In this document: positions 1 to 64,000 of the stretch, in pieces
How positions within the stretch are numbered: position 1 is the stretch's first letter
Layout of the letters: every line of letters starts with the position of its first letter
Source of the DNA: an uncultured Chloroflexia bacterium
GTDB lineage: Bacteria; Chloroflexota; Limnocylindria; Limnocylindrales; CSP1-4
DNA length: 64,000 nucleotides
NCBI GenBank assembly: GCA_963833225.1
Contig: CAWHXD010000017.1
Location: 1 to 64,000, forward strand
Direction of reading: 5' to 3'
Notes under the pieces: model-generated
The model's input: only the letters and a program-made list of their open reading frames with translations
Databases searched by the model: none
Told to the model about the DNA's origin: nothing
Translations under genes and position numbers: made by a program

Positions 1-229
1 GTGCTGCTCGACGACGTATTGCTGGTCGTCTCCAGGATCACCGTCGCCGGCGCTCTTCCTGGGCACCGTCGCCGTGGCGCCGGTCATCGCGGGCGTCCTC
101 GACTCCTCGCTCCGGGGCGTCGCGCTCGGCGGCACCGGCATCCTGATTGTCGTGTCCGTCGTGGTCGAGACGATGAAGCAGGTCGAGGCCCAGCTGATGA
201 TGCGGAACTACGAGGGATTCATCCGGTGA
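1..229 (+). CDS. secY: Preprotein translocase SecY, C-terminal end (partial, frameshifted)
   Basis: Manual translation gives ...[34 protein letters not shown], the typical SecY C-terminus; followed by adk and map. Confidence 0.93.
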
Positions 230-859
230 TCGTCGTCCTGTCGGCACCCCGGGCGCAGGGAGGCGTCCCCAGGCCGCGGTCCTGCGAGACCGCCTCGGAA
301 TTCCGCATGTCGCCACGGGGGACCTGTTCCGGGCCGCGATCCGCGACGCGACGCCCGTCGGCCTCGAGGCCAGGCAGTACATGGATCGTGGAAAGCTCGT
401 CCCGGATGACGTGACGATCCGCATGCTCGAGGAGCGCCTGGCGCGTCCCGACGCGGCGGCCGGAGCCATCCTCGACGGGTTCCCAAGGACCGCCGTCCAG
501 GCCGTGGCGCTCGACCGGTTCCTCGGGGAACGGGGAGCTCGAGTGGACCCGCGCTGCTCATCGAGGTACCGGCAGAGATCCTCATCGAGCGACTTTCCGG
601 CCGGCTCGTGTGTCGCGAGGGTGGGCATTCCTATCACCTCATCTTCAATCCGCCCCGCCAGGCCGGGATCTGCGACATCGATGGATCGCCGCTCGTGCAG
701 CGCGCCGACGACGCTCCCGAGACGATCCGTGCGCGCCTCGTCGGGACGCTCGACGACCTGAGCGAGGTCGAGGCCCACTACCGTGCCACCGGCGTGCTTC
801 GCACCGTGGATGGACGCCAGCCCGTCGATGATGTCGCGGCGGCCCTCTGGCGGCCCTAG
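226..859 (+). CDS. adk: Adenylate kinase (split by several indels)
   Basis: GTGA overlap with secY; fragments [32 protein letters not shown] region [26 protein letters not shown]. Confidence 0.9.
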
Positions 860-901
860 GCCCGGGTCGCGCGGGACACGACACGCGGCGCTCGAGCTGA
901 C

Positions 902-1420
902 ATGGTCACCCGGAAGTCGAAGCGCGAAATAGAGCTGATGCGCCGAGCGGACGGGTGGTGGCCGAGGTCCTCGCCCTCGTCGAGGGCGAGCTCCGGCCCG
1001 GCGTGACCACCGCCCACCTCGACGGGCTGGCCGAACGCCATATTCGCGCCGCGGGTGCGACGCCGTCGTTCCTGGGCTACCTGGGCGGGGGCGGGTACCG
1101 GCGCGGATCGGGGCATTCCCCGGCCAGCACCTGCATCTCGCTCGATAACGAGGTCGTCCACGGCATCCCCGGCGACCGGGTGATCCGGGACGGCCAGATC
1201 GTCTCGGTCGATGTCGGCGCGATCCTCGACGGGTGGCACGGCGACGGGGCCAGGACGTTCATCGTGGGGGACGCGCCCGAGGAAGCCCGTGACCTCGTCA
1301 CGGCGACGCAGCTGGCGATGATGGCCGGCATCGCGGCCGCCGTGCCGGGGAATCGAGTCGGGGACATCTCGGCGGCTGTCGAGGACATGGCCGCCAGTCC
1401 GGGTACGGCATCGTCAAGGC
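902..1420 (+). pseudogene. map: Methionine aminopeptidase, N-terminal ~60% only (truncated)
   Basis: MVTRKSKREIELMRRAG.., CISLDNEVVHGIP, VSVDVG, GWHGDGART, GDISAAVE..GYGIV; the HGIG motif and later metal ligands are missing. Confidence 0.85.
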
Positions 1421-1851
1421 CGGTCCCCATCAACACCTTGTACGCCGAGCCAGACCGCTCCTCCCAGACCGCTTCAACCGGCAGCCTGATGGCGACCGGC
1501 ACCGACGATCTCGTCTACGTCGGCGGCTGGCTCGACCTGGAGGCGGGGCCGCGAGTGCTGCATGTGCCCGAGATGGCGGGACGGTATTTCAGCGTGCAGT
1601 TCACCGACCCGACCAGTGGCGCCAACGTTGCCTATGTCGGCAAGCGGACCACCGGGACCGACGCCGGTGACTTCCTCCTCTGCGAGCGGCGCTGGACTGG
1701 GAGCGTGCCAGGGGGGATGACCCGGATCGAGGTTCCACATCGCTCCGCCCTGGTCATCGGTCGGGTGTTCGCCGCCGATGACGAGGACCGGCACGTCGCC
1801 TATGCGCTCGCGAAGCAGATCCAGCTCACCCCGCTCGACCACACGCCGTGA
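1421..1851 (+). pseudogene. DUF1254-like protein fragment fused to map
   Basis: TDDLVYVGGWLDLEAGPRVLHVPEMAGRYFSVQFTDP..YVGKRTTGTDAGDFLL..RVF is typical of DUF1254; no start codon of its own. Confidence 0.7.
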
Positions 1852-2141
1852 ACGCCGTTCCGTGACCAGGAGCTGATGGACGGGATCGCGCCGGGCCCGC
1901 ATGGTCGGCCACCATGGCAGGGGGCGCGTCGGCCCCAGAGCGGACGGGTCGGGCGAACCGCGATCGACCCTCCGGGCCGAGCCCGCCTCTCGACGTCTGG
2001 GGTGTAGGACGCGTCTCGAGGATCCGCGGTCCAGGTAGGTCAAGACCTGGCTCGCCGACGCGAACCGTCCCTGCCCGGAGATGCTTGCCCGTTCGCTCCG
2101 GCCGCGATGATGCGGGCTTCATGCGCACCGGGCCGCCCGCC

Positions 2142-2213
2142 GGCGATCCTGGATCGGTCGCGCAGGCGGGGGTGCCATCCGGGGACGTGCTCGACTGGTA
2201 CGCGGCGAGTTGA
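2142..2213 (+). repeat. Degenerate att module (copy E): core-like GGCGATCCTGGATCGGTC + 24 nt + DVLDWYAAS* tail
   Basis: Same spacing and tail peptide as copies at 3529, 3670 and 8961. Confidence 0.55.
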
Positions 2214-2320
2214 CCGTAGGTGTACGTCCGCTCACTCGCTCGGGCTCGGCGAGCACGGCTCGGCGTCATGTCGAGGACCGGCCCCGGGAACCGCCTGGTG
2301 TGGCGTCCGCTACGGATCCG

Positions 2321-2677
2321 TCAGTCGCGGAGGACCTTTTCCAGCGCCTTGCCTTTCGCGAGCTCGTCGACGAGCTTGTCGAGGTAGCGGATCTGCTGCA
2401 TAAGCGGGTCCTCGATCGCCTCGACGCGCACCCCGCACACCACGCCGGTGATCTGCGTCACGTTCGGGTGCAGGTGCGCCGCGGCGAAGAAGTCCTCGAA
2501 GGTCGTCCCGGCGTCGAGGTGGCGGCGCAGCTCGGCGTCATCGTAGCCCGTCAGCCACTCGATCACCGCGTCGAGCTCTTCCTGGGTGCGGCCCTTCTTC
2601 TCCACCTTCGCGACGTAGTGCGGGTAGACGGAGGCGACGGTCGTCGTGAAGATCCGGTGGCCGGCCGTGGTGCTCAT
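2321..2677 (-). CDS. DUF2200 family protein
   Basis: [54 protein letters not shown] signature. Confidence 0.9.
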
Positions 2678-2967
2678 GCCGTGACCGCGAACCAGCGTCC
2701 CTCCGGGTCCGAGAACGCGAAGCTTCGTGTGCCCTGGGGCTCCCCCACATCGGTTGCCTGCACGCCACGTCCGACGAGGGCGGCATGGGTGGCCTCCAGG
2801 TCGCCGACCTGGAACGCGATCGAGGGCGTCGCGAGGTCCATGCCGCCCGGGTTGTCAGCCTTGGCTTCCCGGACCACCGCATGCGCTGCCTCGGCCACAG
2901 CAGGCAGATCCTCGTCCGGGAACGTCATCGCGCCTTCGGGAAACGAGATCAGGTATCGGGGCACCAT
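2674..2967 (-). pseudogene. Chimeric ORF: YCII-like N-terminus + VOC/glyoxalase C-terminus
   Basis: PRYLISFPEGAM..AHAVVREAKA followed by [29 protein letters not shown]. Confidence 0.55.
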
Positions 2968-3029
2968 ATCCTCCTCGGCAGGCTCCAATCCTGCCACGAC
3001 TCGGCGACAACGCGTTGCAGAATGACGGC

Positions 3030-3743
3030 ATGGACGACACGCAGCCCGTCGAGTTCCTCCTGGACGACTACCCGGAGGCGATCCGCGCGACGGGGATGAC
3101 GCTCCGGTCCCTGATCTTCCGCACGGTGCCCGGGACGGTGGAGACGGTGCGCCCCGGCTGGCGGTGGGTCGCCTACTCCCTCCCGGAGGGCAAGCGCGCC
3201 CGGAACTTCGCCTGGGTCGGTCCGGAGCGGAAGCACATCCACCTCGGGTTCGAGCACGGGACGCTCCTCGCCGATCCGGAGCTGCTGCTCCACGGCGCCG
3301 AGGAACGGCTGAAGCAGTTCCGCTACTTCACGTTCGAGCCGTCGATCGACATCGACGAGACCATCCTGTGCGACTTCGTGCGTCGCGCCGCCGACCTCGC
3401 GACGCTGCCCTTTGGCGCACGTCGAGCCCTTGCACTGGAGCGTGCGGCGAACGTACAGGGCCCGCACGCCATCCCCGGTGACTGGGTGCCGATCATCGTC
3501 CCGGATTACGGGACGGCGGGTAGGCGCCGGCGGCCCGGACGGGTCTTGGGGCGCGGACACCCCGAGCGATCCGCTGGCGTGGCACGCGGGCGCCGCGTCG
3601 TGACGCTTCAATCCTGTGTCCCATTGACGCCCCGTGGCGCGGCGACTTCCACCGACAGTGAACCTGGTGGTGGCGCCGGCGGCGGACTTCGCGAGCTCGG
3701 AGGCCAAAGCGGTCGACCCGCTGGCGTGGTACGCAAAGCGTGA
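3030..3743 (+). CDS. DUF1801 (YdhG-like) domain protein; true 3' end uncertain because the frame runs across att modules
   Basis: FLLDDYPEAIR..LRSLIFRTVP..ETVRPGW..HIHLGFEHGTLLADP. Confidence 0.75.
   Translation: MDDTQPVEFLLDDYPEAIRATGMTLRSLIFRTVPGTVETVRPGWRWVAYSLPEGKRARNFAWVGPERKHIHLGFEHGTLLADPELLLHGAEERLKQFRYFTFEPSIDIDETILCDFVRRAADLATLPFGARRALALERAANVQGPHAIPGDWVPIIVPDYGTAGRRRRPGRVLGRGHPERSAGVARGRRVVTLQSCVPLTPRGAATSTDSEPGGGAGGGLRELGGQSGRPAGVVRKA
3529..3603 (+). repeat. Degenerate att module (copy D): GGCGGCCCGGACGGGTC + 22 nt + DPLAWHAGAAS* tail
   Basis: Similar to tRNA-Arg 3'-end core GTGGCGCCCCCGGACGGA; shares GAYCCGCTGGCGTGGYACGC with copy C. Confidence 0.65.
3670..3743 (+). repeat. Degenerate att module (copy C): GTGGCGCCGGCGGCGGACTTC + 24 nt + DPLAWYA tail
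   Basis: Aligns to the core with about two substitutions plus indels. Confidence 0.7.
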
Positions 3744-3835
3744 GGATCCGCCAGTACGCGGCAAGACATTCGCGTCCAGGGCGGCTGCAACACCGGCTGC
3801 TTGCGGGGAACCCCCCGGGCCGCGAACATGGAGCT

Positions 3836-4180
3836 GTGCAGATTGTTGCAGGGCAGATGACCGTCGCACAGCTATCGGCTATGGCTGAGGCCACGTTCGG
3901 CGACCTCGTGAAGGCCGTCGCCGACGTCCGGCGCGGACTCCTCGCGGTTGACGCCGGCATGCACAGCGACCTTGAGGCACTCCTCCTCGACGCCGGGGCC
4001 GTCCAGGCCGACCTCTGGGGCATCAACCTCTATCCGGCTGAGCACGGGACGTCGGGCTTCCTCGAGTTCGACTCGATGATCAACCTCCGCCCAGGCCAGG
4101 GGAACCGGACACGGTCGGTCGAGGACCCTGCGATCCGCGTGGCCATCGCGGAGCTCGTCGATCGTGTGGTGGTGCCGTGA
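3836..4180 (+). CDS. DUF5674 family protein
   Basis: FGDLVKAVADV..DAGMHSDLEALLL..DLWGINLYP..EFDSMINLRPGQGNRTRSVED; GGAG just upstream of GTG 3836. Confidence 0.85.
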   Translation: MQIVAGQMTVAQLSAMAEATFGDLVKAVADVRRGLLAVDAGMHSDLEALLLDAGAVQADLWGINLYPAEHGTSGFLEFDSMINLRPGQGNRTRSVEDPAIRVAIAELVDRVVVP

Positions 4181-4509
4181 CCCTTCATCCCGACCTTACG
4201 CCCGATCGCTGGGGAACCCTGACGTTGGCCGAGCAGCTCGGTAACGCTGGCGCCGATGTCGGTCGGGCGATCCGGGCGCGCAAGGGCGGCAACGAGCTGC
4301 GCTTGGCCGCGAACCTGGACCGCGCTCTGGCCCAGCTCGACCTGACCCTCGCAGACCCGCGCTGGGCCGGCCACCGCCGCCGCGAGATCGCGCGGGCGCG
4401 CGAGGTCGTCTGCGACCTGCTCGCCGGCGACAACGTCTACGACTCGACGCCCGCGTCGGTCGAGCGGTGGTTCATGGCCTATGGGGTCGAGGCTCGGGCC
4501 GGGCGATGA
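4177..4509 (+). CDS. Small all-helical conserved hypothetical protein, translationally coupled to DUF5674
   Basis: GTGA overlap; RW..LTLAEQLGNAGADVGRA..RALAQLDLTLADPR..REIARARE. Confidence 0.75.
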   Translation: MTLHPDLTPDRWGTLTLAEQLGNAGADVGRAIRARKGGNELRLAANLDRALAQLDLTLADPRWAGHRRREIARAREVVCDLLAGDNVYDSTPASVERWFMAYGVEARAGR

Positions 4510-4639
4510 TCCGGGCGCCACCGAGGTAGGCAAGTCGCTTGCTGACACCGCGGCGAGGCATCGCTGCCAGGACGAGTTCGCCTTCGCTTCGGAGGGCTAC
4601 ATGCGGGGCAACCTGGACCTCACGCTCAAAACCCCGTGA

Positions 4640-4967
4640 AGGTAATCACGGCCTGTGCATGGCTTGCTGTCATGGTCGCTACCCTCGCAGATTGCGGTCC
4701 CATCGGGAATGGGGGCGCCATACCCACCTTTGGGCAGCACGAGGGCTTGGCGCGAGTGAGCCCCGCGGCGCGACGAGCGGGAGGATCGAGCGGCCGGAGG
4801 GCTGCCTGACGTAGCAAGCTTCGGGAGCCATCAGGCCTCCGCTCCTGATCTGGCCCACTGGCTGCTCGCCCGTTGAAGGCGGCGATGGCGTCATTGGCGA
4901 AGGCCGGGTCATTCGGTTCGGTAACGGGGTCGGCCTTGGCGGAGGCGAGTATACCGACGAGGGGTGA
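4640..4967 (+). pseudogene. Degraded exported/lipoprotein remnant
   Basis: AWLAVMVATLADCG signal-like segment, then GCLT*..LLIWPTG..VIRFGNGVGLGGGEY with an in-frame stop. Confidence 0.35.
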
Positions 4968-5091
4968 GCCCTCGAACCTTGCCTCGGCAAGGATGGTCCG
5001 CTGCCGGCGTCACACGTTCGGTTGAGCCGAAGTGCTAACGCCGGGCGACCGCGGACGACGCGAACGGACGACGACACCAAGGGGGAGCGCG

Positions 5092-8000
5092 TTGGGCAGA
5101 GGGGAAATCCGGCCGCGACGGTCCAGCCCGCTAGCCGCTGTCGCGTGCGCCGCCGTGCTCGTGATGGCATGCGCACCGACCATCCCCGAGCCGCTTCGGC
5201 CGACGTCAGCGCCCTCGGCGAGCCCAGAGTCTGCGCCGCCTTCCGCGACACCCTCGCCTACTCCGGCGCCGCCGGAGCTCGTGCCCTACAAGGCGCTTCG
5301 GACGAACGTTGGCTCTGCCTGGTCAACGCTGCTGCTGCCAGACGGGCGGGTCATGATCTCGGGCCTGGCCTCCAGCTCCTCCGATGACCTGACCTATTGG
5401 GCCGTGTTCGATCCGACGAGCGACACCATTGCGCAGGAAGGCTCACTGCCGGGCAACAACGGGCCCGAAGGGGTTCTGCTGGGGGACGGCCGCGTGGCAT
5501 TCGGTGCCAGCGACGGATCAGCCCTGGTCCTCGATCCCCGCACCGGCAAGACGACGAAGTCGGCCAGCCTCAAGAAGCTGCGGCCGGTCGGCACGCCCAG
5601 CGGCGGGCAAGGCGGATTGGAGGGCAGCGTCTGGGTCGAACTGGCCGACGGCCGCGTCCTCGCGGCGGGCGGTCCCCGAATGGTCTGCGCAGGCGAGGGC
5701 GGGTGCTACGACCCGACCGCATCCGCCTTTGCACGCACCGCCAGGATCGACGATCCGCGCACAGGCAAGAGCCGCCCAACCGGATCGATGGTCACACGAC
5801 GCCGGACCGGGACGGCGATCCTCCTCCGAGACGGGCGGGTGCTCGTCGCCGGCGGCGACCAGGGCTTCTGGCAGAACGACCCGGGACCACATGTCGTGCT
5901 CGCCGCGGCGGAGATCTACAACCCGCGGACGGGCCGGTTCACCAGGACGGGGTCGCTCCATCAGGCGCGGACCGGCGCGGCCGCAGTTCTGCTCGGGGAC
6001 GGGCGCGTGCTCATCGCGGGCGGCTATGTCGACGGCCCGACCGACCGATGCACGGCGACCGTGGAGATCTTCGACCCGGCGACGGAACGGTTTGCCACGA
6101 CCGGATCGATGACCGCGCCCGGCTGTGGGGGCGACGCGACCCCGCTCCCCGACGGCCGCGTCCTCGTGACCGGGGGCCAATGGTCCGAGCTGTTCGATCC
6201 GTCCAGCGGGCAGTTCTCACGCGTCAACCTGCCCGCCTACTCCGGGTTCTCCCGACCCGTCGTCCTCCGCGACGGCCGGGTGGCGATCGCGGCGGATCCG
6301 CAGGTGCTGCTCGTGTATGCGCCGGACGGAATGCCGCGCCCCGAGCCGGGCGGGCCATCGGTGGCGCAGTGGGGGCCGTGGCCGGCGAGCACGCCGTCGC
6401 CACCCCGGAAGCCAGCGCCGGCTGGTCAGTCGATCCACGTGGTCATGGTCGTGGGACGGTCCGTTTGGGACGAGTCCCCGTTTGACGCCGTGCAGCTCGA
6501 TGACGGGCGCGTCATGGTCATCGGCGGCGAGGATGTGGCCGACCTCCCGACACTCGGTGGGCCGACGTTCGAGTATTTCGATCCCGCGACCAACACGTTC
6601 CGAACCGGCGGGCGCCTGCCGACCGCCATCTCGGTCGATCCGACGGTTGCGACCAAGCTGTCCGACGGGCGCGTCTTCTTCGTCAACTACGACCACACGG
6701 CCACCATCTTCGACCCCCGCGACGGATCGTTCACCAAGGTCGGTCGAATGGTGCACGATCACTTCTACGACACGGCTACCCTGCTCGCGGACGGCCGCGT
6801 CCTGCTCGCCGGCGGCGCAATGGGCGATGGCTTCGTCCGCGACGCGGAGCTGTTCAACCCCGCCACGGGAAGCTTCGCCGCGACCGGATCCATGACGACC
6901 GGTCGCGAGCACGCCAAGGCGATCCGCCTTGCGGACGGCCGCGTCCTGATGCTCGGCGGCGACGGCGGATCGCCCGAGGGTCGTTCGGCTGCGGCGCCGG
7001 CTCCCGTTCTCGCCTCGGCCGAGGTCTTCGACCCGACGACCGGTCGGTTCACTGCCGTCGGTTCGATGCACGAGCCTCGAAGCGACTTCGACACGTCCCT
7101 GCTCGCCGACGGCGACGTCCTCGTTGCCGGAGGAACCCCCGTGGACACCTCCCCGCTCGATGGGGCCGAGCTCGATACGGCCGAGCTCTTCGACCCCGTG
7201 ACCGGCCAGTTCAGCCCGGTGGGAAGGATGTACGAGGCGCGCAGCGGGCTGGTTCTGGCTCCATTGCCGGGCGGGCGGGTGCTGGTGGTCGGCGGCGGGT
7301 CGGCGGAGCAGGCCGAGGTCTATGACCCCGCTCGCCGCGGGTTCGTTGCAGATGATCTCGACAACTTCGATGCGGAGGATGCGTTCACGCTCCGCGACGG
7401 CCGGGTCCTGCTCCTCGCGGGCGGCGGCGGTGAGGTGTACTCCCCGCCGCCGGCGTCACCGGGCCCCTCTCCGTCGGCCCCCGTGGCATCGACCACACTG
7501 CCTCCTTACGTGGACATGCCGCTCGTCTCGGTCCCCGGCTGGGCTCCCATCTCCGTCGGGGTCCACTCCTGGAAGCGGAGCTCGCCACTCGTAGGCCCCT
7601 TCGACTACGCCGATGGCCTCGACGATGGCGATCTCGACGTCACCGACCTCGGCACTGGATCCGTGCGAACGATCACGCTTCCCGTGCGGACCAACGAGGA
7701 GTCCTCCGCTCTTGACGCGAACGGGCATTGGCTGGTCATCGAGGCGGACAAGCGGGTCAAGTCGTGCGATAGCGAAGGGTCTGGCGTCGCCTGGCGCCTC
7801 CTTGTGGTGCCACTGGGCACGGATGGCCTCCCGGCGAAGGCCTTCCGGGAGATTGCCGCGGGATGCACGCAGGCATTCGAACTGTCCGCCGCGCTCAGCG
7901 GGAACCGGCTCGCGTACGCCCCGCCGGCCGACGGATGGCAGTCGGGCTCGACCGTCGTCGTCGTCGACCTCTGGTTCAGCAGCAGTGACGTGGCCGTCGC

Positions 8001-8550
8001 GCGGTACACCACCGGTCGGCAGGTGGTGGACATCGACGTCTCCGCAGATGCTGTGGCCTGGATCGAGTCCGCGGATCGGTCCACCAACGGTGGCAACCAG
8101 GATTGGGCGGTGATGCTTGCCCGGGGGGGCGATTCGGCGCCGCGGGAGGTGACCGTCGGCGGTCACGGCGCGAGCTCCTTCCCTGACACGATCGCGCTGG
8201 ACGGCAGCGCCGTGGTGGCCTCGCTTGGCTCTTCACCGTTCCCATCCGGGGCCGTGATTCGGACGGACGGCGGGTCGCTGTCAGTGGTCGCGCCGACGGC
8301 TCCGGGCCGGGAATGCACGGCCCTCGGAGCGGGTTCCGGCCACATCCTGTTGGAATGCTATGGGGAAACGTACGAGTGGCTCGCCGTCTGGTCCAGTGGG
8401 GCCGGATTGCGGGCGATCGCGGTGGACGGGGCGCCAGTGACGCATGACGGCGCCTGGATCAGCGGCGACAGCCTGGTCTGGGAGGACCTCGCCTCCGACA
8501 CCGACGTGTACAACTCGGTTCCACTCAGCGTGCTCCGCGATCTGCCATAG
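5092..8550 (+). CDS. Large Kelch/galactose-oxidase-type repeat lipoprotein (two 7-repeat propellers + C-terminal domain)
   Basis: Lipobox-like AVLVMAC; 14 L-x-DGRV-like repeats with E-x-F/YDP-x-TG motifs; Pro-rich linkers; RBS GGGGAG before TTG 5092. Confidence 0.85.
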   Translation: MGRGEIRPRRSSPLAAVACAAVLVMACAPTIPEPLRPTSAPSASPESAPPSATPSPTPAPPELVPYKALRTNVGSAWSTLLLPDGRVMISGLASSSSDDLTYWAVFDPTSDTIAQEGSLPGNNGPEGVLLGDGRVAFGASDGSALVLDPRTGKTTKSASLKKLRPVGTPSGGQGGLEGSVWVELADGRVLAAGGPRMVCAGEGGCYDPTASAFARTARIDDPRTGKSRPTGSMVTRRRTGTAILLRDGRVLVAGGDQGFWQNDPGPHVVLAAAEIYNPRTGRFTRTGSLHQARTGAAAVLLGDGRVLIAGGYVDGPTDRCTATVEIFDPATERFATTGSMTAPGCGGDATPLPDGRVLVTGGQWSELFDPSSGQFSRVNLPAYSGFSRPVVLRDGRVAIAADPQVLLVYAPDGMPRPEPGGPSVAQWGPWPASTPSPPRKPAPAGQSIHVVMVVGRSVWDESPFDAVQLDDGRVMVIGGEDVADLPTLGGPTFEYFDPATNTFRTGGRLPTAISVDPTVATKLSDGRVFFVNYDHTATIFDPRDGSFTKVGRMVHDHFYDTATLLADGRVLLAGGAMGDGFVRDAELFNPATGSFAATGSMTTGREHAKAIRLADGRVLMLGGDGGSPEGRSAAAPAPVLASAEVFDPTTGRFTAVGSMHEPRSDFDTSLLADGDVLVAGGTPVDTSPLDGAELDTAELFDPVTGQFSPVGRMYEARSGLVLAPLPGGRVLVVGGGSAEQAEVYDPARRGFVADDLDNFDAEDAFTLRDGRVLLLAGGGGEVYSPPPASPGPSPSAPVASTTLPPYVDMPLVSVPGWAPISVGVHSWKRSSPLVGPFDYADGLDDGDLDVTDLGTGSVRTITLPVRTNEESSALDANGHWLVIEADKRVKSCDSEGSGVAWRLLVVPLGTDGLPAKAFREIAAGCTQAFELSAALSGNRLAYAPPADGWQSGSTVVVVDLWFSSSDVAVARYTTGRQVVDIDVSADAVAWIESADRSTNGGNQDWAVMLARGGDSAPREVTVGGHGASSFPDTIALDGSAVVASLGSSPFPSGAVIRTDGGSLSVVAPTAPGRECTALGAGSGHILLECYGETYEWLAVWSSGAGLRAIAVDGAPVTHDGAWISGDSLVWEDLASDTDVYNSVPLSVLRDLP

Positions 8551-8591
8551 CGCTAACACGGCCTGCCCGCAAGCGGGAGGACCTGCGCCGG

Positions 8592-9035
8592 ATGCGACAC
8601 CTGCCAGACCTGGGGACCCGGGGCCGGCGTGCCGGGCTCGCGGCGGCCGCCAAGCGTCCCACAGGTGCGTACACATGGGGCCACCTGTCCGAGGCCGACG
8701 AACGGGCGGAGCGGCGCAAGATCGACCGCGAGCCGGCCGACCTGCCCGCCCCAGCCAACTTCAACCTGATCGCATTCGGCCGGAGCGCGACGCGGCTGAT
8801 CCCGTTCGCCGAGAGAATCCGAGAGACCACTCGCGAACACCAGACATTGAACGTCCGGCACATCGTCGATCGGGTGGTCGTGGCGGACCGCTCGGTGCGG
8901 GCGATCGGCGGGAGGCTCGAGGCGAGGCCCTTCTTCGAGGACTTCAGCGACGTTGTGGCAGTGGCGCCCCCGGACGGACTCACGGCCTCCCCGTCCGACA
9001 GCGGGGACTCCCTCGTGTACTACGCCGCGATCTAG
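8592..9035 (+). pseudogene. Large serine recombinase/integrase C-terminal remnant reading through att core
   Basis: AYTWGHLSEADERAERRKIDRE coiled-coil segment, IVDRVVVADR..ARPFF beta tail, then VAPPDG encoded by the tRNA-like core. No catalytic domain present. Confidence 0.7.
8961..8981 (+). repeat. att core (copy B), duplicate of tRNA-Arg 3' end
   Basis: GTGGCGCCCCCGGACGGA is identical (18 bp) to 10118-10135; 20/21 when extended. Confidence 0.92.
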
Positions 9036-9241
9036 CTTGTTGCCTGGTCGGAGTGTGGCCGAGCCCTGCTCGGACGCGTTGGTCGGTCTCGGCAGTAGTC
9101 GCAGCGATGGTCGCCACATGCCGCTTCGTGCCAACGATCCTCGTTCGGGCAGTAGAAGGCGTCATGGCGCTCGTTGTAGCTCAACGGCCGGCCGCACTCT
9201 TGGCAAGGGGCCCCGCGTATCTCGTCCTGGACGTCCACCAA
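9032..9241 (-). CDS. Small Cys-rich putative zinc-binding protein
   Basis: CQECG..YNERHDAFYC..W.EAACGDHRCDYC..RP. Confidence 0.65.
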   Translation of the reverse strand: MVDVQDEIRGAPCQECGRPLSYNERHDAFYCPNEDRWHEAACGDHRCDYCRDRPTRPSRARPHSDQATS

Positions 9242-9247
9242 CCGAGT

Positions 9248-9970
9248 CTACGCCGCGTCGTTTCGGGCGGAGACGCAGATGGCGAAGCTTGCATGCCGCT
9301 CGCAGCGCCGCGCCGCGGGGTGTGTGGCGGTGGGGGCGCGCTCGTCCCCCGCGTCCCCTGCGTCCCCGGCATGAGGCTCAGACAGCCTTTGCCGTTCCCC
9401 CACGGCGTCGAAGGCTGCGAGCACGGTCGCCCTCACGTCGGGGCCCAACTCCACGATGAAGCTCTGCTTCTTGCCCAGCCCATTCAGGCTGGTGCCAAAC
9501 AGCAGCATGCGGTTGTCGTCGACGGCGTAGCGGTCGTGGAGCGCACCGGGGCAGCCTGCCTGACCTCGATCTTGTTGCCGTGCTCCTTGCGGAATGCGGC
9601 CAGATCGCGCGAGAACACCTGCGGCCGGTTGATGTTGTTCACGGTCAGGAGCCGGATGTCGTTGGCCGCAGCGGCCTCAGCGAGGAGGTCGAGGGAGCTG
9701 GACTCGACGTACGGATCGTCAGAAACCGAAGAGTGCCGATCAGCGATCGCATGACTGCTTCCGCGGAACGCAGGCCGGTCAGCGCCTTGTCGGGCTCGAT
9801 GAATACGACGTCAGGTCGCCGCCCGGGCGTCAGCCCGTCCGCCCGAGCTTCTCCTTGCCTACTGCCAGCACCCAGAGCACCCGCTCCCGCTCCGACAGCC
9901 CGCCGACGGCCGGGTACTCACTGACATCGGCGCCGCGGAACGGCGCCTCGAGCTGATCCTTAGGAGGCAT
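9248..9970 (-). pseudogene. PLD-like (HDR-x-x-x-D) nuclease-fold protein, frameshifted and possibly internally deleted
   Basis: Manual translation: DPYVESSSLDLL..IRLLT..EVR..LHDRYAVDDNRMLLFGTSLNGLGKKQSFI. Confidence 0.6.
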
Positions 9971-10009
9971 CGTCCTCGCCGTTCGTGACCGCCGTGGCGC
10001 CGGGCTTGC

Positions 10010-10183
10010 GAGTAGTCCGCCGAGCGCCGGAGCTTGGTCGCGGCCGAGCTCGCGCGGCCCGAGTACCTGCCGCTGCTCGCCGCAAGCGCGGCGCATGCGA
10101 CCAGGTCAGGCGTTGGCGTGGCGCCCCCGGACGGATTCGAACCGCCGACGCCAGCCTTAGGACGGCTGCGCTCTATCCACTGA
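10010..10183 (+). pseudogene. Second recombinase C-terminal remnant reading antisense into the tRNA
   Basis: LVAAELARPEYLPLLAAS..VGVAPPDGFEPPTPALGRLRSIH*; same VAPPDG frame as at 8961. Confidence 0.45.
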
Positions 10184-10194
10184 GCTACGGGGGC
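10119..10194 (-). tRNA. tRNA-Arg(CCT)
   Basis: 76-nt cloverleaf GCCCCCG TA GCTC..CAGCC GTCCTAA GGCTG..TTCGAAT..CGGGGGC G CCA. Confidence 0.96.
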
Positions 10195-10235
10195 GCGCTC
10201 CGGATCGTACCTGACCGGGCCACAATCCAGCGGGA

Positions 10236-10634
10236 TCAGCCTGTGGATGGCCCAGGCTCCGCGCGATTGCGCATGGCGTCGGCTGCCATCGCCACGTAGT
10301 CGTGCAGCCGCTCGCGCACGTCCGGGAGGGCGCCCGAGGCGTCGATGGCGGCCCGCATGTGGAGGAGCCATCGGTCGCGCTCGAGGCTGCCGATGGGAAA
10401 CGGCGAGTGGCGCGCGCGGAGCCTCGGGTGGCCTCGCTCCTCGAGGTAGGTGGTCGGCCCGCCCCAGTACTGGACCAGGAACAGGGTGAGCCGGCGGCGC
10501 GCGCCGGCGAGATCCGCTTCGGGTACAGGGGACGCAGGACGTCGTCCGACGCGACGCCCCCGATAGAAGCGGTCGACGAGGGCCTCGAAGAACGGCATGC
10601 CGCCGACCTGGTCGTAGAGGGTGGGCTCGGACAT
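10236..10634 (-). CDS. glbO: Group II truncated hemoglobin (compensating indels mid-gene)
   Basis: TLYDQVGG..LVDRFY..FLVQYWGGPTTYLEERGHPRLRARH.PFPI..RDRWL. Confidence 0.88.
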   Translation of the reverse strand: MSEPTLYDQVGGMPFFEALVDRFYRGRRVGRRPASPVPEADLAGARRRLTLFLVQYWGGPTTYLEERGHPRLRARHSPFPIGSLERDRWLLHMRAAIDASGALPDVRERLHDYVAMAADAMRNRAEPGPSTG

Positions 10635-10726
10635 GGCGACGGGATTGTACGGACCGGGCCGGCTCGGCGGGGTCCTCGACGCGCTGCCCAGCGGCCGAAC
10701 CGCGGCTCCCTCGTACAATCAGACCC

Positions 10727-11017
10727 GTGACCACTCCCCTCCCCGATGTCGTGCTCTGTACAGCCGCCCGGGCTGCCACCTGTGCGAGGACGCGCGCGCG
10801 GCGCTGGACCGGCTGCTGGCGGAGCGCGGCACCCGCGGGCTGCCCGTCCCCCGGCTGGTGGAGATGGACATCGAGTCCGATGACGAGCTGCACCGACGCT
10901 ATCGCCCTGGCGATCCCGGTGATCGCCATCGGCGGGCGCGAGCTGGAGCTGGCCACGTCACCCGCGAAGGTCCGGCGCCTGCTCGAGGACGTCCTGGACG
11001 GGGCATCCCCGGCATGA
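10727..11017 (+). CDS. Glutaredoxin-like DUF836 protein (frameshifted)
   Basis: LYSRPGCHLCEDA..DIESDDELHRRY..IPVI across frames. Confidence 0.8.
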   Translation: MTTPLPDVVLCTAARAATCARTRARRWTGCWRSAAPAGCPSPGWWRWTSSPMTSCTDAIALAIPVIAIGGRELELATSPAKVRRLLEDVLDGASPA

Positions 11018-11824
11018 GCGACTACACGCTGCTGGTGGCCGTGGGAGCGGGCGTCATCTCGTTCCTCTCCCCGTGCGTGCTGCCCCTGGTCCCGGCGTAC
11101 ATCGGGCAGCTCACGGCGGTCGCGGTGGCGGCCCACGGTGGGACCCGGGCCCCATCTCGCTGGACGGCGGTCCGGCACGCGATCGCGTTCGTGCTGGGGT
11201 TCGGGGCGGTGTTCACGTTGCTGGGTGTCACGGCGGCCTTCGCGGGCGGCGCGATCGCGGACTACATGAAGCCGCTGCGGATCGTGGGTGGCGGGGTCCT
11301 CGTGATCATGGGCCTGAGTCTCGCGGGCATCATCCGGATCCCGGTCCTGGAGCGCACGTGGCGTCCGCTCGATGCCGGTGCCTCCGCCGTCCCTGGCGGC
11401 GTCCACCGGCGGGATGTCGCTGGCTCCGGCGGGTGGCGGAGGCTTTGGCGGCCGGATGGGGACCCGTCTCGTCGGCCAGCGGGTGGGGCTGGGCGCCGCG
11501 TTCACGCTGGGCGCCATCTTCGCGATCGGGTGGACGCCCTGCATCGGCATCGTGCTGGGCGGGATCCTGACGATGGCAGCGACCTCCGATACGCGGCTGC
11601 AGGGCGCGCTGCTCCTGGTGGGCTACACGGCGGGCCTGGGGATCCCGTTCATCCTGATCGCCGCGTTCTATGACCGGGTGCGCGGCCTCACGCGGTTCCT
11701 CGTCCGGCATGGCCGGGCCGTGTCGCTGGTCGGCGGGCTGCTGGTGGTCGCCATCGGCCTCGCGATGATGTTCGACTGGCTGGTCCTGCTGCCGCGGTGG
11801 TTCCAGTTCGTGTCGTTCGTATGA
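11014..11824 (+). CDS. ccdA: Cytochrome c biogenesis protein CcdA (frameshifted)
   Basis: AGVISFLSPCVLPLVPAY; GWTPCIG; GLGIPF. Confidence 0.9.
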
Positions 11825-12520
11825 GCGACAACGGGGAGACGCCTCTGTCACCGGAGCCGCCGGAACGACACGGGATGGTCGGACCGTTCTCCGGCCGGCA
11901 GCTGCTCACCGCGCCTGGCCGCCGTGGTCGTCGCCGTGGTCGCCCTGGTCGTCCTGACGCGGCCGATCGCTCCTGGTCCGGGCTCGGCGCCCCCGACAGC
12001 CCTGCCGGACACCACGCCCTACGTCGTCGGGTCGGCGGTCACGGGACTCCAACCCGGCCAGCAGGCGCCCGACCTGTCGTGGCCGGCTACCCGACGGGTC
12101 CACGGTGGTCCTGACCGACCTCGATGGCGCCCCGGTCCGGCTGGCGGATCTGCGCGGCAAGCTGGTGTGGCTCAACTTCTGGGCAACCTGGTGCCCGCCC
12201 TGCCAGGCCGAGACACCGGTGCTGCGCGACATGGACGAGACGCTACCGGGACCGCGGCCTGGTCATCGTCGCGATCGCGGTCCAGGAGACGAGCGTCGAC
12301 AACGTCAGGGCGTACGCGGATCGCTACGAGCTGGGCTACCGGATCGCCTTCGACGCGTCCGCGGACGCCTTCGACCTGTACCGGGTGTTCGCGCTGCCGA
12401 CGCAGGTCTTCATCGGTCCCAATGGGGTGGTGCGCCAGGTCGTCAACGGGCCCGTTGACCGACACGACGGCCCGCCAGTGGATCGAGGCGATGCTCCCGG
12501 CTGGTGCGGCCGGGGGCTGA
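11821..12520 (+). CDS. Membrane-anchored TlpA/ResA thiol-disulfide oxidoreductase (frameshifted)
   Basis: [26 protein letters not shown]; [11 protein letters not shown]. Confidence 0.88.
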
Positions 12521-12563
12521 TCGGCCGGCGGCGCCGGAGCTCGCGCCTGGCCCCTTCACCCTG

Positions 12564-12684
12564 GGTGAACGCTTCGACATCGAAGCCGATGGCCGGGCCT
12601 CTCTCGACACGTGATGTCCACCGTCAGTGAGCGAACCTGCGCGGGGAGGCGGTTCGCGGTGCCTTCGCGACCGAAGCGTTCACC
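12564..12684. repeat. 121-bp element with terminal inverted repeats
   Basis: GGTGAACGCTTCG (12564-12576) / CGAAGCGTTCACC (12672-12684) perfect 13 bp, extendable imperfectly to ~24 bp. Confidence 0.6.
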
Positions 12685-12695
12685 GACAGTCAACT

Positions 12696-12778
12696 CGGCC
12701 GGCGATGCCGCGGCGGGCGATGCCGCGGCCGGCGATGCCGGCGATGCCCCGGCCGGCGATGCCGCGGCCGGTCGATGC
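12696..12778. repeat. Short tandem repeat (~15-bp unit CGGCCGGCGATGCCG)
   Basis: GGCGATGCC at 12701, 12716, 12731, 12740, 12755 plus a degenerate copy. Confidence 0.8.
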
Positions 12779-12781
12779 TGC

Positions 12782-13648
12782 CTACAGCCCCTCGAACCGG
12801 TACCGGTCGCGGTCCGGGACCAGCCGGCCGACGGGCATCCGTGCCTCGTGGCTGAGGACCACAATCCAGTCGTCCTCGACGGCTCGCCGGAACAGCTCGC
12901 CCTTGACCTCGACCGAGTCGAGCGGGAAGTCGTCGAACGCGGTCACCCAGCGCGGGTTGGCTGACCACGGCCGCATGCACAGGTCGCCGAAGAAGGCCAG
13001 CGACCGGGCGCCCGGCCCGGAGCCGCTCACCACCACCGCCTGGTGGCCCGCCGAGTGCCCGCCGGTGCGCACCACGGACACGCCCGGCAGCAGCTCCCGG
13101 TCACCCTCGGTCCAGCCCTCGGCTCCCCAGTCGACAACCAGGCGCAGCTCGGGCTGGTCGTACGAGGCCACGAGCCGGCTGTTGTCCCCCAGGGCGATCT
13201 CCCACTCCTGCCGCTGGGCGACGATCCGCGCCCGCGGGAACGCCTTCGACCCGTCGGCGCGGAGCAGCCCGCCGGCGTGGTCGAAGTGGAGGTGGCTCAT
13301 CGCGACCACATCCACGGTCGCAGGGTCGAACCCGGCTCGATGGAGCGCGGGGACGATGGGCGTGCCCTCGTACTGGCGCATGGTGGCGTTCTTCTCGTCG
13401 AGCCGCTCCCCGATGCCGGTCTCGATCAGCACCCGGCCCGCGGGCGTCTCCACCAGCAGGCAGTTGAGGGCCTGGAGCAGGCGCCGGTTGGCGTCCAGCT
13501 CGCCCTCGGCCAGGTTCCGCCACAGGATCCACGGCACGGGCCCCAGGATCGCCCCCGCATCCGTGCGGAACGTGCCGGCCTGGACCAGCGCCACGCGCAC
13601 CCCCCCGCCGAGGTCCGTGCTCCAGTGGACCGCGTCGTTGATGGCCAC
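12782..13648 (-). CDS. MBL-fold metallo-hydrolase (YtnP-like)
   Basis: SHLHFDHAGG, GGHSAGH, FFGDL. Confidence 0.88.
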   Translation of the reverse strand: MAINDAVHWSTDLGGGVRVALVQAGTFRTDAGAILGPVPWILWRNLAEGELDANRRLLQALNCLLVETPAGRVLIETGIGERLDEKNATMRQYEGTPIVPALHRAGFDPATVDVVAMSHLHFDHAGGLLRADGSKAFPRARIVAQRQEWEIALGDNSRLVASYDQPELRLVVDWGAEGWTEGDRELLPGVSVVRTGGHSAGHQAVVVSGSGPGARSLAFFGDLCMRPWSANPRWVTAFDDFPLDSVEVKGELFRRAVEDDWIVVLSHEARMPVGRLVPDRDRYRFEGL

Positions 13649-13651
13649 GGG

Positions 13652-14245
13652 TCAGGCGCCCTCGCGAGCCTTGCGGCCTCGCTCGAAGTCGGCGTGGAAG
13701 GCGGATGCCGTGGGCTCGGACTGGCCCTGGTACTTGGACCCCAGCTCCTTGGAGCCGTACGGCCGTTCCACCGGCGAGCTCATCCGGAAGAAGCTGATCT
13801 GGCCGATCCGCATCCCGTAGTAGAGCGCGATGGGCAGGTTGGCCACGTTCGAGAGCTCCAGGGTGAGGGTGCCCTTCCAGCCCGGGTCCACGTACCCTGC
13901 CGTCGAGTGGATGAGCAGGCCGAGGCGCCCAAGCGAGCTCTTGCCCTCGAGCCTGGCGACGAGGTCGTCCGGCAGCTCCACCCATTCCGTCGTCTGGCCC
14001 AGCACGAACTCGCCCGGGTGCAGGATGAACGGCTCGTCATCGGCGATGGCCAGCATCTCCGTCAGATCCGGCTGGGGCGTCCGCGGGTCGATGAACGCGT
14101 ACCGGTTGTTGCGGAACACGCGGAAGCTGCGGTCGAGGTGCAGGTCCACGGACGAGGGCTGGAGATCCGCCGCGTCATAGGGGTCGATGCGCACCCGCCC
14201 GGCCTCGAGCTCGGCCCGGATGTCGCGATCGGCCAGGACACTCAT
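13652..14245 (-). CDS. dcd: dCTP deaminase
   Basis: [44 protein letters not shown]. Confidence 0.96.
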
Positions 14246-14724
14246 CGGGTGCGCCTTCCCTTCTTGGGTGATCCTTCGGCGAACAGCTGGTCCACCTCTC
14301 GCTTGAGATCCTCGAGGTCCTCGAAGCTCTGGTAGACGGAGGCGAAGCGGATGTAGGCGATGTGGTCCAGCCCCCGGAGCTTGTCCATCGCCAGCGCGCC
14401 GACCCGCGACGACGGGATCTCCGACAGGCCCGACGAGCGGAGCTCACCCTCGATCTGGTCGGCGGCCCGCTCGGCGGCGTCCTCCGCCACCGGGCGCCGG
14501 GTCAGGGCCTTCGCGAGGCCGGCGGCGAGCTTGTCGCGGTCGAACTCCTGGCGGGTCCCGTCCCGCTTGGCGACCACGAGCCGCGCGGCCTCGACCCGCT
14601 CGTAGGTGGTGAACCGGGCGGTGCATGACGGGCACTCGCGCCGCCGCCGGATCGTCGCGGCCTCATCGAGGTCCCGTGAATCCACGACGCGCGTGTCCCG
14701 GGTGCCGCACTGGGGACAGCGCAT
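14242..14724 (-). CDS. nrdR: Transcriptional repressor NrdR
   Basis: [30 protein letters not shown]-cone, AYIRFASVY. Confidence 0.97.
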
Positions 14725-14746
14725 GGACCCTCCAGACCTCCTCGCA

Positions 14747-14793
14747 CCACTATCCCTTGTGGTATCGGCCGAGAATACCACTACATGCGGGGG
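14747..14793. promoter_or_regulatory. Tandem NrdR boxes
   Basis: CCACTATCCCTTGTGG (14747-14762) and CCACTACATGCGGGGG (14778-14793), 31 bp start-to-start, directly upstream of nrdR. Confidence 0.7.
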
Positions 14794-15398
14794 TCAAACC
14801 GCCCGTCGAAGTCCTCCGGATCTTCCATTCGATCCCTCTCGCCGCCAGTGCGGACCGCGGGTCTCGGCGCCCCCGGGAGGAGGTCCGGGGGGCGAAGCGC
14901 GGCAACCTCGCGAGCGCGCAGCGCAAAGGCGCCCTGGGCGTGCCGCAGGTTGAGCGCGCCCCGCTTGAGCGAGGTCTGCGCCTCGAGATCCCGCCCGATC
15001 GTGGTGTTGGCCATGGTGGCCAGGCCGTGCTCGACGAGTGACGCCGCGCGCCTCGCCCGGTCGAGGTCACCGCGCATCGCCGTGGCGATCCCCACCAGCC
15101 CCACCGGCGCGGGCAGGGCCCTCGCCTCATTCACGAGCACGTCGAGCGTCGCCTGGGTCTCGGTCAGCTGCGCCTGGAGGGCCTCGGGATCACCGGCCTG
15201 GCGCCGGATCTCGGCGAGGTTGCCGACGAGCGGTCCCACCACCCCGGCGAACCGCCGGTCGAGCGAGTCCACCGCCTGCTGGAACCGCTCCAGGTTCCGG
15301 GTTCGCGCAACCAGCTCCGACATCCTGCGCAGCGTCACGGTGAACAGCAGCGCCAGGAAGACGAGCAGCGCCAGCCAGAGCAGGGTGGGCAACGGCAT
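14781..15398 (-). CDS. Hypothetical protein, N-terminal TM helix + helical domain
   Basis: MPLPTLLWLALLVFLALLF.., follows etfA in the same orientation. Confidence 0.7.
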   Translation of the reverse strand: MPLPTLLWLALLVFLALLFTVTLRRMSELVARTRNLERFQQAVDSLDRRFAGVVGPLVGNLAEIRRQAGDPEALQAQLTETQATLDVLVNEARALPAPVGLVGIATAMRGDLDRARRAASLVEHGLATMANTTIGRDLEAQTSLKRGALNLRHAQGAFALRAREVAALRPPDLLPGAPRPAVRTGGERDRMEDPEDFDGRFDPRM

Positions 15399-15426
15399 GC
15401 GATCGGGGCCCTGTCCCGGCGCCCGC

Positions 15427-16401
15427 TCAGCCGCCGCGCCGGGCGCGGATCTCGGCCGCCAGCGCGGGCCCGACCTCGAACAGGTCGGCGATGACGAACA
15501 GGTCGGCGACCTCGGCGATCGGCGCATCCGGGTCGCGGTTGATGGCCACGATCGTCTCCGACGCCTGCATCCCCACCCGGTGCTGCATGGCTCCCGAGAC
15601 CCCCAGCCCAAGGTAGAGCGCGGGCTTGACGATCCGGCCCGTCTGGCCGATCTGCCGCGCATACGGCACCCAGCCCGCGTCCACGGAGGCTCGCGTGGCG
15701 CCCGACACGCCGCCCAGCAGCGACGCCAGCTCCTCGACCAGGCCGAACCCCTCGGGGCTCCCGACCCCACGTCCACCGACCACGACGACCCGCGCGTCCT
15801 CGAGCGATGCGGCGGCACCGGCCTCGGCGACCCGGTCCAGCACGCGGGCGGCGGGCATGGCGGGCGCAACCGGCTCGCGCGGTTCCACGGTGCCGGAAGC
15901 CGGGCCCTCGACGGCGGTCACGCCCCCGGGCCGGAGCGTGAGCATGCCGGACGCGGCGGCAAGGACGCTGCTGGTGGTGGCCTTGCCGCCCAGCACGCTC
16001 GAGACGCTCACGGGGCCCGTCCCGTCCCACGAGGCACCATCGGCATTGGCGAGCAGCCCCAGACCCGTTGTCGCAACGAGCGCCCCGGCGACGTCACGGC
16101 CGTCGGTGGTCGCGGCCAGGACGACGTGGGTCGCCCCCTCCTCCAGGAGGCGCGCCACCTCGGCGGCGACGTGCGGCGCGCTCACCTCGTGCTCGACCGA
16201 TGGGTTGGTCACCGCGATCACGCGTGGCAGGTAGGCCGCCATGGCATCGGCGGCCGGCGCGGGCGAGGCGTCCACGACGAGCCCCATGGCGCTCCCGCCG
16301 GCGGCATCCGCGAGCTGCCGCGCGAGCGTGGCGACCTCCGTGGACAGCTTGGTCAGGGCGCCGTCCGCGACCTCGGCGACGGCGAGGATCGTGACCGGCA
16401 T
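15427..16401 (-). CDS. etfA: Electron transfer flavoprotein alpha subunit
   Basis: VVVVGGRG, GATRASVDAGW, QIGQTG, GVSGAMQHRVGM, AINRDPDAPI. Confidence 0.95.
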   Translation of the reverse strand: MPVTILAVAEVADGALTKLSTEVATLARQLADAAGGSAMGLVVDASPAPAADAMAAYLPRVIAVTNPSVEHEVSAPHVAAEVARLLEEGATHVVLAATTDGRDVAGALVATTGLGLLANADGASWDGTGPVSVSSVLGGKATTSSVLAAASGMLTLRPGGVTAVEGPASGTVEPREPVAPAMPAARVLDRVAEAGAAASLEDARVVVVGGRGVGSPEGFGLVEELASLLGGVSGATRASVDAGWVPYARQIGQTGRIVKPALYLGLGVSGAMQHRVGMQASETIVAINRDPDAPIAEVADLFVIADLFEVGPALAAEIRARRGG

Positions 16402-17186
16402 CAGATCAGCCTCCGGTCGGCCAGGAAGTCCGCGACCTCGCGGGCGACATCGGGCGGCGCACCCGAGACCGTCCGACCCGCGGTCCGCGCCGCGGGCGGT
16501 TCGGCGCCGACGACGCGGGTCGCCCAGGCCCCGTCGGCGGGGGCCAGCCCGTCACCCAGGTCCGGCAGGCTCCGGTTCAGGATCTCCCGGGACCGGGCGG
16601 CCATGATCCCCTTGAGCGACGGATAGCGCGGGGCGCCGAGCGCCTGGGTGCACGAGATCGCCGCCGGCATCGGGGCCTCGATGAGGTCGTAGCCCTTGGC
16701 GGTCAGCCGGCGCACTCGGACCGTGCCTGCGGTCGGGTCGGGCTCGATGGCGCCCGCGGCAGACAGGAGCGGCAGGCCGAGGCGCGCGGCGACGCCGGCC
16801 GTCACCGCCCCGCCCGCCCCGTCGGACGTGTCCAGGCCTCCGAGCAGCAGGTCGAACTCCACCTCCGCGGCGGCCGCCGCGAGCACCCTGATCGTGGTCG
16901 GCAGATCGGCACCCGCCAGCGCGTCGTCGGTGACCAGGATGCCCCGCTGCGCCCCCATGGCGAGGGCCTTGCGGATGGTGTCGCTGCCGTTGGCCGGCGC
17001 CATGGTCAGGACGACAACCTCGCCTCCGTGCGCCTCGATCAGCTGCAGCGCGGCCTCGAGCGCGTATTCGTCGTTGCCGTTGATCACGGTCGGCGACGCG
17101 GCACGGTCAAGCCGGTAGTCCGGGCCCAGCCGCTCCGCCCCCGCGGCGGGGTCCGGGACGGGCTTGGTCAGGACGAGGATTCGCAC
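16401..17186 (-). CDS. etfB: Electron transfer flavoprotein beta subunit
   Basis: KPVPD, DEYALEAAL, RKALAMGA, PRYPSLKGIMAA. Confidence 0.95.
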   Translation of the reverse strand: MRILVLTKPVPDPAAGAERLGPDYRLDRAASPTVINGNDEYALEAALQLIEAHGGEVVVLTMAPANGSDTIRKALAMGAQRGILVTDDALAGADLPTTIRVLAAAAAEVEFDLLLGGLDTSDGAGGAVTAGVAARLGLPLLSAAGAIEPDPTAGTVRVRRLTAKGYDLIEAPMPAAISCTQALGAPRYPSLKGIMAARSREILNRSLPDLGDGLAPADGAWATRVVGAEPPAARTAGRTVSGAPPDVAREVADFLADRRLI

Positions 17187-17221
17187 GTGGGCACCACTCC
17201 CCTGGTCGAGCGCCGGCCGGT

Positions 17222-18406
17222 TCAGACCCCCGCGAGGAGGGACCGGGCGACGATGAGCCGCTGGATCTGCTGGGTTCCCTCGTAGAGCTGGGTGATCTTC
17301 GCGTCGCGCATCATCCGCTCGACGGGGTACTCGTCGATATAGCCATACCCGCCCAGGACCTGCACCGCGTCGGTGGTGACCTTCATGGCGGCATCGCCTG
17401 CGACGAGTTTACAGAGGGCCGCCCACCGGGCCGCGTCCACTCCCCCGGATTCGATCTCCTCGCAGGCGGTGTACAGCAGGTGGCGCGCAGCCTCGGTCGC
17501 CGCGTCCATGTCCGCGAGCATCGCCTGGACCATCTGCAGCTCTCCGATGGGCTTGCCGAACTGGCGGCGCTCCTTCGCGTAGGCGGAGGCGACCTCGAGG
17601 GCGCCCTGGGCGATGCCCACGGCCTGGGCCGCGATCCCCGGACGGCTGCGCTCGAACGTCTGCATCGCGATGGCGAACCCCTGGCCCTCGTCGCCGAGGC
17701 GGTTCCCGACCGGGACCCTGACGCCGTCGAAGGCAAGCTCCGCGGTGGGTGAGCCCCGGATGCCCATCTTGTGCTCGACGCGGGTGACCTTGAACCCGGG
17801 ACGGTTGGTCTCGACCAGGATCGCGGACAGGCGCCGGCTGGGCCGCTCCGCATCGGGGTTGGTGACCGCGAACACCACCACGGAGTCCGCCACGCTCGCA
17901 TGGCTGATGAAGCGCTTGCCACCGTTGATCACGTACTCGTCACCATCGAGGACGGCCCGGGTCCGGATCCCCGACGGGTCCGATCCCGCGTCCGCCTCGG
18001 TCAGCCCGAAGGCGATCAGCTCCTTGCCGGACGCGAGCCCCGGGAGCCATCGATCCTGCTGCTCGGGCGTGCCGGCGACCTGGATCGGGATGGCGCCCAG
18101 CGCCTGGACGGCGAGCATCAGGCCGGAGGTGGCGCATTGGCGGCTGATCTGCTCGATCGCGAGGCACAGCGTGAGCAGGTCCGCCCCAAGCCCGCCGTGT
18201 CGCTCTTCGAACGGGATCGAGAAGATGTCGTGATCGGCCAGCAGGCGGCGGACGTCGTCGGGCCAGGTCGCCTCCCGGTCGATCTCCGCCGCGCGAGGGG
18301 CGATGCGCTCGTCGGCGAGGACCCGGACGGCGTCGCGCAGGAGGACCTGCTCCTCCGTCAGGCGGACGGGATGATGACGGGGCGGTGTCGTGCTCACGAA
18401 GGGCAT
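17222..18406 (-). CDS. Acyl-CoA dehydrogenase
   Basis: FGLTEADAGSD, KMGIRGSPT, RQFGKPI, QVLGGYGY..RDAKITQLYEGTQQIQR. Confidence 0.95.
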   Translation of the reverse strand: MPFVSTTPPRHHPVRLTEEQVLLRDAVRVLADERIAPRAAEIDREATWPDDVRRLLADHDIFSIPFEERHGGLGADLLTLCLAIEQISRQCATSGLMLAVQALGAIPIQVAGTPEQQDRWLPGLASGKELIAFGLTEADAGSDPSGIRTRAVLDGDEYVINGGKRFISHASVADSVVVFAVTNPDAERPSRRLSAILVETNRPGFKVTRVEHKMGIRGSPTAELAFDGVRVPVGNRLGDEGQGFAIAMQTFERSRPGIAAQAVGIAQGALEVASAYAKERRQFGKPIGELQMVQAMLADMDAATEAARHLLYTACEEIESGGVDAARWAALCKLVAGDAAMKVTTDAVQVLGGYGYIDEYPVERMMRDAKITQLYEGTQQIQRLIVARSLLAGV

Positions 18407-18564
18407 GCTAGCAGCGGCATCCCCCATTCGGGGCGGCTCTGCCGGGGGCTGATCGTCCGGGATGACAACGCCGCCGGGGTTGCGTAGGCTGTGCGAGCAA
18501 CCGGCGAGGGTCGGGCAGTCCACCGGGGGCGGTCCCGACACTCTCCTGGTCTGGGTGTCGTGTC

Positions 18565-18786
18565 ATGGACCAGACGTTCCTGCTCGTCCTCATCGCGGCG
18601 GTCGTGATCCTGATGCTTGCCTTGGCGCGGGTCCTGACGCGGCCCAGGACCTCGGCCGACGAATCGGTCTCCGACTCCCCCATCGGCGTGTCCACCGAGG
18701 GCATGAAGACGTGCCCCCGCTGCGGGATGGGCAATCTCTGGACCGAGCGCCGCTGCAGCGCGTGTGGAGCGGGCCTCAAGGGCTGA
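18565..18786 (+). CDS. Small membrane protein with C-terminal zinc ribbon
   Basis: N-terminal TM; CPRCG..CSACG. Confidence 0.7.
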   Translation: MDQTFLLVLIAAVVILMLALARVLTRPRTSADESVSDSPIGVSTEGMKTCPRCGMGNLWTERRCSACGAGLKG

Positions 18787-18863
18787 CGCCGGGCCCGCCC
18801 TCGTTCCTGGCCCGCGGGGCGCCGCGCTCGCCCCGTGCCGCCGTGCCGCCGCGCTCGCGGCAC

Positions 18864-20984
18864 CTAGACGACCGGCAGCGCCCGCCCCGCCGGGACCTCG
18901 CGCTCCCCCATCGGGGCGATGGCGGCCGCGAGCAGCTCGCTGATGTCCTGCGAGCTCACCGCGTCCGCACCGTCTGTGCGACCGGCGTCGGTCAGGCCGT
19001 CGCGGAGCATCACCATGCAGAACGGGCACGCGGTGGCGACGGTCGAGGCCCCGGTGTCGAGGACCTGGAGCGTCCGGGCGGCGTTGACCCGGGTGCCGCG
19101 GGTCTCTTCCATCCACATCCGCCCCCCGCCCGCGCCACAGCAGAACGTCTGGCGGCCGCTGGCCTCCATCTCCACCAGCTCCACGCCCGGAATCGCCCCC
19201 AGCACGCTGCGCGGCGCGGCGATGACCCCGTTGTAGCGCGCGAGGTAGCAGGAGTCGTGGTAGGTCACCGAGCGGCTCGGCAACCCGTCCGCGCCGAGGA
19301 TCAGCCGTCCAGCCCGCACCAGGTCGGCGAGGTACTCGCTGTGATGGCGGATCGTGAACGAGCCGCCCAGCTGGCCGTACTCGACGCCGATCGTGTTGAA
19401 GCAGTGGGGGCAGGCGGTCACGATCGTCCGCTCGCCCATGCCGTAGCGGTTGAGCGTCTCGATATTGCCGCCGGCGAGGATCTGGAACACGTACTCGTTG
19501 CCCATCCGCCGCGCCGGGTCCCCGGTGCAGCTCTCCTCCTGGCCGAGCACGGCGAACGAGACGCCGGCGGCGTCGAGACAGGTCGCGACGGCGCGGGCCA
19601 CGCGCCGGTTGCGGTCGTCGAACGCCGCGGCACAGCCCACCCAGTACAGGACCTCGAGCCCGTCGAGCTCGCCCGCCGCCTTGACCTCGGCAACGGTCCG
19701 GACCGGGAACGGCAGGCCCTTCGCCCAGTCGAGCCGCGCCGACGGCGGCTGGCCCCACGGGTTGCCGACGCTCTCCATGCCGCGGAACGCGCCCGTGATC
19801 TCCTGTGGGAATCGCGAGTCCTCGAGCACCAGGTTTCGCCGCAGCCCGACGATCTTGTCGACGTGCTCGATGGTCACCGGGCATGCCTCCACGCACGCGC
19901 CACAGGTGAGGCAGTCCCACACGGCGTCGTACGGGATGGCCGCGTCCACCAGGGGCCGGGCGACGGCATCGGACCGGAGCGTGTCGTCGAGACCGTGGGT
20001 CGCGCGAACGGTCGGCGAGTTGGGGATCAGCGGCAACCCGGCCTCTGCCTCGACGGCCTCGTGACGGATGCCCATGATGAACGCCTTGGGGTTCAGCGGC
20101 TTCCCGGTCGCATACGCCGGACAGGCCTGCTGGCAGCGACCGCACTCGGTGCAGGTGAACCCGTCGAGCAGGTCCTTCCAGGACAGGTCGGCCACGGTCC
20201 GGACGCCGAACACGGCGTCCTCGGCCTCGAGGTCCATCGCCGGCAGCTGGCCGCGCGGGGCGAGCTTGCGCAGGGCGATGTTGGGGATCGCCGTGGCGAC
20301 GTGGAGGTGCTTGCCAAAGGGGAGGTAGCCCAGGAAGATCGCGACCAGCACGATGTGCGCCCACCACAGGGTCGCGAACAGGGCCTGGCTGACGTCCCGC
20401 CCCAGACCGGTCAGCGCGGTCCCGAGCGCGTTGGCGATGAACGCCCCGGCGACCTCCCCGTGGGCGGCGACCTCGAACACCTGGGCGAGCAGCTCCGCCG
20501 CCACCACGGCCCCGATCAGCCACAGGACCAGGAGCGCGTGCCGGCTGAACGTGAGGCGGGCCGGCCGGATCACCATCCTCCGGAAGACCGCATACGTGAT
20601 GGCGGCGAGCACCACCAGCGCGACCACGTTCTGCATGGCGTTGACCGCGGCCCACAGGAGGCCATCGAACGGAGCCGAGACCACGGTCCCGATCAGCCCG
20701 CCCACCGCGATGTTGGCCGTCCCGATCGTGAGCAGGACAAAGCCCCAGAAGATGCCGAAGTGCATGAGCCCGGCGGGCCGGTCGCGGAACATCCGGGTCT
20801 GCGCGAGGCCATACCGGATAGCGCCCCACAGGCGCACCGGGATCCGGTCGTACGGGGTCGCGTTGCGGGCCTCCGCGAACACCCGCAAGTGGCGAGCCAT
20901 CGCGAGGCCGAAGAAGACCACCGAGCCCCAGAACACGGGGAACACGAGGGGGTAGGCCGGGACGTTCGCGAAGGCCTCGAACAC
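18864..20984 (-). CDS. Membrane Fe-S oxidoreductase (FadF/HdrD-like, 2x4Fe-4S + CCG domains)
   Basis: TM region, CTECGRCQQACP, CLTCGACVEACP, YWVGC, ACPHC, YHDSCYL, CCGAGGG, ACPFC. Confidence 0.92.
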   Translation of the reverse strand: MFEAFANVPAYPLVFPVFWGSVVFFGLAMARHLRVFAEARNATPYDRIPVRLWGAIRYGLAQTRMFRDRPAGLMHFGIFWGFVLLTIGTANIAVGGLIGTVVSAPFDGLLWAAVNAMQNVVALVVLAAITYAVFRRMVIRPARLTFSRHALLVLWLIGAVVAAELLAQVFEVAAHGEVAGAFIANALGTALTGLGRDVSQALFATLWWAHIVLVAIFLGYLPFGKHLHVATAIPNIALRKLAPRGQLPAMDLEAEDAVFGVRTVADLSWKDLLDGFTCTECGRCQQACPAYATGKPLNPKAFIMGIRHEAVEAEAGLPLIPNSPTVRATHGLDDTLRSDAVARPLVDAAIPYDAVWDCLTCGACVEACPVTIEHVDKIVGLRRNLVLEDSRFPQEITGAFRGMESVGNPWGQPPSARLDWAKGLPFPVRTVAEVKAAGELDGLEVLYWVGCAAAFDDRNRRVARAVATCLDAAGVSFAVLGQEESCTGDPARRMGNEYVFQILAGGNIETLNRYGMGERTIVTACPHCFNTIGVEYGQLGGSFTIRHHSEYLADLVRAGRLILGADGLPSRSVTYHDSCYLARYNGVIAAPRSVLGAIPGVELVEMEASGRQTFCCGAGGGRMWMEETRGTRVNAARTLQVLDTGASTVATACPFCMVMLRDGLTDAGRTDGADAVSSQDISELLAAAIAPMGEREVPAGRALPVV

Positions 20985-20998
20985 CGGTGGCGTCCTCC

Positions 20999-21542
20999 CT
21001 AGGAACCGGGTGGCAGGTCCGCCCGGCCGGCCGCCCGCTGCGCGCCATGGTCAAAGGGACCCGCAAGCGTCTCGAGCGCGTGGACGAGGAGCGGCTCCAA
21101 GACCTCGAACGATTCCATGGCCGCCCTGGGCGAACCGGGCACGTTGACCACCAGCGAGCCGCCCCGAACCCCGACCAGGCCGCGCGACATCACCGCGAAC
21201 GGCGTGTGCCGGCGGCCATCCGCCCGCATCGCCTCGGCGATCCCGGGCACCTCGTAGTCCAGCACGGTCGCGGTGGCTTGCGGGGTGACGTCCCGGGGCG
21301 TCAACCCCGTTCCACCCGAGCTGATGACCAGCCGGTTGCGCGTCGCCCCATCGCGGATCGCGTCGGCGATGCGCGCGACCTCGTCCGGGACAACCCGCCG
21401 CTCGACCGCGAAGCCCAGGGCCACCAGCCGCTCCCCCAGGCCGATCGCCCGAGTCGTCGGGGCGCGATCCCTCGTAGCTCCGGTCGCTGACCGTGAGGAC
21501 GAACGCCGACAGGTCCGTCAGCGTTCCACGCTCCGGGCTCAT
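20999..21542 (-). CDS. MogA/MoaB molybdopterin adenylyltransferase (frameshifted)
   Basis: LTVSDR..DDSG, VVPDE, SGGTGLTPRDVTPQAT, SRG, NVPGSP. Confidence 0.88.
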
Positions 21543-22131
21543 CCCTGGCGGCTTCCGCTTCCCGATCCGGCCGGCCATCCGCTCGCCCGGCTTCCGCCGT
21601 GGGCGCGGGCTCTCCGCCTCGCCCGCCGGCCGGTGCCAGTCGCCGCTCTTGCCGCCCGTCTTGGAGACCAGCCTGAGCCCCCGGATCTCCACGCCGCGCT
21701 CCACGCCCTTGACCATGTCGTAGACGGTGAGCGCCGCCACCGAGGCGGCGGTGAGCGCCTCCATCTCGACGCCCGTCGGCCCGGTCGTCGCTGCCTCCGC
21801 CCGGATGCGCAGGACCCCGCCGGCGCGATCCGGCGTGATCGAGACGACCAGGTCCGTGAGGGCGATCGGGTGGCACAGCGGGATCAGGTCGGCCGTCCGC
21901 TTGCCGCCCATCACGCCGGCAAGCTCGGCGACGGTGAGCACGTCGCCCTTCGCGTTGCCGCCATCGACGACCATCGACATCGTCTCGGCGCGCGATCGCC
22001 ACCTCCGCCTCGGCGACGGCTCGCCGCGCAGTGGGCGGCTTGGCGCTGATATCAACCATTCGCGGCCGCCCCCGGCGGTCCACGTGCGTGAGTCGGCGGC
22101 GTTCAACGCGCGGGGCGTCGCTGCGATCCAT
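21539..22131 (-). CDS. moaC: Cyclic pyranopterin monophosphate synthase (frameshifted)
   Basis: LTHVD..RMVDISAK, KGDVL, LIPLCHPI, TGVEMEALTA, TVYDMVK, KTGGKSG. Confidence 0.93.
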
Positions 22132-22155
22132 GGACCCTCCTGCTCGATCCCGATC

Positions 22156-23298
22156 CTAGCGGGCGTCGAGCCCTGTCGCACCGCCGGGTTGCGCCCCTCG
22201 GCGCGCCATGAGCCTGCCGATCGACTCCCGCATGACGACGCCCACCAGGGTCCCGTCATCCACGACGGCGAGACCGTCCACCGCCAGCCGGCTCATGGCA
22301 TCGACGGCCGACCACAGGTCGTCCGTCGGCGCGAGGAACGGGGCTGCGGGCGGGACCTGCATGATGTCCATCGCCCTCGCCGTGGCGAGCCGGCCGCGCG
22401 TGAGTCGCCGGACGGTCCTTGCCCCGATCACGCCCAGCACCGCGTCGCCGTCCACGACCGGCAGGCAGCTCACCCGCCCTTCACCGCTGAAGCGGTCCGC
22501 GAAGGTGTCGACGGTGAGACCCGGCGGGATCCGGGGCACGTCGTCCACCGTCGCGTCCGCGACGGTTGCGCCCTTGAGCAGGCGTTCCAGGTTCGCGCGC
22601 CCAGCGAGGGTGCCCGCCCCGGTCGCGAGGATCCACCCCAGCGCGAGCATGAGCATGCCCACGGTGATCAGGTCGGCAACGGCGGCCACCACACCAGCCC
22701 CCACCAGGGCCCAGCCGATGACGCGCCCCAGGGAGGCCGTCACGCGCCCGGCCCGGTCCCGGTCGCCGGTTCCCGCCCAGGCGACCGCGCGCACGATCCG
22801 GCCGCCATCGAGCGGCATCCCGGGCAGCAGGCTGAGCAGGGCGAGCGCCAGGTTGAGCCCGCCCACCACCACGAGCCCACCTCCGAGCAGCCCCGGCGCG
22901 GACCCCGCGGTGCCGGTCGCCAGCGCCAGCCCGAGCGCGACGCCGGCGACGGTCAGCGAGACCAGCGGACCCGCCACCGCGATCAGGAGCTCGTCGCGCG
23001 GCCGCTCGGCCTGGATCGACATCGGCGCCAGGCCCCCGGCGAAGTCCAGCGTGATCCGGCTGGCAGGCACGCCGTGGCGACGTCCGACCAGCGCATGGGC
23101 AAGCTCGTGGGCCACCACCGTGGCCAGGAAGGTGATCGCCACGACAAAGCCCAGGATCCAGTGCACCGGAGTGGCCAGGGTCGGCTCCACGTAGCCCGCC
23201 TGCTCGGCACCGAGCAGGGTCACGATCGCGATGAGCAGCGCCCAGACCCACGAGACCCGGATCTCGATCCCGAACAGGCGGGCGATCGGCACGTTCAT
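22156..23298 (-). CDS. Site-2 protease (M50) with CBS domains
   Basis: HELAH, AVAGP, LPGMPLDGGR, C-terminal CBS pair. Confidence 0.9.
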   Translation of the reverse strand: MNVPIARLFGIEIRVSWVWALLIAIVTLLGAEQAGYVEPTLATPVHWILGFVVAITFLATVVAHELAHALVGRRHGVPASRITLDFAGGLAPMSIQAERPRDELLIAVAGPLVSLTVAGVALGLALATGTAGSAPGLLGGGLVVVGGLNLALALLSLLPGMPLDGGRIVRAVAWAGTGDRDRAGRVTASLGRVIGWALVGAGVVAAVADLITVGMLMLALGWILATGAGTLAGRANLERLLKGATVADATVDDVPRIPPGLTVDTFADRFSGEGRVSCLPVVDGDAVLGVIGARTVRRLTRGRLATARAMDIMQVPPAAPFLAPTDDLWSAVDAMSRLAVDGLAVVDDGTLVGVVMRESIGRLMARRGAQPGGATGLDAR

Positions 23299-23954
23299 CA
23301 CGGCGCGGGGGCTCGCCGGCGACCGACGACTGCGAGCAGCAGCGCGAGGACCACGATGGTCACGCCCACCGCGATCGTGGACTCCACCCAGAACGACTCC
23401 GGGAACAGCTGCACGAGCCGGTCTGTTCGCGGGTCGAACATCCAGTTGCCGCCCGGGAAGAACACCTCGTGGAACAGGGTGAATGCGGCGTCAAAGAACA
23501 GCAGCCCCGCCACCCCCAGCACGAGCGTGCCCACCGCGGTCGCATACCCCGTGAGCTCCAGCCGGTGCCACAGGTGGTGGCGCGCCTCAGCGCCGCGTGC
23601 CGCCATGAACAGCACGAACAGGACGACGGCGGCGGCCGCCGCCACCCCGAAGAAGCCGAGGAACACGCCGCGCACGTCACGCATGTGGCCCCGCTCCGAT
23701 TCCTTGAGCACCGGGGTGCCGTCGAGGGTGACGTCGAAGTCCGGCGGACCGATCACCAGGTCCTCGAGGATCTGGCCGGTCACGGTCCGCAGCTGCTCGG
23801 TGGTGAAGCCTGTCGCGGCCTCGGCACCGGCGCGAGACTGGCCGAACCCCACCCACACCGGGGTCAGGTACGGCAGGATCGACAGGGCGACCATCACCAG
23901 CACGGCGGCGATGCCGGTGACAAGGGCGGCAAGGGTGCCGCGGACGGAAGCCAT
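23298..23954 (-). CDS. DUF1461/TIGR01906-like integral membrane protein
   Basis: ERGHMRDVR, FTLFHEVFF..NWMFDP..LVQLFPESF. Confidence 0.85.
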   Translation of the reverse strand: MASVRGTLAALVTGIAAVLVMVALSILPYLTPVWVGFGQSRAGAEAATGFTTEQLRTVTGQILEDLVIGPPDFDVTLDGTPVLKESERGHMRDVRGVFLGFFGVAAAAAVVLFVLFMAARGAEARHHLWHRLELTGYATAVGTLVLGVAGLLFFDAAFTLFHEVFFPGGNWMFDPRTDRLVQLFPESFWVESTIAVGVTIVVLALLLAVVGRRRAPAP

Positions 23955-24020
23955 CAGGCGGCGATGGTACCGGTTGCCGGCGGTCAGCCCGTCGGCAGGC
24001 TCAGTCGACCGGCGGAGGCG

Positions 24021-24410
24021 CTACGCCTCCTCGAGGGTCCGTGCCTGCTCCCACCAGGTCTCGATCATCAGCGCGGGCGGCGGCTCCACGGCCAGCTCGG
24101 CCGCGGCGCGGGCGATGCGGGCATGGAACGCCTCGAGATCGACGGCGAGCAGATCCCGCAGCCCCTCGATGCCCGCCTGGATGAACAGCTGGTGCTCGCC
24201 CGAGCCAAAGCCGGCCAGGTTGAGCATCAGGGCCTCATCGCGCCAGGTCGTGACGTCGGTCAGCGTCGCCTTGGCGTGGTCGGCGAGCGACTGGCGGCGC
24301 GTGGGCGTCTCGGACACCTCGAGCAGGATGCCGGTGGTGAAGATCCCCTGCTTCTCGAGGCGGGCAAGAAAGACAGGCTCGATCCGCGAGAGCTCGGTGA
24401 TGGGCGGCAC
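24021..24410 (-). CDS. DUF4332 domain protein
   Basis: Duplicated HhH-like pattern (LEKQGIFTT..LL; AGIEGLRDL; WWEQA). Confidence 0.75.
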   Translation of the reverse strand: MPPITELSRIEPVFLARLEKQGIFTTGILLEVSETPTRRQSLADHAKATLTDVTTWRDEALMLNLAGFGSGEHQLFIQAGIEGLRDLLAVDLEAFHARIARAAAELAVEPPPALMIETWWEQARTLEEA

Positions 24411-24533
24411 GGTCGCGTCGGCCTCCGATGGTCGAGTGGGCGGGACAGGTCGCCATTATGGCCGGAACGACACCGGGCGCGCGCCGGTTGCCCGATCGGG
24501 CAACGGAAGGGCACCTGCGGGCGCGGGCAACCG

Positions 24534-24896
24534 CTACTGGCGCGGCAGCGCTCGCGGCTCCAGCACCACGTCCCAGTGCGCGTCCAGGATCTCGAAGCGC
24601 CGGCGCTCCTCCGCGGCGAAGGTCGCCTGGTCGGGGTAGAGCCGGCTCACGATCGACGGGTCGTTGTGCTCCTGGATCGCGGCCCAGTCGCGGTACGTGA
24701 TCGAGACGAGCACGTCCCAGTCCGCCCGCCCATCGCCGTGGAAGCGGGACGTGAACAGCTCGACGTTGGTGTAGCGGCCGGCCGCCCGCTGCTCGCGCAG
24801 GATCGGCCAGTGGTTGCGCAGGAACAGGTCCACGAACTCGTCGTGGGTGCCCCAGCGCGTGCGATAGAAGTACAGGACCTCGACGGGTTCGCTCAT
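24534..24896 (-). CDS. Conserved hypothetical protein, NIPSNAP/dimeric alpha-beta barrel-like
   Basis: YRTRWG..EFVDLFLRNHWPIL..WDVLVSITY..HWDVVL; overlaps the decarboxylase stop. Confidence 0.65.
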   Translation of the reverse strand: MSEPVEVLYFYRTRWGTHDEFVDLFLRNHWPILREQRAAGRYTNVELFTSRFHGDGRADWDVLVSITYRDWAAIQEHNDPSIVSRLYPDQATFAAEERRRFEILDAHWDVVLEPRALPRQ

Positions 24897-26440
24897 GCAG
24901 GGTCTCCTTGGGTATCCAGCCGGGCCGCCTCGTGCCGCAGGAGCGCCCAGGCCCGCTCCACGTGGCGGGGCTCAGTGCGCAGGTTGCCGATGGCGATCCG
25001 GATCGTGAACCGGTCCCGCAGCCGGGTGTGGGACAGGAAGACCTCGCCGGTCCGGTTGACCGCGTCCATGAACGCGGTGTTGGCGGCGTCGAGCCAGGCC
25101 CGCGGCTCCGGCTCGTCCTCGCGCCCCGCCAGGCGCGCCGGGCGATAGCGGAAGCAGACGGTGGAGAAGGGCGCCGGCGCCAGCCGCTCCCAGTCGGGAT
25201 CGTCGTCGACCCAGGCCGCGCAAGCGCTCGCGCCTGCTCCAGGTGGCAGGCGATCCGACGTCGAAGACCCTCGAGGCCGAACCAGCGAGCTGCATCCACA
25301 GCTTGAGGGCACGCATCCGGCGGCCCAGCTGCGGCTGGTACTCCGTTGTAGTCGATGACGGGACCTGTCGCGATCCAGCGTGCGCAGGTACTCCGGCACC
25401 AGGCTGAACGCCGCCCGCATCGGTCCATGCGCCGCGTCAGGAGCAGGGACGCGTCGAGCGGCGTGAACAGCCACTTGTGCGGGTTGACGACGATCGAGTC
25501 CGCCTGATCCCAGCCGGCAAACGGGTCCGCGCCGGTCCGGCAGCAGGGCGACGGCCCCGGCATACGCGCTGTCCACGTGCAGCCACAGGGCCTCCCGCGC
25601 GGCGATCGTACGCGATCGCGTTGACGGGGTCCACCGACGTGGACGAGGTCGTGCCGATCGTGGCGACGATGGCGATCGGGCGAGCGCCGGCCGCCCGGTC
25701 CGCGGCGATCGCGGCGGCCGGAGCGCGTCCGGGTCCATCTCGTAGCGCTCATTGGTGGGGATCTTGACCACGGCCGCGCGACCCAGGCCCAGCGTCATGC
25801 ACGCCTTGTCGATCGAGCTGTGCGCCTCCTGCCGAGGCATACACCCCGACCGGACCCAGGTCCCCGCGCCCGGCCAGCCCGAGCGCGGCGGCGTCGAGGC
25901 CCGCCGGTTCGCGAGCCGCGGCGAGGGCGATCAGGGTCGAGGTGGACGCGGTGTCGGTCAGCAGCCCGTCGAACGTCTCGGGCAGTCCCAGCGCCTCGCG
26001 CAGCCAGCGGACCACGACGCCCTCGAGCTCGGTGCCGATGGGCGAGGTCCGCCACAGCATCGGGTTCTGGCCAAGCGCCGCGGTGAGGAACTCGCCCAGG
26101 ATCCCCGGCCCGGACGCCGAGGTGGCGAAATAGGCGAAGAAGCCCGGGTGCTGCCAGTGCGTCGCGTTGGGGAAGACCAGGCGGTCCACGTCGGCGAGGA
26201 TCGCCGCGACCGGCTCGGGAGCCTCCGGGGCGTGCGCCGGCAGCTGCGGCCCGATCGAGCCCGGGCTCGATCCTGGGCAGGACCGGGTACGTCTCCACGC
26301 TGGCCAGGTAGTCCGCGATCCGGTCGACCACGACATGCGCGGCCGCCCGGAAGGCTTCCGGATCCATGTCCAGCAGGCCGTCGACCTGCCCGGCGTCCAG
26401 GGTGGCGGCGTCGAGCGGCCCGGCACGGCGACTCGGCCAT
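24893..26440 (-). CDS. Group II PLP-dependent (aromatic amino acid) decarboxylase (multiple frameshifts)
   Basis: THWQHPGFFAYF, AHSSIDKA, WLHVDSAYAG, DSIVVNPHKWLFTPLD, RALKLW, FLSHT. Confidence 0.9.
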
Positions 26441-27364
26441 CAGATGGAGTGCCCGACCTGGTCCAGGATCGTGGACACCTGCGAGCCGAGGAAGATCAGG
26501 GCGACGACGGACACGAGCGAGATCAGGATCACGAACCCAATCACCACCAGGCAGCCCACGACCAGTGCGTTCCCGCTGCCCCCGGCCGGCTGGACCATCG
26601 CCGTGCCGGCCACCCGATCGTGCAGGCCCTGTTTCGCCGGGCTGGAGACGACCGAGATCAGGAGAACGACCTCCCAGACAAGGAGCACGAAGGCCACCGG
26701 GACGCTCAACTGGGGCACGATGCCGAGCACGGCCGCCCAGCCCGCGAGCGCCAGCCAGCGGCGGGCCGCCCGACCGCGGCTGATGGTACGGCCGTCGACG
26801 GCGTCGCCGAGCTGCAGGTTCAGCAGGCGCATGCCGAGCGTCGCGCGTGCGGCGCTCGACCACTGGAAGATGAAGTAGCCCGCGCTGATGGCCGCGGACA
26901 CGGCAGCGATGACGGCGAGGCCGACGGTGTTGGCCCCCGGCGTGACCGCGACGCTGCCACCCGGGGAGGACGCGATCCCCTGGAGGTCGAGCACGTCCAC
27001 CCCGAACAGCGCGACCACGATGTACAGCGCGTACGTGGCGCAGGGACAGGATCACGCCGTCGACGAGATAGGCGACGAAGCGCGGCAGCGTCGCCGCGTA
27101 CTCCAGGGTGGCGCGGCTCGAGAACGTGTCCGCCGGCGGTGCCCAGGCCATGCCCGGCGGCGAGTAGCCCGGGCCGGGCGGCGGCGCCCAGGACGGCGGC
27201 GTGCCGGCAGGCAGGCCCGGGGGCAGCGTCGGCGGTTGACCCGGCGATCCGGCGGGCAGGGGCGGCGGCGGGGCCCAGTCGGTTCGAGTCTCGTCGAGCG
27301 CGGGGTCACCCGGCTCTGAAGCCCCACCGGGGACGGCGTCGCCGCCGGGGTCCTGCCACGTCAT
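26440..27364 (-). CDS. RDD family membrane protein with Pro-rich N-terminus (frameshifted)
   Basis: RFVAYLVD, ATLGMRLL, QGLHDRVAGT. Confidence 0.85.
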
Positions 27365-27416
27365 CCCTGTTGCCCTCCACGATGCCGGACGCTCCGGTCA
27401 TCGTACCGGGCGCTGG

Positions 27417-29893
27417 TCAGGCCTTGATGCGCAGCCGGTCCGGGTCGTACATCGGCCGCAGCGAGGCCCGGATCGGGTAGCGCACGCCCGCGATGTCCAC
27501 CTCGAGCCGGCCGTTCTCGATCGCTTCGGCAGGGATGCCTGCCTCGTCCTCCACCAGGGCCAGCCCCACGGCACCGCCGAGGGTGTGCCCGTAGGCGCCC
27601 ACCCGGTTGTACCCGAACCACTGCCCGTCGCGCAGGATGGGCTCGCCGTGGTACAGGAACGGCTCGGGATCCTCCACCAGGACCTGGACCAGGCGGCGCC
27701 TGGGTGGTCGCCCGCCCTGCGCCTCCTTCGCCCGCAACAGCGCGTCCCGGCCGATGAACCCACCCGGCTTGTCCATCGCCACGGCGAACATGAGGCCGAC
27801 ATCGAGCGGCGTGTCGCTGTTGTCGATGTCGAGCGCGTAGTCCCGGTACGCCTTCTCGAGCCGAAGGCTGCCCATGGCCCCGATGCCAACGTGCCTGAAG
27901 CCGAGCTCGCCCCCGGCCTCGACGAGCGCGTCGTACACCGTCAGCGCCTGGTCGGCGGGCGCGTGGATCTCGTAGCCCAGCTCGCCCACGTAGGTCACCC
28001 GCATCGCGGTCACCCGCGCATAGTGGAGATCGATCTCCTGCGCGGTCATGTACGGGAAGGCCTCGTTGGACATGTCGGCGCTCGTCAGCGACGCGATCAG
28101 CTCGCGCGATCGCGGCCCCTGAACGGTCATCAGCGTGGTGCCGGCCGTGACGTCGGTCACGGTCACGAACTCGTCGTCACGGGTGTGGCGCTCGATCCAC
28201 GGGGCCATCCGGCGGTGGGTGATCTCGGCCACGACCAGCAGGAACGTCTGCTCCCCGACCCGGGTGACCGTCAGGTCCGCGATGATCCCGCCGGCCTCGT
28301 TGAGCCACTGGGTGTAGACGACGCGCCCGACGGGCACCGCGACGTCGTTGGCGCACACGCGGTTGAGGACCGTCTCCGCATCCCGGCCCTGGACCAGCAG
28401 GTTGGCCATGCCCGACATGTCGAGCATGCCCACCGCCTCGCGGACGGCGTTGTGCTCCGCTGCCTGGTACGGGAAGGACGGGTTCCTGCCCCCAGGCGTC
28501 CGGCAGCACGACGCCCGAGTGGTCGCTGTCGAACCAGTCCGCGTACTCGAAGCCTGCCGATGGCGCGAATCGCGCGCCGGCTGCCGCGAGCCGGTCGTGG
28601 ATCGCCGAGCGGCGGACGTACCGGCCGGACGTGGGCTGCCAGGTCGGGAACACGGCGTCGCCGAACAGGACGCCCAGCTGCTCCACGGCCCGGTCGCGCC
28701 GGAACCGCCGGCTCGTCTCGAAGGGCTGTGTCCGGTCGACGGTCATCCCGGTCACGTCGACCGGCGGGCACGCCATCCGCGATCCACTGCGCGATCAGGC
28801 TGCCGACTCCCCCGCTGAGCAGGATGCCCAGGCTGTTGAGCCCCGCGGCGACGAAGAAGTTGCGCAGCTCCGGGGCCTCGCCCAGCTGCGGCATCACGTC
28901 CGGCGTGAAGCTCTCCGGCCCGCAGAACAGCTGCCGGATCCCCACGTCCCGCAGCGACGGCATGCGCTCGAAGGCGATGTCCAGGTAGGGACCGACCCGC
29001 TCCCAGTCCGGGTCCAGGCTCGCGAAGGCCACGTCCCTGGGCACCGTGTCCAGCGACCAGGCGCCGCCTCGGGCTCGAACAGGCCGACCAGGATGCCGCC
29101 CCCCTCCTCGCGGTAGTAGGCGTGCTTCTCCTGGTCCTCGATGACCGGCAGGTCGGGATGCGCCCAGTCCACGGCATCGGTCAGCAGGTAGTAGTGCTCG
29201 GCTGCCTGGAGCGGGACCGTGACGCCGGCCATCGCTCCCACCTCGCGGCCCCACATGCCCGCGGCGTTGACGACGAACTCCGCCCGGATCGGTCCCTTGT
29301 CCGTCTCCACGCCGGTGACAATCGCCCTTGGCCTGGGTGATCCCGGTGACGGTCACGCCCTCGATGATCCGGGCGCCGTTCTGGCGGGCGCCGCGCGCGA
29401 ACGCCTGCGTCAGGTCGGCCGGATTGACGCGCCCTTCGTCCGGGACGTAGAAGCCCGCGACGATGTCGTCGATCTTGGCGGCGGGCCACATCCGCCCGAA
29501 CTCGGCGCCCGAGATCTCCTCCATCGGGACGCCGAAGCCACGCGAGAACGCCGCCTCGCGCCGAAGCCCCTCGAGGCGCTCCGGGGTCGTTGCCGGGACC
29601 AGGTGGCCGATGGCCCGGAACCCGGTCGCCTGGCCCGTCTCGGCTTCGAGCGAGATGCACAGGTCCTTCGTGTAGCGGGCCATCCACAGCAGCGTCTCGG
29701 ACGCCATGCCCGACGAGGTGATCAGCCCCGCGGCGTGCCAGGTGGTGCCGGCCGTGAGCTGGCGCCGCTCGAGCAGCACCGTGTCCTTCCAGCCCAGCTT
29801 GGCCAGGTGGTACGCGATGGCGGCGCCGATGACGCCACCGCCGATGATGACGACCCGTGCCTGGTCCGGGAATGGCGCCTTCGCCTGGTCCAT
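27417..29893 (-). CDS. GcvT-family FAD oxidoreductase (dimethylglycine/sarcosine dehydrogenase-like; frameshifted)
   Basis: VIIGGGVIG, GTTWHAAG, GPESFTPD, TYVGELGYE, SLRLEKAYR. Confidence 0.92.
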
Positions 29894-30388
29894 CGCATCG
29901 ACCCCTCGGCTGGCGCGGTCCACCTGCGTTCGGGCGGCCTGGCGCCGATCTGTCGATCCTAGTCACCGCACGGGCGGGCTGCCCGCCAGTCTCACTCCGC
30001 GGGCGGGTTGGAGCGCGCCTCCGCGCGGCGGGTGGCGCCAGCTGGGAACGAGAACACGGCCGAGGCGCCCGGGACGGGGCGACTGGGCCGTGTCACCGGA
30101 AACACGTCGGGGCGATGCCCCAGGGGACGCACGCGTGTCCGGTGGCGGAGTGTAGCCGATCCGCTCTCCACATACGACAGGCCCGACCTGTCCCTGGCCT
30201 CCGAGCAGGTGGCGGCCAACGGTGGCAGCGGCCGGGCCGTGTCCGCCACCGGCTTGCTGGTGCTCGCCTGGGAATGCTCCGGGGCACCGTCGGGTCTGGC
30301 GTCGGCCGCTTGCGCTCGATCGTTAGGCTTGGGTCCAGGCAGCACCGCGGCCGTCCCGCCGTGGGCGCCGAGCACGAGGAGGCCCCCG

Positions 30389-30787
30389 ATGGCCGAGCAC
30401 CCGAACGTCGCCCTGGTCCGTCGCGCGATGCAGGCGATGAACGAGACGGACATGTCCAAGGCCGAGGAGGAGATGGCGCTCGTGGACGCCTTCATGGCGG
30501 ACGACATCGTGTGGCACGAGATCGGCCGCGCCGAGCCGCGACGCGGCAAGGCCGAGCTCCAGGCAGGGCTGATGGAAGGCGCCCGCGACTGGACGATCGC
30601 ATACGACCTCCACGACGTCATCGCCAACGACGACCACGCGATCGCGCTGGGCACCGCGACCGCCACCCGCGGTGGCCGCACGCTCGTGTACCGGACCGCG
30701 GAGATCTTCCACATCCGGGACGGCAAGGCCACCGAGCGCTGGGCCTTCTCGGACGATACCGCCGCGATCACGGCGTTCTTCGCGTAG
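30389..30787 (+). CDS. SnoaL/NTF2-like protein
   Basis: EHPNVALVRR..ADDIVWH..HDVIANDDH..FHIRDGKATERW; RBS GAGGAGG. Confidence 0.85.
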   Translation: MAEHPNVALVRRAMQAMNETDMSKAEEEMALVDAFMADDIVWHEIGRAEPRRGKAELQAGLMEGARDWTIAYDLHDVIANDDHAIALGTATATRGGRTLVYRTAEIFHIRDGKATERWAFSDDTAAITAFFA

Positions 30788-30863
30788 CACCGGGCGATCA
30801 CCCACCGAGGGTCTTGCCAGGGAGCGTCCTGACGCGTGCCGGCGCGACGGTATCCTCGCGTTC

Positions 30864-31406
30864 GTGACCCATCACTCGACCCGACCCGGCGTGCGGCTGC
30901 GTGACGTGACGCTCGCCGATGCCGACCTGTGCGATGAGATCCGCCGCCGCCAGATGAGCGACGGCGGGTTCAACGACTTCGGGCTCGAGCCCAGACCGGT
31001 GGACCGCGCGGCGCTGGGACGCGGGCCCCTGCGCGACGACGACGGGGGCGTCCTGCTCATCGAGCGGCTGGCCGACGCGAAGGTGATCGGCACCATCGAC
31101 TGGCACCGCGTGCGCTACGGGCCAAACCCCGAGTCCGCCGCCTGGATGTTCGGGATCGACCTTGTCCCCGAGGCGCGTGGGCAGGGTCACGGGACGGAGG
31201 CCCAGCGGCTGGTGGCCGACCTCCTGTTCGACACCACCATGCTCAACCGTGTCGAGGCATCCACGGATGTCGACAACCTGGCCGAGCAGCGGTCGCTGGA
31301 GAAGGCGGGCTTCACTCGCGAGGGTGTCACCCGCCGCGCCCAGTTCCGCGGGGGCGCCTACCACGACCTCGTGATGTACGCGCGGCTCCGGTCGGACCCG
31401 CGCTGA
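30864..31406 (+). CDS. RimJ/RimL-type GNAT acetyltransferase
   Basis: PEARGQGHGTEA, RVEASTDVDNLAEQRSLEKAGFTREG. Confidence 0.9.
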   Translation: MTHHSTRPGVRLRDVTLADADLCDEIRRRQMSDGGFNDFGLEPRPVDRAALGRGPLRDDDGGVLLIERLADAKVIGTIDWHRVRYGPNPESAAWMFGIDLVPEARGQGHGTEAQRLVADLLFDTTMLNRVEASTDVDNLAEQRSLEKAGFTREGVTRRAQFRGGAYHDLVMYARLRSDPR

Positions 31407-31415
31407 GGCGGAGGG

Positions 31416-32857
31416 TCACACCGACCCGGGGCCCCGCCCCGCCGTGGCAGCCTCGGCCTGGCGGGGGTGGCCCGATCCGCGGATGAGGCTGGTCACGATG
31501 CCCAGGCCGCACACGAGGGCGGCCACGACGAACGCGTCATGGATCGCGCCGGCGAGGGCGGCCGGCGGCACGATCCCGGTGGACGCGTTGCCCCCCACCT
31601 CCGCAACGTGGACGGGCAGCCGCGTCGCCACGATCGCCGCGCTCAGCGCGATCCCCAGCGCCTGGCCCGTGACCCGCATCTGCGCCAGCGTGCCGGACGC
31701 GGTCCCGACGCGCGGCGGCGGCACCGACCCCAGCACCGCGCTGCTGTTGGGGCTCATGAACAGCCCCTGCCCCACACCGAGGAGGACGAGCCGCCAGATC
31801 AGGTCCGGCAGCGTGAACTCCAGCGGGAGCTGGGTCAGGCTCAGCAGCGCCAGGGCCATGACCGCCATGCCGCCGCTGGCCAGCACGCGCGGGCCATAGC
31901 GGTCCGATGCGGCGCCGCTGAACGGCGCCACGAGCGCCATCGAGATGGGCACCGGCGTGAGCAGCAGGCCGGCCTCGGCCGGCTGGAAGCCGGACCCCTG
32001 CTCGAGCAGGAATGGCAGCAGGAAGGTGGCCGTGAACAGCCCGGCGAACGCCACCACCACGCTCGCCAGACCCGCGGAGAATGGCCGGATCCGGAACAGC
32101 GCGAGGTCGATGATCGGCTGGAGCGACGCCCGCTCCACCGCGACGAAGGCGACGCCCAGCACCACGAACACGAGCAGCAGGCCGACGGTCGAGAGGCTGG
32201 TCCAGCCCCATGTCTGCCCCTCGCTCAGCGCGAGCAGCAGCGCAAACAGTCCCACACCCGAGAGCGCGGCTCCCCGGACGTCGAACGACTGGCCCCGGCC
32301 GGCGGTCTCGGACGGCAGGACGCGGGCGGCCCAGACGATGGCCAGCAACCCGATCGGCGCGTTGATGAGGAAGATCGCTCGCCAGGTGCCGACCTGGGTG
32401 AGGAGCCCACCCAGCGCCGGGCCCAGGCTCAGCCCCAGCGAGACGCTCACCCCGTTGAGGCCCAGGGCTCGGCCGCGCTCGCCGGCGGGGAACGTCCGGG
32501 CGACGATCGCCGGGCCCATGGCCATCAGCATGGCCGCTCCCGTGCCCTGCAGGATCCGGAACGCGATCAGCCACCCTTCGTTGGGCGCGGCACCGCACAG
32601 CACGCTGGCCACCGTGAACACGCTGAAGCCGGCCAGGTATACGCGCTTGAACGTCAGCACCTCGCCCAGCCGGCCGACCGGCAGCAGCAGCGAGCCCACG
32701 ACCAGCAGGTAGGCGACGACGACCCACTCGATGGTGGTCAGGACGACACCGAAGTCGCTCTGGATGGCGGGCAGCGCGATGTTGACGATGCTGCCGTCGA
32801 GCGTCGACATCAGCGTGCCGAAGAGACGCTCGAGAGGATGAGCCACTTCCGGTCCAT
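31416..32857 (-). CDS. DHA2 (14-TM) MFS transporter (5' frameshift)
   Basis: LDGSIVNIALP, WVVVAYLL, ERGRALG, GPALGG, WRAIFLINAPIG. Confidence 0.92.
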
Positions 32858-32958
32858 CGGGTGCCCTGCGCTGGTGGGGCCCGCGGTCCCGGGCGGTCCG
32901 GGGCCGATACCGTGCACGCTACCCGATGCCGGGACGCGGATGCCGCGGAATGTCGCCG

Positions 32959-33882
32959 CTACGGCGCCGGCGCGACCTCGCCCAGGGCGTCGCGAAGCTC
33001 CACGTACCGCTCGAGGCACAGGTCCGCGGGGTCTGCCGCCCGCAGCTGGACGCACACGTGGTCCGCACCCGCGTCGAGATGCTCCCTGACGCGTCGCGCG
33101 ATCGCCGCCGCGTCCCCCTGGGGGACCACCGCGTCCAGCAGGCGGTTGCTGCCACCGTCCGCGAGGTCCTCGTCGGGCCAGCCCAGGCGGCGCAGGTTGT
33201 TCGCGTAGTTCTCGAGTCCGAGATAGCGGACGGCGAAGCTGCGGGCCGTCTCGCGGGCGAGGGCGGCGTCCGTCTCGAGAACGGCGGTCACCTCGACCGC
33301 GAGGACGCCTTCTGGACCCAGCCGCTCCCGCGCCATCCGGGTGTGCTCCACCGGGACGAAGTACGGGTGCGCGCCGTCCGTTCGCTCACCTGCCAGCTCC
33401 AGCATCCGGGGGCCCAGCGCTGCCAGCAGGACCGGCGGCCGATCCCGGGAGCCCGGTCCTGTGTACGCGGCCGCGTCCATCGCGTCGAGGTAGGCGGTCA
33501 TCGTCTTGACCGGCGGACCGTACAGCCCGCCGCGCGACGCCACCGACGGGGCGTGGCTCACGCCGATCCCGAGCACGAACCGACCCGGGTACGCCTCGGC
33601 CAGCGTCCGGGCGCCATTGACCATCGCGGCGGCATCCCGCGCGTAGATGCTGGCGATCCCCGTGGCAACGACCATCTCTGAGCCGCCGGCAAGGAGGATG
33701 GCGGCGTGGGACATCGCCTCCTTGCTCCCGATGCTCTCCGGGAACCAGGCGGCCGAGTAGCCGGCTGCCCGGTAGGTGGCGAGCGCGGATTGCGCCTGTC
33801 TCGCGGGCTTCGCCTGCAGGGCGAAGCTCCAGACGCCCACGCGCCCCAGGCTTGAACGGAGCAGACCTCGTCGATCGGTCAT
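32959..33882 (-). CDS. LLM-class (putative F420-dependent) oxidoreductase
   Basis: ATGIASIYAR, GRFVLGIGVSH, LAALGPRML, GADHVCVQ. Confidence 0.85.
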   Translation of the reverse strand: MTDRRGLLRSSLGRVGVWSFALQAKPARQAQSALATYRAAGYSAAWFPESIGSKEAMSHAAILLAGGSEMVVATGIASIYARDAAAMVNGARTLAEAYPGRFVLGIGVSHAPSVASRGGLYGPPVKTMTAYLDAMDAAAYTGPGSRDRPPVLLAALGPRMLELAGERTDGAHPYFVPVEHTRMARERLGPEGVLAVEVTAVLETDAALARETARSFAVRYLGLENYANNLRRLGWPDEDLADGGSNRLLDAVVPQGDAAAIARRVREHLDAGADHVCVQLRAADPADLCLERYVELRDALGEVAPAP

Positions 33883-33929
33883 GGGCCGAGTGTAGCGAAC
33901 CGGGACCCGAGGTCAATTCCACCACGCCC

Positions 33930-34937
33930 ATGCATGCCGTGACCGATCCCACGATCGACACCCCCGAGACCCGCACCGGGGCGCTTCGCCGCCGCAACGA
34001 CCGGCTGCTCCTGGGCGGCATCCTGGTCTACAGCGCCCTGGTGGCCGCGTTGATGATCGCCGCCGGCGTGTCGATCACGCCGGACTTCCTCGCGATCGCC
34101 TTCGGCCTGGCCGCGGTGCTGCTGGGCCGCGGCCGCGTGTTCCTCCGAGACTGGCTGCCGTTCATCGTCCTGCTCCTTGCGTATGAGCTGATGCGCGGCA
34201 TCGCCGACGACGTCGGGTTCCCGCTGCACGCCGCTGACCTCGCAACCGCGGAGCGGATCATGGCGATGGGCGTCCTCCCCACGCAGGTCCTCCAGGACGC
34301 CCTCCATCCGGCGACCGGCGCGGACCCGATCGCGATGCTCGCGACCGTCGTCTACATGCTCCATTTCGTGCTGCCGCTGGCGACCGGCTTCGTGCTCTGG
34401 GCCTGGCGTCGCCCCGCGTACTACGACTTCGTCGCGGGGCTCGTGCTGCTCAGCGTGGCTGGCTTCATCAGCTACCTGCTGCTGCCCGCGGCGCCGCCGT
34501 GGTACGTGGCCAACGAGGGCCTGCTCAACGGCCCGGATGGCCGCCCGGTGATCGCCTATCTCAAGCCGGACGCGTTCGAGGCACTGGCCGCGGCGATCGG
34601 GTTCGAGGGCCGCCACCTCTACTCGCTCGCCTTCGACCACGTGAACCCCAACCTGGTCGCCGCCTTCCCGTCGCTGCACGTGGGATACCCGGTCCTGACC
34701 TTCCTGTTCCTCCGGCGCGCGTTCGGCCGTCCCGGGTGGCTCGCCCTGGGCTATGCGGGCCTGGTCGCGTTCTCGGTCGTGTACACGGGCGACCACTGGC
34801 TGCTCGACGTCATCGCGGGCGCCGCCTACGCCTACGTGGCGTACTACGCGGTGGTGCATCTGCCGTCACGCCTGTACGGCCGGCGCTCCCGGCTCCGCTC
34901 CCGGGTCCCGCTGGCCCCGCCGGACCCAGCGGGCTGA
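33930..34937 (+). CDS. PAP2/Aur1-like membrane phosphatase/phosphotransferase
   Basis: PAAPPW, AAFPSLH, VYTGDHWLLD. Confidence 0.85.
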   Translation: MHAVTDPTIDTPETRTGALRRRNDRLLLGGILVYSALVAALMIAAGVSITPDFLAIAFGLAAVLLGRGRVFLRDWLPFIVLLLAYELMRGIADDVGFPLHAADLATAERIMAMGVLPTQVLQDALHPATGADPIAMLATVVYMLHFVLPLATGFVLWAWRRPAYYDFVAGLVLLSVAGFISYLLLPAAPPWYVANEGLLNGPDGRPVIAYLKPDAFEALAAAIGFEGRHLYSLAFDHVNPNLVAAFPSLHVGYPVLTFLFLRRAFGRPGWLALGYAGLVAFSVVYTGDHWLLDVIAGAAYAYVAYYAVVHLPSRLYGRRSRLRSRVPLAPPDPAG

Positions 34938-35012
34938 ACCCACCGCCGCGAGGAGCAGCGCGGTCGTCCGGGTCAGCCGGCGGCGTCGGGCACGCCTACC
35001 CCGGGTGGGTCA

Positions 35013-35681
35013 TCAGTTGGACTGGCACCTGATCGTCGTCTGGGTCGCCGGCAGCGGCTCGTCGAAGTAGCACGTGAGCGGCGTTCCCGAGGCCAATCCG
35101 TCCACCGTGCCGTCATCAAGCCGGCAGCCATTGATCGAGCCGTCAGCCGCTTCCCAGCACTGGTGCTCGGCCCCGTAGGCGGGCTGCGAGATCGTGGTGC
35201 CACTGCCGCCTGTGGCACCGCCACCGGCGAGCGACGGTGAGGAATGGGGCGACACGGCGCCGGCGACCAGGAGCAGCGCGACGAGCACCGGCCAGGCCTT
35301 GAGGTACATGTCCCACGCCCCGCGCTTGGGGTTGACGACCAGGCGGTCGAATGCGGCAGCCGGCTGGAGCGGCGGCTGGCCGGATTCCGCGGCGGCCGCG
35401 GCGAGCATCCCGGGAGCGTTCGGCCTGGGGCGATCGAGGTGGAGGACACCCGTCTTCATTGCCTCCCGGACCCCCTGCCAGGACAGCGGGCTCCACGATC
35501 CGCAGGTCGTGCAGATCAGGCCGTGGCTGAAGCCCAGGAACAGCACCGGGATCCAGAACACGTGGCCCCAGTTGGTCTTCCGGCCCACCACGTGCTCGCA
35601 CACCTGTCCGCAGTTGGCGCACTCGTCAAGCTTGACGCCCAGGGTGGTGAAGCGGCGCAGCCACCCGAAGATGAAGAACAT
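35013..35681 (-). CDS. Zinc-ribbon membrane protein
   Basis: MFFIFG..CANCG..HVFWIP..CTTCG, TM, Cys-containing extracellular tail. Confidence 0.75.
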   Translation of the reverse strand: MFFIFGWLRRFTTLGVKLDECANCGQVCEHVVGRKTNWGHVFWIPVLFLGFSHGLICTTCGSWSPLSWQGVREAMKTGVLHLDRPRPNAPGMLAAAAAESGQPPLQPAAAFDRLVVNPKRGAWDMYLKAWPVLVALLLVAGAVSPHSSPSLAGGGATGGSGTTISQPAYGAEHQCWEAADGSINGCRLDDGTVDGLASGTPLTCYFDEPLPATQTTIRCQSN

Positions 35682-35831
35682 CGTTGCGTGTCCCCAACCG
35701 TGCCCTGACGGCGCAAGCAGGATCCGTGCGCCGACAAGGGACGCCGGGCACCCTGGGGGTGTAGCAGAGCGGGAACTCGGCGAAACATGGCCCGAAAGTC
35801 CTTCGCCCACGACGCAAGGGGCTCGGCCTCC

Positions 35832-35908
35832 GGTGCCACGGGGGCCTCCGAACGCTCGACCCCCGTGAAACGCCAGCCCGGTGCGCTACCAGGCGGCGGC
35901 GCGGCGGC
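35832..35908 (-). pseudogene. Degenerate copy of tRNA-Pro(GGG)
   Basis: Exact blocks CGAACGCTCGACC (35849-35861 = 37559-37571) and GGTGCGCTACCAGGC (35880-35894 = 37588-37602) in register; stems broken. Confidence 0.75.
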
Positions 35909-35910
35909 CG

Positions 35911-37422
35911 TCAGGACGGTGGCACGGCACAGCGGTACCCACGAACGGTCTGGGTCAGCGTCTCGGCGAGGGCTTCGGGGTTCCCGCCGGGCACGGTCGC
36001 GCCGGGAGCCACGATGATGTGCACGTTCGGGGACCGATTCTGCCGGCAGGTGATTGCGGTCGCCCAGCCCCCGTCCTCACGCACGTACGGGCTGCCAGCC
36101 TGGCCCTCCGGCAGGTAGCGGGGGCCGACGACGATCGCCACCGGCTGGGGTGTCGCGTCCGGGGACACCAGGACCCGGTCCGGGTACATCGCGGCACCGA
36201 CCATCGTCACGGCCGCTGGCGCGGCTGTGACCACCGGCAGGCCGGCGAGCTCCGGGCGATGCAGGAGGACGCGCAGCCGGAGCAGCGACGGGCTATGGGC
36301 GCCTTCGGACCGGACGCGCACCTGCGGGGGCAACACGAGGGCGACCACGACGATCAGCGCCACGACGCCCGCCACGCGCGAGCGCCCGGCCAAAGCCGAC
36401 AGTCCCAGGGCCGCCACGAGGCACGCCCCGGGCAGCGCGAACACGAAGTACCGTGACGAGAGCGTCGGCATGTCCAGGAGGCCCCGGGCCAGCACGAAGC
36501 AGGCCAGCGGCACGAGGACCCAGGCGACCCCGAGCACCACCACCGGGCGTCGCTCGGGGATGCGCCATGCCAGGATCGTCCCACCCGCCGCGAGCAGTGC
36601 CACCGCCACGCTCATCCAGTGCCCGAAGCTCCTCGTGGCGATCTTGATCAGCGTCCTCGTCGACACCGGCGGATTGGTGGGCGATCCGGTGGGGTGCGCC
36701 AGATTGAGATAGACATGCGGCAGGAGCACGACCGACGCCACGGCCGGCGGGACGATGGTGCGCAGGAGGTGCGAGCGGCGCGACCCCGGGACCCAGAGGG
36801 CCGTGAGCACCAGGGCGGGGACCACCGACAGCGCGTAGAGATGCGACAGGCCCATCCCCACGACCGCTGCCCCGTAGGCCACCGACCACAGCCGCCGCTC
36901 GCTGTGCAGCGATCGCCACCAGCAGAGCACCGCGAGGACCACGAAGGCGGTCGCCAGGGCGTACATCCGGTTGTCCTGGGCCCACCGCGAGGCACCCGGG
37001 AGCGCGATCAACAGCAGCCCGGCACCGACCGCCGTCCAGCGGCCCACCGTCCCCCGGGCAAACGCCACGAGGCCGCCCACCGCCACCGCCATGGCGATCA
37101 GCGACGGGATGCGCGTCCACCACGAATCGGACGAGACCGCCACCCACGGCTTCATCACGAGGTAGAACGGCCCGGGGGCGGGATCAGTCGTGGTGATGAC
37201 GTGGAGCAGCTCCTGCCACGACAGGCTGGTCCTGCCCACCGCCACCAGGTACTCGTCGTAGCGGTAGAGCGGGTTCCAGTACCACAGCCCGAACACGAGC
37301 AGGGCAAGCCCGCCGAGGGTGAGCGGCAACCACCGATCCGCGAGCTCGGTGAGTCGCTCGCGTCCGGACCGCCGGTTGTCCACGAACAGCCCCTCCCCGC
37401 TGGGCGCCTCGACCGGGCGCAC
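35911..37422 (-). CDS. GT-C fold membrane glycosyltransferase (GT39/GT83-like)
   Basis: YDE after TM1, DPAPGPFY, RIPS, AQDNRMYAL, many TM helices. Confidence 0.8.
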   Translation of the reverse strand: MRPVEAPSGEGLFVDNRRSGRERLTELADRWLPLTLGGLALLVFGLWYWNPLYRYDEYLVAVGRTSLSWQELLHVITTTDPAPGPFYLVMKPWVAVSSDSWWTRIPSLIAMAVAVGGLVAFARGTVGRWTAVGAGLLLIALPGASRWAQDNRMYALATAFVVLAVLCWWRSLHSERRLWSVAYGAAVVGMGLSHLYALSVVPALVLTALWVPGSRRSHLLRTIVPPAVASVVLLPHVYLNLAHPTGSPTNPPVSTRTLIKIATRSFGHWMSVAVALLAAGGTILAWRIPERRPVVVLGVAWVLVPLACFVLARGLLDMPTLSSRYFVFALPGACLVAALGLSALAGRSRVAGVVALIVVVALVLPPQVRVRSEGAHSPSLLRLRVLLHRPELAGLPVVTAAPAAVTMVGAAMYPDRVLVSPDATPQPVAIVVGPRYLPEGQAGSPYVREDGGWATAITCRQNRSPNVHIIVAPGATVPGGNPEALAETLTQTVRGYRCAVPPS

Positions 37423-37539
37423 GTCGCAAACCTGACGCCAGTTCGGTGCTCACGACACGGGGGCCTGGCCCACGTGCGTGCGGTCCCGACGGCCCCCGCG
37501 TCCCCGGCAGTGCCGGCGGGTCGTCACGGGTCCCGGTGA

Positions 37540-37616
37540 TGGTCGGGGCGGAGCAATTCGAACGCTCGACCTCCTGAACCCCATTCAGGTGCGCTACCAG
37601 GCTGCGCCACGCCCCG
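37540..37616 (-). tRNA. tRNA-Pro(GGG)
   Basis: 77-nt cloverleaf CGGGGCG..CCTGA ATGGGGT TCAGG..TTCGAAT..CGCCCCG A CCA. Confidence 0.96.
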
Positions 37617-37717
37617 AGGGCGACGAGTCTACCACCCGCGCCGTCGCCTCTGACCGCCTCCACGCCGGGGGCGGAGCCACCAACGCCGGCGCGCCTGGCC
37701 GACCCGCGTCCCCTGCC

Positions 37718-39271
37718 CTACCGCCGGCCCTTGGGGCGACCCTTGCGCGGAAGCTTGGTACGGATCTGCTCCCGAAAGACCAGCCGGATCGGCGTCCCGT
37801 CAAACCCGTACGCCTCACGGAAGCGGTTCTCGAGGTACCGCCGGTACGAGAAGTGGATCGAGGTCGGGTCAGTCGCGAACAGCACGAATGTCGGCGGTGC
37901 CACGCCGGCCTGGGTCGCGTAGCGGATCTTCGAGCGGCGCCCGTGGACCACCGCGGGCGGGTTCCGCTCCACGGCCTCGCGGAGCAGGCGGTTCAGCTCC
38001 CCTGTCGAGATCCGCTTGCGGCGCTCGCCCCAGACATCGACGGCCAGCTCGAGCACCTTCTGGACGCGCTGGCCGGTCTTGGCGCTGATCGAGACGATGG
38101 GCGCGTAGTCGATGAACGCGAGCTCCCGCCGCAGCGTGGCCACGAACTCGTCGAACGACTTGTGGGTCTTGTCCTCGACGACGTCCCACTTGTTGACCGC
38201 GATGACCAGGCCTCGCCCCTCCTCGATCACGTACCCGGCAACGTGCGCGTCCTGGGCGGTCAGCCCGTCGGCGGCGTCCAGCACCAGGACGGCGACGTCG
38301 GAGCGGGTGATGGCCTTGAGGGCCCGCATCGTGGAGTACTTCTCGGCGGCCGGACCGGACGCCACCCGCCCCCGCCGGCGGATCCCGGCGGTGTCGATGA
38401 GCACGATCTCCGAGCGGCCCCACGGGATCGCGGTGTCGATCGCGTCGCGCGTGGTGCCCGGCGTGCTGGACACGATGGTCCGCTCCACGCCCAGGAGTGC
38501 GTTGAGGAGCGAGGACTTGCCGACGTTGGGCCGGCCGACGAACGCGATCGCCGGCGGCTGGTCCGCCTCGGCCGCCATCTGGGCGTCCCAGCGGGCCGCG
38601 AGCTCGGTCTCGGGGGCCAGGTCGTCGTCCTCGTCGGGATTGTCGTCGGCGCTCTCGCCAACGACGAACGGCTCGAGTCGCCCCGCGGACATGTCCTTGG
38701 TCCACGCGTCGGCCTCGGCCTCGCGCGCCTTGCGGGCGACCTCCGAATCGCTCTCCGCCGGCAGGGCCCACACGACGGCGTCGAGCAGGTCGGCCACACC
38801 GCGCCCGTGGCTGGCCGAGATCGCGAACGTGTCCTCCCAGCCAAGGCGATAGAACTCGGCGGCATCAAGCTCGCGCCTGTCGTTGTCGGCCTTGTTGACC
38901 GCCACGAGCACCGGCTTGGTCGCCCGGCGCAGCAGCTCGGCGGCCTCGGCGTCGGCGGGGGTCAGCCCGGTCACGGCGTCCACCAGGAGCACGATGACAT
39001 CGGCCTCGCTGATCGCCAGGCGCGCCTGCAGCTGGACCTGCTGCTCGATGGGGTCACCGGGGGCGACCTCCAGGCCGCCGGTGTCCACGACCACGAACCG
39101 GCGGCCGTTCCACTCGGAGTCCCCGTACATGCGGTCCCGGGTGGTCCGCGCCCGGTCCTCGACGATCGCCGCCCTCGCGTCACCGACCACCCGGTTGAAC
39201 AGCGTGCTCTTGCCGACGTTGGGCCGCCCGACGAAGGCGACGATGGGCAGGCCGGCCGAACGGGAGGCCAC
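37718..39271 (-). CDS. der: Ribosome biogenesis GTPase Der
   Basis: Two GRPNVGKS/DTxG/NKxD domains + KH-like tail. Confidence 0.97.
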   Translation of the reverse strand: MASRSAGLPIVAFVGRPNVGKSTLFNRVVGDARAAIVEDRARTTRDRMYGDSEWNGRRFVVVDTGGLEVAPGDPIEQQVQLQARLAISEADVIVLLVDAVTGLTPADAEAAELLRRATKPVLVAVNKADNDRRELDAAEFYRLGWEDTFAISASHGRGVADLLDAVVWALPAESDSEVARKAREAEADAWTKDMSAGRLEPFVVGESADDNPDEDDDLAPETELAARWDAQMAAEADQPPAIAFVGRPNVGKSSLLNALLGVERTIVSSTPGTTRDAIDTAIPWGRSEIVLIDTAGIRRRGRVASGPAAEKYSTMRALKAITRSDVAVLVLDAADGLTAQDAHVAGYVIEEGRGLVIAVNKWDVVEDKTHKSFDEFVATLRRELAFIDYAPIVSISAKTGQRVQKVLELAVDVWGERRKRISTGELNRLLREAVERNPPAVVHGRRSKIRYATQAGVAPPTFVLFATDPTSIHFSYRRYLENRFREAYGFDGTPIRLVFREQIRTKLPRKGRPKGRR

Positions 39272-39273
39272 CC

Positions 39274-40244
39274 TCAGGACGCCGAGCCGGCGGCGACCGC
39301 GACCCTGGGCAGCGAGGTGGTCCGCCCCGCCGGTGTCGCGGCGGCGGCAAGGGCGGCCGTGGCCAGCTCGGCGGCATTGGCCGCGAGCTCCGGCGCGCCG
39401 GCCATCACGTAGATGCGCTCCGCGACCTCGCGGAGGTCCTCGATCGGCGTTGACGTCCCACCCGTGACCCCCACGATCCGCACATCGTCGAACAGCCGTG
39501 ATCCGCCAGGTCGCGGGCATTCTCGATCTGGACCGAGGGTGTCCCCGCCATCTGGCACAGCCGGGTGAGCTCCTTGGTGTTGGCGGAATGGCGGCCGCCC
39601 ACGATGACCATGAGGTCCGCCTGGCGTGCCGTCTCGATGGTGTCCTCCTGCCGCCGGATCGTGACCGGGCAGACGGTGTTGACGATCTTGAGCTCGTGGG
39701 CGCGGCCGACCATGAACGCGGCCAGCTTCTCGAACTTCCAGGGCGGCTGGGTGGACTGGGTGATCAGCGCCATCCGCTTGCGGCGCGGGATCTGCTCCCA
39801 ATCCTCCTCCTCGTCCACGAGGATCGCGTCGGGGGCGAACCCCAGGAGGCCGACCACCTCGGGGTGGCCGGGCGTCCCCAGGAGCACGATGGTGTAGCCC
39901 TCGTCGACGAGCTGCTCGAGCTGGCGCTGCTCCTGGACCACCCAGCTGCAGGTGCCATCGATGATCTCCAGCTCGCGATCCCTGGCGGTGGCGAAGACCT
40001 CGGGCGTGACGCCGTGGGCACGGATCACGACGACCGACCCATGATCCACCTGGTCGACGGCGCCCACGGTCGCGATCCCGAGCGACTCGAGATCGCGGAC
40101 CACGCCCTCGTTGTGGACGACCTGGCCCAGGGTATGGGTGGACTTGCCGGCGGCGGCCGACTCCTTCGCCTTGTCGATCGCCTCGCGCACGCCGTAGCAG
40201 AAGCCCGTGCGGTTGGCGATCCGTACTTCAGAAACCATGCCCAT
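39274..40244 (-). CDS. ispH: 4-hydroxy-3-methylbut-2-enyl diphosphate reductase (3' frameshift)
   Basis: GFCYGV, VHN, IRAHG, DGTC, HPEV, NTVC, SANT, GTSTP. Confidence 0.95.
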
Positions 40245-40313
40245 AGGCTGCCGATGTTCGCACACGTGGGTGGATCGCGCCCCTGGGCGGGGATCCATCA
40301 ACGCGCCGGCGGG

Positions 40314-41093
40314 TCAGGACTCGGGCGGCGGCTCCATCCCGATCGGCTCCGCGTAGACGCCCCGGTGTCGCGGCTCCAGCAGAGCCGCGATCCGGGTCAT
40401 GATCGCCTGCGTGGCCAGGCCCTTGGCGGCCTTCCGGTCGATGCCCGGCGGCAGGACGTCCGCCACCCGGAACGGCTCGCCGATGCGGACCGTGATCGTC
40501 CGTCGCGGCCATGGCGAGGGCAGCTTCCGGCCCTTCTTCCACACGGCGTCCGAGTTGTTGACGCCGATCGGGACGATCGCGGCGCCGGTCCGCAGCGCCA
40601 GCATCGCGAGGCCGTCCTTGGCCTCCTGCAGCTCGCCCGTCGGGCTGCGGGTGCCCTCGGGAAACGCCAGCAGCACGTACCCCTGCTCGAGGATCCGGGT
40701 GGCGAGGCGGAACGCCTCGACGTCGGCGGCATCACGATTGACCGGGTGGACACCGCCGTGCGCCGCGATCCAGCCGAACAACGGCCAGTCGAACAGCTCG
40801 CGTTTGCCGAGCCAGTGGATGCGCCGGCGGCGGAGCGCGGGCGTGACCCAGGCACCGGCGACGACCGGGTCGGCGTTGGAGATGTGGTTGGCCGCCAGGA
40901 TGACCGGCCCGCTCGCCGGGATGTGCTCGAGCCCCTCCACCCGGATCCGGGCGCACGCGCGCGACCCGATCCGCGACACGAGCGCCACCATCCGGACCAG
41001 CAGGCTCTGGTCGTTGTCAAGCCGATAGGCGGCCTCCAGGACGCGGTTCCGCCGCTCGGGTGCCTCCGGTGTCGCGGGGCTGGCCGGGCTCAT
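40314..41093 (-). CDS. plsC: 1-acyl-sn-glycerol-3-phosphate acyltransferase
   Basis: NHISNAD, FPEGTRS. Confidence 0.9.
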   Translation of the reverse strand: MSPASPATPEAPERRNRVLEAAYRLDNDQSLLVRMVALVSRIGSRACARIRVEGLEHIPASGPVILAANHISNADPVVAGAWVTPALRRRRIHWLGKRELFDWPLFGWIAAHGGVHPVNRDAADVEAFRLATRILEQGYVLLAFPEGTRSPTGELQEAKDGLAMLALRTGAAIVPIGVNNSDAVWKKGRKLPSPWPRRTITVRIGEPFRVADVLPPGIDRKAAKGLATQAIMTRIAALLEPRHRGVYAEPIGMEPPPES

Positions 41094-41824
41094 GCGGCTC
41101 CCTCCCCGGCTGCCGCCCCGATCGCCGCGACGACCGCGTCCACCGCCTCCTCGAACCGTCCCTCGTTGGTCACGTGCACCGCGTCAGCGGCAGCCCGCAG
41201 GGGGGCGACGTCCCGCGTGGAGTCCCGGTGATCCCGGGCACGGAGCTGCTCCCGGACCAGCCCGGCCTCCTCGCCGGCCGGATCCAGGCCACGCTCGGCG
41301 ATCCGGCGAGCCGCCCGAGCCTCCACGGAGGCGTCGAGGTAGATCTTGAGGCCGGCGTCGGGCAGGACCACCGTGCCGATGTCCCGGCCCACCACCACGA
41401 TGCCGCCGTCGGCCGCCATGGCTCGCTGGCGGGCCAGGAGCGCGGTGCGGACCTCGGGCACGCTGGCGACGATCGACACGGCGCGGTCGACGGCGTCACT
41501 CCGGATCGCGTCGGTGGCATCCACGCCGTCGAGCAGGACACGCGACAGGCGGCCCGTGCCGTCATCCACGACCCGCACCCGTGCCGCCAGGGCCACGAGG
41601 GCAGCGGGATCGTCGAGCGAGGCGTGCTCGCGCAGCGCCACCGCCGTCACGGCGCGATACAGGATGCCGGTATCGAGGACCCGGAATCCCACCCGGGCCG
41701 CCGCGGCGGCCCCCACGGAGCTCTTGCCCGACGAGGCCGGGCCGTCGAGCGCCACGACGATCGGCTGGGCGGAGCCGGTGAGACCGTGACTGCCTGGCAT
41801 CGCCACGAGCATACCCGTGGTCAT
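41090..41824 (-). CDS. cmk: Cytidylate kinase
   Basis: DGPASSGKS, DTGILYRA, GRDIGTVVLPDA. Confidence 0.95.
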   Translation of the reverse strand: MTTGMLVAMPGSHGLTGSAQPIVVALDGPASSGKSSVGAAAAARVGFRVLDTGILYRAVTAVALREHASLDDPAALVALAARVRVVDDGTGRLSRVLLDGVDATDAIRSDAVDRAVSIVASVPEVRTALLARQRAMAADGGIVVVGRDIGTVVLPDAGLKIYLDASVEARAARRIAERGLDPAGEEAGLVREQLRARDHRDSTRDVAPLRAAADAVHVTNEGRFEEAVDAVVAAIGAAAGEGAA

Positions 41825-42610
41825 CGCCTGGGGGTCGACGTGAGGCGCCGGACCTCGGCCGGGGTCAGGGGCCGCACGTCACCCGACGCCATCGTGTCCA
41901 GGCGCAGCGTGCCGATCCGCACGCGGACGAGGCGACGCACCGGCTCCCCCACTCCCGCGAACATCCGCCGCAGCTGACGCTTCCAGCCCTGGTGGATGGT
42001 CACCCGGACCCAGGTCAGTCCCGGGTCGGGCTGTGGTTCCAGGATGTCGGCCAGTCGGCGATCCTCCGTGTGCGTCTGACCGCGCAGGCCGCCCACCGTC
42101 GCCACGCCCTCGGCGAGCTCGACGCCGGTCTCCAGCCACTCCGCCTGCTCGCGGGTCAGCGGATGGGCCAGGGCGACCGCGTACTCGCGCTCGACGCCGT
42201 ATCTGCGGATGGAGCACCCGCTCCGCCCAGTCGCCGTCGTTGGTCAGCAGGATCAGGCCCTCGGAGTCCTGGTCGAGCCGCCCGACCGGGTACAGCCGCG
42301 TGCCACGGACCAGCTCGGCCGGCACCAGGTCCACCACCGTCCGGGCCGCATGCGGGTCCCGGACCGTGGAGGCGACGCCCGCCGGCTTGTGGGCCGCGAC
42401 GTAGACGCGAGCCGGCGATGCCGGCGTCATCTCGCGTCCGTCGACGGCGATCCGCTGCGTCGCCGGGTCCACCCGCTCGCCGAGCGCGGCAGGGCGACCG
42501 TCGACCGTCACCCGGCCGGCCGCGATGAGCTCGTCCGCTCCGCGGCGCGACGCGATCCCCGCGGCCGCGAGCACCTTGGAGACGCGCTCCCCGGGCCCGA
42601 CCTCAGGCAC
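41821..42610 (-). CDS. rluB: rRNA pseudouridine synthase RluB family (frameshifted)
   Basis: S4 domain ASRRGADELI, VGRLDQDSEGLILLTNDG, RQLRRM. Confidence 0.9.
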
Positions 42611-43241
42611 CCGACTCGTCCACCAGCCGGGCGGCGACCTCGACGTCGAGCGCCGGCAGGTCCTCGACGCTGGCGATCCCGAACCGCTCGAGGAACTCGA
42701 ACCCGGTCCCGTACAGGATGGGCCGGCCCGGGGCATCGGTCCGGCCCTGCTCGACGACGAGCCTCCGGTGGACCAGCGAGCGCACCGTGTAGTCGGAATC
42801 GACGCCCCGGATCCGCTCGATGGCCGCCTTGGTGACGGGCTGGCGATAGGCCACGATCGCGAGCGTCTCAAGCGCGGCGGGCGAAAGGCGGATCGCGTCC
42901 GCCCCGACGTAGCGCGCGATCAGGGCACCGGCGTCGGGAGCGGTGGTGAGCTCCACGCGATCCCCGCTGAGGACGAGGCGGATGCCCCGCTCCGCGAGGC
43001 TGACCTCGAGGTCGCCGAGGCGCTGGTCCACGATCTCGCCGTCCACGCCGGCGAGGCGGGCGATCTCCGCCCGTGCCAGCGGCTTCTCGGCCACGAACAG
43101 GAGCGCCTCGAGCTGAACCTCGCTGAGCTCGCCCAGGGGCTCGGCGGTATCAACCGGCTCGGTGGGCTCGGCGTCATCGGCCCGCTCGGTGAGCTCGGCG
43201 TCATCGGCCGGCTCAGCCGGCTCGCCCGTGGGCTCGGTCAT
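42603..43241 (-). CDS. scpB: SMC-Scp complex subunit ScpB
   Basis: LEALLF, LSPAALETLAIVAYRQPVT, IRGV, GRPILYGT. Confidence 0.95.
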   Translation of the reverse strand: MTEPTGEPAEPADDAELTERADDAEPTEPVDTAEPLGELSEVQLEALLFVAEKPLARAEIARLAGVDGEIVDQRLGDLEVSLAERGIRLVLSGDRVELTTAPDAGALIARYVGADAIRLSPAALETLAIVAYRQPVTKAAIERIRGVDSDYTVRSLVHRRLVVEQGRTDAPGRPILYGTGFEFLERFGIASVEDLPALDVEVAARLVDESGA

Positions 43242-44107
43242 GCGAAGGACTCCAGCGACTCGTCCAGCGGTGCCTCCTCGTCCGTGGCGTCCGCGATCCC
43301 CGCCGCGGCGCGCTCCTCGGTCGTTGTGCGCCTGGCCATGATCGGTCCCCACGGCGCATCCTGCTGGACCACGATCTCCCGGCGCTTCATCAGCTCCAGC
43401 AACGCGAGGAAGGTGACCGCGATGACGACGCGGTCCCGGACGCCGCGGAGGAGCTCCTGCAGAACCACGACGTCGGCGTCCGCGAGCGCCTGGCGGATCA
43501 GCCTGGCGCGCTCGGTCAGGGTCACCAGCCGGGGCATCGTCTCCGGGGGAAGCGGCGGCGGCGGCACCACGGTGACCAGGCGCTCCAGCGCCAGCACGAG
43601 GATCGCAGGGTCCAGCGGGTCGGCAGCCGGAGGCCGGGCGCCTGCCACCCCGGCGGCCCGCGCGGCGCCCGGCTCGCGGCGCCAGAGCCCGACCCTGGCC
43701 TGGCCGGTGGCCAGCAGCCGCGCGCCGGCGTCACGGAACGCCCGGTACAGGATGAGCCGGGCTCGCAGCTCGGCTTCCGGGTCCGGACCCTCGTCGGCGA
43801 GCGGCACCGCGCCCTCGGGCCGGTGCCGCGGCAGCATGGCCCGCGACTTGATCAGGATCAGCTGGCTCGCGATGGCGATGAACGACGACACGTTGGCCAT
43901 GCGGTCGTCATCGAGGCCCGCGAGCGCGTCGATGTAGGCGTCGGCGAGAGCGCCGAGGGGCACCGTGAGGACGTCGAGCTGGCGGGCCTCGATCAGCGAC
44001 AGCAGCAGGGCGAGCGGCCCGTCGAACGCGGGCAGCGTGACCAGGGTCGCCGACTCCGGCCTCCGGCCATCCCCGAACGCGACGGCGGGCGGCATGGGCG
44101 CCGTCAT
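43238..44107 (-). CDS. scpA: Segregation/condensation protein ScpA
   Basis: FDGPLALLL, IKSRAMLP, TFLALLEL. Confidence 0.94.
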   Translation of the reverse strand: MTAPMPPAVAFGDGRRPESATLVTLPAFDGPLALLLSLIEARQLDVLTVPLGALADAYIDALAGLDDDRMANVSSFIAIASQLILIKSRAMLPRHRPEGAVPLADEGPDPEAELRARLILYRAFRDAGARLLATGQARVGLWRREPGAARAAGVAGARPPAADPLDPAILVLALERLVTVVPPPPLPPETMPRLVTLTERARLIRQALADADVVVLQELLRGVRDRVVIAVTFLALLELMKRREIVVQQDAPWGPIMARRTTTEERAAAGIADATDEEAPLDESLESFA

Positions 44108-44604
44108 CAGGACGCCTCGTCCGCGGCGTGGAACACGGCCCCGTACTCGGGATCCCCGGGCGCCTCCTGGTTCCGGACCAGCTCCACGGCACGATGCGAC
44201 AGGCCGGCCACCTCCAGCTGCAACGCCGAGACCTCGGCATGATCACGGAGCCGGTCGAGCGCGGCACGCCATCCCGGCACCAGCCGCGCAGGCACCAGCA
44301 CCCAGGAGCCGGCACGCTGCGAGAGAGACCACGCGATCCGGGGCCCAGCCCCGGTCTGGCCCTTGGCGCAGTCGTGCAACAGCCCGGCAACGAGCACATC
44401 CCGGTCCCGGACGCCCGCCCGGCGCAGGTGATCGACGACGTCCAGGCCGTGCCGCCGGTCGGCAACGTGCTGGGCGTCGAACAGGGCAAGCTCGGCGGGC
44501 GTCGTCCAGGCGGCCAGCATCCGGCGTTCCTCGGCGCTCACGCGGGCACCCAGGTGCATCCGGAGCTGGCGGGCCTTACGCGCCCACCAGGAACGCGGCA
44601 ACAC
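44107..44604 (-). CDS. HD-domain protein
   Basis: DRRH..LLHDCAK..H..ADE. Confidence 0.8.
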   Translation of the reverse strand: MLPRSWWARKARQLRMHLGARVSAEERRMLAAWTTPAELALFDAQHVADRRHGLDVVDHLRRAGVRDRDVLVAGLLHDCAKGQTGAGPRIAWSLSQRAGSWVLVPARLVPGWRAALDRLRDHAEVSALQLEVAGLSHRAVELVRNQEAPGDPEYGAVFHAADEAS

Positions 44605-45211
44605 CGAAGATCAAGCTCGAGAGCGGCCGGCTGGCCAGGAGCACGAACCCGAGCAGGATGAACAGGCCGTATTGGGCGAGGAACGGCCGGATCTGCCACA
44701 CCTGTCGTGGCGAGAGGAAGCGGAACAGCAGCGTCGACCCGTCCAGAGGCGGGATCGGGAGCAGGTTGAAGATCGCCAGCGCCACGTTGAACACCACGAA
44801 CAGGAAGACCGCGTAGTCGACCAGCCCGCCGCTGCCCTGGATGAACAGGCGCACGTCCAGGCCGACAACCCGGTACACGAAGGCCCCGACCAGGGCCATC
44901 AGCAGGTTCGACGCCGGTCCCGCCAGGGCCACCAGCACCTCGTCGTTGCGCCGGTTGCGCAGGTTGGCGGTGTTGACCGGGGTGGGCTTCGCCCAGCCGA
45001 ACAGGAACCCGCCCAGGAACACCGACACCACCGTCATCACGCCCCCGAAGCGGTCGAAATGGACGATCGGGTTGAGCGTGAGCCGTCCGAACAGCTTCGC
45101 CGTGGCGTCGCCGCGCAGGTAGGCGACCCAGGCATGGGCGAACTCGTGGACCGGGAACGCGACGCCAAGGAAGATCGCAACCATGACGAGCTTGATGATG
45201 AGATCTTCCAC
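44576..45211 (-). CDS. Site-2 protease (M50, short form)
   Basis: HEFAH, GRLTLNP, GWAKP, FNLLPIPPLDGS. Confidence 0.92.
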   Translation of the reverse strand: MEDLIIKLVMVAIFLGVAFPVHEFAHAWVAYLRGDATAKLFGRLTLNPIVHFDRFGGVMTVVSVFLGGFLFGWAKPTPVNTANLRNRRNDEVLVALAGPASNLLMALVGAFVYRVVGLDVRLFIQGSGGLVDYAVFLFVVFNVALAIFNLLPIPPLDGSTLLFRFLSPRQVWQIRPFLAQYGLFILLGFVLLASRPLSSLIFGVAAFLVGA

Positions 45212-45265
45212 GCGGGCCTCGTGCGGGGAGGGATGGGGTCCCGCGTATGGTACCGGTCGGTGGGC

Positions 45266-45979
45266 CTACAGCCGGCCGAGCAGCTCCGCCTTCTTGGCCG
45301 CGAACTCCTCGGGGGTCAGGATGCCCCGGTCCCGGAGGTCGCCCAGGCGTTCGAGCGCGTCGGCCACCTCGTCGGGGGTATCCACCTGCGGGGTCGACCC
45401 GGGTGCCGCGGCCGGTGCCGCGGCCGTGGGGCCGGCCGGCGAAGACCGGACGGGCGCCATGGTCGGCCGGTTGAGCTCGAGCTCCAGCTCGTGCTTGGCC
45501 TCGAGCATGGCCTTCTTGAAGTCCTTGGCGTCGCGCAGCATGCGCAGCTTCTCGATCCCGGCCTCCGACGCCGTCAGGACGTCGAGATCCCCGAACCCGA
45601 ACATCCGCCCGAAGATCGACTCGATCAGGATCGCGTCGTTGATCTTCTCGAGCGACGAATCCGTGGCCCGCTTGTTGATCACGCCGTCGACGTGGATGAT
45701 CCGGCGGCTGCTGATCACGTACTCCTCGGCCCGGTACTGGAGCGCGCCCCAGGCCAGCATCGCCAGGCCGATCACCAGCAGGATGAGCGTCGCCCAGCCA
45801 AGGAGCGTCCACAGCAGGCCCTCCGTGTCCGACGAGATGACCCGGAGGATCGTGAGCGCGATCGCGATGACCACGCCGATGGCCGCCCAGCGGGCCCGCC
45901 AGAGGAGGATGAACCAGTGCTGGTGGGCGATCCGGACGATGCGCTCGCCCGACGCGAGCAGCGATTCGGTGTAGCTCAT
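45266..45979 (-). CDS. Membrane protein with bacterial PH domain and C-terminal SHOCT
   Basis: Two TMs, YVISSRRII..GRMFGFGDL, LERLGDLRDRGILTPEEFAAKKAELL. Confidence 0.85.
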   Translation of the reverse strand: MSYTESLLASGERIVRIAHQHWFILLWRARWAAIGVVIAIALTILRVISSDTEGLLWTLLGWATLILLVIGLAMLAWGALQYRAEEYVISSRRIIHVDGVINKRATDSSLEKINDAILIESIFGRMFGFGDLDVLTASEAGIEKLRMLRDAKDFKKAMLEAKHELELELNRPTMAPVRSSPAGPTAAAPAAAPGSTPQVDTPDEVADALERLGDLRDRGILTPEEFAAKKAELLGRL

Positions 45980-45995
45980 CGTGTCCCTCTGATCC

Positions 45996-46949
45996 TCATG
46001 CCCGCGGGTGCGAGCGGGCGTAGACCTCTCTGATCCTGGCCCCAGTCACGTGGGTGTACAGCTGGGTGGTCGCAATACTCGCATGTCCCAGCAGCTCCTG
46101 GACCACCCGCAGGTCAGCGCCACCCTCCAGGAGGTGGGTGGCAAAGGAGTGGCGGAGCGTGTGGGGCGACACGCGGTCCCCGAGCCCGGCCCTGCCGGCG
46201 GCGGCCCGGACCACCGTCCATGCTGTCTGCCGGCCCAGCCGGAGTCCGCGTGGGGTCACGAACAGTGGCGTCGCGGCGGCGTCCGTGCTCCCGGCTGCCG
46301 CCAGCCAGGCCGCGCGGGGCCAGGCGAGGTAACGCCCGATCCACTCGAGCGCCACGTCACCGACGGGGACCATGCGCTCCCGGTCGCCCTTCCCGATGAC
46401 CCGGACCCAGCCGTCGCCAGACAGGTGATCACGGTCCAGGCCAAGCGCCTCGGAGACGCGCAGGCCACCGGCGTAGAGCAGCTCCACGAGCGCCCGGTTG
46501 CGGACGGCGAGCCCGTCCGCGACGGTGGGCCCGGGTCCCCCGTCGGGCGGCGCCCCGCCGACGGCCTCCAGCAATCGGTCCACCTCCTCGATGCTGAGCG
46601 TCACCGGCAGCAGGCGGGGCTGCCGGGGCAGGTCGAGGTGCGAGGCGACGTCGATCTCGATCAGCCCGTCGCCGAAGGCAAACCGGTAGAAGCCGCGGAT
46701 CGACGCCGTCCGGCGCCGGAGGCTGGTGGGAGCGAGGCCCGGGTCGTGGGAGCGTCCACGCCGCGCCCGTGCCGCGAGGTACCGGTGGGCGACCTCCGGG
46801 CCGGCGGCCCAATCCCGGCTGGCACCGCGGCTCATCGCGAAGTCCGTGAGGTCGCCCCGGTAGGCCCGGATCGTGGCGTCCGCGACGCCGCGCTCGACCC
46901 GCAGGTAGGCCAGGTAGTCCTCGATCGCCCGGTCGAGGTCCGGCGTCAT
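45996..46949 (-). CDS. xerD: Tyrosine recombinase XerD
   Basis: [39 protein letters not shown]; housekeeping context next to recN. Confidence 0.88.
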
Positions 46950-48673
46950 CCGGTCGCCCCGACCGCCCGTCCGGCGCGCCAGGCCTCCGCGCGATCAAGG
47001 AGCTCCCGCGCGGACTCCAGCGACGCGGCGCCGCCGGTCGGGCCTCCGATCATCTGCGCGATCTCCGCGTCCCGCTCAGCCCGGTCCAGCCTCGTGATCT
47101 CCGTGACGGTGCGCCCGTCCCGCTCGCGCTTGGCGATCCGGTAGTGGGCGTCCGCGTAGGCCGCGATCTGGGGCAGGTGGGTCACGCACAGGACCTGGTG
47201 GGCGCGGGCAAGCGTCCACAGGGACCGCCCGACCGGGTCCGCGCTCCGGCCGCCGATCCCGCTGTCGATCTCGTCGAACACGAGCACCGGCGTCTCGTCG
47301 ACCTCCGCCAGGACCTGCTTGACCGCGAGGGCCACGCGCGACAGCTCGCCCCCGGACGCGATCCGCGCCAGCGGCCGCGCGGGCTCGCCGGCGTTGGGGC
47401 GGAAGGCAAACACCACGGTGTCGATCCCCGACGCATCGAACGCCACCGCGTCGCCGTCGACCTCGACCGCGGGATCGTCCCGGGCGGCGGGGCGGCGACC
47501 CATCGTCACGATGAAGGCGTCGGGCGGGAACCCGAGCTCGGCAAGGACCCGTGACACGTCCCGACCCAGGTCGCCGGCGGTCGCCTGGCGGACGATGGAC
47601 AGCGACGCTGCCGCGTCCGCGACGGCAAGCAGCAGGCGGGCATCCTCGGCCGCCCGCCGGGCCCGCTCGTCCTCCAGGCCGCGGAGCCTGGCCGCTTCGT
47701 TCGCGGACCGCTCGCCGTAGGCGATCACCGCGGCCTCGTCATCCCCGAACCGGCGCAGCAGCCGGTGGATCTCGCCGAGGCGCGTCTCGAGGCTCGAGAG
47801 CGAGTCCGGGTCGTGGTCCACGGTCTCGGCCAGGGCCCGGACCTCGGCCGCCACATCCTCCAGCTCGGCCTCGAGCCCGGCCAGGCGATCGGCGAGGGGT
47901 GCCCAGCGATCATCGAGGCGGGCCAGGGCTCGCAGCTCGTGCTCGGCAAGGGCCACCCGCTCGCGGGCGCCGCCTCCCTCCTCGAGGATCGTCTCGCGGG
48001 CCGTGACCGCCCCCCGGGCGATCGTCTCCCCGTGCTGTGCCGCGGCCAGCTGGCGCGTGATCTCGTCTGCCTCGCCCGGGCGCAGCCGCCCGGCCTCGAT
48101 CTCGTCTGCCTCGTGCTCGGAGATCTCAAGCCGGCGAAGCAGCTCCCGGGGGTCCATCGCCAGCTCCGCGAGCGCGGCCCGGTTCGCCCGCCAGCGCTCC
48201 ACGGCGACCGCGACCGCAGCCCGCGACTCGCCGTGCCCGCCGAACGCGTCCAGCAGGTCCCGCTGCCAGTCCTCGTCGAGGAGCCGCTGCTGGTCGTGCT
48301 GGCCATGGATCTCCACCAGCCCGGCCGTCGCCTGCGCGAGCCGTCCAGCGGTCACCGTCTCATCGTCGAGGCGGGCCGTCGACCGTCCCGTTGCGGCGAT
48401 CTCGCGCACGGCGATCATGGGCTCGGGGAGCCGGTCGAACAGGGCCTCCACGCGCGCGCTCTCCGCCCCGTGGCGGACCAGCGTGGTATCGGCCCGGGCG
48501 CCTGTCGCGAGGCCCAGCGCGTCGATCAGCAGGCTCTTGCCCGCCCCGGTCTCGCCGGTGAGGACGTTGAGGCCGCCCTCGAGCGCCAGCCGCAGCCGGT
48601 CGATCAGCGCGAGGTCGCTGACCGCCAGCTCGAGCAGGCGGCCCGCACGGTGGTTGGCAGGATCGCTCGCCAT
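46946..48673 (-). CDS. recN: DNA repair protein RecN
   Basis: [39 protein letters not shown]. Confidence 0.96.
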
Positions 48674-48675
48674 CG

Positions 48676-49518
48676 TCAGGACGGCAGCAGCTGGACCTTG
48701 GTCCGCAGCAGGTCCCAGAAGGGCATCGCGCCCGCCGGCTCCACGAACCGGATCGGTCGCCCGAGCGCCCTGACCTCGACCACGTCGCCCACCTCGACCC
48801 GGTGGTCCTCCCGTCCGTCGATGGAGACCAGGGCCTCGTGGGCATCGAGGATCCGCACCCGGACGACCTGTTCCGGCGACACCACGATGGAGCGGATGGC
48901 GGAGAGATAGCCCGCGATCGGGGTCACGACGAGGTTGCGCCCGTGCGGGTCGAGGATCGGGCCGCCCGCCGAGAACGAGTAGCCCGTGGAGCCGGTCGGG
49001 CTCGCGACGATCAGCCCGTCCGCGATGAACGTCGCGAGGTGCGACTCGTCGATCGTCACCGCGAGCCGGACGACCCGCGCCAGCGACCCCCGGGCCACGA
49101 CGATGTCGTTGAGCGCCGTGAACCGCGTGTCACCCGGCCGGCCGGCGGGCAGGATCGAGCCCGTGAGGCCCATTCGCTCGCCGATGACATAGGCACCCGA
49201 CTGGAGGTGCTCGAGGACCGGCTCCAGCTGGTCCGCCTCCGCCTTGGACAGGAACCCGACCTTGCCGAGGTTGATGCCCAGCAGGGGCACGTCCACCTCG
49301 GCGACCGCCTGCGCGGCACGCAGGAACGTCCCGTCGCCACCGAGCACGACGAGGACGTCCGTGCCCGGGAGCTTGTCGACCAGCATGGCCGTCTCCCCGG
49401 CGGGGACCGCCCAGTTGTCGATGCCCCGGATGCGGCACCAGCCGACGGCCCGTTCGCTGAGCTCGACGGCGTCCTCGATCGTCGGGTTGTACGCGAAGCC
49501 CATGCGGCGAACCGTCAC
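48676..49518 (-). CDS. nadK: NAD kinase
   Basis: LGGDGT, GINLGKVGFL, ASPTGSTGYSFSAGGP. Confidence 0.95.
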   Translation of the reverse strand: MTVRRMGFAYNPTIEDAVELSERAVGWCRIRGIDNWAVPAGETAMLVDKLPGTDVLVVLGGDGTFLRAAQAVAEVDVPLLGINLGKVGFLSKAEADQLEPVLEHLQSGAYVIGERMGLTGSILPAGRPGDTRFTALNDIVVARGSLARVVRLAVTIDESHLATFIADGLIVASPTGSTGYSFSAGGPILDPHGRNLVVTPIAGYLSAIRSIVVSPEQVVRVRILDAHEALVSIDGREDHRVEVGDVVEVRALGRPIRFVEPAGAMPFWDLLRTKVQLLPS

Positions 49519-50339
49519 GTGACATCCTCCCAGGCGACCGCCACCGCGGCGTTGATCCGGTCATCCAGCTCCGCGCTCGAGGGACCGGCCCGGAGCCAGG
49601 CGAGGAACTCGCGGTTCCCCTCGGGCCCCCGGATCGGCGACGCGATCACGTCCCGGGTCCCGAGGCCGAGCTCCCGCGCCGCCGCGGCCGTCTCCCGGAG
49701 CACCCGGGCGTGCACCGCGCGGTCACGCACGACGCCACCCTTCGCATCCGCCCGGCCGGCCTCGAACTGCGGCTTGACCAGCGCGACGATCGACCCCTGT
49801 CCGTCACGCAGCACGGACCGCACGGGCCCAAGCACCAGGGCCAGCGAGATGAAGGCGACGTCGATCACGGCGAGATCCACCGGTTCGGGCAGGCTCGTGC
49901 CGGTGAGGGTCCGGGCGTTGACCCGCTCCATGGACACCACGCGCGGGTCCTGGCGCAGCTTCTCGGCCAGCTGGCCATAGCCGACGTCCACCGCGTATAC
50001 CCGGGACGCGCCCCGGGCGAGCAGCACATCGGTGAACCCGCCGGTCGAGGCGCCAACGTCGACGGCCACGCAGCCGGCCGGGTCGATCCCGAAGGCGTCG
50101 AGGGCGGCGATCAGCTTGTGCGCTCCCCGGCTCGCCCACTCCCGCCCGCCGGCCACGGCGACGCTCGTCGCCCGGTCAACGAGATCGCCCGCCTTGAGGT
50201 CCCGCCTCGCCGCATCGCCCTCGCCAACGTGAACGCGGCCGGCGAGCACCAGGGCCTGCGCCCGGGAGCGGGTGGGCGCGAGCCCGCGCTCCACGAGGAG
50301 CTGATCGAGTCGGACGCGTTTCGCGGTGGCTGCCGGCAT
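49515..50339 (-). CDS. tlyA: TlyA rRNA 2'-O-methyltransferase
   Basis: RLDQLL, SRGAHKL, DVGASTGGFTD, LVKPQFE, GNREFL. Confidence 0.95.
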   Translation of the reverse strand: MPAATAKRVRLDQLLVERGLAPTRSRAQALVLAGRVHVGEGDAARRDLKAGDLVDRATSVAVAGGREWASRGAHKLIAALDAFGIDPAGCVAVDVGASTGGFTDVLLARGASRVYAVDVGYGQLAEKLRQDPRVVSMERVNARTLTGTSLPEPVDLAVIDVAFISLALVLGPVRSVLRDGQGSIVALVKPQFEAGRADAKGGVVRDRAVHARVLRETAAAARELGLGTRDVIASPIRGPEGNREFLAWLRAGPSSAELDDRINAAVAVAWEDVT

Positions 50340-50392
50340 GGCGCCTATCGTGGCACACGCCGCCCAATCCGGACGTATGCCGGAGCGACGAA

Positions 50393-52507
50393 TCAGCCTG
50401 CGTGGGCCGGGATCTCGAGACCCAGTGCGGCCATCGTCTCCTCGACCTGGGCGAGCAGGCCGGGAACGTCGATCCGGATCAGGCGTCGCAGGTCGGTGAC
50501 CGAGCCGTGGTCGACGAAGCGGTCACCCGGGATGCCCAGGATCTTCACCGGCACCGACCGGTACGCCGGGTCGGCCAGGCGGGCCTCCTCGAACGCCTCG
50601 AGCACGCCGCTGCCGAACCCGCCGGTCACGACGCTCTCCTCGAAGGTCACGACCAGCTGCTTGCCACGCGCGGCATCGAGGATGAGCTGTCGGTCGAGCG
50701 GCTTCGCGAACCGGGCGTTGATGACCCCCACCGACCAGCCACGGGCGCCCAAACGATCCGCGACCTCGCTGGCCCGGGCGGTGATGGGGCCGAACCCGAC
50801 GAACAGCAGGTCCCGCCCTTCCCTCAGGACCTCGCCGCGGCCGACCGGCAGCACCTCGGGCTCGCGAACGGGCACGCCGAAGCCCGCGTCCCGCGGGTAG
50901 TGCAGCGCGAACGGATGGTCCTGGGCGAAGGCGGTGCGAACGAGCGAGCGGAGCTCCTGCTCGTCGCGCGGGCTGGCGATCACGAGGTTGGGCAGCATCC
51001 GCTGGGCCGGGATGGTGAACATGCCCTGGTGACTGGTGCCGTCCTCGCCCACCAGCCCCGCACGGTCCACGGCAAGCAGGACCGGGGCATCGTTCTGGCA
51101 GACGTCGTGAACGGTCTGGTCGAAGGCCCGCTGGAGGAAGGTCGAGTACAGCGCCACGACCGGCCGCATGCCTCCCAGCGCGAGGCCCGTGGCAAGCGTG
51201 ACCGCGTGCTGCTCGGCGATCCCGACATCGATGAACCGGTCCGGGTACGCCGCCTGCATCTTCGAGAGGCCGGTGCCGGTGGGCATCCCGGCCGTGATGG
51301 CCACGATCCGCCGATCGTCCGCGGCCAGCGCGACCAGCTCGGCCGCGAAGTGCGCCGTGTAGTTGGGGACCTTCCGGCTGTTCTGGGGGTCCGGCGCCGT
51401 CGCCTTCGCGGGCCCGACGGCAACCCGGTCGCGCCCCCGCCGGTCCGCCATCACCGACGCCGAGGGAGGCGCCCCCTCCTCGGCTTCGTGGGATGGCGAG
51501 ACCGAGGAGCCGCCGGCGGCCGACGACGCCATGCCCTCGCCATGCCCGTTGCCGTTGGCGGCCCCGATGCGATCGTGTGAATCGGTCGCCGGAACGGCGA
51601 TCGGGGGCAACGCGGCGCCGTGGAAGCTGACCTGGTCCGTCTCCGCCGGCCGGTAGCCCTTTCCCTTCTGCGTCCGGACGTGGACGATCACCGGGCCGTT
51701 GAGCGCGAGCGCCCGGCGGAAGGTCTCCTCAAGGAATGGCCGGTCGTGCCCCGGCATGACGCCGACGTAGGTGATCCCCAAGTCCTCGAACAGCTGGCCG
51801 GGCTGGGCGAACGACACCACCGACTGGCGGAAGCGGCGGCTCATCTCCAGCAGGCGGGGGCCGACCACGGGCACGTGCTCGGTGACGGTGTCCCAGGCGC
51901 CCTTGCCCTGCTGCCAGGCCTGGCTCAGCTTGATCTCGGAGAGGTACTTCGAGAGCGCGCCCACGGACGGGCTGATGGACATCTCGTTGTCGTTGAGCAC
52001 GATCAGGAGCTGCGTCTGGCGGTGGCCGATGTCGTTGAGCGCCTCCAGCGACAGCCCCGAGAGGAGCGCCGCGTCACCCACGACGACGGCGATCCGCTCC
52101 ATGGAGTGGCGCAGGTCACGGGCGGTCGCCAGGCCCTGGGCGATGGACAGGCCGGTGCCGGCGTGGCCGCCGTCCATCACGTCGTGGGGCGATTCGCTCC
52201 GCCGCGGAAAGCCGCCGATGCCATCGATCTGGCGGAGCGTGTGGAACCGTTCGAGGCGCCCGGTCAGCAGCTTGTGGGCATAGGCCTGGTGGCCGGTGTC
52301 CCACACGATCCGGTCGCGTGGCGATTCCAGCAGCCGGTGCAGCGCGAGCGTGACCTCGACGACACCGAGCGATGAGCCGAGGTGGCCGCCTGTCGCCGCG
52401 ACCGTGCGGATGATCGTCTCGCGGAGCTCGCCGGCGAGCTGCACGAGCTCTGCCTCGGACAGGCCGCGCAGGTCGGCGGGCTCATGCAGGCGGTCGAGGA
52501 TCGGCAC
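50393..52507 (-). CDS. dxs: 1-deoxy-D-xylulose-5-phosphate synthase
   Basis: GGHLGSSLG, WDTGHQAY, GDAA..NDNEMSI, DVGIAEQHA, YSTFLQRAFDQ. Confidence 0.97.
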   Translation of the reverse strand: MPILDRLHEPADLRGLSEAELVQLAGELRETIIRTVAATGGHLGSSLGVVEVTLALHRLLESPRDRIVWDTGHQAYAHKLLTGRLERFHTLRQIDGIGGFPRRSESPHDVMDGGHAGTGLSIAQGLATARDLRHSMERIAVVVGDAALLSGLSLEALNDIGHRQTQLLIVLNDNEMSISPSVGALSKYLSEIKLSQAWQQGKGAWDTVTEHVPVVGPRLLEMSRRFRQSVVSFAQPGQLFEDLGITYVGVMPGHDRPFLEETFRRALALNGPVIVHVRTQKGKGYRPAETDQVSFHGAALPPIAVPATDSHDRIGAANGNGHGEGMASSAAGGSSVSPSHEAEEGAPPSASVMADRRGRDRVAVGPAKATAPDPQNSRKVPNYTAHFAAELVALAADDRRIVAITAGMPTGTGLSKMQAAYPDRFIDVGIAEQHAVTLATGLALGGMRPVVALYSTFLQRAFDQTVHDVCQNDAPVLLAVDRAGLVGEDGTSHQGMFTIPAQRMLPNLVIASPRDEQELRSLVRTAFAQDHPFALHYPRDAGFGVPVREPEVLPVGRGEVLREGRDLLFVGFGPITARASEVADRLGARGWSVGVINARFAKPLDRQLILDAARGKQLVVTFEESVVTGGFGSGVLEAFEEARLADPAYRSVPVKILGIPGDRFVDHGSVTDLRRLIRIDVPGLLAQVEETMAALGLEIPAHAG

Positions 52508-52648
52508 GGCTGAACGGCTCCTGGTGCTCGGGTGAGACGTCGATGTCTGGACGACCGTGCGCCCGTCGGTGGTGCGTCTCCCCGATGGAAATATGATAGT
52601 CAATGGTAGCAGGATCCTGTGAGCGCCCACGCCAGGCGCCCGGTTCCC

Positions 52649-52924
52649 CTACTCGTCCTCGGCCTCCTCCGGGAGGACATCCACGGCGGCCAGCGCCCCC
52701 CCGGGGCGCGCCATCAGCTGCTGGACCCTCAGCTCGGCCTCGCTGAGCAGCCGCTCGCATCGCCGCTGGAGGGCCACCGCTCGCTCGTACTGCGCGATGG
52801 TCGCCTCGAGCGAGCCGCCGCCGGCCTCGAGGGCCGTGACGACGCGCTGGAGCTCGGCGAAGGCGTCGTCGTAGGCCAGGCTGTCGACGTCTGCCGTCGC
52901 GTCCGGTCCGGGTGTTTCGGTCAC
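52649..52924 (-). CDS. xseB: Exodeoxyribonuclease VII small subunit
   Basis: YDDAFAELQRVVTALE..LEATIAQYERA..C..LL.EAE. Confidence 0.9.
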   Translation of the reverse strand: MTETPGPDATADVDSLAYDDAFAELQRVVTALEAGGGSLEATIAQYERAVALQRRCERLLSEAELRVQQLMARPGGALAAVDVLPEEAEDE

Positions 52925-52958
52925 GGGCGGGCTCCTGTGGGTCGCGGCACGTGGTGGA

Positions 52959-54386
52959 TCATACCGATGGTGGCTCCGCGACCGGGCCATCGCTGGTGGC
53001 CACGAGGCTGCCGCCGGCGAGCGTGAGCCGCAGTCCGGTTCCTGCGGGAGCGGCGGCCGGGTCCCGGAGGATGGCACCATCGGGATCCCGGCGGACGATG
53101 GCATAGCCACGCGCGAGCGTCGCCTGCGGGCCCAGGGCACCGAGCGAGGCCGTCACCGCGGCCAGCCCCGCCGCCGACCGGCGCAGCCTGCCCTCGACGA
53201 GGGCCGGGGCTCGTCCGGTGAGGACCTCGAGGCGCCCGTGCTCCCGGGCCAGGCGGGACGGCAGCAACGTCGCGAGACGCGCGGTCGTGCGCTCGCCGGC
53301 CCGTGCGGTGTCCCGGAGGCGGTCCGCCACGACTCGCGCCGCCCGGTCCAGCAGCAGCCCGGCCCGTTCGCGCGATGCCGCCAGCTGGGCACGGGGCTCG
53401 AGCCGGACGAGCGCCCGCAGCTCGCCGTCGAGGTCGCGGCGACCGGCCGCCACGGCCCGGGCGATGGCGGACTCGGCACGCAGCCCCGCGCGGCGGCATC
53501 GCTCGAACGCCTCCATCCGGTCCGGCACGACGAGCTCCGCGGCGGCCGAGGGCGTGGCCGCCCGGACATCCGCGGCGAAGTCGGCAAGCGTCACGTCCAC
53601 CTCGTGGCCCACCCCGGTGACCACCGGGACGGGGTGAGCGATGACCGCCCGCACGACGCGCTCGTCGTTGAACGACCACAGGTCCTCGAGCGAACCGCCG
53701 CCCCGAGCCAGGATCGTCACGGCGGGGGCGTCGATCACCCGCCCCTCGGCCATCTCCTCGTCGCGGAAGCGCTCCAGCCGTCGCAGCGCCGCCACGATGC
53801 TCTGTGGGGCGCCGTCACCCTGGACCTTGCAGGCGACCAGGAGGACGCGGGCCAGCGGCCAGCGCCGGGCAAGGACCGTGCACACGTCGCGCCAGACGGC
53901 TCCGCTCGGGGACGTGACCACCGCGATCGTCCGGGGACGATCCGGCAGGGGCCGCTTGCGTGACGCGTCGAACAGGCCCTCGTCCGCCAGCCGGGCCTTG
54001 AGCTCCTCGAACCGAAGGGTGAGGTTCCCGAACCCCGACGGCTGCAGCGCCTCCACGTAGAGCTGCAGGGCGCCCTGCGGCTCGAACACGTCCATCCGGC
54101 CGTGCGCGACCACCTGGAGGCCTGTCTGGGGCTGGAACGGCGACCGCACGCGGTCGTCCCGGAACCAGACGCACTGCAGCTGGGCCCGGGCATCCTTGAG
54201 CGTGAAGTAGGCGTGCCCGGCGCTCGACACGGTGACCCGGCCGACCTCGCCCTCGACCCACAGGTCCCGGAGCCCGTCGTCGGAGCGGACGCGGTCCCGG
54301 ATGGCGCGGCTGACCTCGGAGACGGTGCGAACGCGCAGGCCGAACGTGCCGCTCGGGATGGGGCGACCCAGGTCATCCGGGGACAC
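52959..54386 (-). CDS. xseA: Exodeoxyribonuclease VII large subunit
   Basis: GHAYFTLKD, ARGGGSLEDLWSFNDE, GVGHEVD, TPSAAAE. Confidence 0.96.
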   Translation of the reverse strand: MSPDDLGRPIPSGTFGLRVRTVSEVSRAIRDRVRSDDGLRDLWVEGEVGRVTVSSAGHAYFTLKDARAQLQCVWFRDDRVRSPFQPQTGLQVVAHGRMDVFEPQGALQLYVEALQPSGFGNLTLRFEELKARLADEGLFDASRKRPLPDRPRTIAVVTSPSGAVWRDVCTVLARRWPLARVLLVACKVQGDGAPQSIVAALRRLERFRDEEMAEGRVIDAPAVTILARGGGSLEDLWSFNDERVVRAVIAHPVPVVTGVGHEVDVTLADFAADVRAATPSAAAELVVPDRMEAFERCRRAGLRAESAIARAVAAGRRDLDGELRALVRLEPRAQLAASRERAGLLLDRAARVVADRLRDTARAGERTTARLATLLPSRLAREHGRLEVLTGRAPALVEGRLRRSAAGLAAVTASLGALGPQATLARGYAIVRRDPDGAILRDPAAAPAGTGLRLTLAGGSLVATSDGPVAEPPSV

Positions 54387-54406
54387 GGATCGCTCTCCCT
54401 CGCGCG

Positions 54407-54964
54407 TCAGAGGCGGGTCTGGTACTCGCCGGTGCGGGTGTCGATCCGGAGGGTGTCCCCCTCGGTCACGAACAGGGGCACCGTGACCACGAGGCCGGTC
54501 TCCATGGTCGCGTTCTTGCGCGCGCCCTGGGCAGTGTCGCCCGCGTACCCCGGCTCGGTCTCGACCACGAGCAGGTCCACGGTCACCGGGAGCTCGACGC
54601 CGAGGGTGTCGCCCTGGTAGCTCGTCCGGTCGAGCGTCATGCCCTCCTTGAGGAAGCCGACCACGTCATCGAGGGTCTCGGCCCGGAGGCTGAACTGCTC
54701 GTAGGACTCGGTCTCCATGAAATGGAGGTCGTCGCCGTCGCGGTACAGGAACTGGACGGGCCGTCGGTCGATCTGGGCGCGAGGCCAGCGGTCGCCGGCC
54801 TGGAACGACTTCTCGACCGTGCTGCCCTTCTTGACGTTCCGGAGCTTGATCCGGACCTGGGCAGAGCCGCGGCCCATCTTGATGTGGTGGTAGTCGAGGA
54901 TCTGCCACAGGTCGCCGTCAAGCTCGATGACGACGCCCTTGCGCAGCTCTCCGGTGCTGATCAT
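54407..54964 (-). CDS. efp: Elongation factor P
   Basis: HIKMGRGSA, METGLVVTVPLFV..DTRTGEY. Confidence 0.96.
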   Translation of the reverse strand: MISTGELRKGVVIELDGDLWQILDYHHIKMGRGSAQVRIKLRNVKKGSTVEKSFQAGDRWPRAQIDRRPVQFLYRDGDDLHFMETESYEQFSLRAETLDDVVGFLKEGMTLDRTSYQGDTLGVELPVTVDLLVVETEPGYAGDTAQGARKNATMETGLVVTVPLFVTEGDTLRIDTRTGEYQTRL

Positions 54965-55088
54965 CGGGTGTGGTGCTCCGGTGGCGCGTGGCGCGGTCGG
55001 GAGACGTGCAGGCTCGCCGCGCTCGGTCGGTGGGTGTCTCCGGGATGCTACCAGAGGCCGTGCCGACGGCCCTGGGAGGCGGCGCCGG

Positions 55089-56315
55089 TCAGGAGGGCAG
55101 GGCGATCACGGAACGCGGGAACCGGGTCAGGCGCTCCACCACGCCCCGGGCGGCATCGAGGTGGATCAGGTCCTCGATCCGGACGCCGGTCACCCCGTCG
55201 AGATAGACGCCGGGCTCCACGGAGAACACGGTCGGACTGGGCAGCGGGTCGTCGGATGCGCGCCTGGACAGCGATGGCTCCTCGTGGGTCGCCAGGCCGA
55301 TCCCATGCCCGGTGCCGTGACCGAAGTGCGATCCGTGGCCGGCATCCGTGATCAGGTCACGCGCCGCGGCATCGGCGGCCCGGCCACCGACCAGGGCACC
55401 GTTCGCGACGGGCAGCCGCTCCACCGAGGCGGCGATGGCATCGATCGAGGCCTGCTGGGCACGCGCGACCAGGTCGTAGATCTCGAGGTCCCGGGGACGC
55501 GGCTCGCCCACGAACAGGGTCCGTGTCATGTCGCTCCGGTAGCCCTCCACCTGGGCGCCGAAGTCGAACAGGAGGACCTCCCCTGCCAGCACCGGCCGGT
55601 CACCCGGCGACCCGTGCGGCAGGGCGGCCTCGGGGCCGGCGAGGCAGGCGACGTTGAACGCGAGGGCCTCGGCACCACTGGTTCGCATGAGCCACTCGAG
55701 CCGGAGCGCAAGGTCGTGCTCGGTGACGCCGGGCCGGATCTCGGGGAGGAGGGCCGCGAGCGCCCGATCGGCGACCGCGCAGGCGGCCTCGATCCGCTCG
55801 ATCTCGTCGGGGGCCTTTCGCGCGCGCAGGGCCTCGACCCAGCCGTCGACCGCCACGAGCTCCACCTCGGGTGCCGCGGCGGCAAGGCGCGTCCAGAGGG
55901 CATGCGACGTTGCCGCGGCCTCGACCGCCACCCGGCGGGCGCCGGCACGGGCAACCAGCCGTGCCCAGTGCTCGGCCAGGTCATAGCCGATCTCCTCGAC
56001 CACCGCGTCCGGCGCCTCGCGGCGCGCCTGGAGCGTGTACCGGGAGTCCGTCACCAGCAGGACATCGTCGGGTCCCACCAGGAGCTGCCCGGAATGGCCG
56101 GCAACCTTGTCCTCGCCCTCGGCCAGCGTGAACCCGGTGAGCCACCGCATGTGCTCGGGCCGGAGGCCGAAGTAGGCGTCGACGCCGTCGCGCGCCATCC
56201 GCTCGCGCAGGAGCGCCAGGCGCCCCGGCTGCTGCGCGCGCTCCGCCTCGCGCCAGCGAGCGCGGGTGAGGGCATCCGGGGGCGGGGCGAAGTCGGACGG
56301 GACCGGCAGCGACAT
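55089..56315 (-). CDS. Xaa-Pro peptidase (M24B)
   Basis: LPHG, DFGA..YRSDMTRT, HGTGHGIGL..HE, SVEPGVY, GVRIED. Confidence 0.93.
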   Translation of the reverse strand: MSLPVPSDFAPPPDALTRARWREAERAQQPGRLALLRERMARDGVDAYFGLRPEHMRWLTGFTLAEGEDKVAGHSGQLLVGPDDVLLVTDSRYTLQARREAPDAVVEEIGYDLAEHWARLVARAGARRVAVEAAATSHALWTRLAAAAPEVELVAVDGWVEALRARKAPDEIERIEAACAVADRALAALLPEIRPGVTEHDLALRLEWLMRTSGAEALAFNVACLAGPEAALPHGSPGDRPVLAGEVLLFDFGAQVEGYRSDMTRTLFVGEPRPRDLEIYDLVARAQQASIDAIAASVERLPVANGALVGGRAADAAARDLITDAGHGSHFGHGTGHGIGLATHEEPSLSRRASDDPLPSPTVFSVEPGVYLDGVTGVRIEDLIHLDAARGVVERLTRFPRSVIALPS

Positions 56316-56317
56316 CG

Positions 56318-57706
56318 TCAGTTGCCGCCGTACTTCGCCACGTTGCGCTCGTGCTCCGCACGGGTCTTCGCGAACGCGCTCGAGCCAGAGCCGTCACCCT
56401 TGGCGATGAAGAACAGGTAGCCGGTCTTCGTGTCCGGGTTGAGCGCGGCCTCGATCGACGCGAGGGCGGGCGAGCAGATCGGCCCGGGAGGCAGGCCGGC
56501 GCTGGTGTAGGTGTTGTAGCCGGCCAGCTCGTCCGGCAGGGGCACCGGGAGCTGTTCCACCAGCGAATCCCAGAAGACGTACTTGGTCCACCCGGACAGC
56601 TTCATCGCGTCCAGCTGGAGGGTGTCGTTGGTGTAGAAGATCGTGGGATCGGACTGCAGCAGGCCCGTGGGCCACTTCTTGGGGTTGAGCCGGTTCTGGT
56701 AGACACCGGCGATCAGCGGGCGCTCCTCGTCGAGCACCGCCTCGCGCTCCACGATCGAGGCGAGCACCAGCACCTGGTAGAAGGTCAGCCCGCGGCTCTC
56801 CGGGACCTGGAGCCGCTCCTCGCCGACTCGATCGTAGAACGCGTTGAGCATCATCCGGATCAGGTCCTCGGCGCTCGTGGGCGCATCCGCATCGACCCGG
56901 ATCGTGTAGGTCGCCGGATACAGGAACCCCTCGAGGCTGGCTCCCTTGGGGCGGACGCTCTCGTCGATCAGCCACGGGTAGTCCGCGAGCAGCTCGTCGG
57001 GCGGGTTGAGCGCGATGTCGCGGAACGCCCTGGCGTCGACGGACGTGCCGTCGATGGTCAGGAGCTTGGCCACCATCTGCTCGATCCGGAGCCCCTCGCG
57101 GAACGTGATGTCGATCGTCCGGACCACGATCCGGTTCTCCACCAGGCCCTTGACGACCTCGGCCGGCGTCAGGTTGAGGGCCAGCGAGAAATCGCCCGCC
57201 TGGAGCTTGGGGGCGAGGCCATCCATGCGCGCCTGGAACAGGAACACCCGCTCCGACGTGATGATCTTCGCGCCCAGCAGGCGCGGTGCCAGCGTGGCGG
57301 GCGTGTCGCCCGACTCCACCGTGAACTCCACCACGCTGGGGTTCGTCCCGGCGGGCGCCGTGAGGGCGGGCCCCAGGTCCTCGCGCACGAGATCCTGGAT
57401 GAACCCGATGCGCAGGGCCGCCGGATTGTCCTCGGCGAGCGGAACGATGACCAGCCGTGCGATCGGGCGGGCAACGGTGAACAGGGCGACGAGGACGACG
57501 CCGGCCAGCACCAGCAGGAACACGATGAACCCCAGCAGCCCGGTCAGCCCGCCGCGCCGCTGGCCGTAGCGCTCGTACCGCCGCTGGTCGCCGGGACCCC
57601 GCCCGAAGCGTCCGGTCCGCCGGTAGCCGTTGGGCGCCGGACGGGCGGGCTCGGGAACCGGTGGGACGTAGTCCCCGCGCGGGCCACGTCCGCCCCGGAT
57701 GCTCAT
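56318..57706 (-). CDS. mltG: Endolytic transglycosylase MltG
   Basis: TM anchor, LEGFLYPATY, ASIVEREA, LQSDPT, YNTY..GLPPGPI. Confidence 0.94.
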   Translation of the reverse strand: MSIRGGRGPRGDYVPPVPEPARPAPNGYRRTGRFGRGPGDQRRYERYGQRRGGLTGLLGFIVFLLVLAGVVLVALFTVARPIARLVIVPLAEDNPAALRIGFIQDLVREDLGPALTAPAGTNPSVVEFTVESGDTPATLAPRLLGAKIITSERVFLFQARMDGLAPKLQAGDFSLALNLTPAEVVKGLVENRIVVRTIDITFREGLRIEQMVAKLLTIDGTSVDARAFRDIALNPPDELLADYPWLIDESVRPKGASLEGFLYPATYTIRVDADAPTSAEDLIRMMLNAFYDRVGEERLQVPESRGLTFYQVLVLASIVEREAVLDEERPLIAGVYQNRLNPKKWPTGLLQSDPTIFYTNDTLQLDAMKLSGWTKYVFWDSLVEQLPVPLPDELAGYNTYTSAGLPPGPICSPALASIEAALNPDTKTGYLFFIAKGDGSGSSAFAKTRAEHERNVAKYGGN

Positions 57707-58215
57707 GCGTCCGTCCCCAATGGGCGCTCCGGCACGCGGGCCAAGCCCGTGAGGCCAGCCGCCTCTCGACGCGCGTCAAGCTCGTCCTGGAGGATGATGC
57801 TGGCGGCTTCGCGATCGATTCGCGCCCGGTGCGCATCGCGCTGCGTCCGAGACGGTGGGCCGCCCGATCGGCCGCGGGGCATCCGTCCCAGCCGCCGTTC
57901 GGCCTCGAACGATGACAGGCGTTCGTCGCGCAGGGTCACGGGGAGGTCGAGCCGGCTGGCAAGCTCCGAGGCCCAGGCGCGGGCGCCCGCCGCCATCTCG
58001 CCCTCGGTGCCACGGGCCTCGACCGGCAACCCGACGACCAGCTCGCGGACGTCCTGCTCCAGGCACACACGGCCGATCGTGTCGGCATCGGCCTGCGGCG
58101 TGTTTGACCGTCTCACCGTGGACAGGGGCCGGGCGATCCCAATGCCGGCGTCGGCGACGGCCAGGCCGATCCGTCGGGTGCCGAGGTCGACACCCAGGAT
58201 CCGGCTCACCGGCAC
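57703..58215 (-). CDS. ruvX: YqgF/RuvX nuclease
   Basis: LGVDLGTRRIGLA, VVGLP, DERLSS, IDREAA..ILQ. Confidence 0.94.
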   Translation of the reverse strand: MPVSRILGVDLGTRRIGLAVADAGIGIARPLSTVRRSNTPQADADTIGRVCLEQDVRELVVGLPVEARGTEGEMAAGARAWASELASRLDLPVTLRDERLSSFEAERRLGRMPRGRSGGPPSRTQRDAHRARIDREAASIILQDELDARREAAGLTGLARVPERPLGTDA

Positions 58216-58243
58216 GAGACGATCGTCGGGGTGGACTGCAGCA

Positions 58244-60064
58244 TCAGCCGGATGGTACTGGCTGGGAGGGCGTCCCGTCGTCGGCCGGACCGGACGGCGA
58301 CGGCGCCGGCCGGATGGAGGGCAGGACCGGTTCGACGTCCGGCACCGCGTCGACGGCGTCCAGGACGGTCAGCGTCACGCGCGAATTGACCGTGGGAACG
58401 CTCGTGACCATGTCCGGCCAGAGCGCGATGGTCACATCCCCATACGGCTCCAGGAGGGCGCGTGCCTGGTCCGCCGGGAGCCCCATGACCTGCTGGCGGA
58501 GCCGCTCGCCGTCCACCGGCCGGACCTGCTTGGCGACACCGGCGACCGGGAACTCGATGACCCCGTGCCTGACGGTGCCCTCCCCGGCCGACACTTGCGT
58601 CGACCCCTCGACAAGATCCCAGCCCGGCGTGACCGAGTCCGCGAGCGCCCCGGCGGCGATGGCGTCGAGTGGCGACGCATCGACGGCGAGCACGGTCGCG
58701 GTCGCGGTGAGCCCCAGCTCGAATGTCTCGACCTCCACGTTGACGAGGCTCTCCGGATCGACCGTGGGTGTCGCCTCACCAAGGGTCGCCGTCTCCGGGA
58801 AGACCGTCGCCTCGGTGGGAACGCCGTCCGCGTTGTCCACCTGTGCCTCGAACTGCGCCTGCAGATCGACGGCCAGCGTGGCCAGCGCTTCGTCGACGTC
58901 CTTGCGGGAGATCCGGGTGAACTCCTCGCGAGTGCCACCGGTCGTCGGATCCGGATTGGACACCGTGACCAGGTTGCGATCGTAGCGTGCCGGCACGACC
59001 CGGATCCGTCCCGCCTCGACGTTGCCGTCTGGCCCCGGCTTGGCGGCCGTGACCGCGACCTCGGTCGTCTGGCACCTGATCGTCTGCACCGAGCCGCTGC
59101 CCGTGATCTGGGCGACGGGCAGGAACACGGACTCGTCGATCTCGAACTCGATGCCATCCGGCGTCTTGACAGAGGTCCCGGACGAGATCGTGTACGAGGC
59201 CGACGGATCGCAGTTCCGCCAGCGAACCACACCCGTCGCGCGGGTGGTCTCGACGCGCTTGCCCGTGGCCGGGAACTCCGTGGAGACCTCGACCGGGAGG
59301 TCCACCACCTGGGCGGGGATCACGAGCCTGTCCGCATCCACGGCGGTGGCAAGCGGATCCGCGGTGACGACGAGCTCCACGGGACCGACCGCCTCCACCC
59401 GTGGGGCGATGGTGATGTCGGCCGCCGGCAGGAACACGAACGCGGCCACGCCCGCCGCGCCCAGCGCGACCAGCAGGATCAGGACACCCGCCACGAGACC
59501 CGCGCCCGGAAGCCTGCGGGAGGGCCGGACCACGGGCACCTCGCGGCTGCGCCGGACGATCGCCTCAAGCTCGGCCTCGCGGTCAGCCGGGAGGCCTGCC
59601 GCCCCGTCGGCGATGCCGACCTCCTCCGCCGCCGCTGCCGGGGACGGATCGCGCGCCGTTCTGCGCTCCGCCTTATCCGACCCTGGGGACGAGCCCGCGG
59701 TCCGTGCGGCCGGCGCCGACCGAGCGGGCCGCTCCGTCACGTCGCCGGCCGGCGGGGTGTCCGTCGCGGGCTGCCCGGCTGCTGCCGATCCCTCGAGCGC
59801 GTCCTCGTACTCCCCGACCGACCCGAAGACCGGCAGTCCGGCCGACGCGGCCAGCGCCCTCGCGGACGCGTCAGGCGCCACGATGTCCAGCCGGCGCCCG
59901 TTCGCCATCGCCTCACGGGCGAGGAGCCGGAAGTTGATCCGCGACGTCGCGACGCGGGACCCGAACGGGATGACGATCGCCACCCGTGGGTCCGTCGCCT
60001 GGCGGATCCGGGCTGCCGCGGTCGTGATCTCGTCGTCGGGATCGAGGTAGATGATCGCCGCCAT
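58244..60064 (-). CDS. Membrane-anchored baseplate J/gp47-like domain protein
   Basis: N-terminal IYLDPDDEIT domain, Pro/Ala linker, single TM, then ATGVVRW.N..ISSGT.V.T..GIEF..VTAAKPGPDGNV..VSNPDPTTGG typical of baseplate J. Confidence 0.8.
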   Translation of the reverse strand: MAAIIYLDPDDEITTAAARIRQATDPRVAIVIPFGSRVATSRINFRLLAREAMANGRRLDIVAPDASARALAASAGLPVFGSVGEYEDALEGSAAAGQPATDTPPAGDVTERPARSAPAARTAGSSPGSDKAERRTARDPSPAAAAEEVGIADGAAGLPADREAELEAIVRRSREVPVVRPSRRLPGAGLVAGVLILLVALGAAGVAAFVFLPAADITIAPRVEAVGPVELVVTADPLATAVDADRLVIPAQVVDLPVEVSTEFPATGKRVETTRATGVVRWRNCDPSASYTISSGTSVKTPDGIEFEIDESVFLPVAQITGSGSVQTIRCQTTEVAVTAAKPGPDGNVEAGRIRVVPARYDRNLVTVSNPDPTTGGTREEFTRISRKDVDEALATLAVDLQAQFEAQVDNADGVPTEATVFPETATLGEATPTVDPESLVNVEVETFELGLTATATVLAVDASPLDAIAAGALADSVTPGWDLVEGSTQVSAGEGTVRHGVIEFPVAGVAKQVRPVDGERLRQQVMGLPADQARALLEPYGDVTIALWPDMVTSVPTVNSRVTLTVLDAVDAVPDVEPVLPSIRPAPSPSGPADDGTPSQPVPSG

Positions 60065-60072
60065 GGCCGGCG

Positions 60073-61335
60073 CTAGACCTTCATCGCCCGCAGGACCCGG
60101 CGCAGCGCGGTGTCGAGCGGGTCCTCGGATGTCTGGATCTCGATCGCCTGCCAGGCGAGCCCCAGGGGGGTCACGTCCTGCTGGTCCACGAGGAGGTCGG
60201 TGGCATCGCTGATGGCCTCGACCTGGGCGGGAGCCATCACCGACACCTCGGGCGGCCTGGCGAACGGGAGCTGCTTCCAGAACCGCTCCGCGCCCAGCGC
60301 AGCCCGGATCTCGGGCAGCCGGGACCCCCCGCCGCACAGCCAGATTCGCGACGGGAGCATCTCGCCGGCGGCCAGCTCTTCCATGACCAGCTCGACGCCC
60401 GCGGCCCAGACGGCGACGTCATCGCCCACGATGCCCGCGACGGCATCGTGCTCGTCGATCGCGAGCCCGCGCGCATAGTCCACCTTGAGCGCTTCCGCCC
60501 TCGGGAAGGGCAGGTCGAGGCGGTCGGCGATCGACTTGGTGAAAGCCCGGCCACCGAGCGCGAACATCCGGGTGCCCTCGATCCCGCCCTGGCGCACCAG
60601 TGCCACGTCCGTCGTCCCGCCCCCCACGTCCACGAACAGGGCGCCGGCCTGCCGGACCATCTCGGCCCCCAGCACCCGGGCCACCGCGTACGGCTCCGCC
60701 ACCACCTCGAGCAGCTCGAGGTCAAGCTGGCTGGCCACCGACTGGAGCGCTCCGAGATGGACCAGGGGCGCGAACGCATTGAAGATGCCGATCTTGACGT
60801 GGCGCCCCTGGAACCCGACCGGGTTGGACAGCGCATAGCCGTCGATCGAGGCCCCCACGATCGCGCTGTGGACGAGGCGGACGTCGACGTGGGGCAGCCC
60901 CGTCTCCCAGGTGATCGATCGTTCGGCCTCCTTGAGGGCCTCCCGCTGGACGCTGTCGATCAGCTTGACGAGCTCGCCGTCATTGACCGGCAGCTCCGGC
61001 CGCTTGCGCTCCTGCGTGAGCGTCGTCGTGAACCCCTTGACGAGCTCGCCGGCGATGCCGATGACGACCTGGGTCGGCCGGAAGCCGGCCATCTCCTCGG
61101 CCTCCTGGAGAGCGACCGAGCAGTTGTCCACGACCGCCGCGATGTCCGCGACGGTCCCTGACTGCATATGGGACAGGCCCTGTCGCTGGCGGCCGACACC
61201 GCGCACCGTCCCGTGGCCGGTCTCGTCGATCTCGAACACGAGCGCCTTGGCGAACTCGGTCCCGATGTCGAGCGCTGTGCACGCGGCGGGGATCGGGGTC
61301 TCATCGCGGTTCCAGAGGCGGCGGAGGAACGACAT
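60073..61335 (-). CDS. FtsA-like actin-fold ATPase
   Basis: ALDIGT, AEP, VDVGGGTTD, GGRAFT, LCGGGSRL motifs; not in a dcw cluster. Confidence 0.85.
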   Translation of the reverse strand: MSFLRRLWNRDETPIPAACTALDIGTEFAKALVFEIDETGHGTVRGVGRQRQGLSHMQSGTVADIAAVVDNCSVALQEAEEMAGFRPTQVVIGIAGELVKGFTTTLTQERKRPELPVNDGELVKLIDSVQREALKEAERSITWETGLPHVDVRLVHSAIVGASIDGYALSNPVGFQGRHVKIGIFNAFAPLVHLGALQSVASQLDLELLEVVAEPYAVARVLGAEMVRQAGALFVDVGGGTTDVALVRQGGIEGTRMFALGGRAFTKSIADRLDLPFPRAEALKVDYARGLAIDEHDAVAGIVGDDVAVWAAGVELVMEELAAGEMLPSRIWLCGGGSRLPEIRAALGAERFWKQLPFARPPEVSVMAPAQVEAISDATDLLVDQQDVTPLGLAWQAIEIQTSEDPLDTALRRVLRAMKV

Positions 61336-61370
61336 TCAGGCGGCCCCGACCACGGACCCGGCAGCGCGCG

Positions 61371-64000
61371 TCATCCGGGCCCCGCTTGCGCCGTGACGGC
61401 CGAGCGGACCGCCGCCAGCGCGTCACCCAGCCCCTCGCGACGGGACCCCTTCCCCTGGGCCATCTCCGCCCGACCGCCACCACGTCCATCGATCCTGGCC
61501 ACGGCCTGCTGGACGAGCGGCCCGGCCGCGATGCCACGGGCGACGAGGTCGTCGCTGACCGTCACGAACAGCTGCGGCTCGTCGGCGTCGAGCCCGACGG
61601 CGATCACCCCGCTGGGCAACGAGCCGCGGAGGTCCTTCGCGAACGCCTTGAGCGCGTCGATGGACTCCAGGTCCAGGACGGCGCCGACATACCTGACCCC
61701 GGCCCCCAGGTCCTCGGCCTTCGCCGCCAGGTCCCCGGGCCTCGGCCGCGTGCCACCCGTGCCCCCCGCCCGGAGGCGCCGCTTCGCCTCGCGCAGCTCG
61801 TCCTGGAGTGAGGCCACGCGCTCCTCGACGGCATCCGGGCCGCGGGCACCGACCGCCGCGACGGTTCGGTCGAGCGCCGCGAAGCGCTCGACCATCAGGG
61901 CATCCGCGGCGGCACCGGTGACCGCCTCGATCCGGCGCATCCCGGATCCGATGGATCGCTCGCCGGTGATGATGAAGTTGCCGACCTGCCCGGACGCGCG
62001 ACAGTGCGTCCCGCCGCACAGCTCGTGGGAGAAGCCGGCCACGCGGACGGTGCGCACCCGCTCGCCGTACTTCTCGTCGAAGAACGCGTCGGCGCCCGCG
62101 GCCTGCGCCTCTGCCATCGTCATCCACTCCACGCTCACCTCGCGGTCCTCGCGAACCACGCGCCGGACCTCGTCCTCGATGGCCCGCGTCTCCTCGTCGC
62201 TCAGCCCCCGCTCGAACGGGAAGTCAAACCGAAGGTAGTCCGGGTGGACCAGCGACCCCGCCTGGCGGGCGCGATCCCCCACCACGTTTCGGAGCGCGCG
62301 GTGGAGCAGGTGCGTCCCGGTGTGGTTGCGCATCGTGTGCGCCCGACGTGGCGCGTCCACCTCGCAGCGCAGGACGTCGCCGATCGCCACCCGGGCCCGG
62401 AGGAGGCCGCGATGCACGATCAGCCCCGCGCTCTGCGTCCCGGCCACGCGCTGGACATCGTCCACGTCGAACAGGAGGGCCCCGTCGGCGCCGCGCAGCC
62501 AGCCGATGTCACCGACCTGGCCGCCGCTCTCCGCGTAGAACGGCGTGCGGTCGAGCACGATCTCGGCGCGCGCGGCGGCCTCGGCGCGCAGCTCCACCTC
62601 GGGCACGGGCTCCAGCGTCTCGTACTCAGTGCCATCGCGCAGGATGGCGACCACGCGGGCGTCGCCGCTCGTGGCCTCGTAGCCAGTGAACTCGGTGGGC
62701 GCCGTGCGGGCGAGGACGTCCGCGTAGCGGGACGCGGCGAGGTTCGCCTCCGCCAGGCCGGACTTGGTGTGGGAGCGACTCCGCTGCCGCTGCTCGGCAA
62801 GCGCGTCCTGGAACCCGGCCAGGTCCGTCCGCACCCCGTACTCCGCGGCGAGCTCGACGGTGAGGTCGATCGGGAAGCCGTACGTGTCGTGGAGGCGGAA
62901 CGCGACGTCACCCGGGAGCACCGGGGCATCCGCCGGCAGGTGATCGGCCTGGCGGCCGACGGTGCGCGCCTCCGACGTCAGCGAGATCAGGGCATCCTCC
63001 AGGATCCCGACACCCGCCTCGAGCGTCCGGTTGAACTGGCGTTCCTCGCGCTCGATGACGCCCAGGACGTCGGCCCGGCGCTCGGCGAGGTGGGGATAGG
63101 CCCCGGCCATCGTCTCGATCACCACCTTGGCGGTCTCACCCAAGAACGGCTGGTGTCGACCGAGGAGCCGCCCGTGGCGGATCGCCCGGCGCATGATCCG
63201 GCGCAGCACGTAGCCGCGACCCTCGTTGGCGGGCCGGACGCCGTCGGCCACCAGGAACGTCACCGCCCGGCTGTGGTCGGCGATCACCTGGTAGCTGAAC
63301 CGCTCGGCCTCGAACGCGTCGGGGTCGCTGCCCAGCAGCTCGCGCATCCGCTCGTGGATCGGGGCGAACAGGTCGGTGTCGTAGTTGGTGCTCACGCCCT
63401 GGACCACGGACGCGATCCGCTCCAGACCCAGGCCCGTGTCCACGCCGGGGGCGGGAAGCGGCGTCAGCGAGCGATCCGGGTGCAGCTCGAACTCCATGAA
63501 CACGAGGTTCCAGACCTCGAGCCAGCGCGGGCAGTGTTCGCTGTGATCCGGGACGCAATCGGGACCCTCGGACAGGTGCGCGCCCCGGTCGTAGTGGATC
63601 TCCGAGCACGGGCCGGACGGTCCCACATCGCCCATCCGCCACCAGTTGGCCTCGTCGCCGGCCGGGAAGTCGCCCCAGCGCACGAGCCGGTCCTCGGTCA
63701 GACCAATCTCGTCCTTCCAGATGGCATGGGCGACATCGTCGGTCGTGTAGACCGTCGCCGCCAGCCGCTCCGCCGGGATCCCGAGGTCCCGGGTAAGGAA
63801 GTCCCAGGCCCAGTGGATGGCTTCGCGCTTGAAGTAGTCGCCAAAGCTCCAGTTGCCCAGCATCTCGAACAGGGTGTGGTGGCGCGGCGTGCGGCCGACC
63901 TCCTCGAAGTCGTTGTGCTTGCCCGCGACGCGCAGGCAGCGCTGGTAGTCCACGGCGCGCGTGTACTCGCGCTTCTCCACGCCCGTGAGCGCGTCCTTGA
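61371..64000 (-). CDS. alaS: Alanine--tRNA ligase (5' end outside window)
   Basis: HHTLFEMLGNWSFGDYFK, DTGLGLER, HTGTHLLH, ELCGGTH, GGGRAEMAQG. Confidence 0.98.
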   Translation of the reverse strand, partial: KDALTGVEKREYTRAVDYQRCLRVAGKHNDFEEVGRTPRHHTLFEMLGNWSFGDYFKREAIHWAWDFLTRDLGIPAERLAATVYTTDDVAHAIWKDEIGLTEDRLVRWGDFPAGDEANWWRMGDVGPSGPCSEIHYDRGAHLSEGPDCVPDHSEHCPRWLEVWNLVFMEFELHPDRSLTPLPAPGVDTGLGLERIASVVQGVSTNYDTDLFAPIHERMRELLGSDPDAFEAERFSYQVIADHSRAVTFLVADGVRPANEGRGYVLRRIMRRAIRHGRLLGRHQPFLGETAKVVIETMAGAYPHLAERRADVLGVIEREERQFNRTLEAGVGILEDALISLTSEARTVGRQADHLPADAPVLPGDVAFRLHDTYGFPIDLTVELAAEYGVRTDLAGFQDALAEQRQRSRSHTKSGLAEANLAASRYADVLARTAPTEFTGYEATSGDARVVAILRDGTEYETLEPVPEVELRAEAAARAEIVLDRTPFYAESGGQVGDIGWLRGADGALLFDVDDVQRVAGTQSAGLIVHRGLLRARVAIGDVLRCEVDAPRRAHTMRNHTGTHLLHRALRNVVGDRARQAGSLVHPDYLRFDFPFERGLSDEETRAIEDEVRRVVREDREVSVEWMTMAEAQAAGADAFFDEKYGERVRTVRVAGFSHELCGGTHCRASGQVGNFIITGERSIGSGMRRIEAVTGAAADALMVERFAALDRTVAAVGARGPDAVEERVASLQDELREAKRRLRAGGTGGTRPRPGDLAAKAEDLGAGVRYVGAVLDLESIDALKAFAKDLRGSLPSGVIAVGLDADEPQLFVTVSDDLVARGIAAGPLVQQAVARIDGRGGGRAEMAQGKGSRREGLGDALAAVRSAVTAQAGPG

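Follow-up and report, generated by a model that had tools for sequence, protein, structure and literature searches.

A probable tandem array of decayed large serine recombinase elements at a tRNA-Arg(CCT) gene of an uncultured Chloroflexia bacterium

Introduction

How did putative copies of the end of one tRNA gene, each followed by a similar coding motif, come to lie in a single orientation beside that gene? The question is raised by a stretch of 64,000 nt, called the window here, from an uncultured Chloroflexia bacterium (Chloroflexota; Limnocylindria; Limnocylindrales; CSP1-4), which comprises positions 1-64,000 of the forward strand of contig CAWHXD010000017.1 in assembly GCA_963833225.1. 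A sequence-only reading had proposed that one family of elements integrated repeatedly at the end of tRNA-Arg(CCT) and lost its integrases, and homology to large serine recombinases (LSRs), native integrase tails at four scars and an intact LSR in a relative support this proposal. We consider 2133-10138 to be a tandem array of decayed integrative elements downstream of the tRNA gene (probability about 0.8), best read as successive LSR elements whose integrases have since been lost, at least three and probably four in number.

Results

Copies of the tRNA 3′ end

The 3′ end of tRNA-Arg(CCT), with its CCA at 10119-10121, points towards the array, and the attR core spans the CCA, the 3′ strand of the acceptor stem, the 3′ strand of the T-stem and the start of the T-loop.

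10119-10194, minus strand: tRNA-Arg(CCT), the integration target (ARAGORN; Rfam tRNA, 60 bits)
10118-10138, plus strand: attR core, reverse complement of the tRNA 3′ end
8961-8981, plus strand: displaced tRNA 3′ fragment (core) at the junction of units 3 and 4; 18 nt exact, 20/21 against the tRNA

A 21-mer core with up to three mismatches occurs in the window only at 8961 and 10118 (0.04 expected), and the exact 18-bp copy noticed earlier at 8961 was confirmed, being identical over 18 nt and at 20 of 21 positions overall, in an attP-like arrangement (P-P′). Local alignment to the tRNA end scored 38 at 8961, 24 at 3670, 22 at 3523 and 14 at 2142, with background frequencies per 46-nt segment of <0.0002, 0.0016, 0.003 and >0.16, respectively, and the similarity of the cores to the tRNA end drops with distance from the tRNA. 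The degenerate cores proposed at 3670 and 3529 hold up, but the one at 2142 scores within the background, so at scar 1 the tail alone, and not the core DNA, is significant. The proposed growth of decay with distance applies to the cores (38 to 14) but not to the tail scores, which are not monotonic. This combination of a tRNA gene with displaced 3′ fragments in the same orientation (8961, and in degenerate form 3670 and 3523) is the signature used by Islander, which also looks for an integrase gene in each island; here there is a single 136-residue remnant.

Native integrase tails at the scars

2133-2213, plus strand: scar 1, outermost; core unrecognisable as DNA; tail ...GDVLDWYAAS and stop; 16.6 bits with the tail HMM
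3523-3603, plus strand: scar 2; core 3523-3546 with a 5-nt insertion; tail ...DPLAWHAGAAS and stop; 13.0 bits (at 3535)
3670-3743, plus strand: scar 3; degenerate core 3670-3690; tail ...DPLAWYA at 3715-3735, native stop lost; 13.8 bits (at 3700)
8982-9035, plus strand: tail 4, native LSR C-terminal tail (P′ arm) at the left end of the proximal unit; ...DSLVYYAAI and stop; 26.2 bits

The regular expression D.L.[WY][YH]A matches four times in the six-frame translation of the 64 kb, always on the plus strand and at the sites already proposed. Since this expression was chosen post hoc, an independent test was made using an HMM of the C-terminal tails of 8 database relatives, with the window sequence excluded. 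Its five best matches in the same translation were at 8958 (26.2 bits), 2133 (16.6), 10115 (14.4), 3700 (13.8) and 3535 (13.0), of which 10115 is the tRNA junction itself, and the next-best match, outside the scars, reached only 7.2 bits. Across 100 dinucleotide shuffles of the window, 3 matches reached 13.0 bits and none 16.6, or about 0.03 matches of ≥13.0 bits for each shuffled window of 64 kb, both strands included, so that against this background the scars and the tRNA junction take the top five ranks. The motif D-x-L-x-W/Y-Y/H-A described after each core, at four sites in the same orientation, is the native C-terminus of the LSR family, and a stop is retained 1-4 codons past it in three of the four scars, as in native tails. 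The spacers between core and motif, claimed to be 24, 24, 22 and 24 nt for cores at 8961, 3670, 3529 and 2142, measured 24, 24, 18 and 21 nt from those same coordinates, the first two as claimed and the last two shorter. Overall, the data support that the four scars carry the native tail of the family, as expected of the attL site of such an element.

Window tails scored 44-47 against database tails and 19-38 among themselves; each is nearer to the tails of other elements than to its neighbours, which favours separate integrations over local duplication. The outermost tail (16.6 bits) outscores those of the two middle scars (13.8 and 13.0). No two window tails resemble each other more than those at 3523 and 3670 (score 38); these two scars lie 147 nt apart and could be a single event. 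Just ~70 nt separate scars 2 and 3, so the unit between them is empty, in agreement with the ~70-bp empty unit recognised before.

A remnant of a large serine recombinase

8574-8960, plus strand: 5′-truncated LSR gene, C-terminal ~130 residues from the post-zinc-ribbon region up to the core; in frame and stop-free
10016-10117, plus strand: candidate 3′-terminal ~100 nt (P arm) of int, the integrase gene, in the tRNA-proximal element; weak tblastn match, DNA alignment requiring a 14-nt insertion

The search for recombinase homologues of ORF 8592-9035 returned LSR C-termini, including a 510-aa protein (P0002) with Resolvase (PF00239), Recombinase (PF07508) and Zn_ribbon_recom (PF13408) domains, to whose residues 367-496 the ORF is 49% identical over 130 aa. 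At E≤1e-3 an exhaustive search returned the window's own ORF (P0003) and 52 other proteins, 53 in all, and an LSR matched 8574-8981 in tblastn with an E of 3e-38. The recombinase remnant thought to abut 8961 was thus recovered, and an HMM built from the 36 int residues that precede the core gave 47.7 bits at 8856-8963. The first ~360 LSR residues, and hence the resolvase catalytic domain, are missing from the copy at 8574-8981, and a Pfam scan of the fragment gave no match, neither PF07508 nor PF13408 being present. As the catalytic, Recombinase and zinc-ribbon domains are absent and what is left shows homology to the C-terminal part of genuine LSRs, the window holds a remnant of the family rather than a functional member; tblastn detected no intact integrase in the 64-kb window, only this stretch of ~136 residues.

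A second remnant, claimed at 10118, was not substantiated. The int C-terminal HMM was blank at 10016-10117, and the tblastn match beside the tRNA (9884-10150, E 0.016) is interrupted by stops and rests largely on tRNA-encoded residues. Frameshifts are also present in core genes of this assembly, so these stops may be artefacts. The supposedly youngest, tRNA-proximal unit is the most stripped, with no recognisable int, while 136 clean residues survive in the older unit 3.

An intact integrase in a relative

A related locus (L001, Ca. Limnocylindrales) encodes an intact LSR of 519 aa (8894-10453) that has the three Pfam domains named above, including a catalytic domain (PF00239, 3.4e-17) with the catalytic-serine motif YVRQS. 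It is matched by the structure of the A118 integrase, 4KIS (E 3e-07), and by the phrog_95 integrase (1.8e-63), and reads into the orthologous tRNA-Arg(CCT) at 10389-10464. In this comparison of the orthologous site with one related locus, the right flank shows synteny to positions 10734-21303 of the window, with nucleotide identities of 67-75%; left of the tRNA the two have nothing in common and the cargo differs, and no attL was found within 8.9 kb in the relative.

Among 120 listed relatives, 112 have both PF07508 and PF13408 according to a precomputed column, 7 lacking PF13408 and 3 lacking PF07508. With a manual reading of the class 'other' included, the int C-terminus reads into a tRNA in 82 of the 120, the ends being ..CPQGDSNP (49), ..EPPTxALGRxRSIH (23), ..RPRTDSNRRRxP (7), GAPGRTRTAD.. 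(2) and one cut at ..EPPTV. Native tails (..LxWY[AV]A, ..RLLAYA, ..ELLAA, ..LAAYL) are found in 25, some of these genes lying on contigs >100 kb; 2 have variant tails, and 11 are truncated or unclear. Phage and plasmid records gave no close match to the recombinase.

Cargo between the scars

2321-2677, minus strand: unit 1, DUF2200 protein (Pfam 3.6e-51)
2674-2997, minus strand: unit 1, small ORF with a weak glyoxalase/VOC-like match (Pfam Glyoxalase E 0.005, under the cut-off)
3030-3500, plus strand: unit 1, DUF1801 protein (Pfam 4.6e-07)
3857-4180, plus strand: unit 3, DUF5674 protein (Pfam 3.5e-31)
4177-4509, plus strand: unit 3, 110-aa ORF with no Pfam match
5032-8550, plus strand: unit 3, Kelch-repeat protein of up to 1172 aa with internal repeats (Pfam Kelch_6 5e-37)
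9032-9241, minus strand: proximal unit, 69-aa Cys-rich ORF with a weak zinc-ribbon-like match (Pfam HVO_2753_ZBP E 0.006, under the cut-off)
9248-9970, minus strand: proximal unit, one gene split over at least three reading frames (stop-to-stop ORFs)

The Pfam scan took in 17 ORFs and bore out the DUF2200, DUF1801, DUF5674 and Kelch assignments made earlier, but not the VOC assignment. The supposed DUF5674 pair is a single DUF5674 gene, as ORF 4177-4509 has neither a Pfam match nor similarity to DUF5674, and the label 'PLD-like' found no support for the gene at 9248-9970, which matched nothing in Pfam or PHROG. The frame breaks in that gene may be artefacts, given the frameshifted core genes of the assembly. 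The DUF1801 open frame continues through the scars since no stop codon interrupts it. Each block between scars would be the cargo of one element.

Outside the array, a separate rearrangement marks the left border.

955-1851, plus strand: left border zone; methionine aminopeptidase cut at ~residue 151 and continuing in frame into a DUF1254 fragment (Pfam)

Discussion

We infer the following order of events, in which the graded decay of the cores is the sole guide to time. In this family attP sits within the last ~20-25 codons of int, where the codons ...V-A-P-P-D-G also reproduce the tRNA 3′ end (P arm) and are followed by a ~24-nt P′ arm and the conserved C-terminal peptide ...D-x-L-x-W-Y-A-x-stop. 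Crossover would presumably occur where the 18-21-bp identity ends on its right side, in the T-stem/T-loop region. The tRNA would be restored by the element's own copy, int would then continue into the tRNA and so acquire the tail ...EPPTPALGRLRSIH, and the old tRNA end with the native tail would remain at the far end as attL. With attP inside the end of int, integration exchanges the native tail for tRNA-encoded residues, in line with the 82 relatives that read into a tRNA and the 25 with native tails. Each integration would also rebuild the left half of the target, so attR would presumably be reusable as attB and further elements could stack, a re-use suggested by the 18-21 bp that the P arm and the B arm must share; textbook LSRs are not known to recombine attP with attR. 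Later deletions would have removed the integrases, leaving attL scars at 2133, 3523, 3670 and 8961, the int remnant at 8574-8981 and small cargo blocks.

Insertion at the distal attL, instead of the tRNA-proximal attR, would produce an identical topology in which the outermost unit is youngest and the order is reversed. The int-core-tail junctions would be arranged identically, the T/C difference at core position 19 fits either order by reasoning, and both the loss of int, most complete in the unit next to the tRNA, and the higher score of the outermost tail agree with distal growth. We regard it as quite improbable, because the best-kept cores are nearest the tRNA (18/18 at 8961 vs unrecognisable at 2142) and the sole int remnant in good condition is found in the array's inner half. 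The topology is also silent on the place of assembly, and a composite or multimeric element with several internal P-P′ junctions, or an array built in another host, could have arrived en bloc and suffered deletions afterwards, with no serial history here. The relatives with native tails, some on long contigs, provide a lead, as P-P′ junctions of this kind would be compatible with tandem or composite arrays in other genomes, these being proteins without genomic context. Such an arrival seems unlikely, as a single recent event would be expected to bring scars of similar age, whereas core decay is graded and the four tails come from different sub-lineages.

The core DNA, not significant at 2142 and modest at 3523 and 3670, could also mean that 8961 is the only real att scar, with a single island remnant of 1.2 kb next to an int fragment of greater age, and that the other three arose by chance in GC-rich DNA or, for 3523 and 3670, by local duplication. 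Shuffled windows do occasionally reach 13.0 bits, and within the window the tails at 3529 and 3670 pair most closely with one another. Nevertheless, three matches were found where ~0.03 were expected, all of them on the expected strand and on the expected side of the tRNA, no more than 8 kb from it; each of the three weaker sites has a properly spaced stretch resembling the core, two retain a stop where native tails have theirs, and outside the scars and the tRNA junction no match in the window exceeds 7.2 bits, making a single scar very hard to believe. Serial integration at the tRNA end thus remains the reading that we prefer.

The native C-terminus (...LAWYVA, ...RLLAYA, ...ELLAA) follows acidic residues and is conserved across clades only ~40% identical. 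It looks like an ssrA-type degron or a regulatory peptide, and, given the presumed crossover, would be located just outside the ~24-nt P′ arm. We tentatively raise the possibility, which we hold to be speculative, that integration acts as this family's switch on its own integrase by swapping a candidate degron tail for tRNA-encoded residues. If so, the stability of the integrase, or even its directionality, would differ between the free and the integrated state of the element. As each integration rebuilds the full target half-site, the tRNA end would be a self-renewing landing pad, where elements stack without a directionality factor blocking re-use.

Tandem islands at tRNA genes are already known, as is rare tRNA targeting by serine recombinases, and targeting of a tRNA by a serine integrase whose gene end holds the attachment site is uncommon. 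In staphylococci, SCCmec and composite SCC elements are inserted by LSR-type Ccr recombinases at the 3′ end of rlmH (orfX), which is restored, and they stack in tandem with direct repeats between them. Their target is a protein gene, their att lies outside the recombinase gene, and Ccr is unrelated at the family level to the LSR described here. The likeness to integrons, with small gene blocks stacked between recombination sites beside a fixed site, is a loose analogy: the stacked blocks are present, but IntI, attI, attC and Pc are not, no tyrosine recombinase being found among the 17 ORFs scanned and only tRNA by Rfam in 1-12000. The units were once autonomous with their own integrase, and, unlike the cassettes of integrons, they are separated by attL scars, which contain a peptide-coding tail.

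Islander counted 125 tandems of at least two and 4 of at least three among 3919 islands (PMC4383910). As described there, tandem islands of the Islander/TIGER kind share with this array a tRNA gene, displaced 3′ fragments in direct orientation, cargo between them and several units per tRNA, their integrases being tyrosine recombinases, in contrast to the LSR here. Since every unit here has no int or only a remnant, the locus would fail Islander's demand for an integrase per unit. The earlier remark that a serine-type recombinase at a tRNA is unusual agrees with the literature, which calls such cases rare and names Mycobacterium AICEs (tRNA-Leu) and phage phiRSM1 (tRNA-Ser) (PMC3218068). These also target a tRNA gene with a serine recombinase, and, going by their description, they belong to another protein family and host phylum; the passages concerned describe neither an attP inside the int frame nor arrays.

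Closer in design are the SSV-type ('suicidal') archaeal integrases, which have att inside the int frame, target tRNA genes and change the int product on integration (PMC8371274). According to that account they are tyrosine recombinases exclusive to archaea, and integration splits and inactivates the gene; in the LSR family, by contrast, the exchange affects no more than the last ~15-25 codons and spares the catalytic domains, as in the related locus. In mycobacteriophage BPs and its relatives, attP lies in a coding region, and integration removes a C-terminal ssrA-like degradation tag and alters stability (PMC4557955). That integration-dependent immunity, as reported, places attP in the repressor gene and uses a tyrosine integrase, whereas here attP lies in the serine integrase gene, and the family, if the proposed switch is real, would provide a serine-integrase counterpart of integration-dependent immunity together with a natural system of serial stacking.

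The tRNA-Arg(CCT) core and the integrase remnant

The accretion array that the sequence-only reading had proposed at tRNA-Arg(CCT) is genuine: 2133-10138 consists of decayed large serine recombinase (LSR) elements, and the evidence for this is an exact copy of the tRNA core at 8961, scars that an HMM of integrase tails scores above shuffled sequence, and LSR homology. The target and the integrase tails lie as follows.

10119-10194, minus strand: tRNA-Arg(CCT), 3′ end directed toward lower coordinates
9006-9035: native integrase tail
3715-3735: native integrase tail
3568-3603: native integrase tail
2184-2213: native integrase tail

The sequence GTGGCGCCCCCGGACGGA is the reverse complement of the tRNA 3′ end, and its exact second copy at 8961, already reported, was confirmed: a search with the 21-mer core allowing up to three mismatches found only 8961 and 10118 in the window (expected, 0.04). 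Core DNA scores against the tRNA end were 38, 24, 22, and 14, the last of which is not significant as DNA. Translated in three frames, the five sites read ..V-A-P-P-D-G.. followed 6-8 codons on by D-x-L-x-W/Y-Y/H-A, with a stop 1-4 codons past this motif at three of the four scars, and a regular expression for the motif had four matches in the whole six-frame translation of the window, all at scar sites. The spacers earlier given as 24, 24, 22, and 24 nt were slightly off, and measure 24, 24, 18, and 21 nt from the core coordinates used in that reading.

ORF 8592-9035 had no Pfam match, yet over 130 residues it is 49% identical to the C-terminal region of a protein of 510 aa carrying Resolvase, Recombinase, and Zn_ribbon_recom domains; tblastn locates the LSR remnant at 8574-8981 (E 3e-38). 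The recombinase homologues sought for this ORF were found, as an exhaustive search returned 53 relatives at E ≤ 1e-3, fragments for the most part, and the remnant is that of an LSR. A tyrosine integrase island was ruled out, as no such gene is present in the window and the remnant belongs to an LSR. The C-termini of the 53 relatives are of two kinds. The first ends in ..APPDGLEPPTQALGRPRSIH, the peptide obtained when a tRNA-Arg gene is translated backwards in frame (the window tRNA read in the same way gives ..APPDGFEPPTPALGRLRSIH), and the second in ..APPDG-(8-10 residues)-DPLxWYAx; therefore, the motif noticed earlier is the native integrase end. The tRNA-like core sits within the integrase reading frame.

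A further recombinase remnant had been placed at 10118, and we could not confirm it, because an HMM of the 36 integrase residues ahead of the core matched solely at 8856-8963 (47.7 bits) and nowhere adjoining the tRNA, the weak tblastn match beside the tRNA (E 0.016) contains stops and leans on tRNA-encoded residues, and a DNA alignment of the putative integrase end requires a 14-nt insertion.

Scars compared with background

The tail HMM was built from eight database tails, with the window sequence excluded. Its top five matches in the six-frame window were 8958 (26.2 bits), 2133 (16.6), the tRNA junction (14.4), 3700 (13.8), and 3535 (13.0), and the sixth-best scored 7.2 bits. Across 100 dinucleotide shuffles of the window, 3 matches reached 13.0, 1 reached 13.8, and none reached 16.6. 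On the correct strand and the correct side of the tRNA, and within 8 kb of it, the three weaker tail matches are many more than chance would produce, because three matches of at least 13.0 stand against ~0.03 per 64-kb shuffle. The window tails are nearer to tails of database elements (similarity 44-47) than to one another (19-38), which argues for separate elements; the tails of 3529 and 3670 are the most alike window pair (38), and by their sequence these two scars could represent a single event. A repeat search of the window returned chiefly Kelch repeats, and the scars were not among them. GC content in the array is about 0.65-0.74 (mostly 0.68-0.71), slightly below the right flank (0.72-0.74), a difference that is not diagnostic.

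Cargo and borders

Several cargo labels required revision. Only one DUF5674 gene is present where a pair had been described, neither Pfam nor PHROG supports the "PLD-like" label, and the VOC gene does have its match, but under the Pfam cut-off. Cargo gene 9248-9970 and ORF 4177-4509 match nothing in Pfam at E ≤ 5 or in PHROGs. Most of the third unit is occupied by a very large Kelch-repeat ORF of up to 1172 aa (5032-8550), with numerous internal DNA repeats spaced ~150-170 nt.

Core genes are also broken: adk is split across frames within 236-859 (ADK piece at 381-761, ADK_lid piece at 608-859), and so is a DsbD-type gene within 10727-11824 (DsbD_TM piece at 11372-11824). These splits probably represent indel errors in the assembly, or else a decaying genome, and therefore frameshifts in the cargo are no proof of decay. 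At 955-1851, a methionine aminopeptidase (Peptidase_M24) breaks off near residue 151, and its frame runs on into a DUF1254 fragment; the fusion, at the variable region's left border, represents either a deletion joint or a misassembly.

A related locus with an intact integrase

A single genome scan, using the profile of a 6-sequence alignment and the pattern [VG][RQ]LEARPFF, yielded a single locus, L001, in a MAG of Candidatus Limnocylindrales. Its LSR (519 aa) combines the three domains with a YVRQS serine motif, and the gene runs directly into tRNA-Arg(CCT). Right of this tRNA, 10 kb of sequence align in synteny with window 10734-21303 (67-75% identity), and L001 is therefore the orthologous site. 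To the left, the two share nothing: the 8.9 kb in L001 encode acyltransferases, a PALP-CBS enzyme, a glycosyltransferase, and a solute-binding protein. The orthologous site thus differs in content between the window and this one related locus. An attL was sought in those 8.9 kb with the tail HMM (best score beyond the LSR, 7.9 bits) and with a core search allowing up to three mismatches, and neither found one. A 211-aa ORF at L001 8262-8897, overlapping the LSR start by 4 nt, has an HTH DNA-binding match (phrog_11473, 3e-07) and is a candidate regulator or directionality factor.

The T-loop position is T at window 10136 (A57 in the tRNA) and C both at 8979, in the 8961 junction, and at L001 10406 (G57), so the 8961 scar retains the variant found in the tRNA of another genome. 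The bacterial-globin gene at 10236-10718, adjoining the window tRNA, has no nucleotide counterpart in L001 10465-10860, and blastn synteny begins only past it, at window 10734 and L001 10860.

The integrase family

Searching with the L001 LSR gave at least 305 proteins at E ≤ 1e-20 (8000 candidates scored), with source names including Limnocylindrales, Acidimicrobiales, Actinobacteria, and Anaerolinea; the family has many members in uncultured Chloroflexota and Actinobacteriota. We took a census of C-termini in the 120 relatives listed among the 305, sorting the "other" class by our own reading. In 82 of the 120, the protein runs into a tRNA, the frame being one of three or the tRNA being of a second kind; 25 end in a native tail (..LAWYVA, ..LEWYVA, ..RLLAYA, ..ELLAA, ..LAAYL); 2 have variant tails and 11 are cut off or ambiguous. 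Thus, an attP in the 3′ end of the integrase gene (int), together with a tRNA 3′-end target, is a property of the whole family. In this census (proteins P0056-P0173), a clade of ~40% identity, with 49 of the 120 relatives, ends in ..CPQGDSNP, the in-frame reading of a different tRNA, and 7 relatives read an Arg-type tRNA in a second frame (..RPRTDSNRRRxP), so the int-embedded attP design serves several tRNA targets.

The 25 native tails (..LAWY[AV]A, ..RLLAYA, ..ELLAA, ..LAAYL) are often preceded by acidic residues and are reminiscent, by analogy, of ssrA-type degradation tags; integrated copies end without the native tail. No sequenced phage or plasmid had a close relative of the LSR: the best match spanned 62% of the query with 30% identity, and the C-terminal region was covered by none. 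Among solved structures, the A118 integrase C-terminal domain comes nearest.

Proposed mechanism and order of events

Our observations establish LSR homology, an attP within int, the tRNA target, and attL-type scars. The crossover would lie where the 18-21-bp identity ends on the right, at the border between T-stem and T-loop, because all sequence between the crossover and the CCA end must come from the element; T in the window tRNA versus C at the 8961 junction and in the L001 tRNA is compatible with this position. The ~24-nt spacer would be the P′ half-site, with the D-x-L-x-W-Y-A peptide directly past it, and since this peptide lies beyond the half-site and is conserved across ~40% identical clades, its conservation suggests selection at the protein level. 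Of the target's left half, the P arm would have to reproduce 18 bp or more, so that attR would be nearly a full attB again, which would permit stacking of elements, the integrases being presumably lost by later deletions. Textbook LSRs are not known to carry out attP x attR recombination.

The farther a core lies from the tRNA, the more decayed it is, in keeping with insertion at the tRNA-proximal site, the order proposed in the sequence-only reading. Tail scores that are non-monotonic along the array run counter to this order, as does the loss of int, which is most complete in the proximal unit. Insertion at the distal attL rather than at the tRNA would be expected to leave an identical topology, and so would arrival of the whole array en bloc. 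We put the order of the sequence-only reading at slightly better than even, roughly 55-60%. The integron-like nature once suggested for the array is a loose analogy, and an integron proper is ruled out by the absence of both IntI and attC.

Significance and comparison with known systems

The main interest lies in the integrase family revealed, more than in the array itself. Serine integrases are preferred tools for large-DNA insertion, as short sites suffice and host factors are unnecessary, and their natural targets are usually protein genes, with each site used once. This family departs from that pattern in its tRNA 3′-end target, in the attP within its own reading frame, and in the apparently re-usable site it leaves. 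It would contribute compact int-attP modules of a new class, together with conserved landing sites, and would explain small accessory genes accumulating beside tRNA genes in poorly studied phyla; island finders seeking only tyrosine integrases at tRNA genes would overlook such LSR islands.

Stacked LSR elements are already known from SCC composite islands. In the literature we found no LSR family described as carrying attP within int and targeting a tRNA, and supplements may list such cases; in a large LSR survey, the word tRNA occurs 0 times (PMC10083194). The relevant passages on a widely used island-finding tool state that no serine integrase is known to use a tRNA gene (PMC4383910), and Ghinet et al. 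describe serine-recombinase integration into tRNA genes as rare, naming, in the section concerned, phiRSM1 and eight Mycobacterium AICEs (PMC3218068). Tandem islands at tRNA genes, counted in an excerpt of the same tool paper as 125 tandems of at least two and 4 of at least three among 3919 islands, involve tyrosine integrases (PMC4383910), whereas the array in the window was built by LSRs. Archaeal SSV-type tyrosine integrases carry att sites inside int, an arrangement said in the passage cited to be exclusive to archaea (PMC8371274), whereas here the int-internal attP belongs to an LSR. The array is a novel version of already known kinds.

Follow-up and report, generated by a model that had tools for sequence, protein, structure and literature searches.

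Gene content of the locus

The window (the whole 64,000-nucleotide stretch of DNA that was analysed, from an uncultured Chloroflexia bacterium) carries five minus-strand genes that follow one another as alaS, an actin-fold protein, a bitopic membrane protein, ruvX and mltG (Table 1). Intergenic spacing was 35 nt between alaS and the actin gene, 8 nt between the actin and bitopic genes and 28 nt between the bitopic gene and ruvX, while ruvX and mltG overlapped by 4 nt. The earlier note had placed the actin and bitopic genes 8 nt apart and co-oriented with the three core genes, and the five reading frames confirmed this arrangement. The translation of the 606-residue frame begins with MAAIIYLDPDDEIT. 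A longer reading of this frame, extending to 60337, was rejected as it runs into the actin gene and is absent from homologues. Beyond mltG the region continues with pepP, efp, xseA and dxs. Within the annotated 14.5 kb (49515-63980) no sheath, tube, spike, ftsZ, pil, gp25 or gp7/Tail_P2_I genes were found, which bears out the previously noted absence of sheath, tube, spike, ftsZ and pil genes nearby, and neither a pilin, secretin or ATPase gene nor any other structural gene was found in the operon.

Table 1. Features of the alaS-mltG locus, with positions in the window
Feature	Position	Strand	Basis or remark
alaS	61371..63980	-	Pfam tRNA-synt_2c, 526.9 bits; conserved upstream neighbour
FtsA-type actin paralogue, 420 aa	60073..61335	-	Pfam FtsA, AF2 fold, tree
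Bitopic membrane protein, 606 aa, baseplate-J-like outer module	58244..60064	-	Pfam, PHROGs, AF2
N-terminal alpha/beta domain, residues 1-95, cytoplasmic	59780..60064	-	Predicted actin docking site; pLDDT 94-97
Pro/Ala/Gly-rich disordered cytoplasmic linker, about residues 94-187	59504..59785	-	pLDDT <50 for 94-159 and 173-187
Single TM helix, residues 189-211, probably N-in/C-out	59432..59500	-	AF2 helix; hydrophobic stretch after Arg-rich residues
Extracytoplasmic beta-barrel, residues 272-379, baseplate-J barrel	58928..59251	-	VIA superpositions
Long helix, two alpha/beta domains and low-complexity tail, residues 380-606	58247..58927	-	DSSP, pLDDT
ruvX (YqgF-type nuclease)	57703..58215	-	Pfam RuvX, 116.6 bits; conserved downstream neighbour
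mltG (YceG-family peptidoglycan enzyme)	56318..57706	-	Pfam YceG, 220.5 bits; conserved downstream neighbour

The actin-fold protein is an additional FtsA paralogue

The 420-residue protein matched the Pfam FtsA family (PF14450) at 56.1 bits (cut-off 31.8) and scored under the cut-offs of the cell-division FtsA equivalog TIGR01174 (98.4 bits, cut-off 175.85), the PilM profile TIGR01175 (29 bits, and 27.8 bits in a genome scan; cut-off 133) and the MreB profile TIGR00904 (31.9 bits, cut-off 365.75). There was no match to SHS2_FTSA (PF02491), the IC domain, at E≤0.1. Its AF2 model (pLDDT 88.8) was superposed by VIA on Vibrio maritimus FtsA (7q6f_A) with a Z of 40.3 and an rmsd of 2.6 Å over 352 of 382 residues, a superposition that spans model residues 17-401, with IC replacing the IB subdomain. 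Lower values were obtained for PilM (Z 32) and MreB (Z 24), and the MreB-RodZ structure 2wus was among the structure matches. Residues D23, G25, T26, D236, G238, G239, T242 and G335-G337 were invariant or nearly so across 29 orthologues, and the nucleotide-binding motifs are intact. A hydrophobic/basic pattern was conserved over the last 11 residues of the same orthologues, where AF2 placed a helix at 406-418; this helix, like the other end of the protein, is probably amphipathic, and it may target the protein to the membrane. Identity was kept at 44-57% in the actin where the bitopic partner kept 20-36%.

The canonical ftsA was located on another contig (C8) in the string ftsW-murG-ddl-ftsQ-ftsA-ftsZ and scored 407.5 bits with TIGR01174 and 96.9 bits with PF02491 over its SHS2 domain. 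Two MreB genes, both above cut-off, lie elsewhere in the genome, and a scan of the genome (86% complete) found no PilM above cut-off. A second FtsA-like copy occurred together with a canonical ftsA in all five actin-carrying genomes checked. A tree of 50 rows resolved 30 paralogues, 11 FtsA and 9 MreB sequences into one group each, with support of 99, 95 and 100, respectively. This actin is a further paralogue of FtsA type with a clade of its own, and is not the division FtsA, PilM or MreB. The supposition in the earlier note of an orphan FtsA-like actin was upheld by the ftsA found beside ftsZ, and the tree it had called for set the paralogues apart from FtsA and MreB (support 99).

Cytoplasmic domain, linker and membrane helix of the bitopic protein

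The AF2 model of the bitopic protein (mean pLDDT 83.5) consisted of an alpha/beta domain at residues 1-92, disorder at 94-159 and 173-187, a helix at 189-211 and a beta-rich region at 212-570. The N-terminal domain superposed on the STAS domains of RsbR/RsbS and SLC26 proteins with middling VIA scores (Z 7.6-8.1, rmsd 2.6-3.7 Å, 93-96 residues aligned); Pfam STAS gave no match on this domain, and no helix-turn-helix family of Pfam was matched in the protein. Among homologues the linker was very variable in length and its alignment gappy, with approximately 300 extra residues in the Ktedonobacteraceae-type forms. The protein is probably oriented N-in/C-out, because of the positive-inside rule.

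The outer module is related to baseplate J

Pfam Baseplate_J (PF04865) matched residues 270-426 at 33.1 bits (cut-off 21.1), corresponding to profile positions 17-158 of 255, and the PHROGs match was phrog_6, a baseplate wedge subunit, at E 2.3e-11. Homologues of the bitopic protein numbered 4908 cluster representatives at E≤0.001. The best seven Foldseek matches in the PDB were all phage baseplates and the remainder of the 24 with E≤0.001 were mostly tail baseplates and GlxA chains, while among 65 BFVD matches at E≤0.001, many of them unnamed, those with names were nearly all baseplate J or wedge proteins. The outer region of the bitopic protein is related to baseplate J, as found by Pfam, PHROGs, Foldseek and VIA.

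The likeness to the wedge J family (T4 gp6, Mu gp47, P2 gpJ, Afp11 and TssF; PF04865) takes in the Pfam match over the barrel and the next helix. The barrel superposed on chains of the phiCD508 baseplate (9gb2_G, Z 14.6, rmsd 2.0 Å, 90 residues aligned), cyanophage A-1(L) (8kea_d, Z 14.3, rmsd 2.2 Å, 95 residues aligned) and Mu (9ki1_H, Z 12.2), and was the best-conserved part of the family, with N348, G376 and G377 invariant in 36 sequences. Foldseek aligned the outer module with wedge proteins of 347-386 residues over 339-369 columns, to their C-termini, at E 1.2e-8 to 8.1e-7; these alignments had an rmsd of 33-48 Å and beyond the barrel the match was colinear only. VIA rows spanning residues 270-573 aligned 142-163 residues. 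Rigid-body evidence for the baseplate J fold is solid over the beta-barrel only, and of the baseplate-J-like extracellular region proposed in the earlier note the barrel stood, while the likeness of the later domains was confined to their order.

Baseplate wedge proteins are soluble, whereas the bitopic protein is membrane-anchored and has a cytoplasmic domain, with its hydrophobic helix following an N-terminal region of 188 residues. A beta-hairpin region at 214-265 takes the place of the N-terminal part of the wedge proteins, which has no counterpart here. The gene also differs in its surroundings, where gp25, gp7/I, sheath, tube and spike genes are missing, and in being a single-copy member of a core operon inherited within a bacterial phylum. 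The barrel was likewise superposed on that inserted in GlxA, the radical copper oxidase of Streptomyces lividans (5lxz; Z 13.4-14.0, rmsd 1.8-2.0 Å, 96-103 residues aligned), and a weak Pfam GlxA-barrel match was obtained. Both are non-phage proteins; the barrel alone is in common, and the bitopic protein has no oxidase domain.

Conservation of the locus across Chloroflexota

The bitopic gene was present in at least 148 of 301 Chloroflexota species genomes, its N-terminal domain in 143 and the actin in 92, and every one of the 92 actin-carrying genomes also had the N-terminal domain. The gene for this domain was directly downstream of the actin gene on the same strand in 91 of these 92 genomes, with a median of 47 nt between matches. 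The one actin orthologue without an adjoining N-domain gene was a contig-end case. At least 51 of the 143 genomes with the N-terminal domain were without an actin orthologue at E≤1e-40, and the five actin-less genomes checked all had only canonical FtsA and MreB-like matches. The bitopic protein thus occurs without the actin, which is therefore not essential to its core role, and the pairing of the genes first noted in this window recurs widely but is not obligate, the bitopic protein having the wider distribution. The earlier note had mentioned similarly annotated pairs in Chloroflexota and Patescibacteria; the former was borne out, while for the latter there was a weak lead of two Saccharimonadota clusters at 0.91-0.92.

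The bitopic gene adjoined ruvX in 33 of 33 loci, and mltG was adjacent in 32 of 33, with 7 of 7 for each in another set of loci. In many loci alaS was directly upstream of the actin or bitopic gene, and the order alaS-(actin)-bitopic-ruvX-mltG was kept across many families; a Ktedonobacteraceae genome was among the carriers of the locus. Both genes belong to the host, within a housekeeping operon that has conserved synteny across the phylum, and are not mobile. The string alaS-ruvX-mltG is old and conserved and is known from Firmicutes and Actinobacteria, and the adjacency may therefore reflect an inherited position rather than functional coupling. Nothing was inserted between alaS and ruvX-mltG in 4 of 12 loci inspected.

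Overall, mltG was detected in 264 of the 301 genomes. When the two genome tables were compared by eye rather than by script, the sole bitopic-positive genome without an mltG match was a fragmented one with withheld bases (G213). The bitopic gene was found in none of nine genomes of an mltG-less family (f19), and it was also absent from many families that carry mltG, among them f13 (0 of 18 genomes) and f16 (0 of 12).

Predicted complex of the actin and the N-terminal domain

Complex prediction for the actin and the bitopic N-terminal domain gave an ipSAE of 0.66 (runs of 0.63, 0.66 and 0.69) against 0.00 for the best control, so that the pairing proposed earlier held up in silico against controls. 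The runs agreed in at least 98% of contacts, with a partner pLDDT of at least 86. The ipSAE mark used is one that 58 of 80 complexes of solved structure attain, as do 2 of 110 mismatched pairs, counts that hold only roughly here because our own alignments were used. Predicted contacts on the N-terminal domain were residues 12-15, 17-18, 21, 37, 40-44, 46-47, 50-51, 67 and 70-71, and those on the actin were 258-272 and 305-317 together with 58-59, 97 and 144-147. From their position in the fold, the two actin helices at 258-272 and 305-317 may be read as the IIB region. Conservation was not raised at the interface of the actin (0.61 against 0.63 for the rest, a value reached by 6820 of 10000 random sets) or at that of the N-terminal domain (0.57 against 0.54, 2078 of 10000 random sets). 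Taken together, the modelling suggests that the actin binds the N-terminal domain.

Comparison with actin-based envelope systems

In RodZ a helix-turn-helix domain in the cytoplasm is joined by a linker and a single TM helix to a beta-rich domain outside. The pair described here resembles MreB-RodZ in joining an actin-fold ATPase to a bitopic partner with a folded cytoplasmic domain, linker, single TM helix and beta-rich outer domain, in having that cytoplasmic domain as the predicted docking site and in a probable link to wall growth. It differs in that the actin is FtsA-type with an IC subdomain and matches MreB at only Z 24, the domain in the cytoplasm has an alpha/beta fold, possibly STAS-like, rather than helix-turn-helix, and the outer module is baseplate-J-like.

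With FtsA-FtsN and PilM-PilN the pair shares a protein of FtsA/PilM fold that would be tethered to the membrane and bind a bitopic partner at its cytoplasmic end. FtsA is described as binding the membrane through a C-terminal amphipathic helix, and FtsN and PilN as offering short peptides that are bound in the IA-IC cleft (bioRxiv 10.1101/2021.11.08.467742). Here, in contrast, the prediction has a folded domain of 92 residues resting mainly on helices 258-272 and 305-317, the family cut-offs are not reached, and the gene lies outside the dcw cluster and has no pil neighbours.

Proposed role and alternative explanations

The reading that best accommodates the whole, and which we regard as about evenly balanced between right and wrong, is a vertically inherited Chloroflexota host envelope module made up of an actin and its transmembrane adaptor. 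The older and more widespread part would be the bitopic protein, with an outer module homologous to the wedge protein J (gp6/gp47) of phages and contractile injection systems (CIS), and the second part, in a large subset of lineages, would be a dedicated FtsA paralogue whose gene directly precedes that of the bitopic protein. The actin would lie at the cytoplasmic side of the membrane and bind the N-terminal domain, and would thereby position or cluster the baseplate-J-like modules outside, a working logic that by analogy would be that of MreB-RodZ, FtsA-FtsN and PilM-PilN. The gene nearly always precedes ruvX-mltG and was not found in mltG-less families, and the process served is therefore most likely peptidoglycan or envelope growth, or division. 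That the actin binds the membrane and polymerises, that the outer domains oligomerise and which cellular process is served would follow from this reading by inference. No functional study of the pair was found in the literature, in line with the earlier note, which knew of none.

An unlikely alternative is that the proteins act independently of each other, the bitopic one having an envelope role of its own and the actin being a second FtsA of the divisome or elongasome that has kept its place. Such a second FtsA might, for example, bind FtsZ or another partner. This explanation would account for the many families that have the bitopic gene without the actin, for interface positions that are not enriched in conservation and for an N-terminal domain whose sequence pattern is similar whether or not a lineage has the actin. 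Against it are the near-invariant downstream placement of the N-domain gene (91 of 92), the actin being alone only at a contig end, together with the 8-nt gap and the separation of the predicted complex from its controls.

We consider it rather less probable that the pair serves as a platform on which a surface structure (appendage, sheath, S-layer anchor or secretion device) is assembled, in the way that PilM-PilN serves type IV pili. An FtsA/PilM-type fold would suit such a platform, baseplate J proteins build large extracellular assemblies according to the titles of the structure matches, and Chloroflexota envelopes are described as unusual in the literature. Against it, pilin, secretin, ATPase and other structural genes are missing from the operon, the position in the housekeeping string is conserved and the PilM family score is far under its cut-off.

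It is very improbable that the bitopic protein belongs to, or is left over from, a phage tail or contractile injection system, serving for instance as a membrane anchor for the CIS of this genome. The Pfam Baseplate_J match is compatible with this origin, and a sheath/tube/gp25/J/Tail_P2_I cluster, the only contractile-tail cluster found in the genome, is present on C8; that cluster nevertheless has its own J, which showed no pairwise similarity to the bitopic protein (BLASTP E 2.5), and the bitopic protein has a TM helix and is encoded among core genes with phylum-wide synteny, away from gp25, gp7/I, sheath and tube genes. That the actin is simply the FtsA, PilM or MreB of the organism is refuted, in spite of its FtsA fold and of database sources that call it 'cell division protein FtsA', by the family cut-offs, the canonical FtsA beside ftsZ on C8, the two true MreB copies and the separate clade.

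Within the preferred reading of a host envelope module, a more specific version, in which the membrane-anchored wedge homologue forms an extracytoplasmic ring or lattice placed by a dedicated FtsA-type filament, is quite doubtful. Ring formation, a drive by the dedicated actin and phage-to-host "domestication" of the outer module, all put forward earlier, may be envisaged.

Implications for Chloroflexota

Little work has been done on the cell biology of Chloroflexota, which have an atypical envelope. The actin-bitopic pair is among the best-conserved uncharacterised loci adjoining a wall enzyme in this phylum, and the bitopic family comprises thousands of sequence clusters. The actin adds a third kind of protein to the FtsA family, next to FtsA and PilM, and with a folded domain whose predicted docking site lies outside the IA-IC cleft the two would make a new type of actin-adaptor pair. 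This is also the first case we have found of a baseplate-wedge homologue serving as a core membrane protein. If the ring or lattice version were true, wall growth or division in Chloroflexota, and perhaps also in Saccharimonadota, would be served by a trans-envelope cytoskeletal machine that has so far gone unrecognised, and baseplate J would have a common ancestor with a core cellular envelope protein, in which case descent could have run either way. The prediction is testable in cultured carriers.

Genomic context of the actin and bitopic genes

The region has a G+C content of 70-74% and many overlapping spurious frames, and it reads coherently as a string of co-directional genes on the minus strand, from alaS through the FtsJ-type methyltransferase (table), in which the FtsA-type actin gene and the gene of the bitopic, baseplate-J-like protein lie between alaS and ruvX. 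The gaps from alaS to actin, bitopic gene, ruvX, mltG and aminopeptidase gene were 35, 8, 28, -4 and 2 nt, respectively, and translation of the open reading frames bore out an earlier note on the protein lengths, the N-terminal sequence and the spacing of 8 nt. The 16 sequencing runs listed were all DNA with small shares, and no RNA run covering the locus was among them. That note knew of no functional study of the pair, and a literature search for an actin/baseplate-J bitopic pair likewise found none.

Features of the operon, the bitopic protein and related loci
Feature	Location	Strand	Remark
alaS	61371-63980	minus	
Actin, 420 aa	60073-61335	minus	
Actin residues 1-12	window 61300-61335		conserved short basic/hydrophobic segment; helix 3-8 in model, low confidence
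Bitopic protein, 606 aa	58244-60064	minus	
ruvX	57703-58215	minus	
mltG	56318-57706	minus	
M24 aminopeptidase, efp, xseA, dxs, S4/FtsJ-type methyltransferase	49515-56315	minus	operon-like string goes on beyond mltG
Bitopic protein, compact alpha/beta domain	residues 1-92		model
Bitopic protein, disordered stretches	residues 94-159 and 173-187		model
Bitopic protein, hydrophobic helix (TM)	residues 189-211		model
Bitopic protein, confident beta-rich region	residues 212-570		model
Contractile tail/injection-system cluster, own genome	locus L074 2450-13118 = G000:C8 about 646450-657120		
Short bitopic form, 466 aa, family f20	L050 6607-8007		
Bitopic form of about 880-900 aa, family f23	L057 1846-4527		
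Bitopic form of about 880-900 aa, family f23	L068 1939-4578		
Bitopic form of about 880-900 aa, Ktedonobacteraceae MAG	L008 6001-8565		

The actin is a paralogue of FtsA

The actin was nearest to FtsA by sequence, yet fell outside the curated limits of that family (TIGR01174, 98.4 bits against a cut-off of 175.85); its pilM and mreB scores were 29 bits (cut-off 133) and 31.9 bits (cut-off 365.75), and a Pfam scan found no SHS2_FTSA match in it. Its AlphaFold2 model (pLDDT 88.8) superposed on FtsA along the whole chain (Z 40.3, rmsd 2.6 Å, 352 of 382 residues aligned), with PilM (Z 32) and MreB (Z 24) both behind. A canonical FtsA, which scores 407.5 bits and has an SHS2 match of 96.9 bits, is also encoded in the genome, in the order ftsW-murG-ddl-ftsQ-ftsA-ftsZ on another contig, C8. 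There are two MreB genes as well, and a genome scan found no PilM above the cut-off. With a separate ftsA beside ftsZ and family scores below the cut-offs, the actin is indeed an orphan FtsA-like protein, as first supposed, and neither the canonical FtsA nor PilM. Both kinds of FtsA were present in all five other carriers checked. A FastTree phylogeny of 50 rows, for which phmmer served to select the ORFs, put all 30 paralogues in one group (support 99), and likewise the 11 canonical FtsA (support 95) and the 9 MreB (support 100). It upheld the separation from FtsA and MreB, with every FtsA row taken from within the phylum and PilM not among the rows.

Across 29 orthologues, the motifs for phosphate binding and for adenosine were invariant or nearly so, and the last 11 residues kept an amphipathic hydrophobic/basic pattern, recalling the C-terminal membrane helix of FtsA described in a preprint (bioRxiv 10.1101/2021.11.08.467742). 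Judging partly from the model, amphipathic segments may be present at both ends of the protein. The best 120 database relatives were 82-95% identical and nearly all exactly 420 aa long. One 692-aa database entry (P0130) was considered as an actin-partner fusion of the Rosetta stone type and was rejected as a frameshifted read-through gene call from another assembly, joining the actin to in-frame and out-of-frame pieces of the bitopic protein.

Architecture of the bitopic protein

In the model of the bitopic protein (pLDDT 83.5) a baseplate-like module follows the TM helix, on the side predicted to be extracytoplasmic. Pfam Baseplate_J covered residues 270-426 (33.1 bits against a cut-off of 21.1) and PHROG phrog_6, "baseplate wedge subunit", covered residues 273-381. 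Foldseek returned 24 PDB matches at E<=0.001, of which the top seven were all phage baseplates (A-1(L), phi812, phiCD508, Mu) and the remainder mostly other tail baseplates (XM1, AFP, diffocin) together with GlxA chains; among the 65 BFVD matches, many of them nameless, the named ones were nearly all baseplate J or wedge proteins. The rigid-body match was a barrel at residues 272-379 (Z 14.6, rmsd 2.0 Å), and the oxidase GlxA has the same barrel (Z 14.0). Past the barrel the similarity was colinear and reached the C-termini of the targets with no global superposition (rmsd 33-48 Å), so that kinship of the whole architecture is no more than possible. The extracellular baseplate-J-like region of the earlier note thus stands for the barrel fold and the Pfam match, the later domains being colinear only. 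The N-terminal part of the wedge proteins has no counterpart in the bitopic protein, which has the TM helix and a beta-hairpin region instead.

The cytoplasmic domain matched STAS domains at a Z of only about 8, and by sequence the bitopic protein had no more than a chance match in the PDB (E 0.36). A weak Pfam match to a TY-Chap C-terminal domain (E 0.095) was rejected; according to PMC9503650, TY-Chap is a chaperone of the T3SS/YbjN type in ADP-ribose conflict systems.

Contig C8 also carries a complete-looking contractile tail cluster, with a sheath, two gp19-type tube genes, a Phage_base_V spike, gp25, J and Tail_P2_I, followed by a zinc-ribbon protein. No pairwise similarity was found between its 648-aa Baseplate_J protein and the bitopic protein.

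Distribution and synteny

The survey covered 301 species genomes, all counts being for Chloroflexota only; the tallies include five unpublished genomes (G173, G272, G038, G227, G145), of which the conclusions are independent. A single-sequence query found the bitopic protein in 148 genomes (E<=1e-5); a query with nothing but its N-terminal domain matched 143 (E<=0.001), and there was an actin orthologue in 92 (E<=1e-40) and mltG in 264 (E<=1e-10). The N-terminal domain was present in all 92 actin genomes and was encoded directly downstream of the actin on the same strand in 91, the sole exception being a contig end. The next gene after the bitopic gene was ruvX in 33/33 loci and in 7/7 further loci, followed by mltG in 32/33 and 7/7.

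The actin was not universal among carriers of the bitopic gene. Family f20 had the bitopic gene (17/17) with neither actin (0/17) nor N-terminal domain, and family f9 had the bitopic gene (18/19) and the N-terminal domain with no actin; in five of five actin-less bitopic genomes checked, the only matches were canonical FtsA and MreB-like. Families lacking mltG also lacked the bitopic gene (f19, 0/9), as did several that carry mltG (f13, 0/18; f16, 0/12). Twelve loci were inspected from families or genera with no single-sequence match: in four, alaS-ruvX-mltG had nothing inserted, and in two a profile search recovered the bitopic gene (L080, and L082 with a divergent actin), so that the single-sequence counts are lower bounds.

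The form of the bitopic protein varied. In family f20 (L050, L046, L052) a short form without the N-terminal domain sits directly between alaS and ruvX, and the forms of about 880-900 aa (table), which belong to large genomes, are longer because the disordered cytoplasmic linker has some 300 more residues. Genomes of genus g66 have a second open frame of 913-994 aa that begins with the same N-terminal domain, and in L051 a 372-aa ORF that precedes the bitopic gene had no Pfam match (E<=0.01). Many bitopic matches were flagged for one TGA inside the match (e.g. G124:C20:39392-41242, G088:C101, G277:C58 and several g62 genomes), which may reflect alignment past the stop into a low-complexity tail or the next gene.

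The bitopic family numbered 4908 representatives at E<=0.001, of which 273 remained at E<=1e-30, and its database relatives bore the names of MAG proteins from Chloroflexota, Limnocylindrales and Ktedonobacteraceae. Two ESM Atlas clusters, whose proteins are about 542 aa long and occur most often in Candidatus Saccharimonadota, matched at 0.91-0.92 and one was named 'putative baseplate J/gp47 family protein'. These clusters are a lead to relatives outside Chloroflexota, and a weak one to the similar pairs in Patescibacteria that the earlier note mentioned.

Predicted binding of the actin to the N-terminal domain

Binding of the actin to the cytoplasmic domain, proposed by analogy with FtsA and PilM, was examined by complex prediction with residues 1-95 of the bitopic protein and custom alignments of 29 and 36 rows. 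Three runs gave ipSAE values of 0.63, 0.66 and 0.69 (median 0.66), while none of three controls exceeded 0.00; contacts agreed between runs to at least 98%, and the partner pLDDT was at least 86. In the benchmark the ipSAE mark was reached by 58/80 solved complexes and 2/110 mismatched pairs, counts that are rough with custom alignments. The predicted contacts on the actin (residues 58-59, 97, 144-147, 258-272 and 305-317) were read, by position in the fold, as mainly the IIB region, whereas FtsN and PilN use the IA-IC cleft according to bioRxiv 10.1101/2021.11.08.467742. The prediction supports binding of the actin to the N-terminal domain but is no demonstration of it. Conservation at the interface positions did not exceed that of the remaining residues in either protein, which counts against the complex model.

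A proposed envelope module of the host

Together, the data agree with an envelope module of the host cell. Its operon position and its absence from mltG-less families are no more than suggestive of a link to wall growth. The outer modules might form rings, and descent could have run from phage to host or the other way. The bitopic baseplate-J-like protein would be the older core of the module. Part of the Chloroflexota would have recruited the dedicated FtsA paralogue or later lost it; acting from the cytoplasmic side, this paralogue most likely holds the bitopic protein in place or organises it. Such a pair would follow the same logic as MreB-RodZ, FtsA-FtsN and PilM-PilN, with parts that are new.
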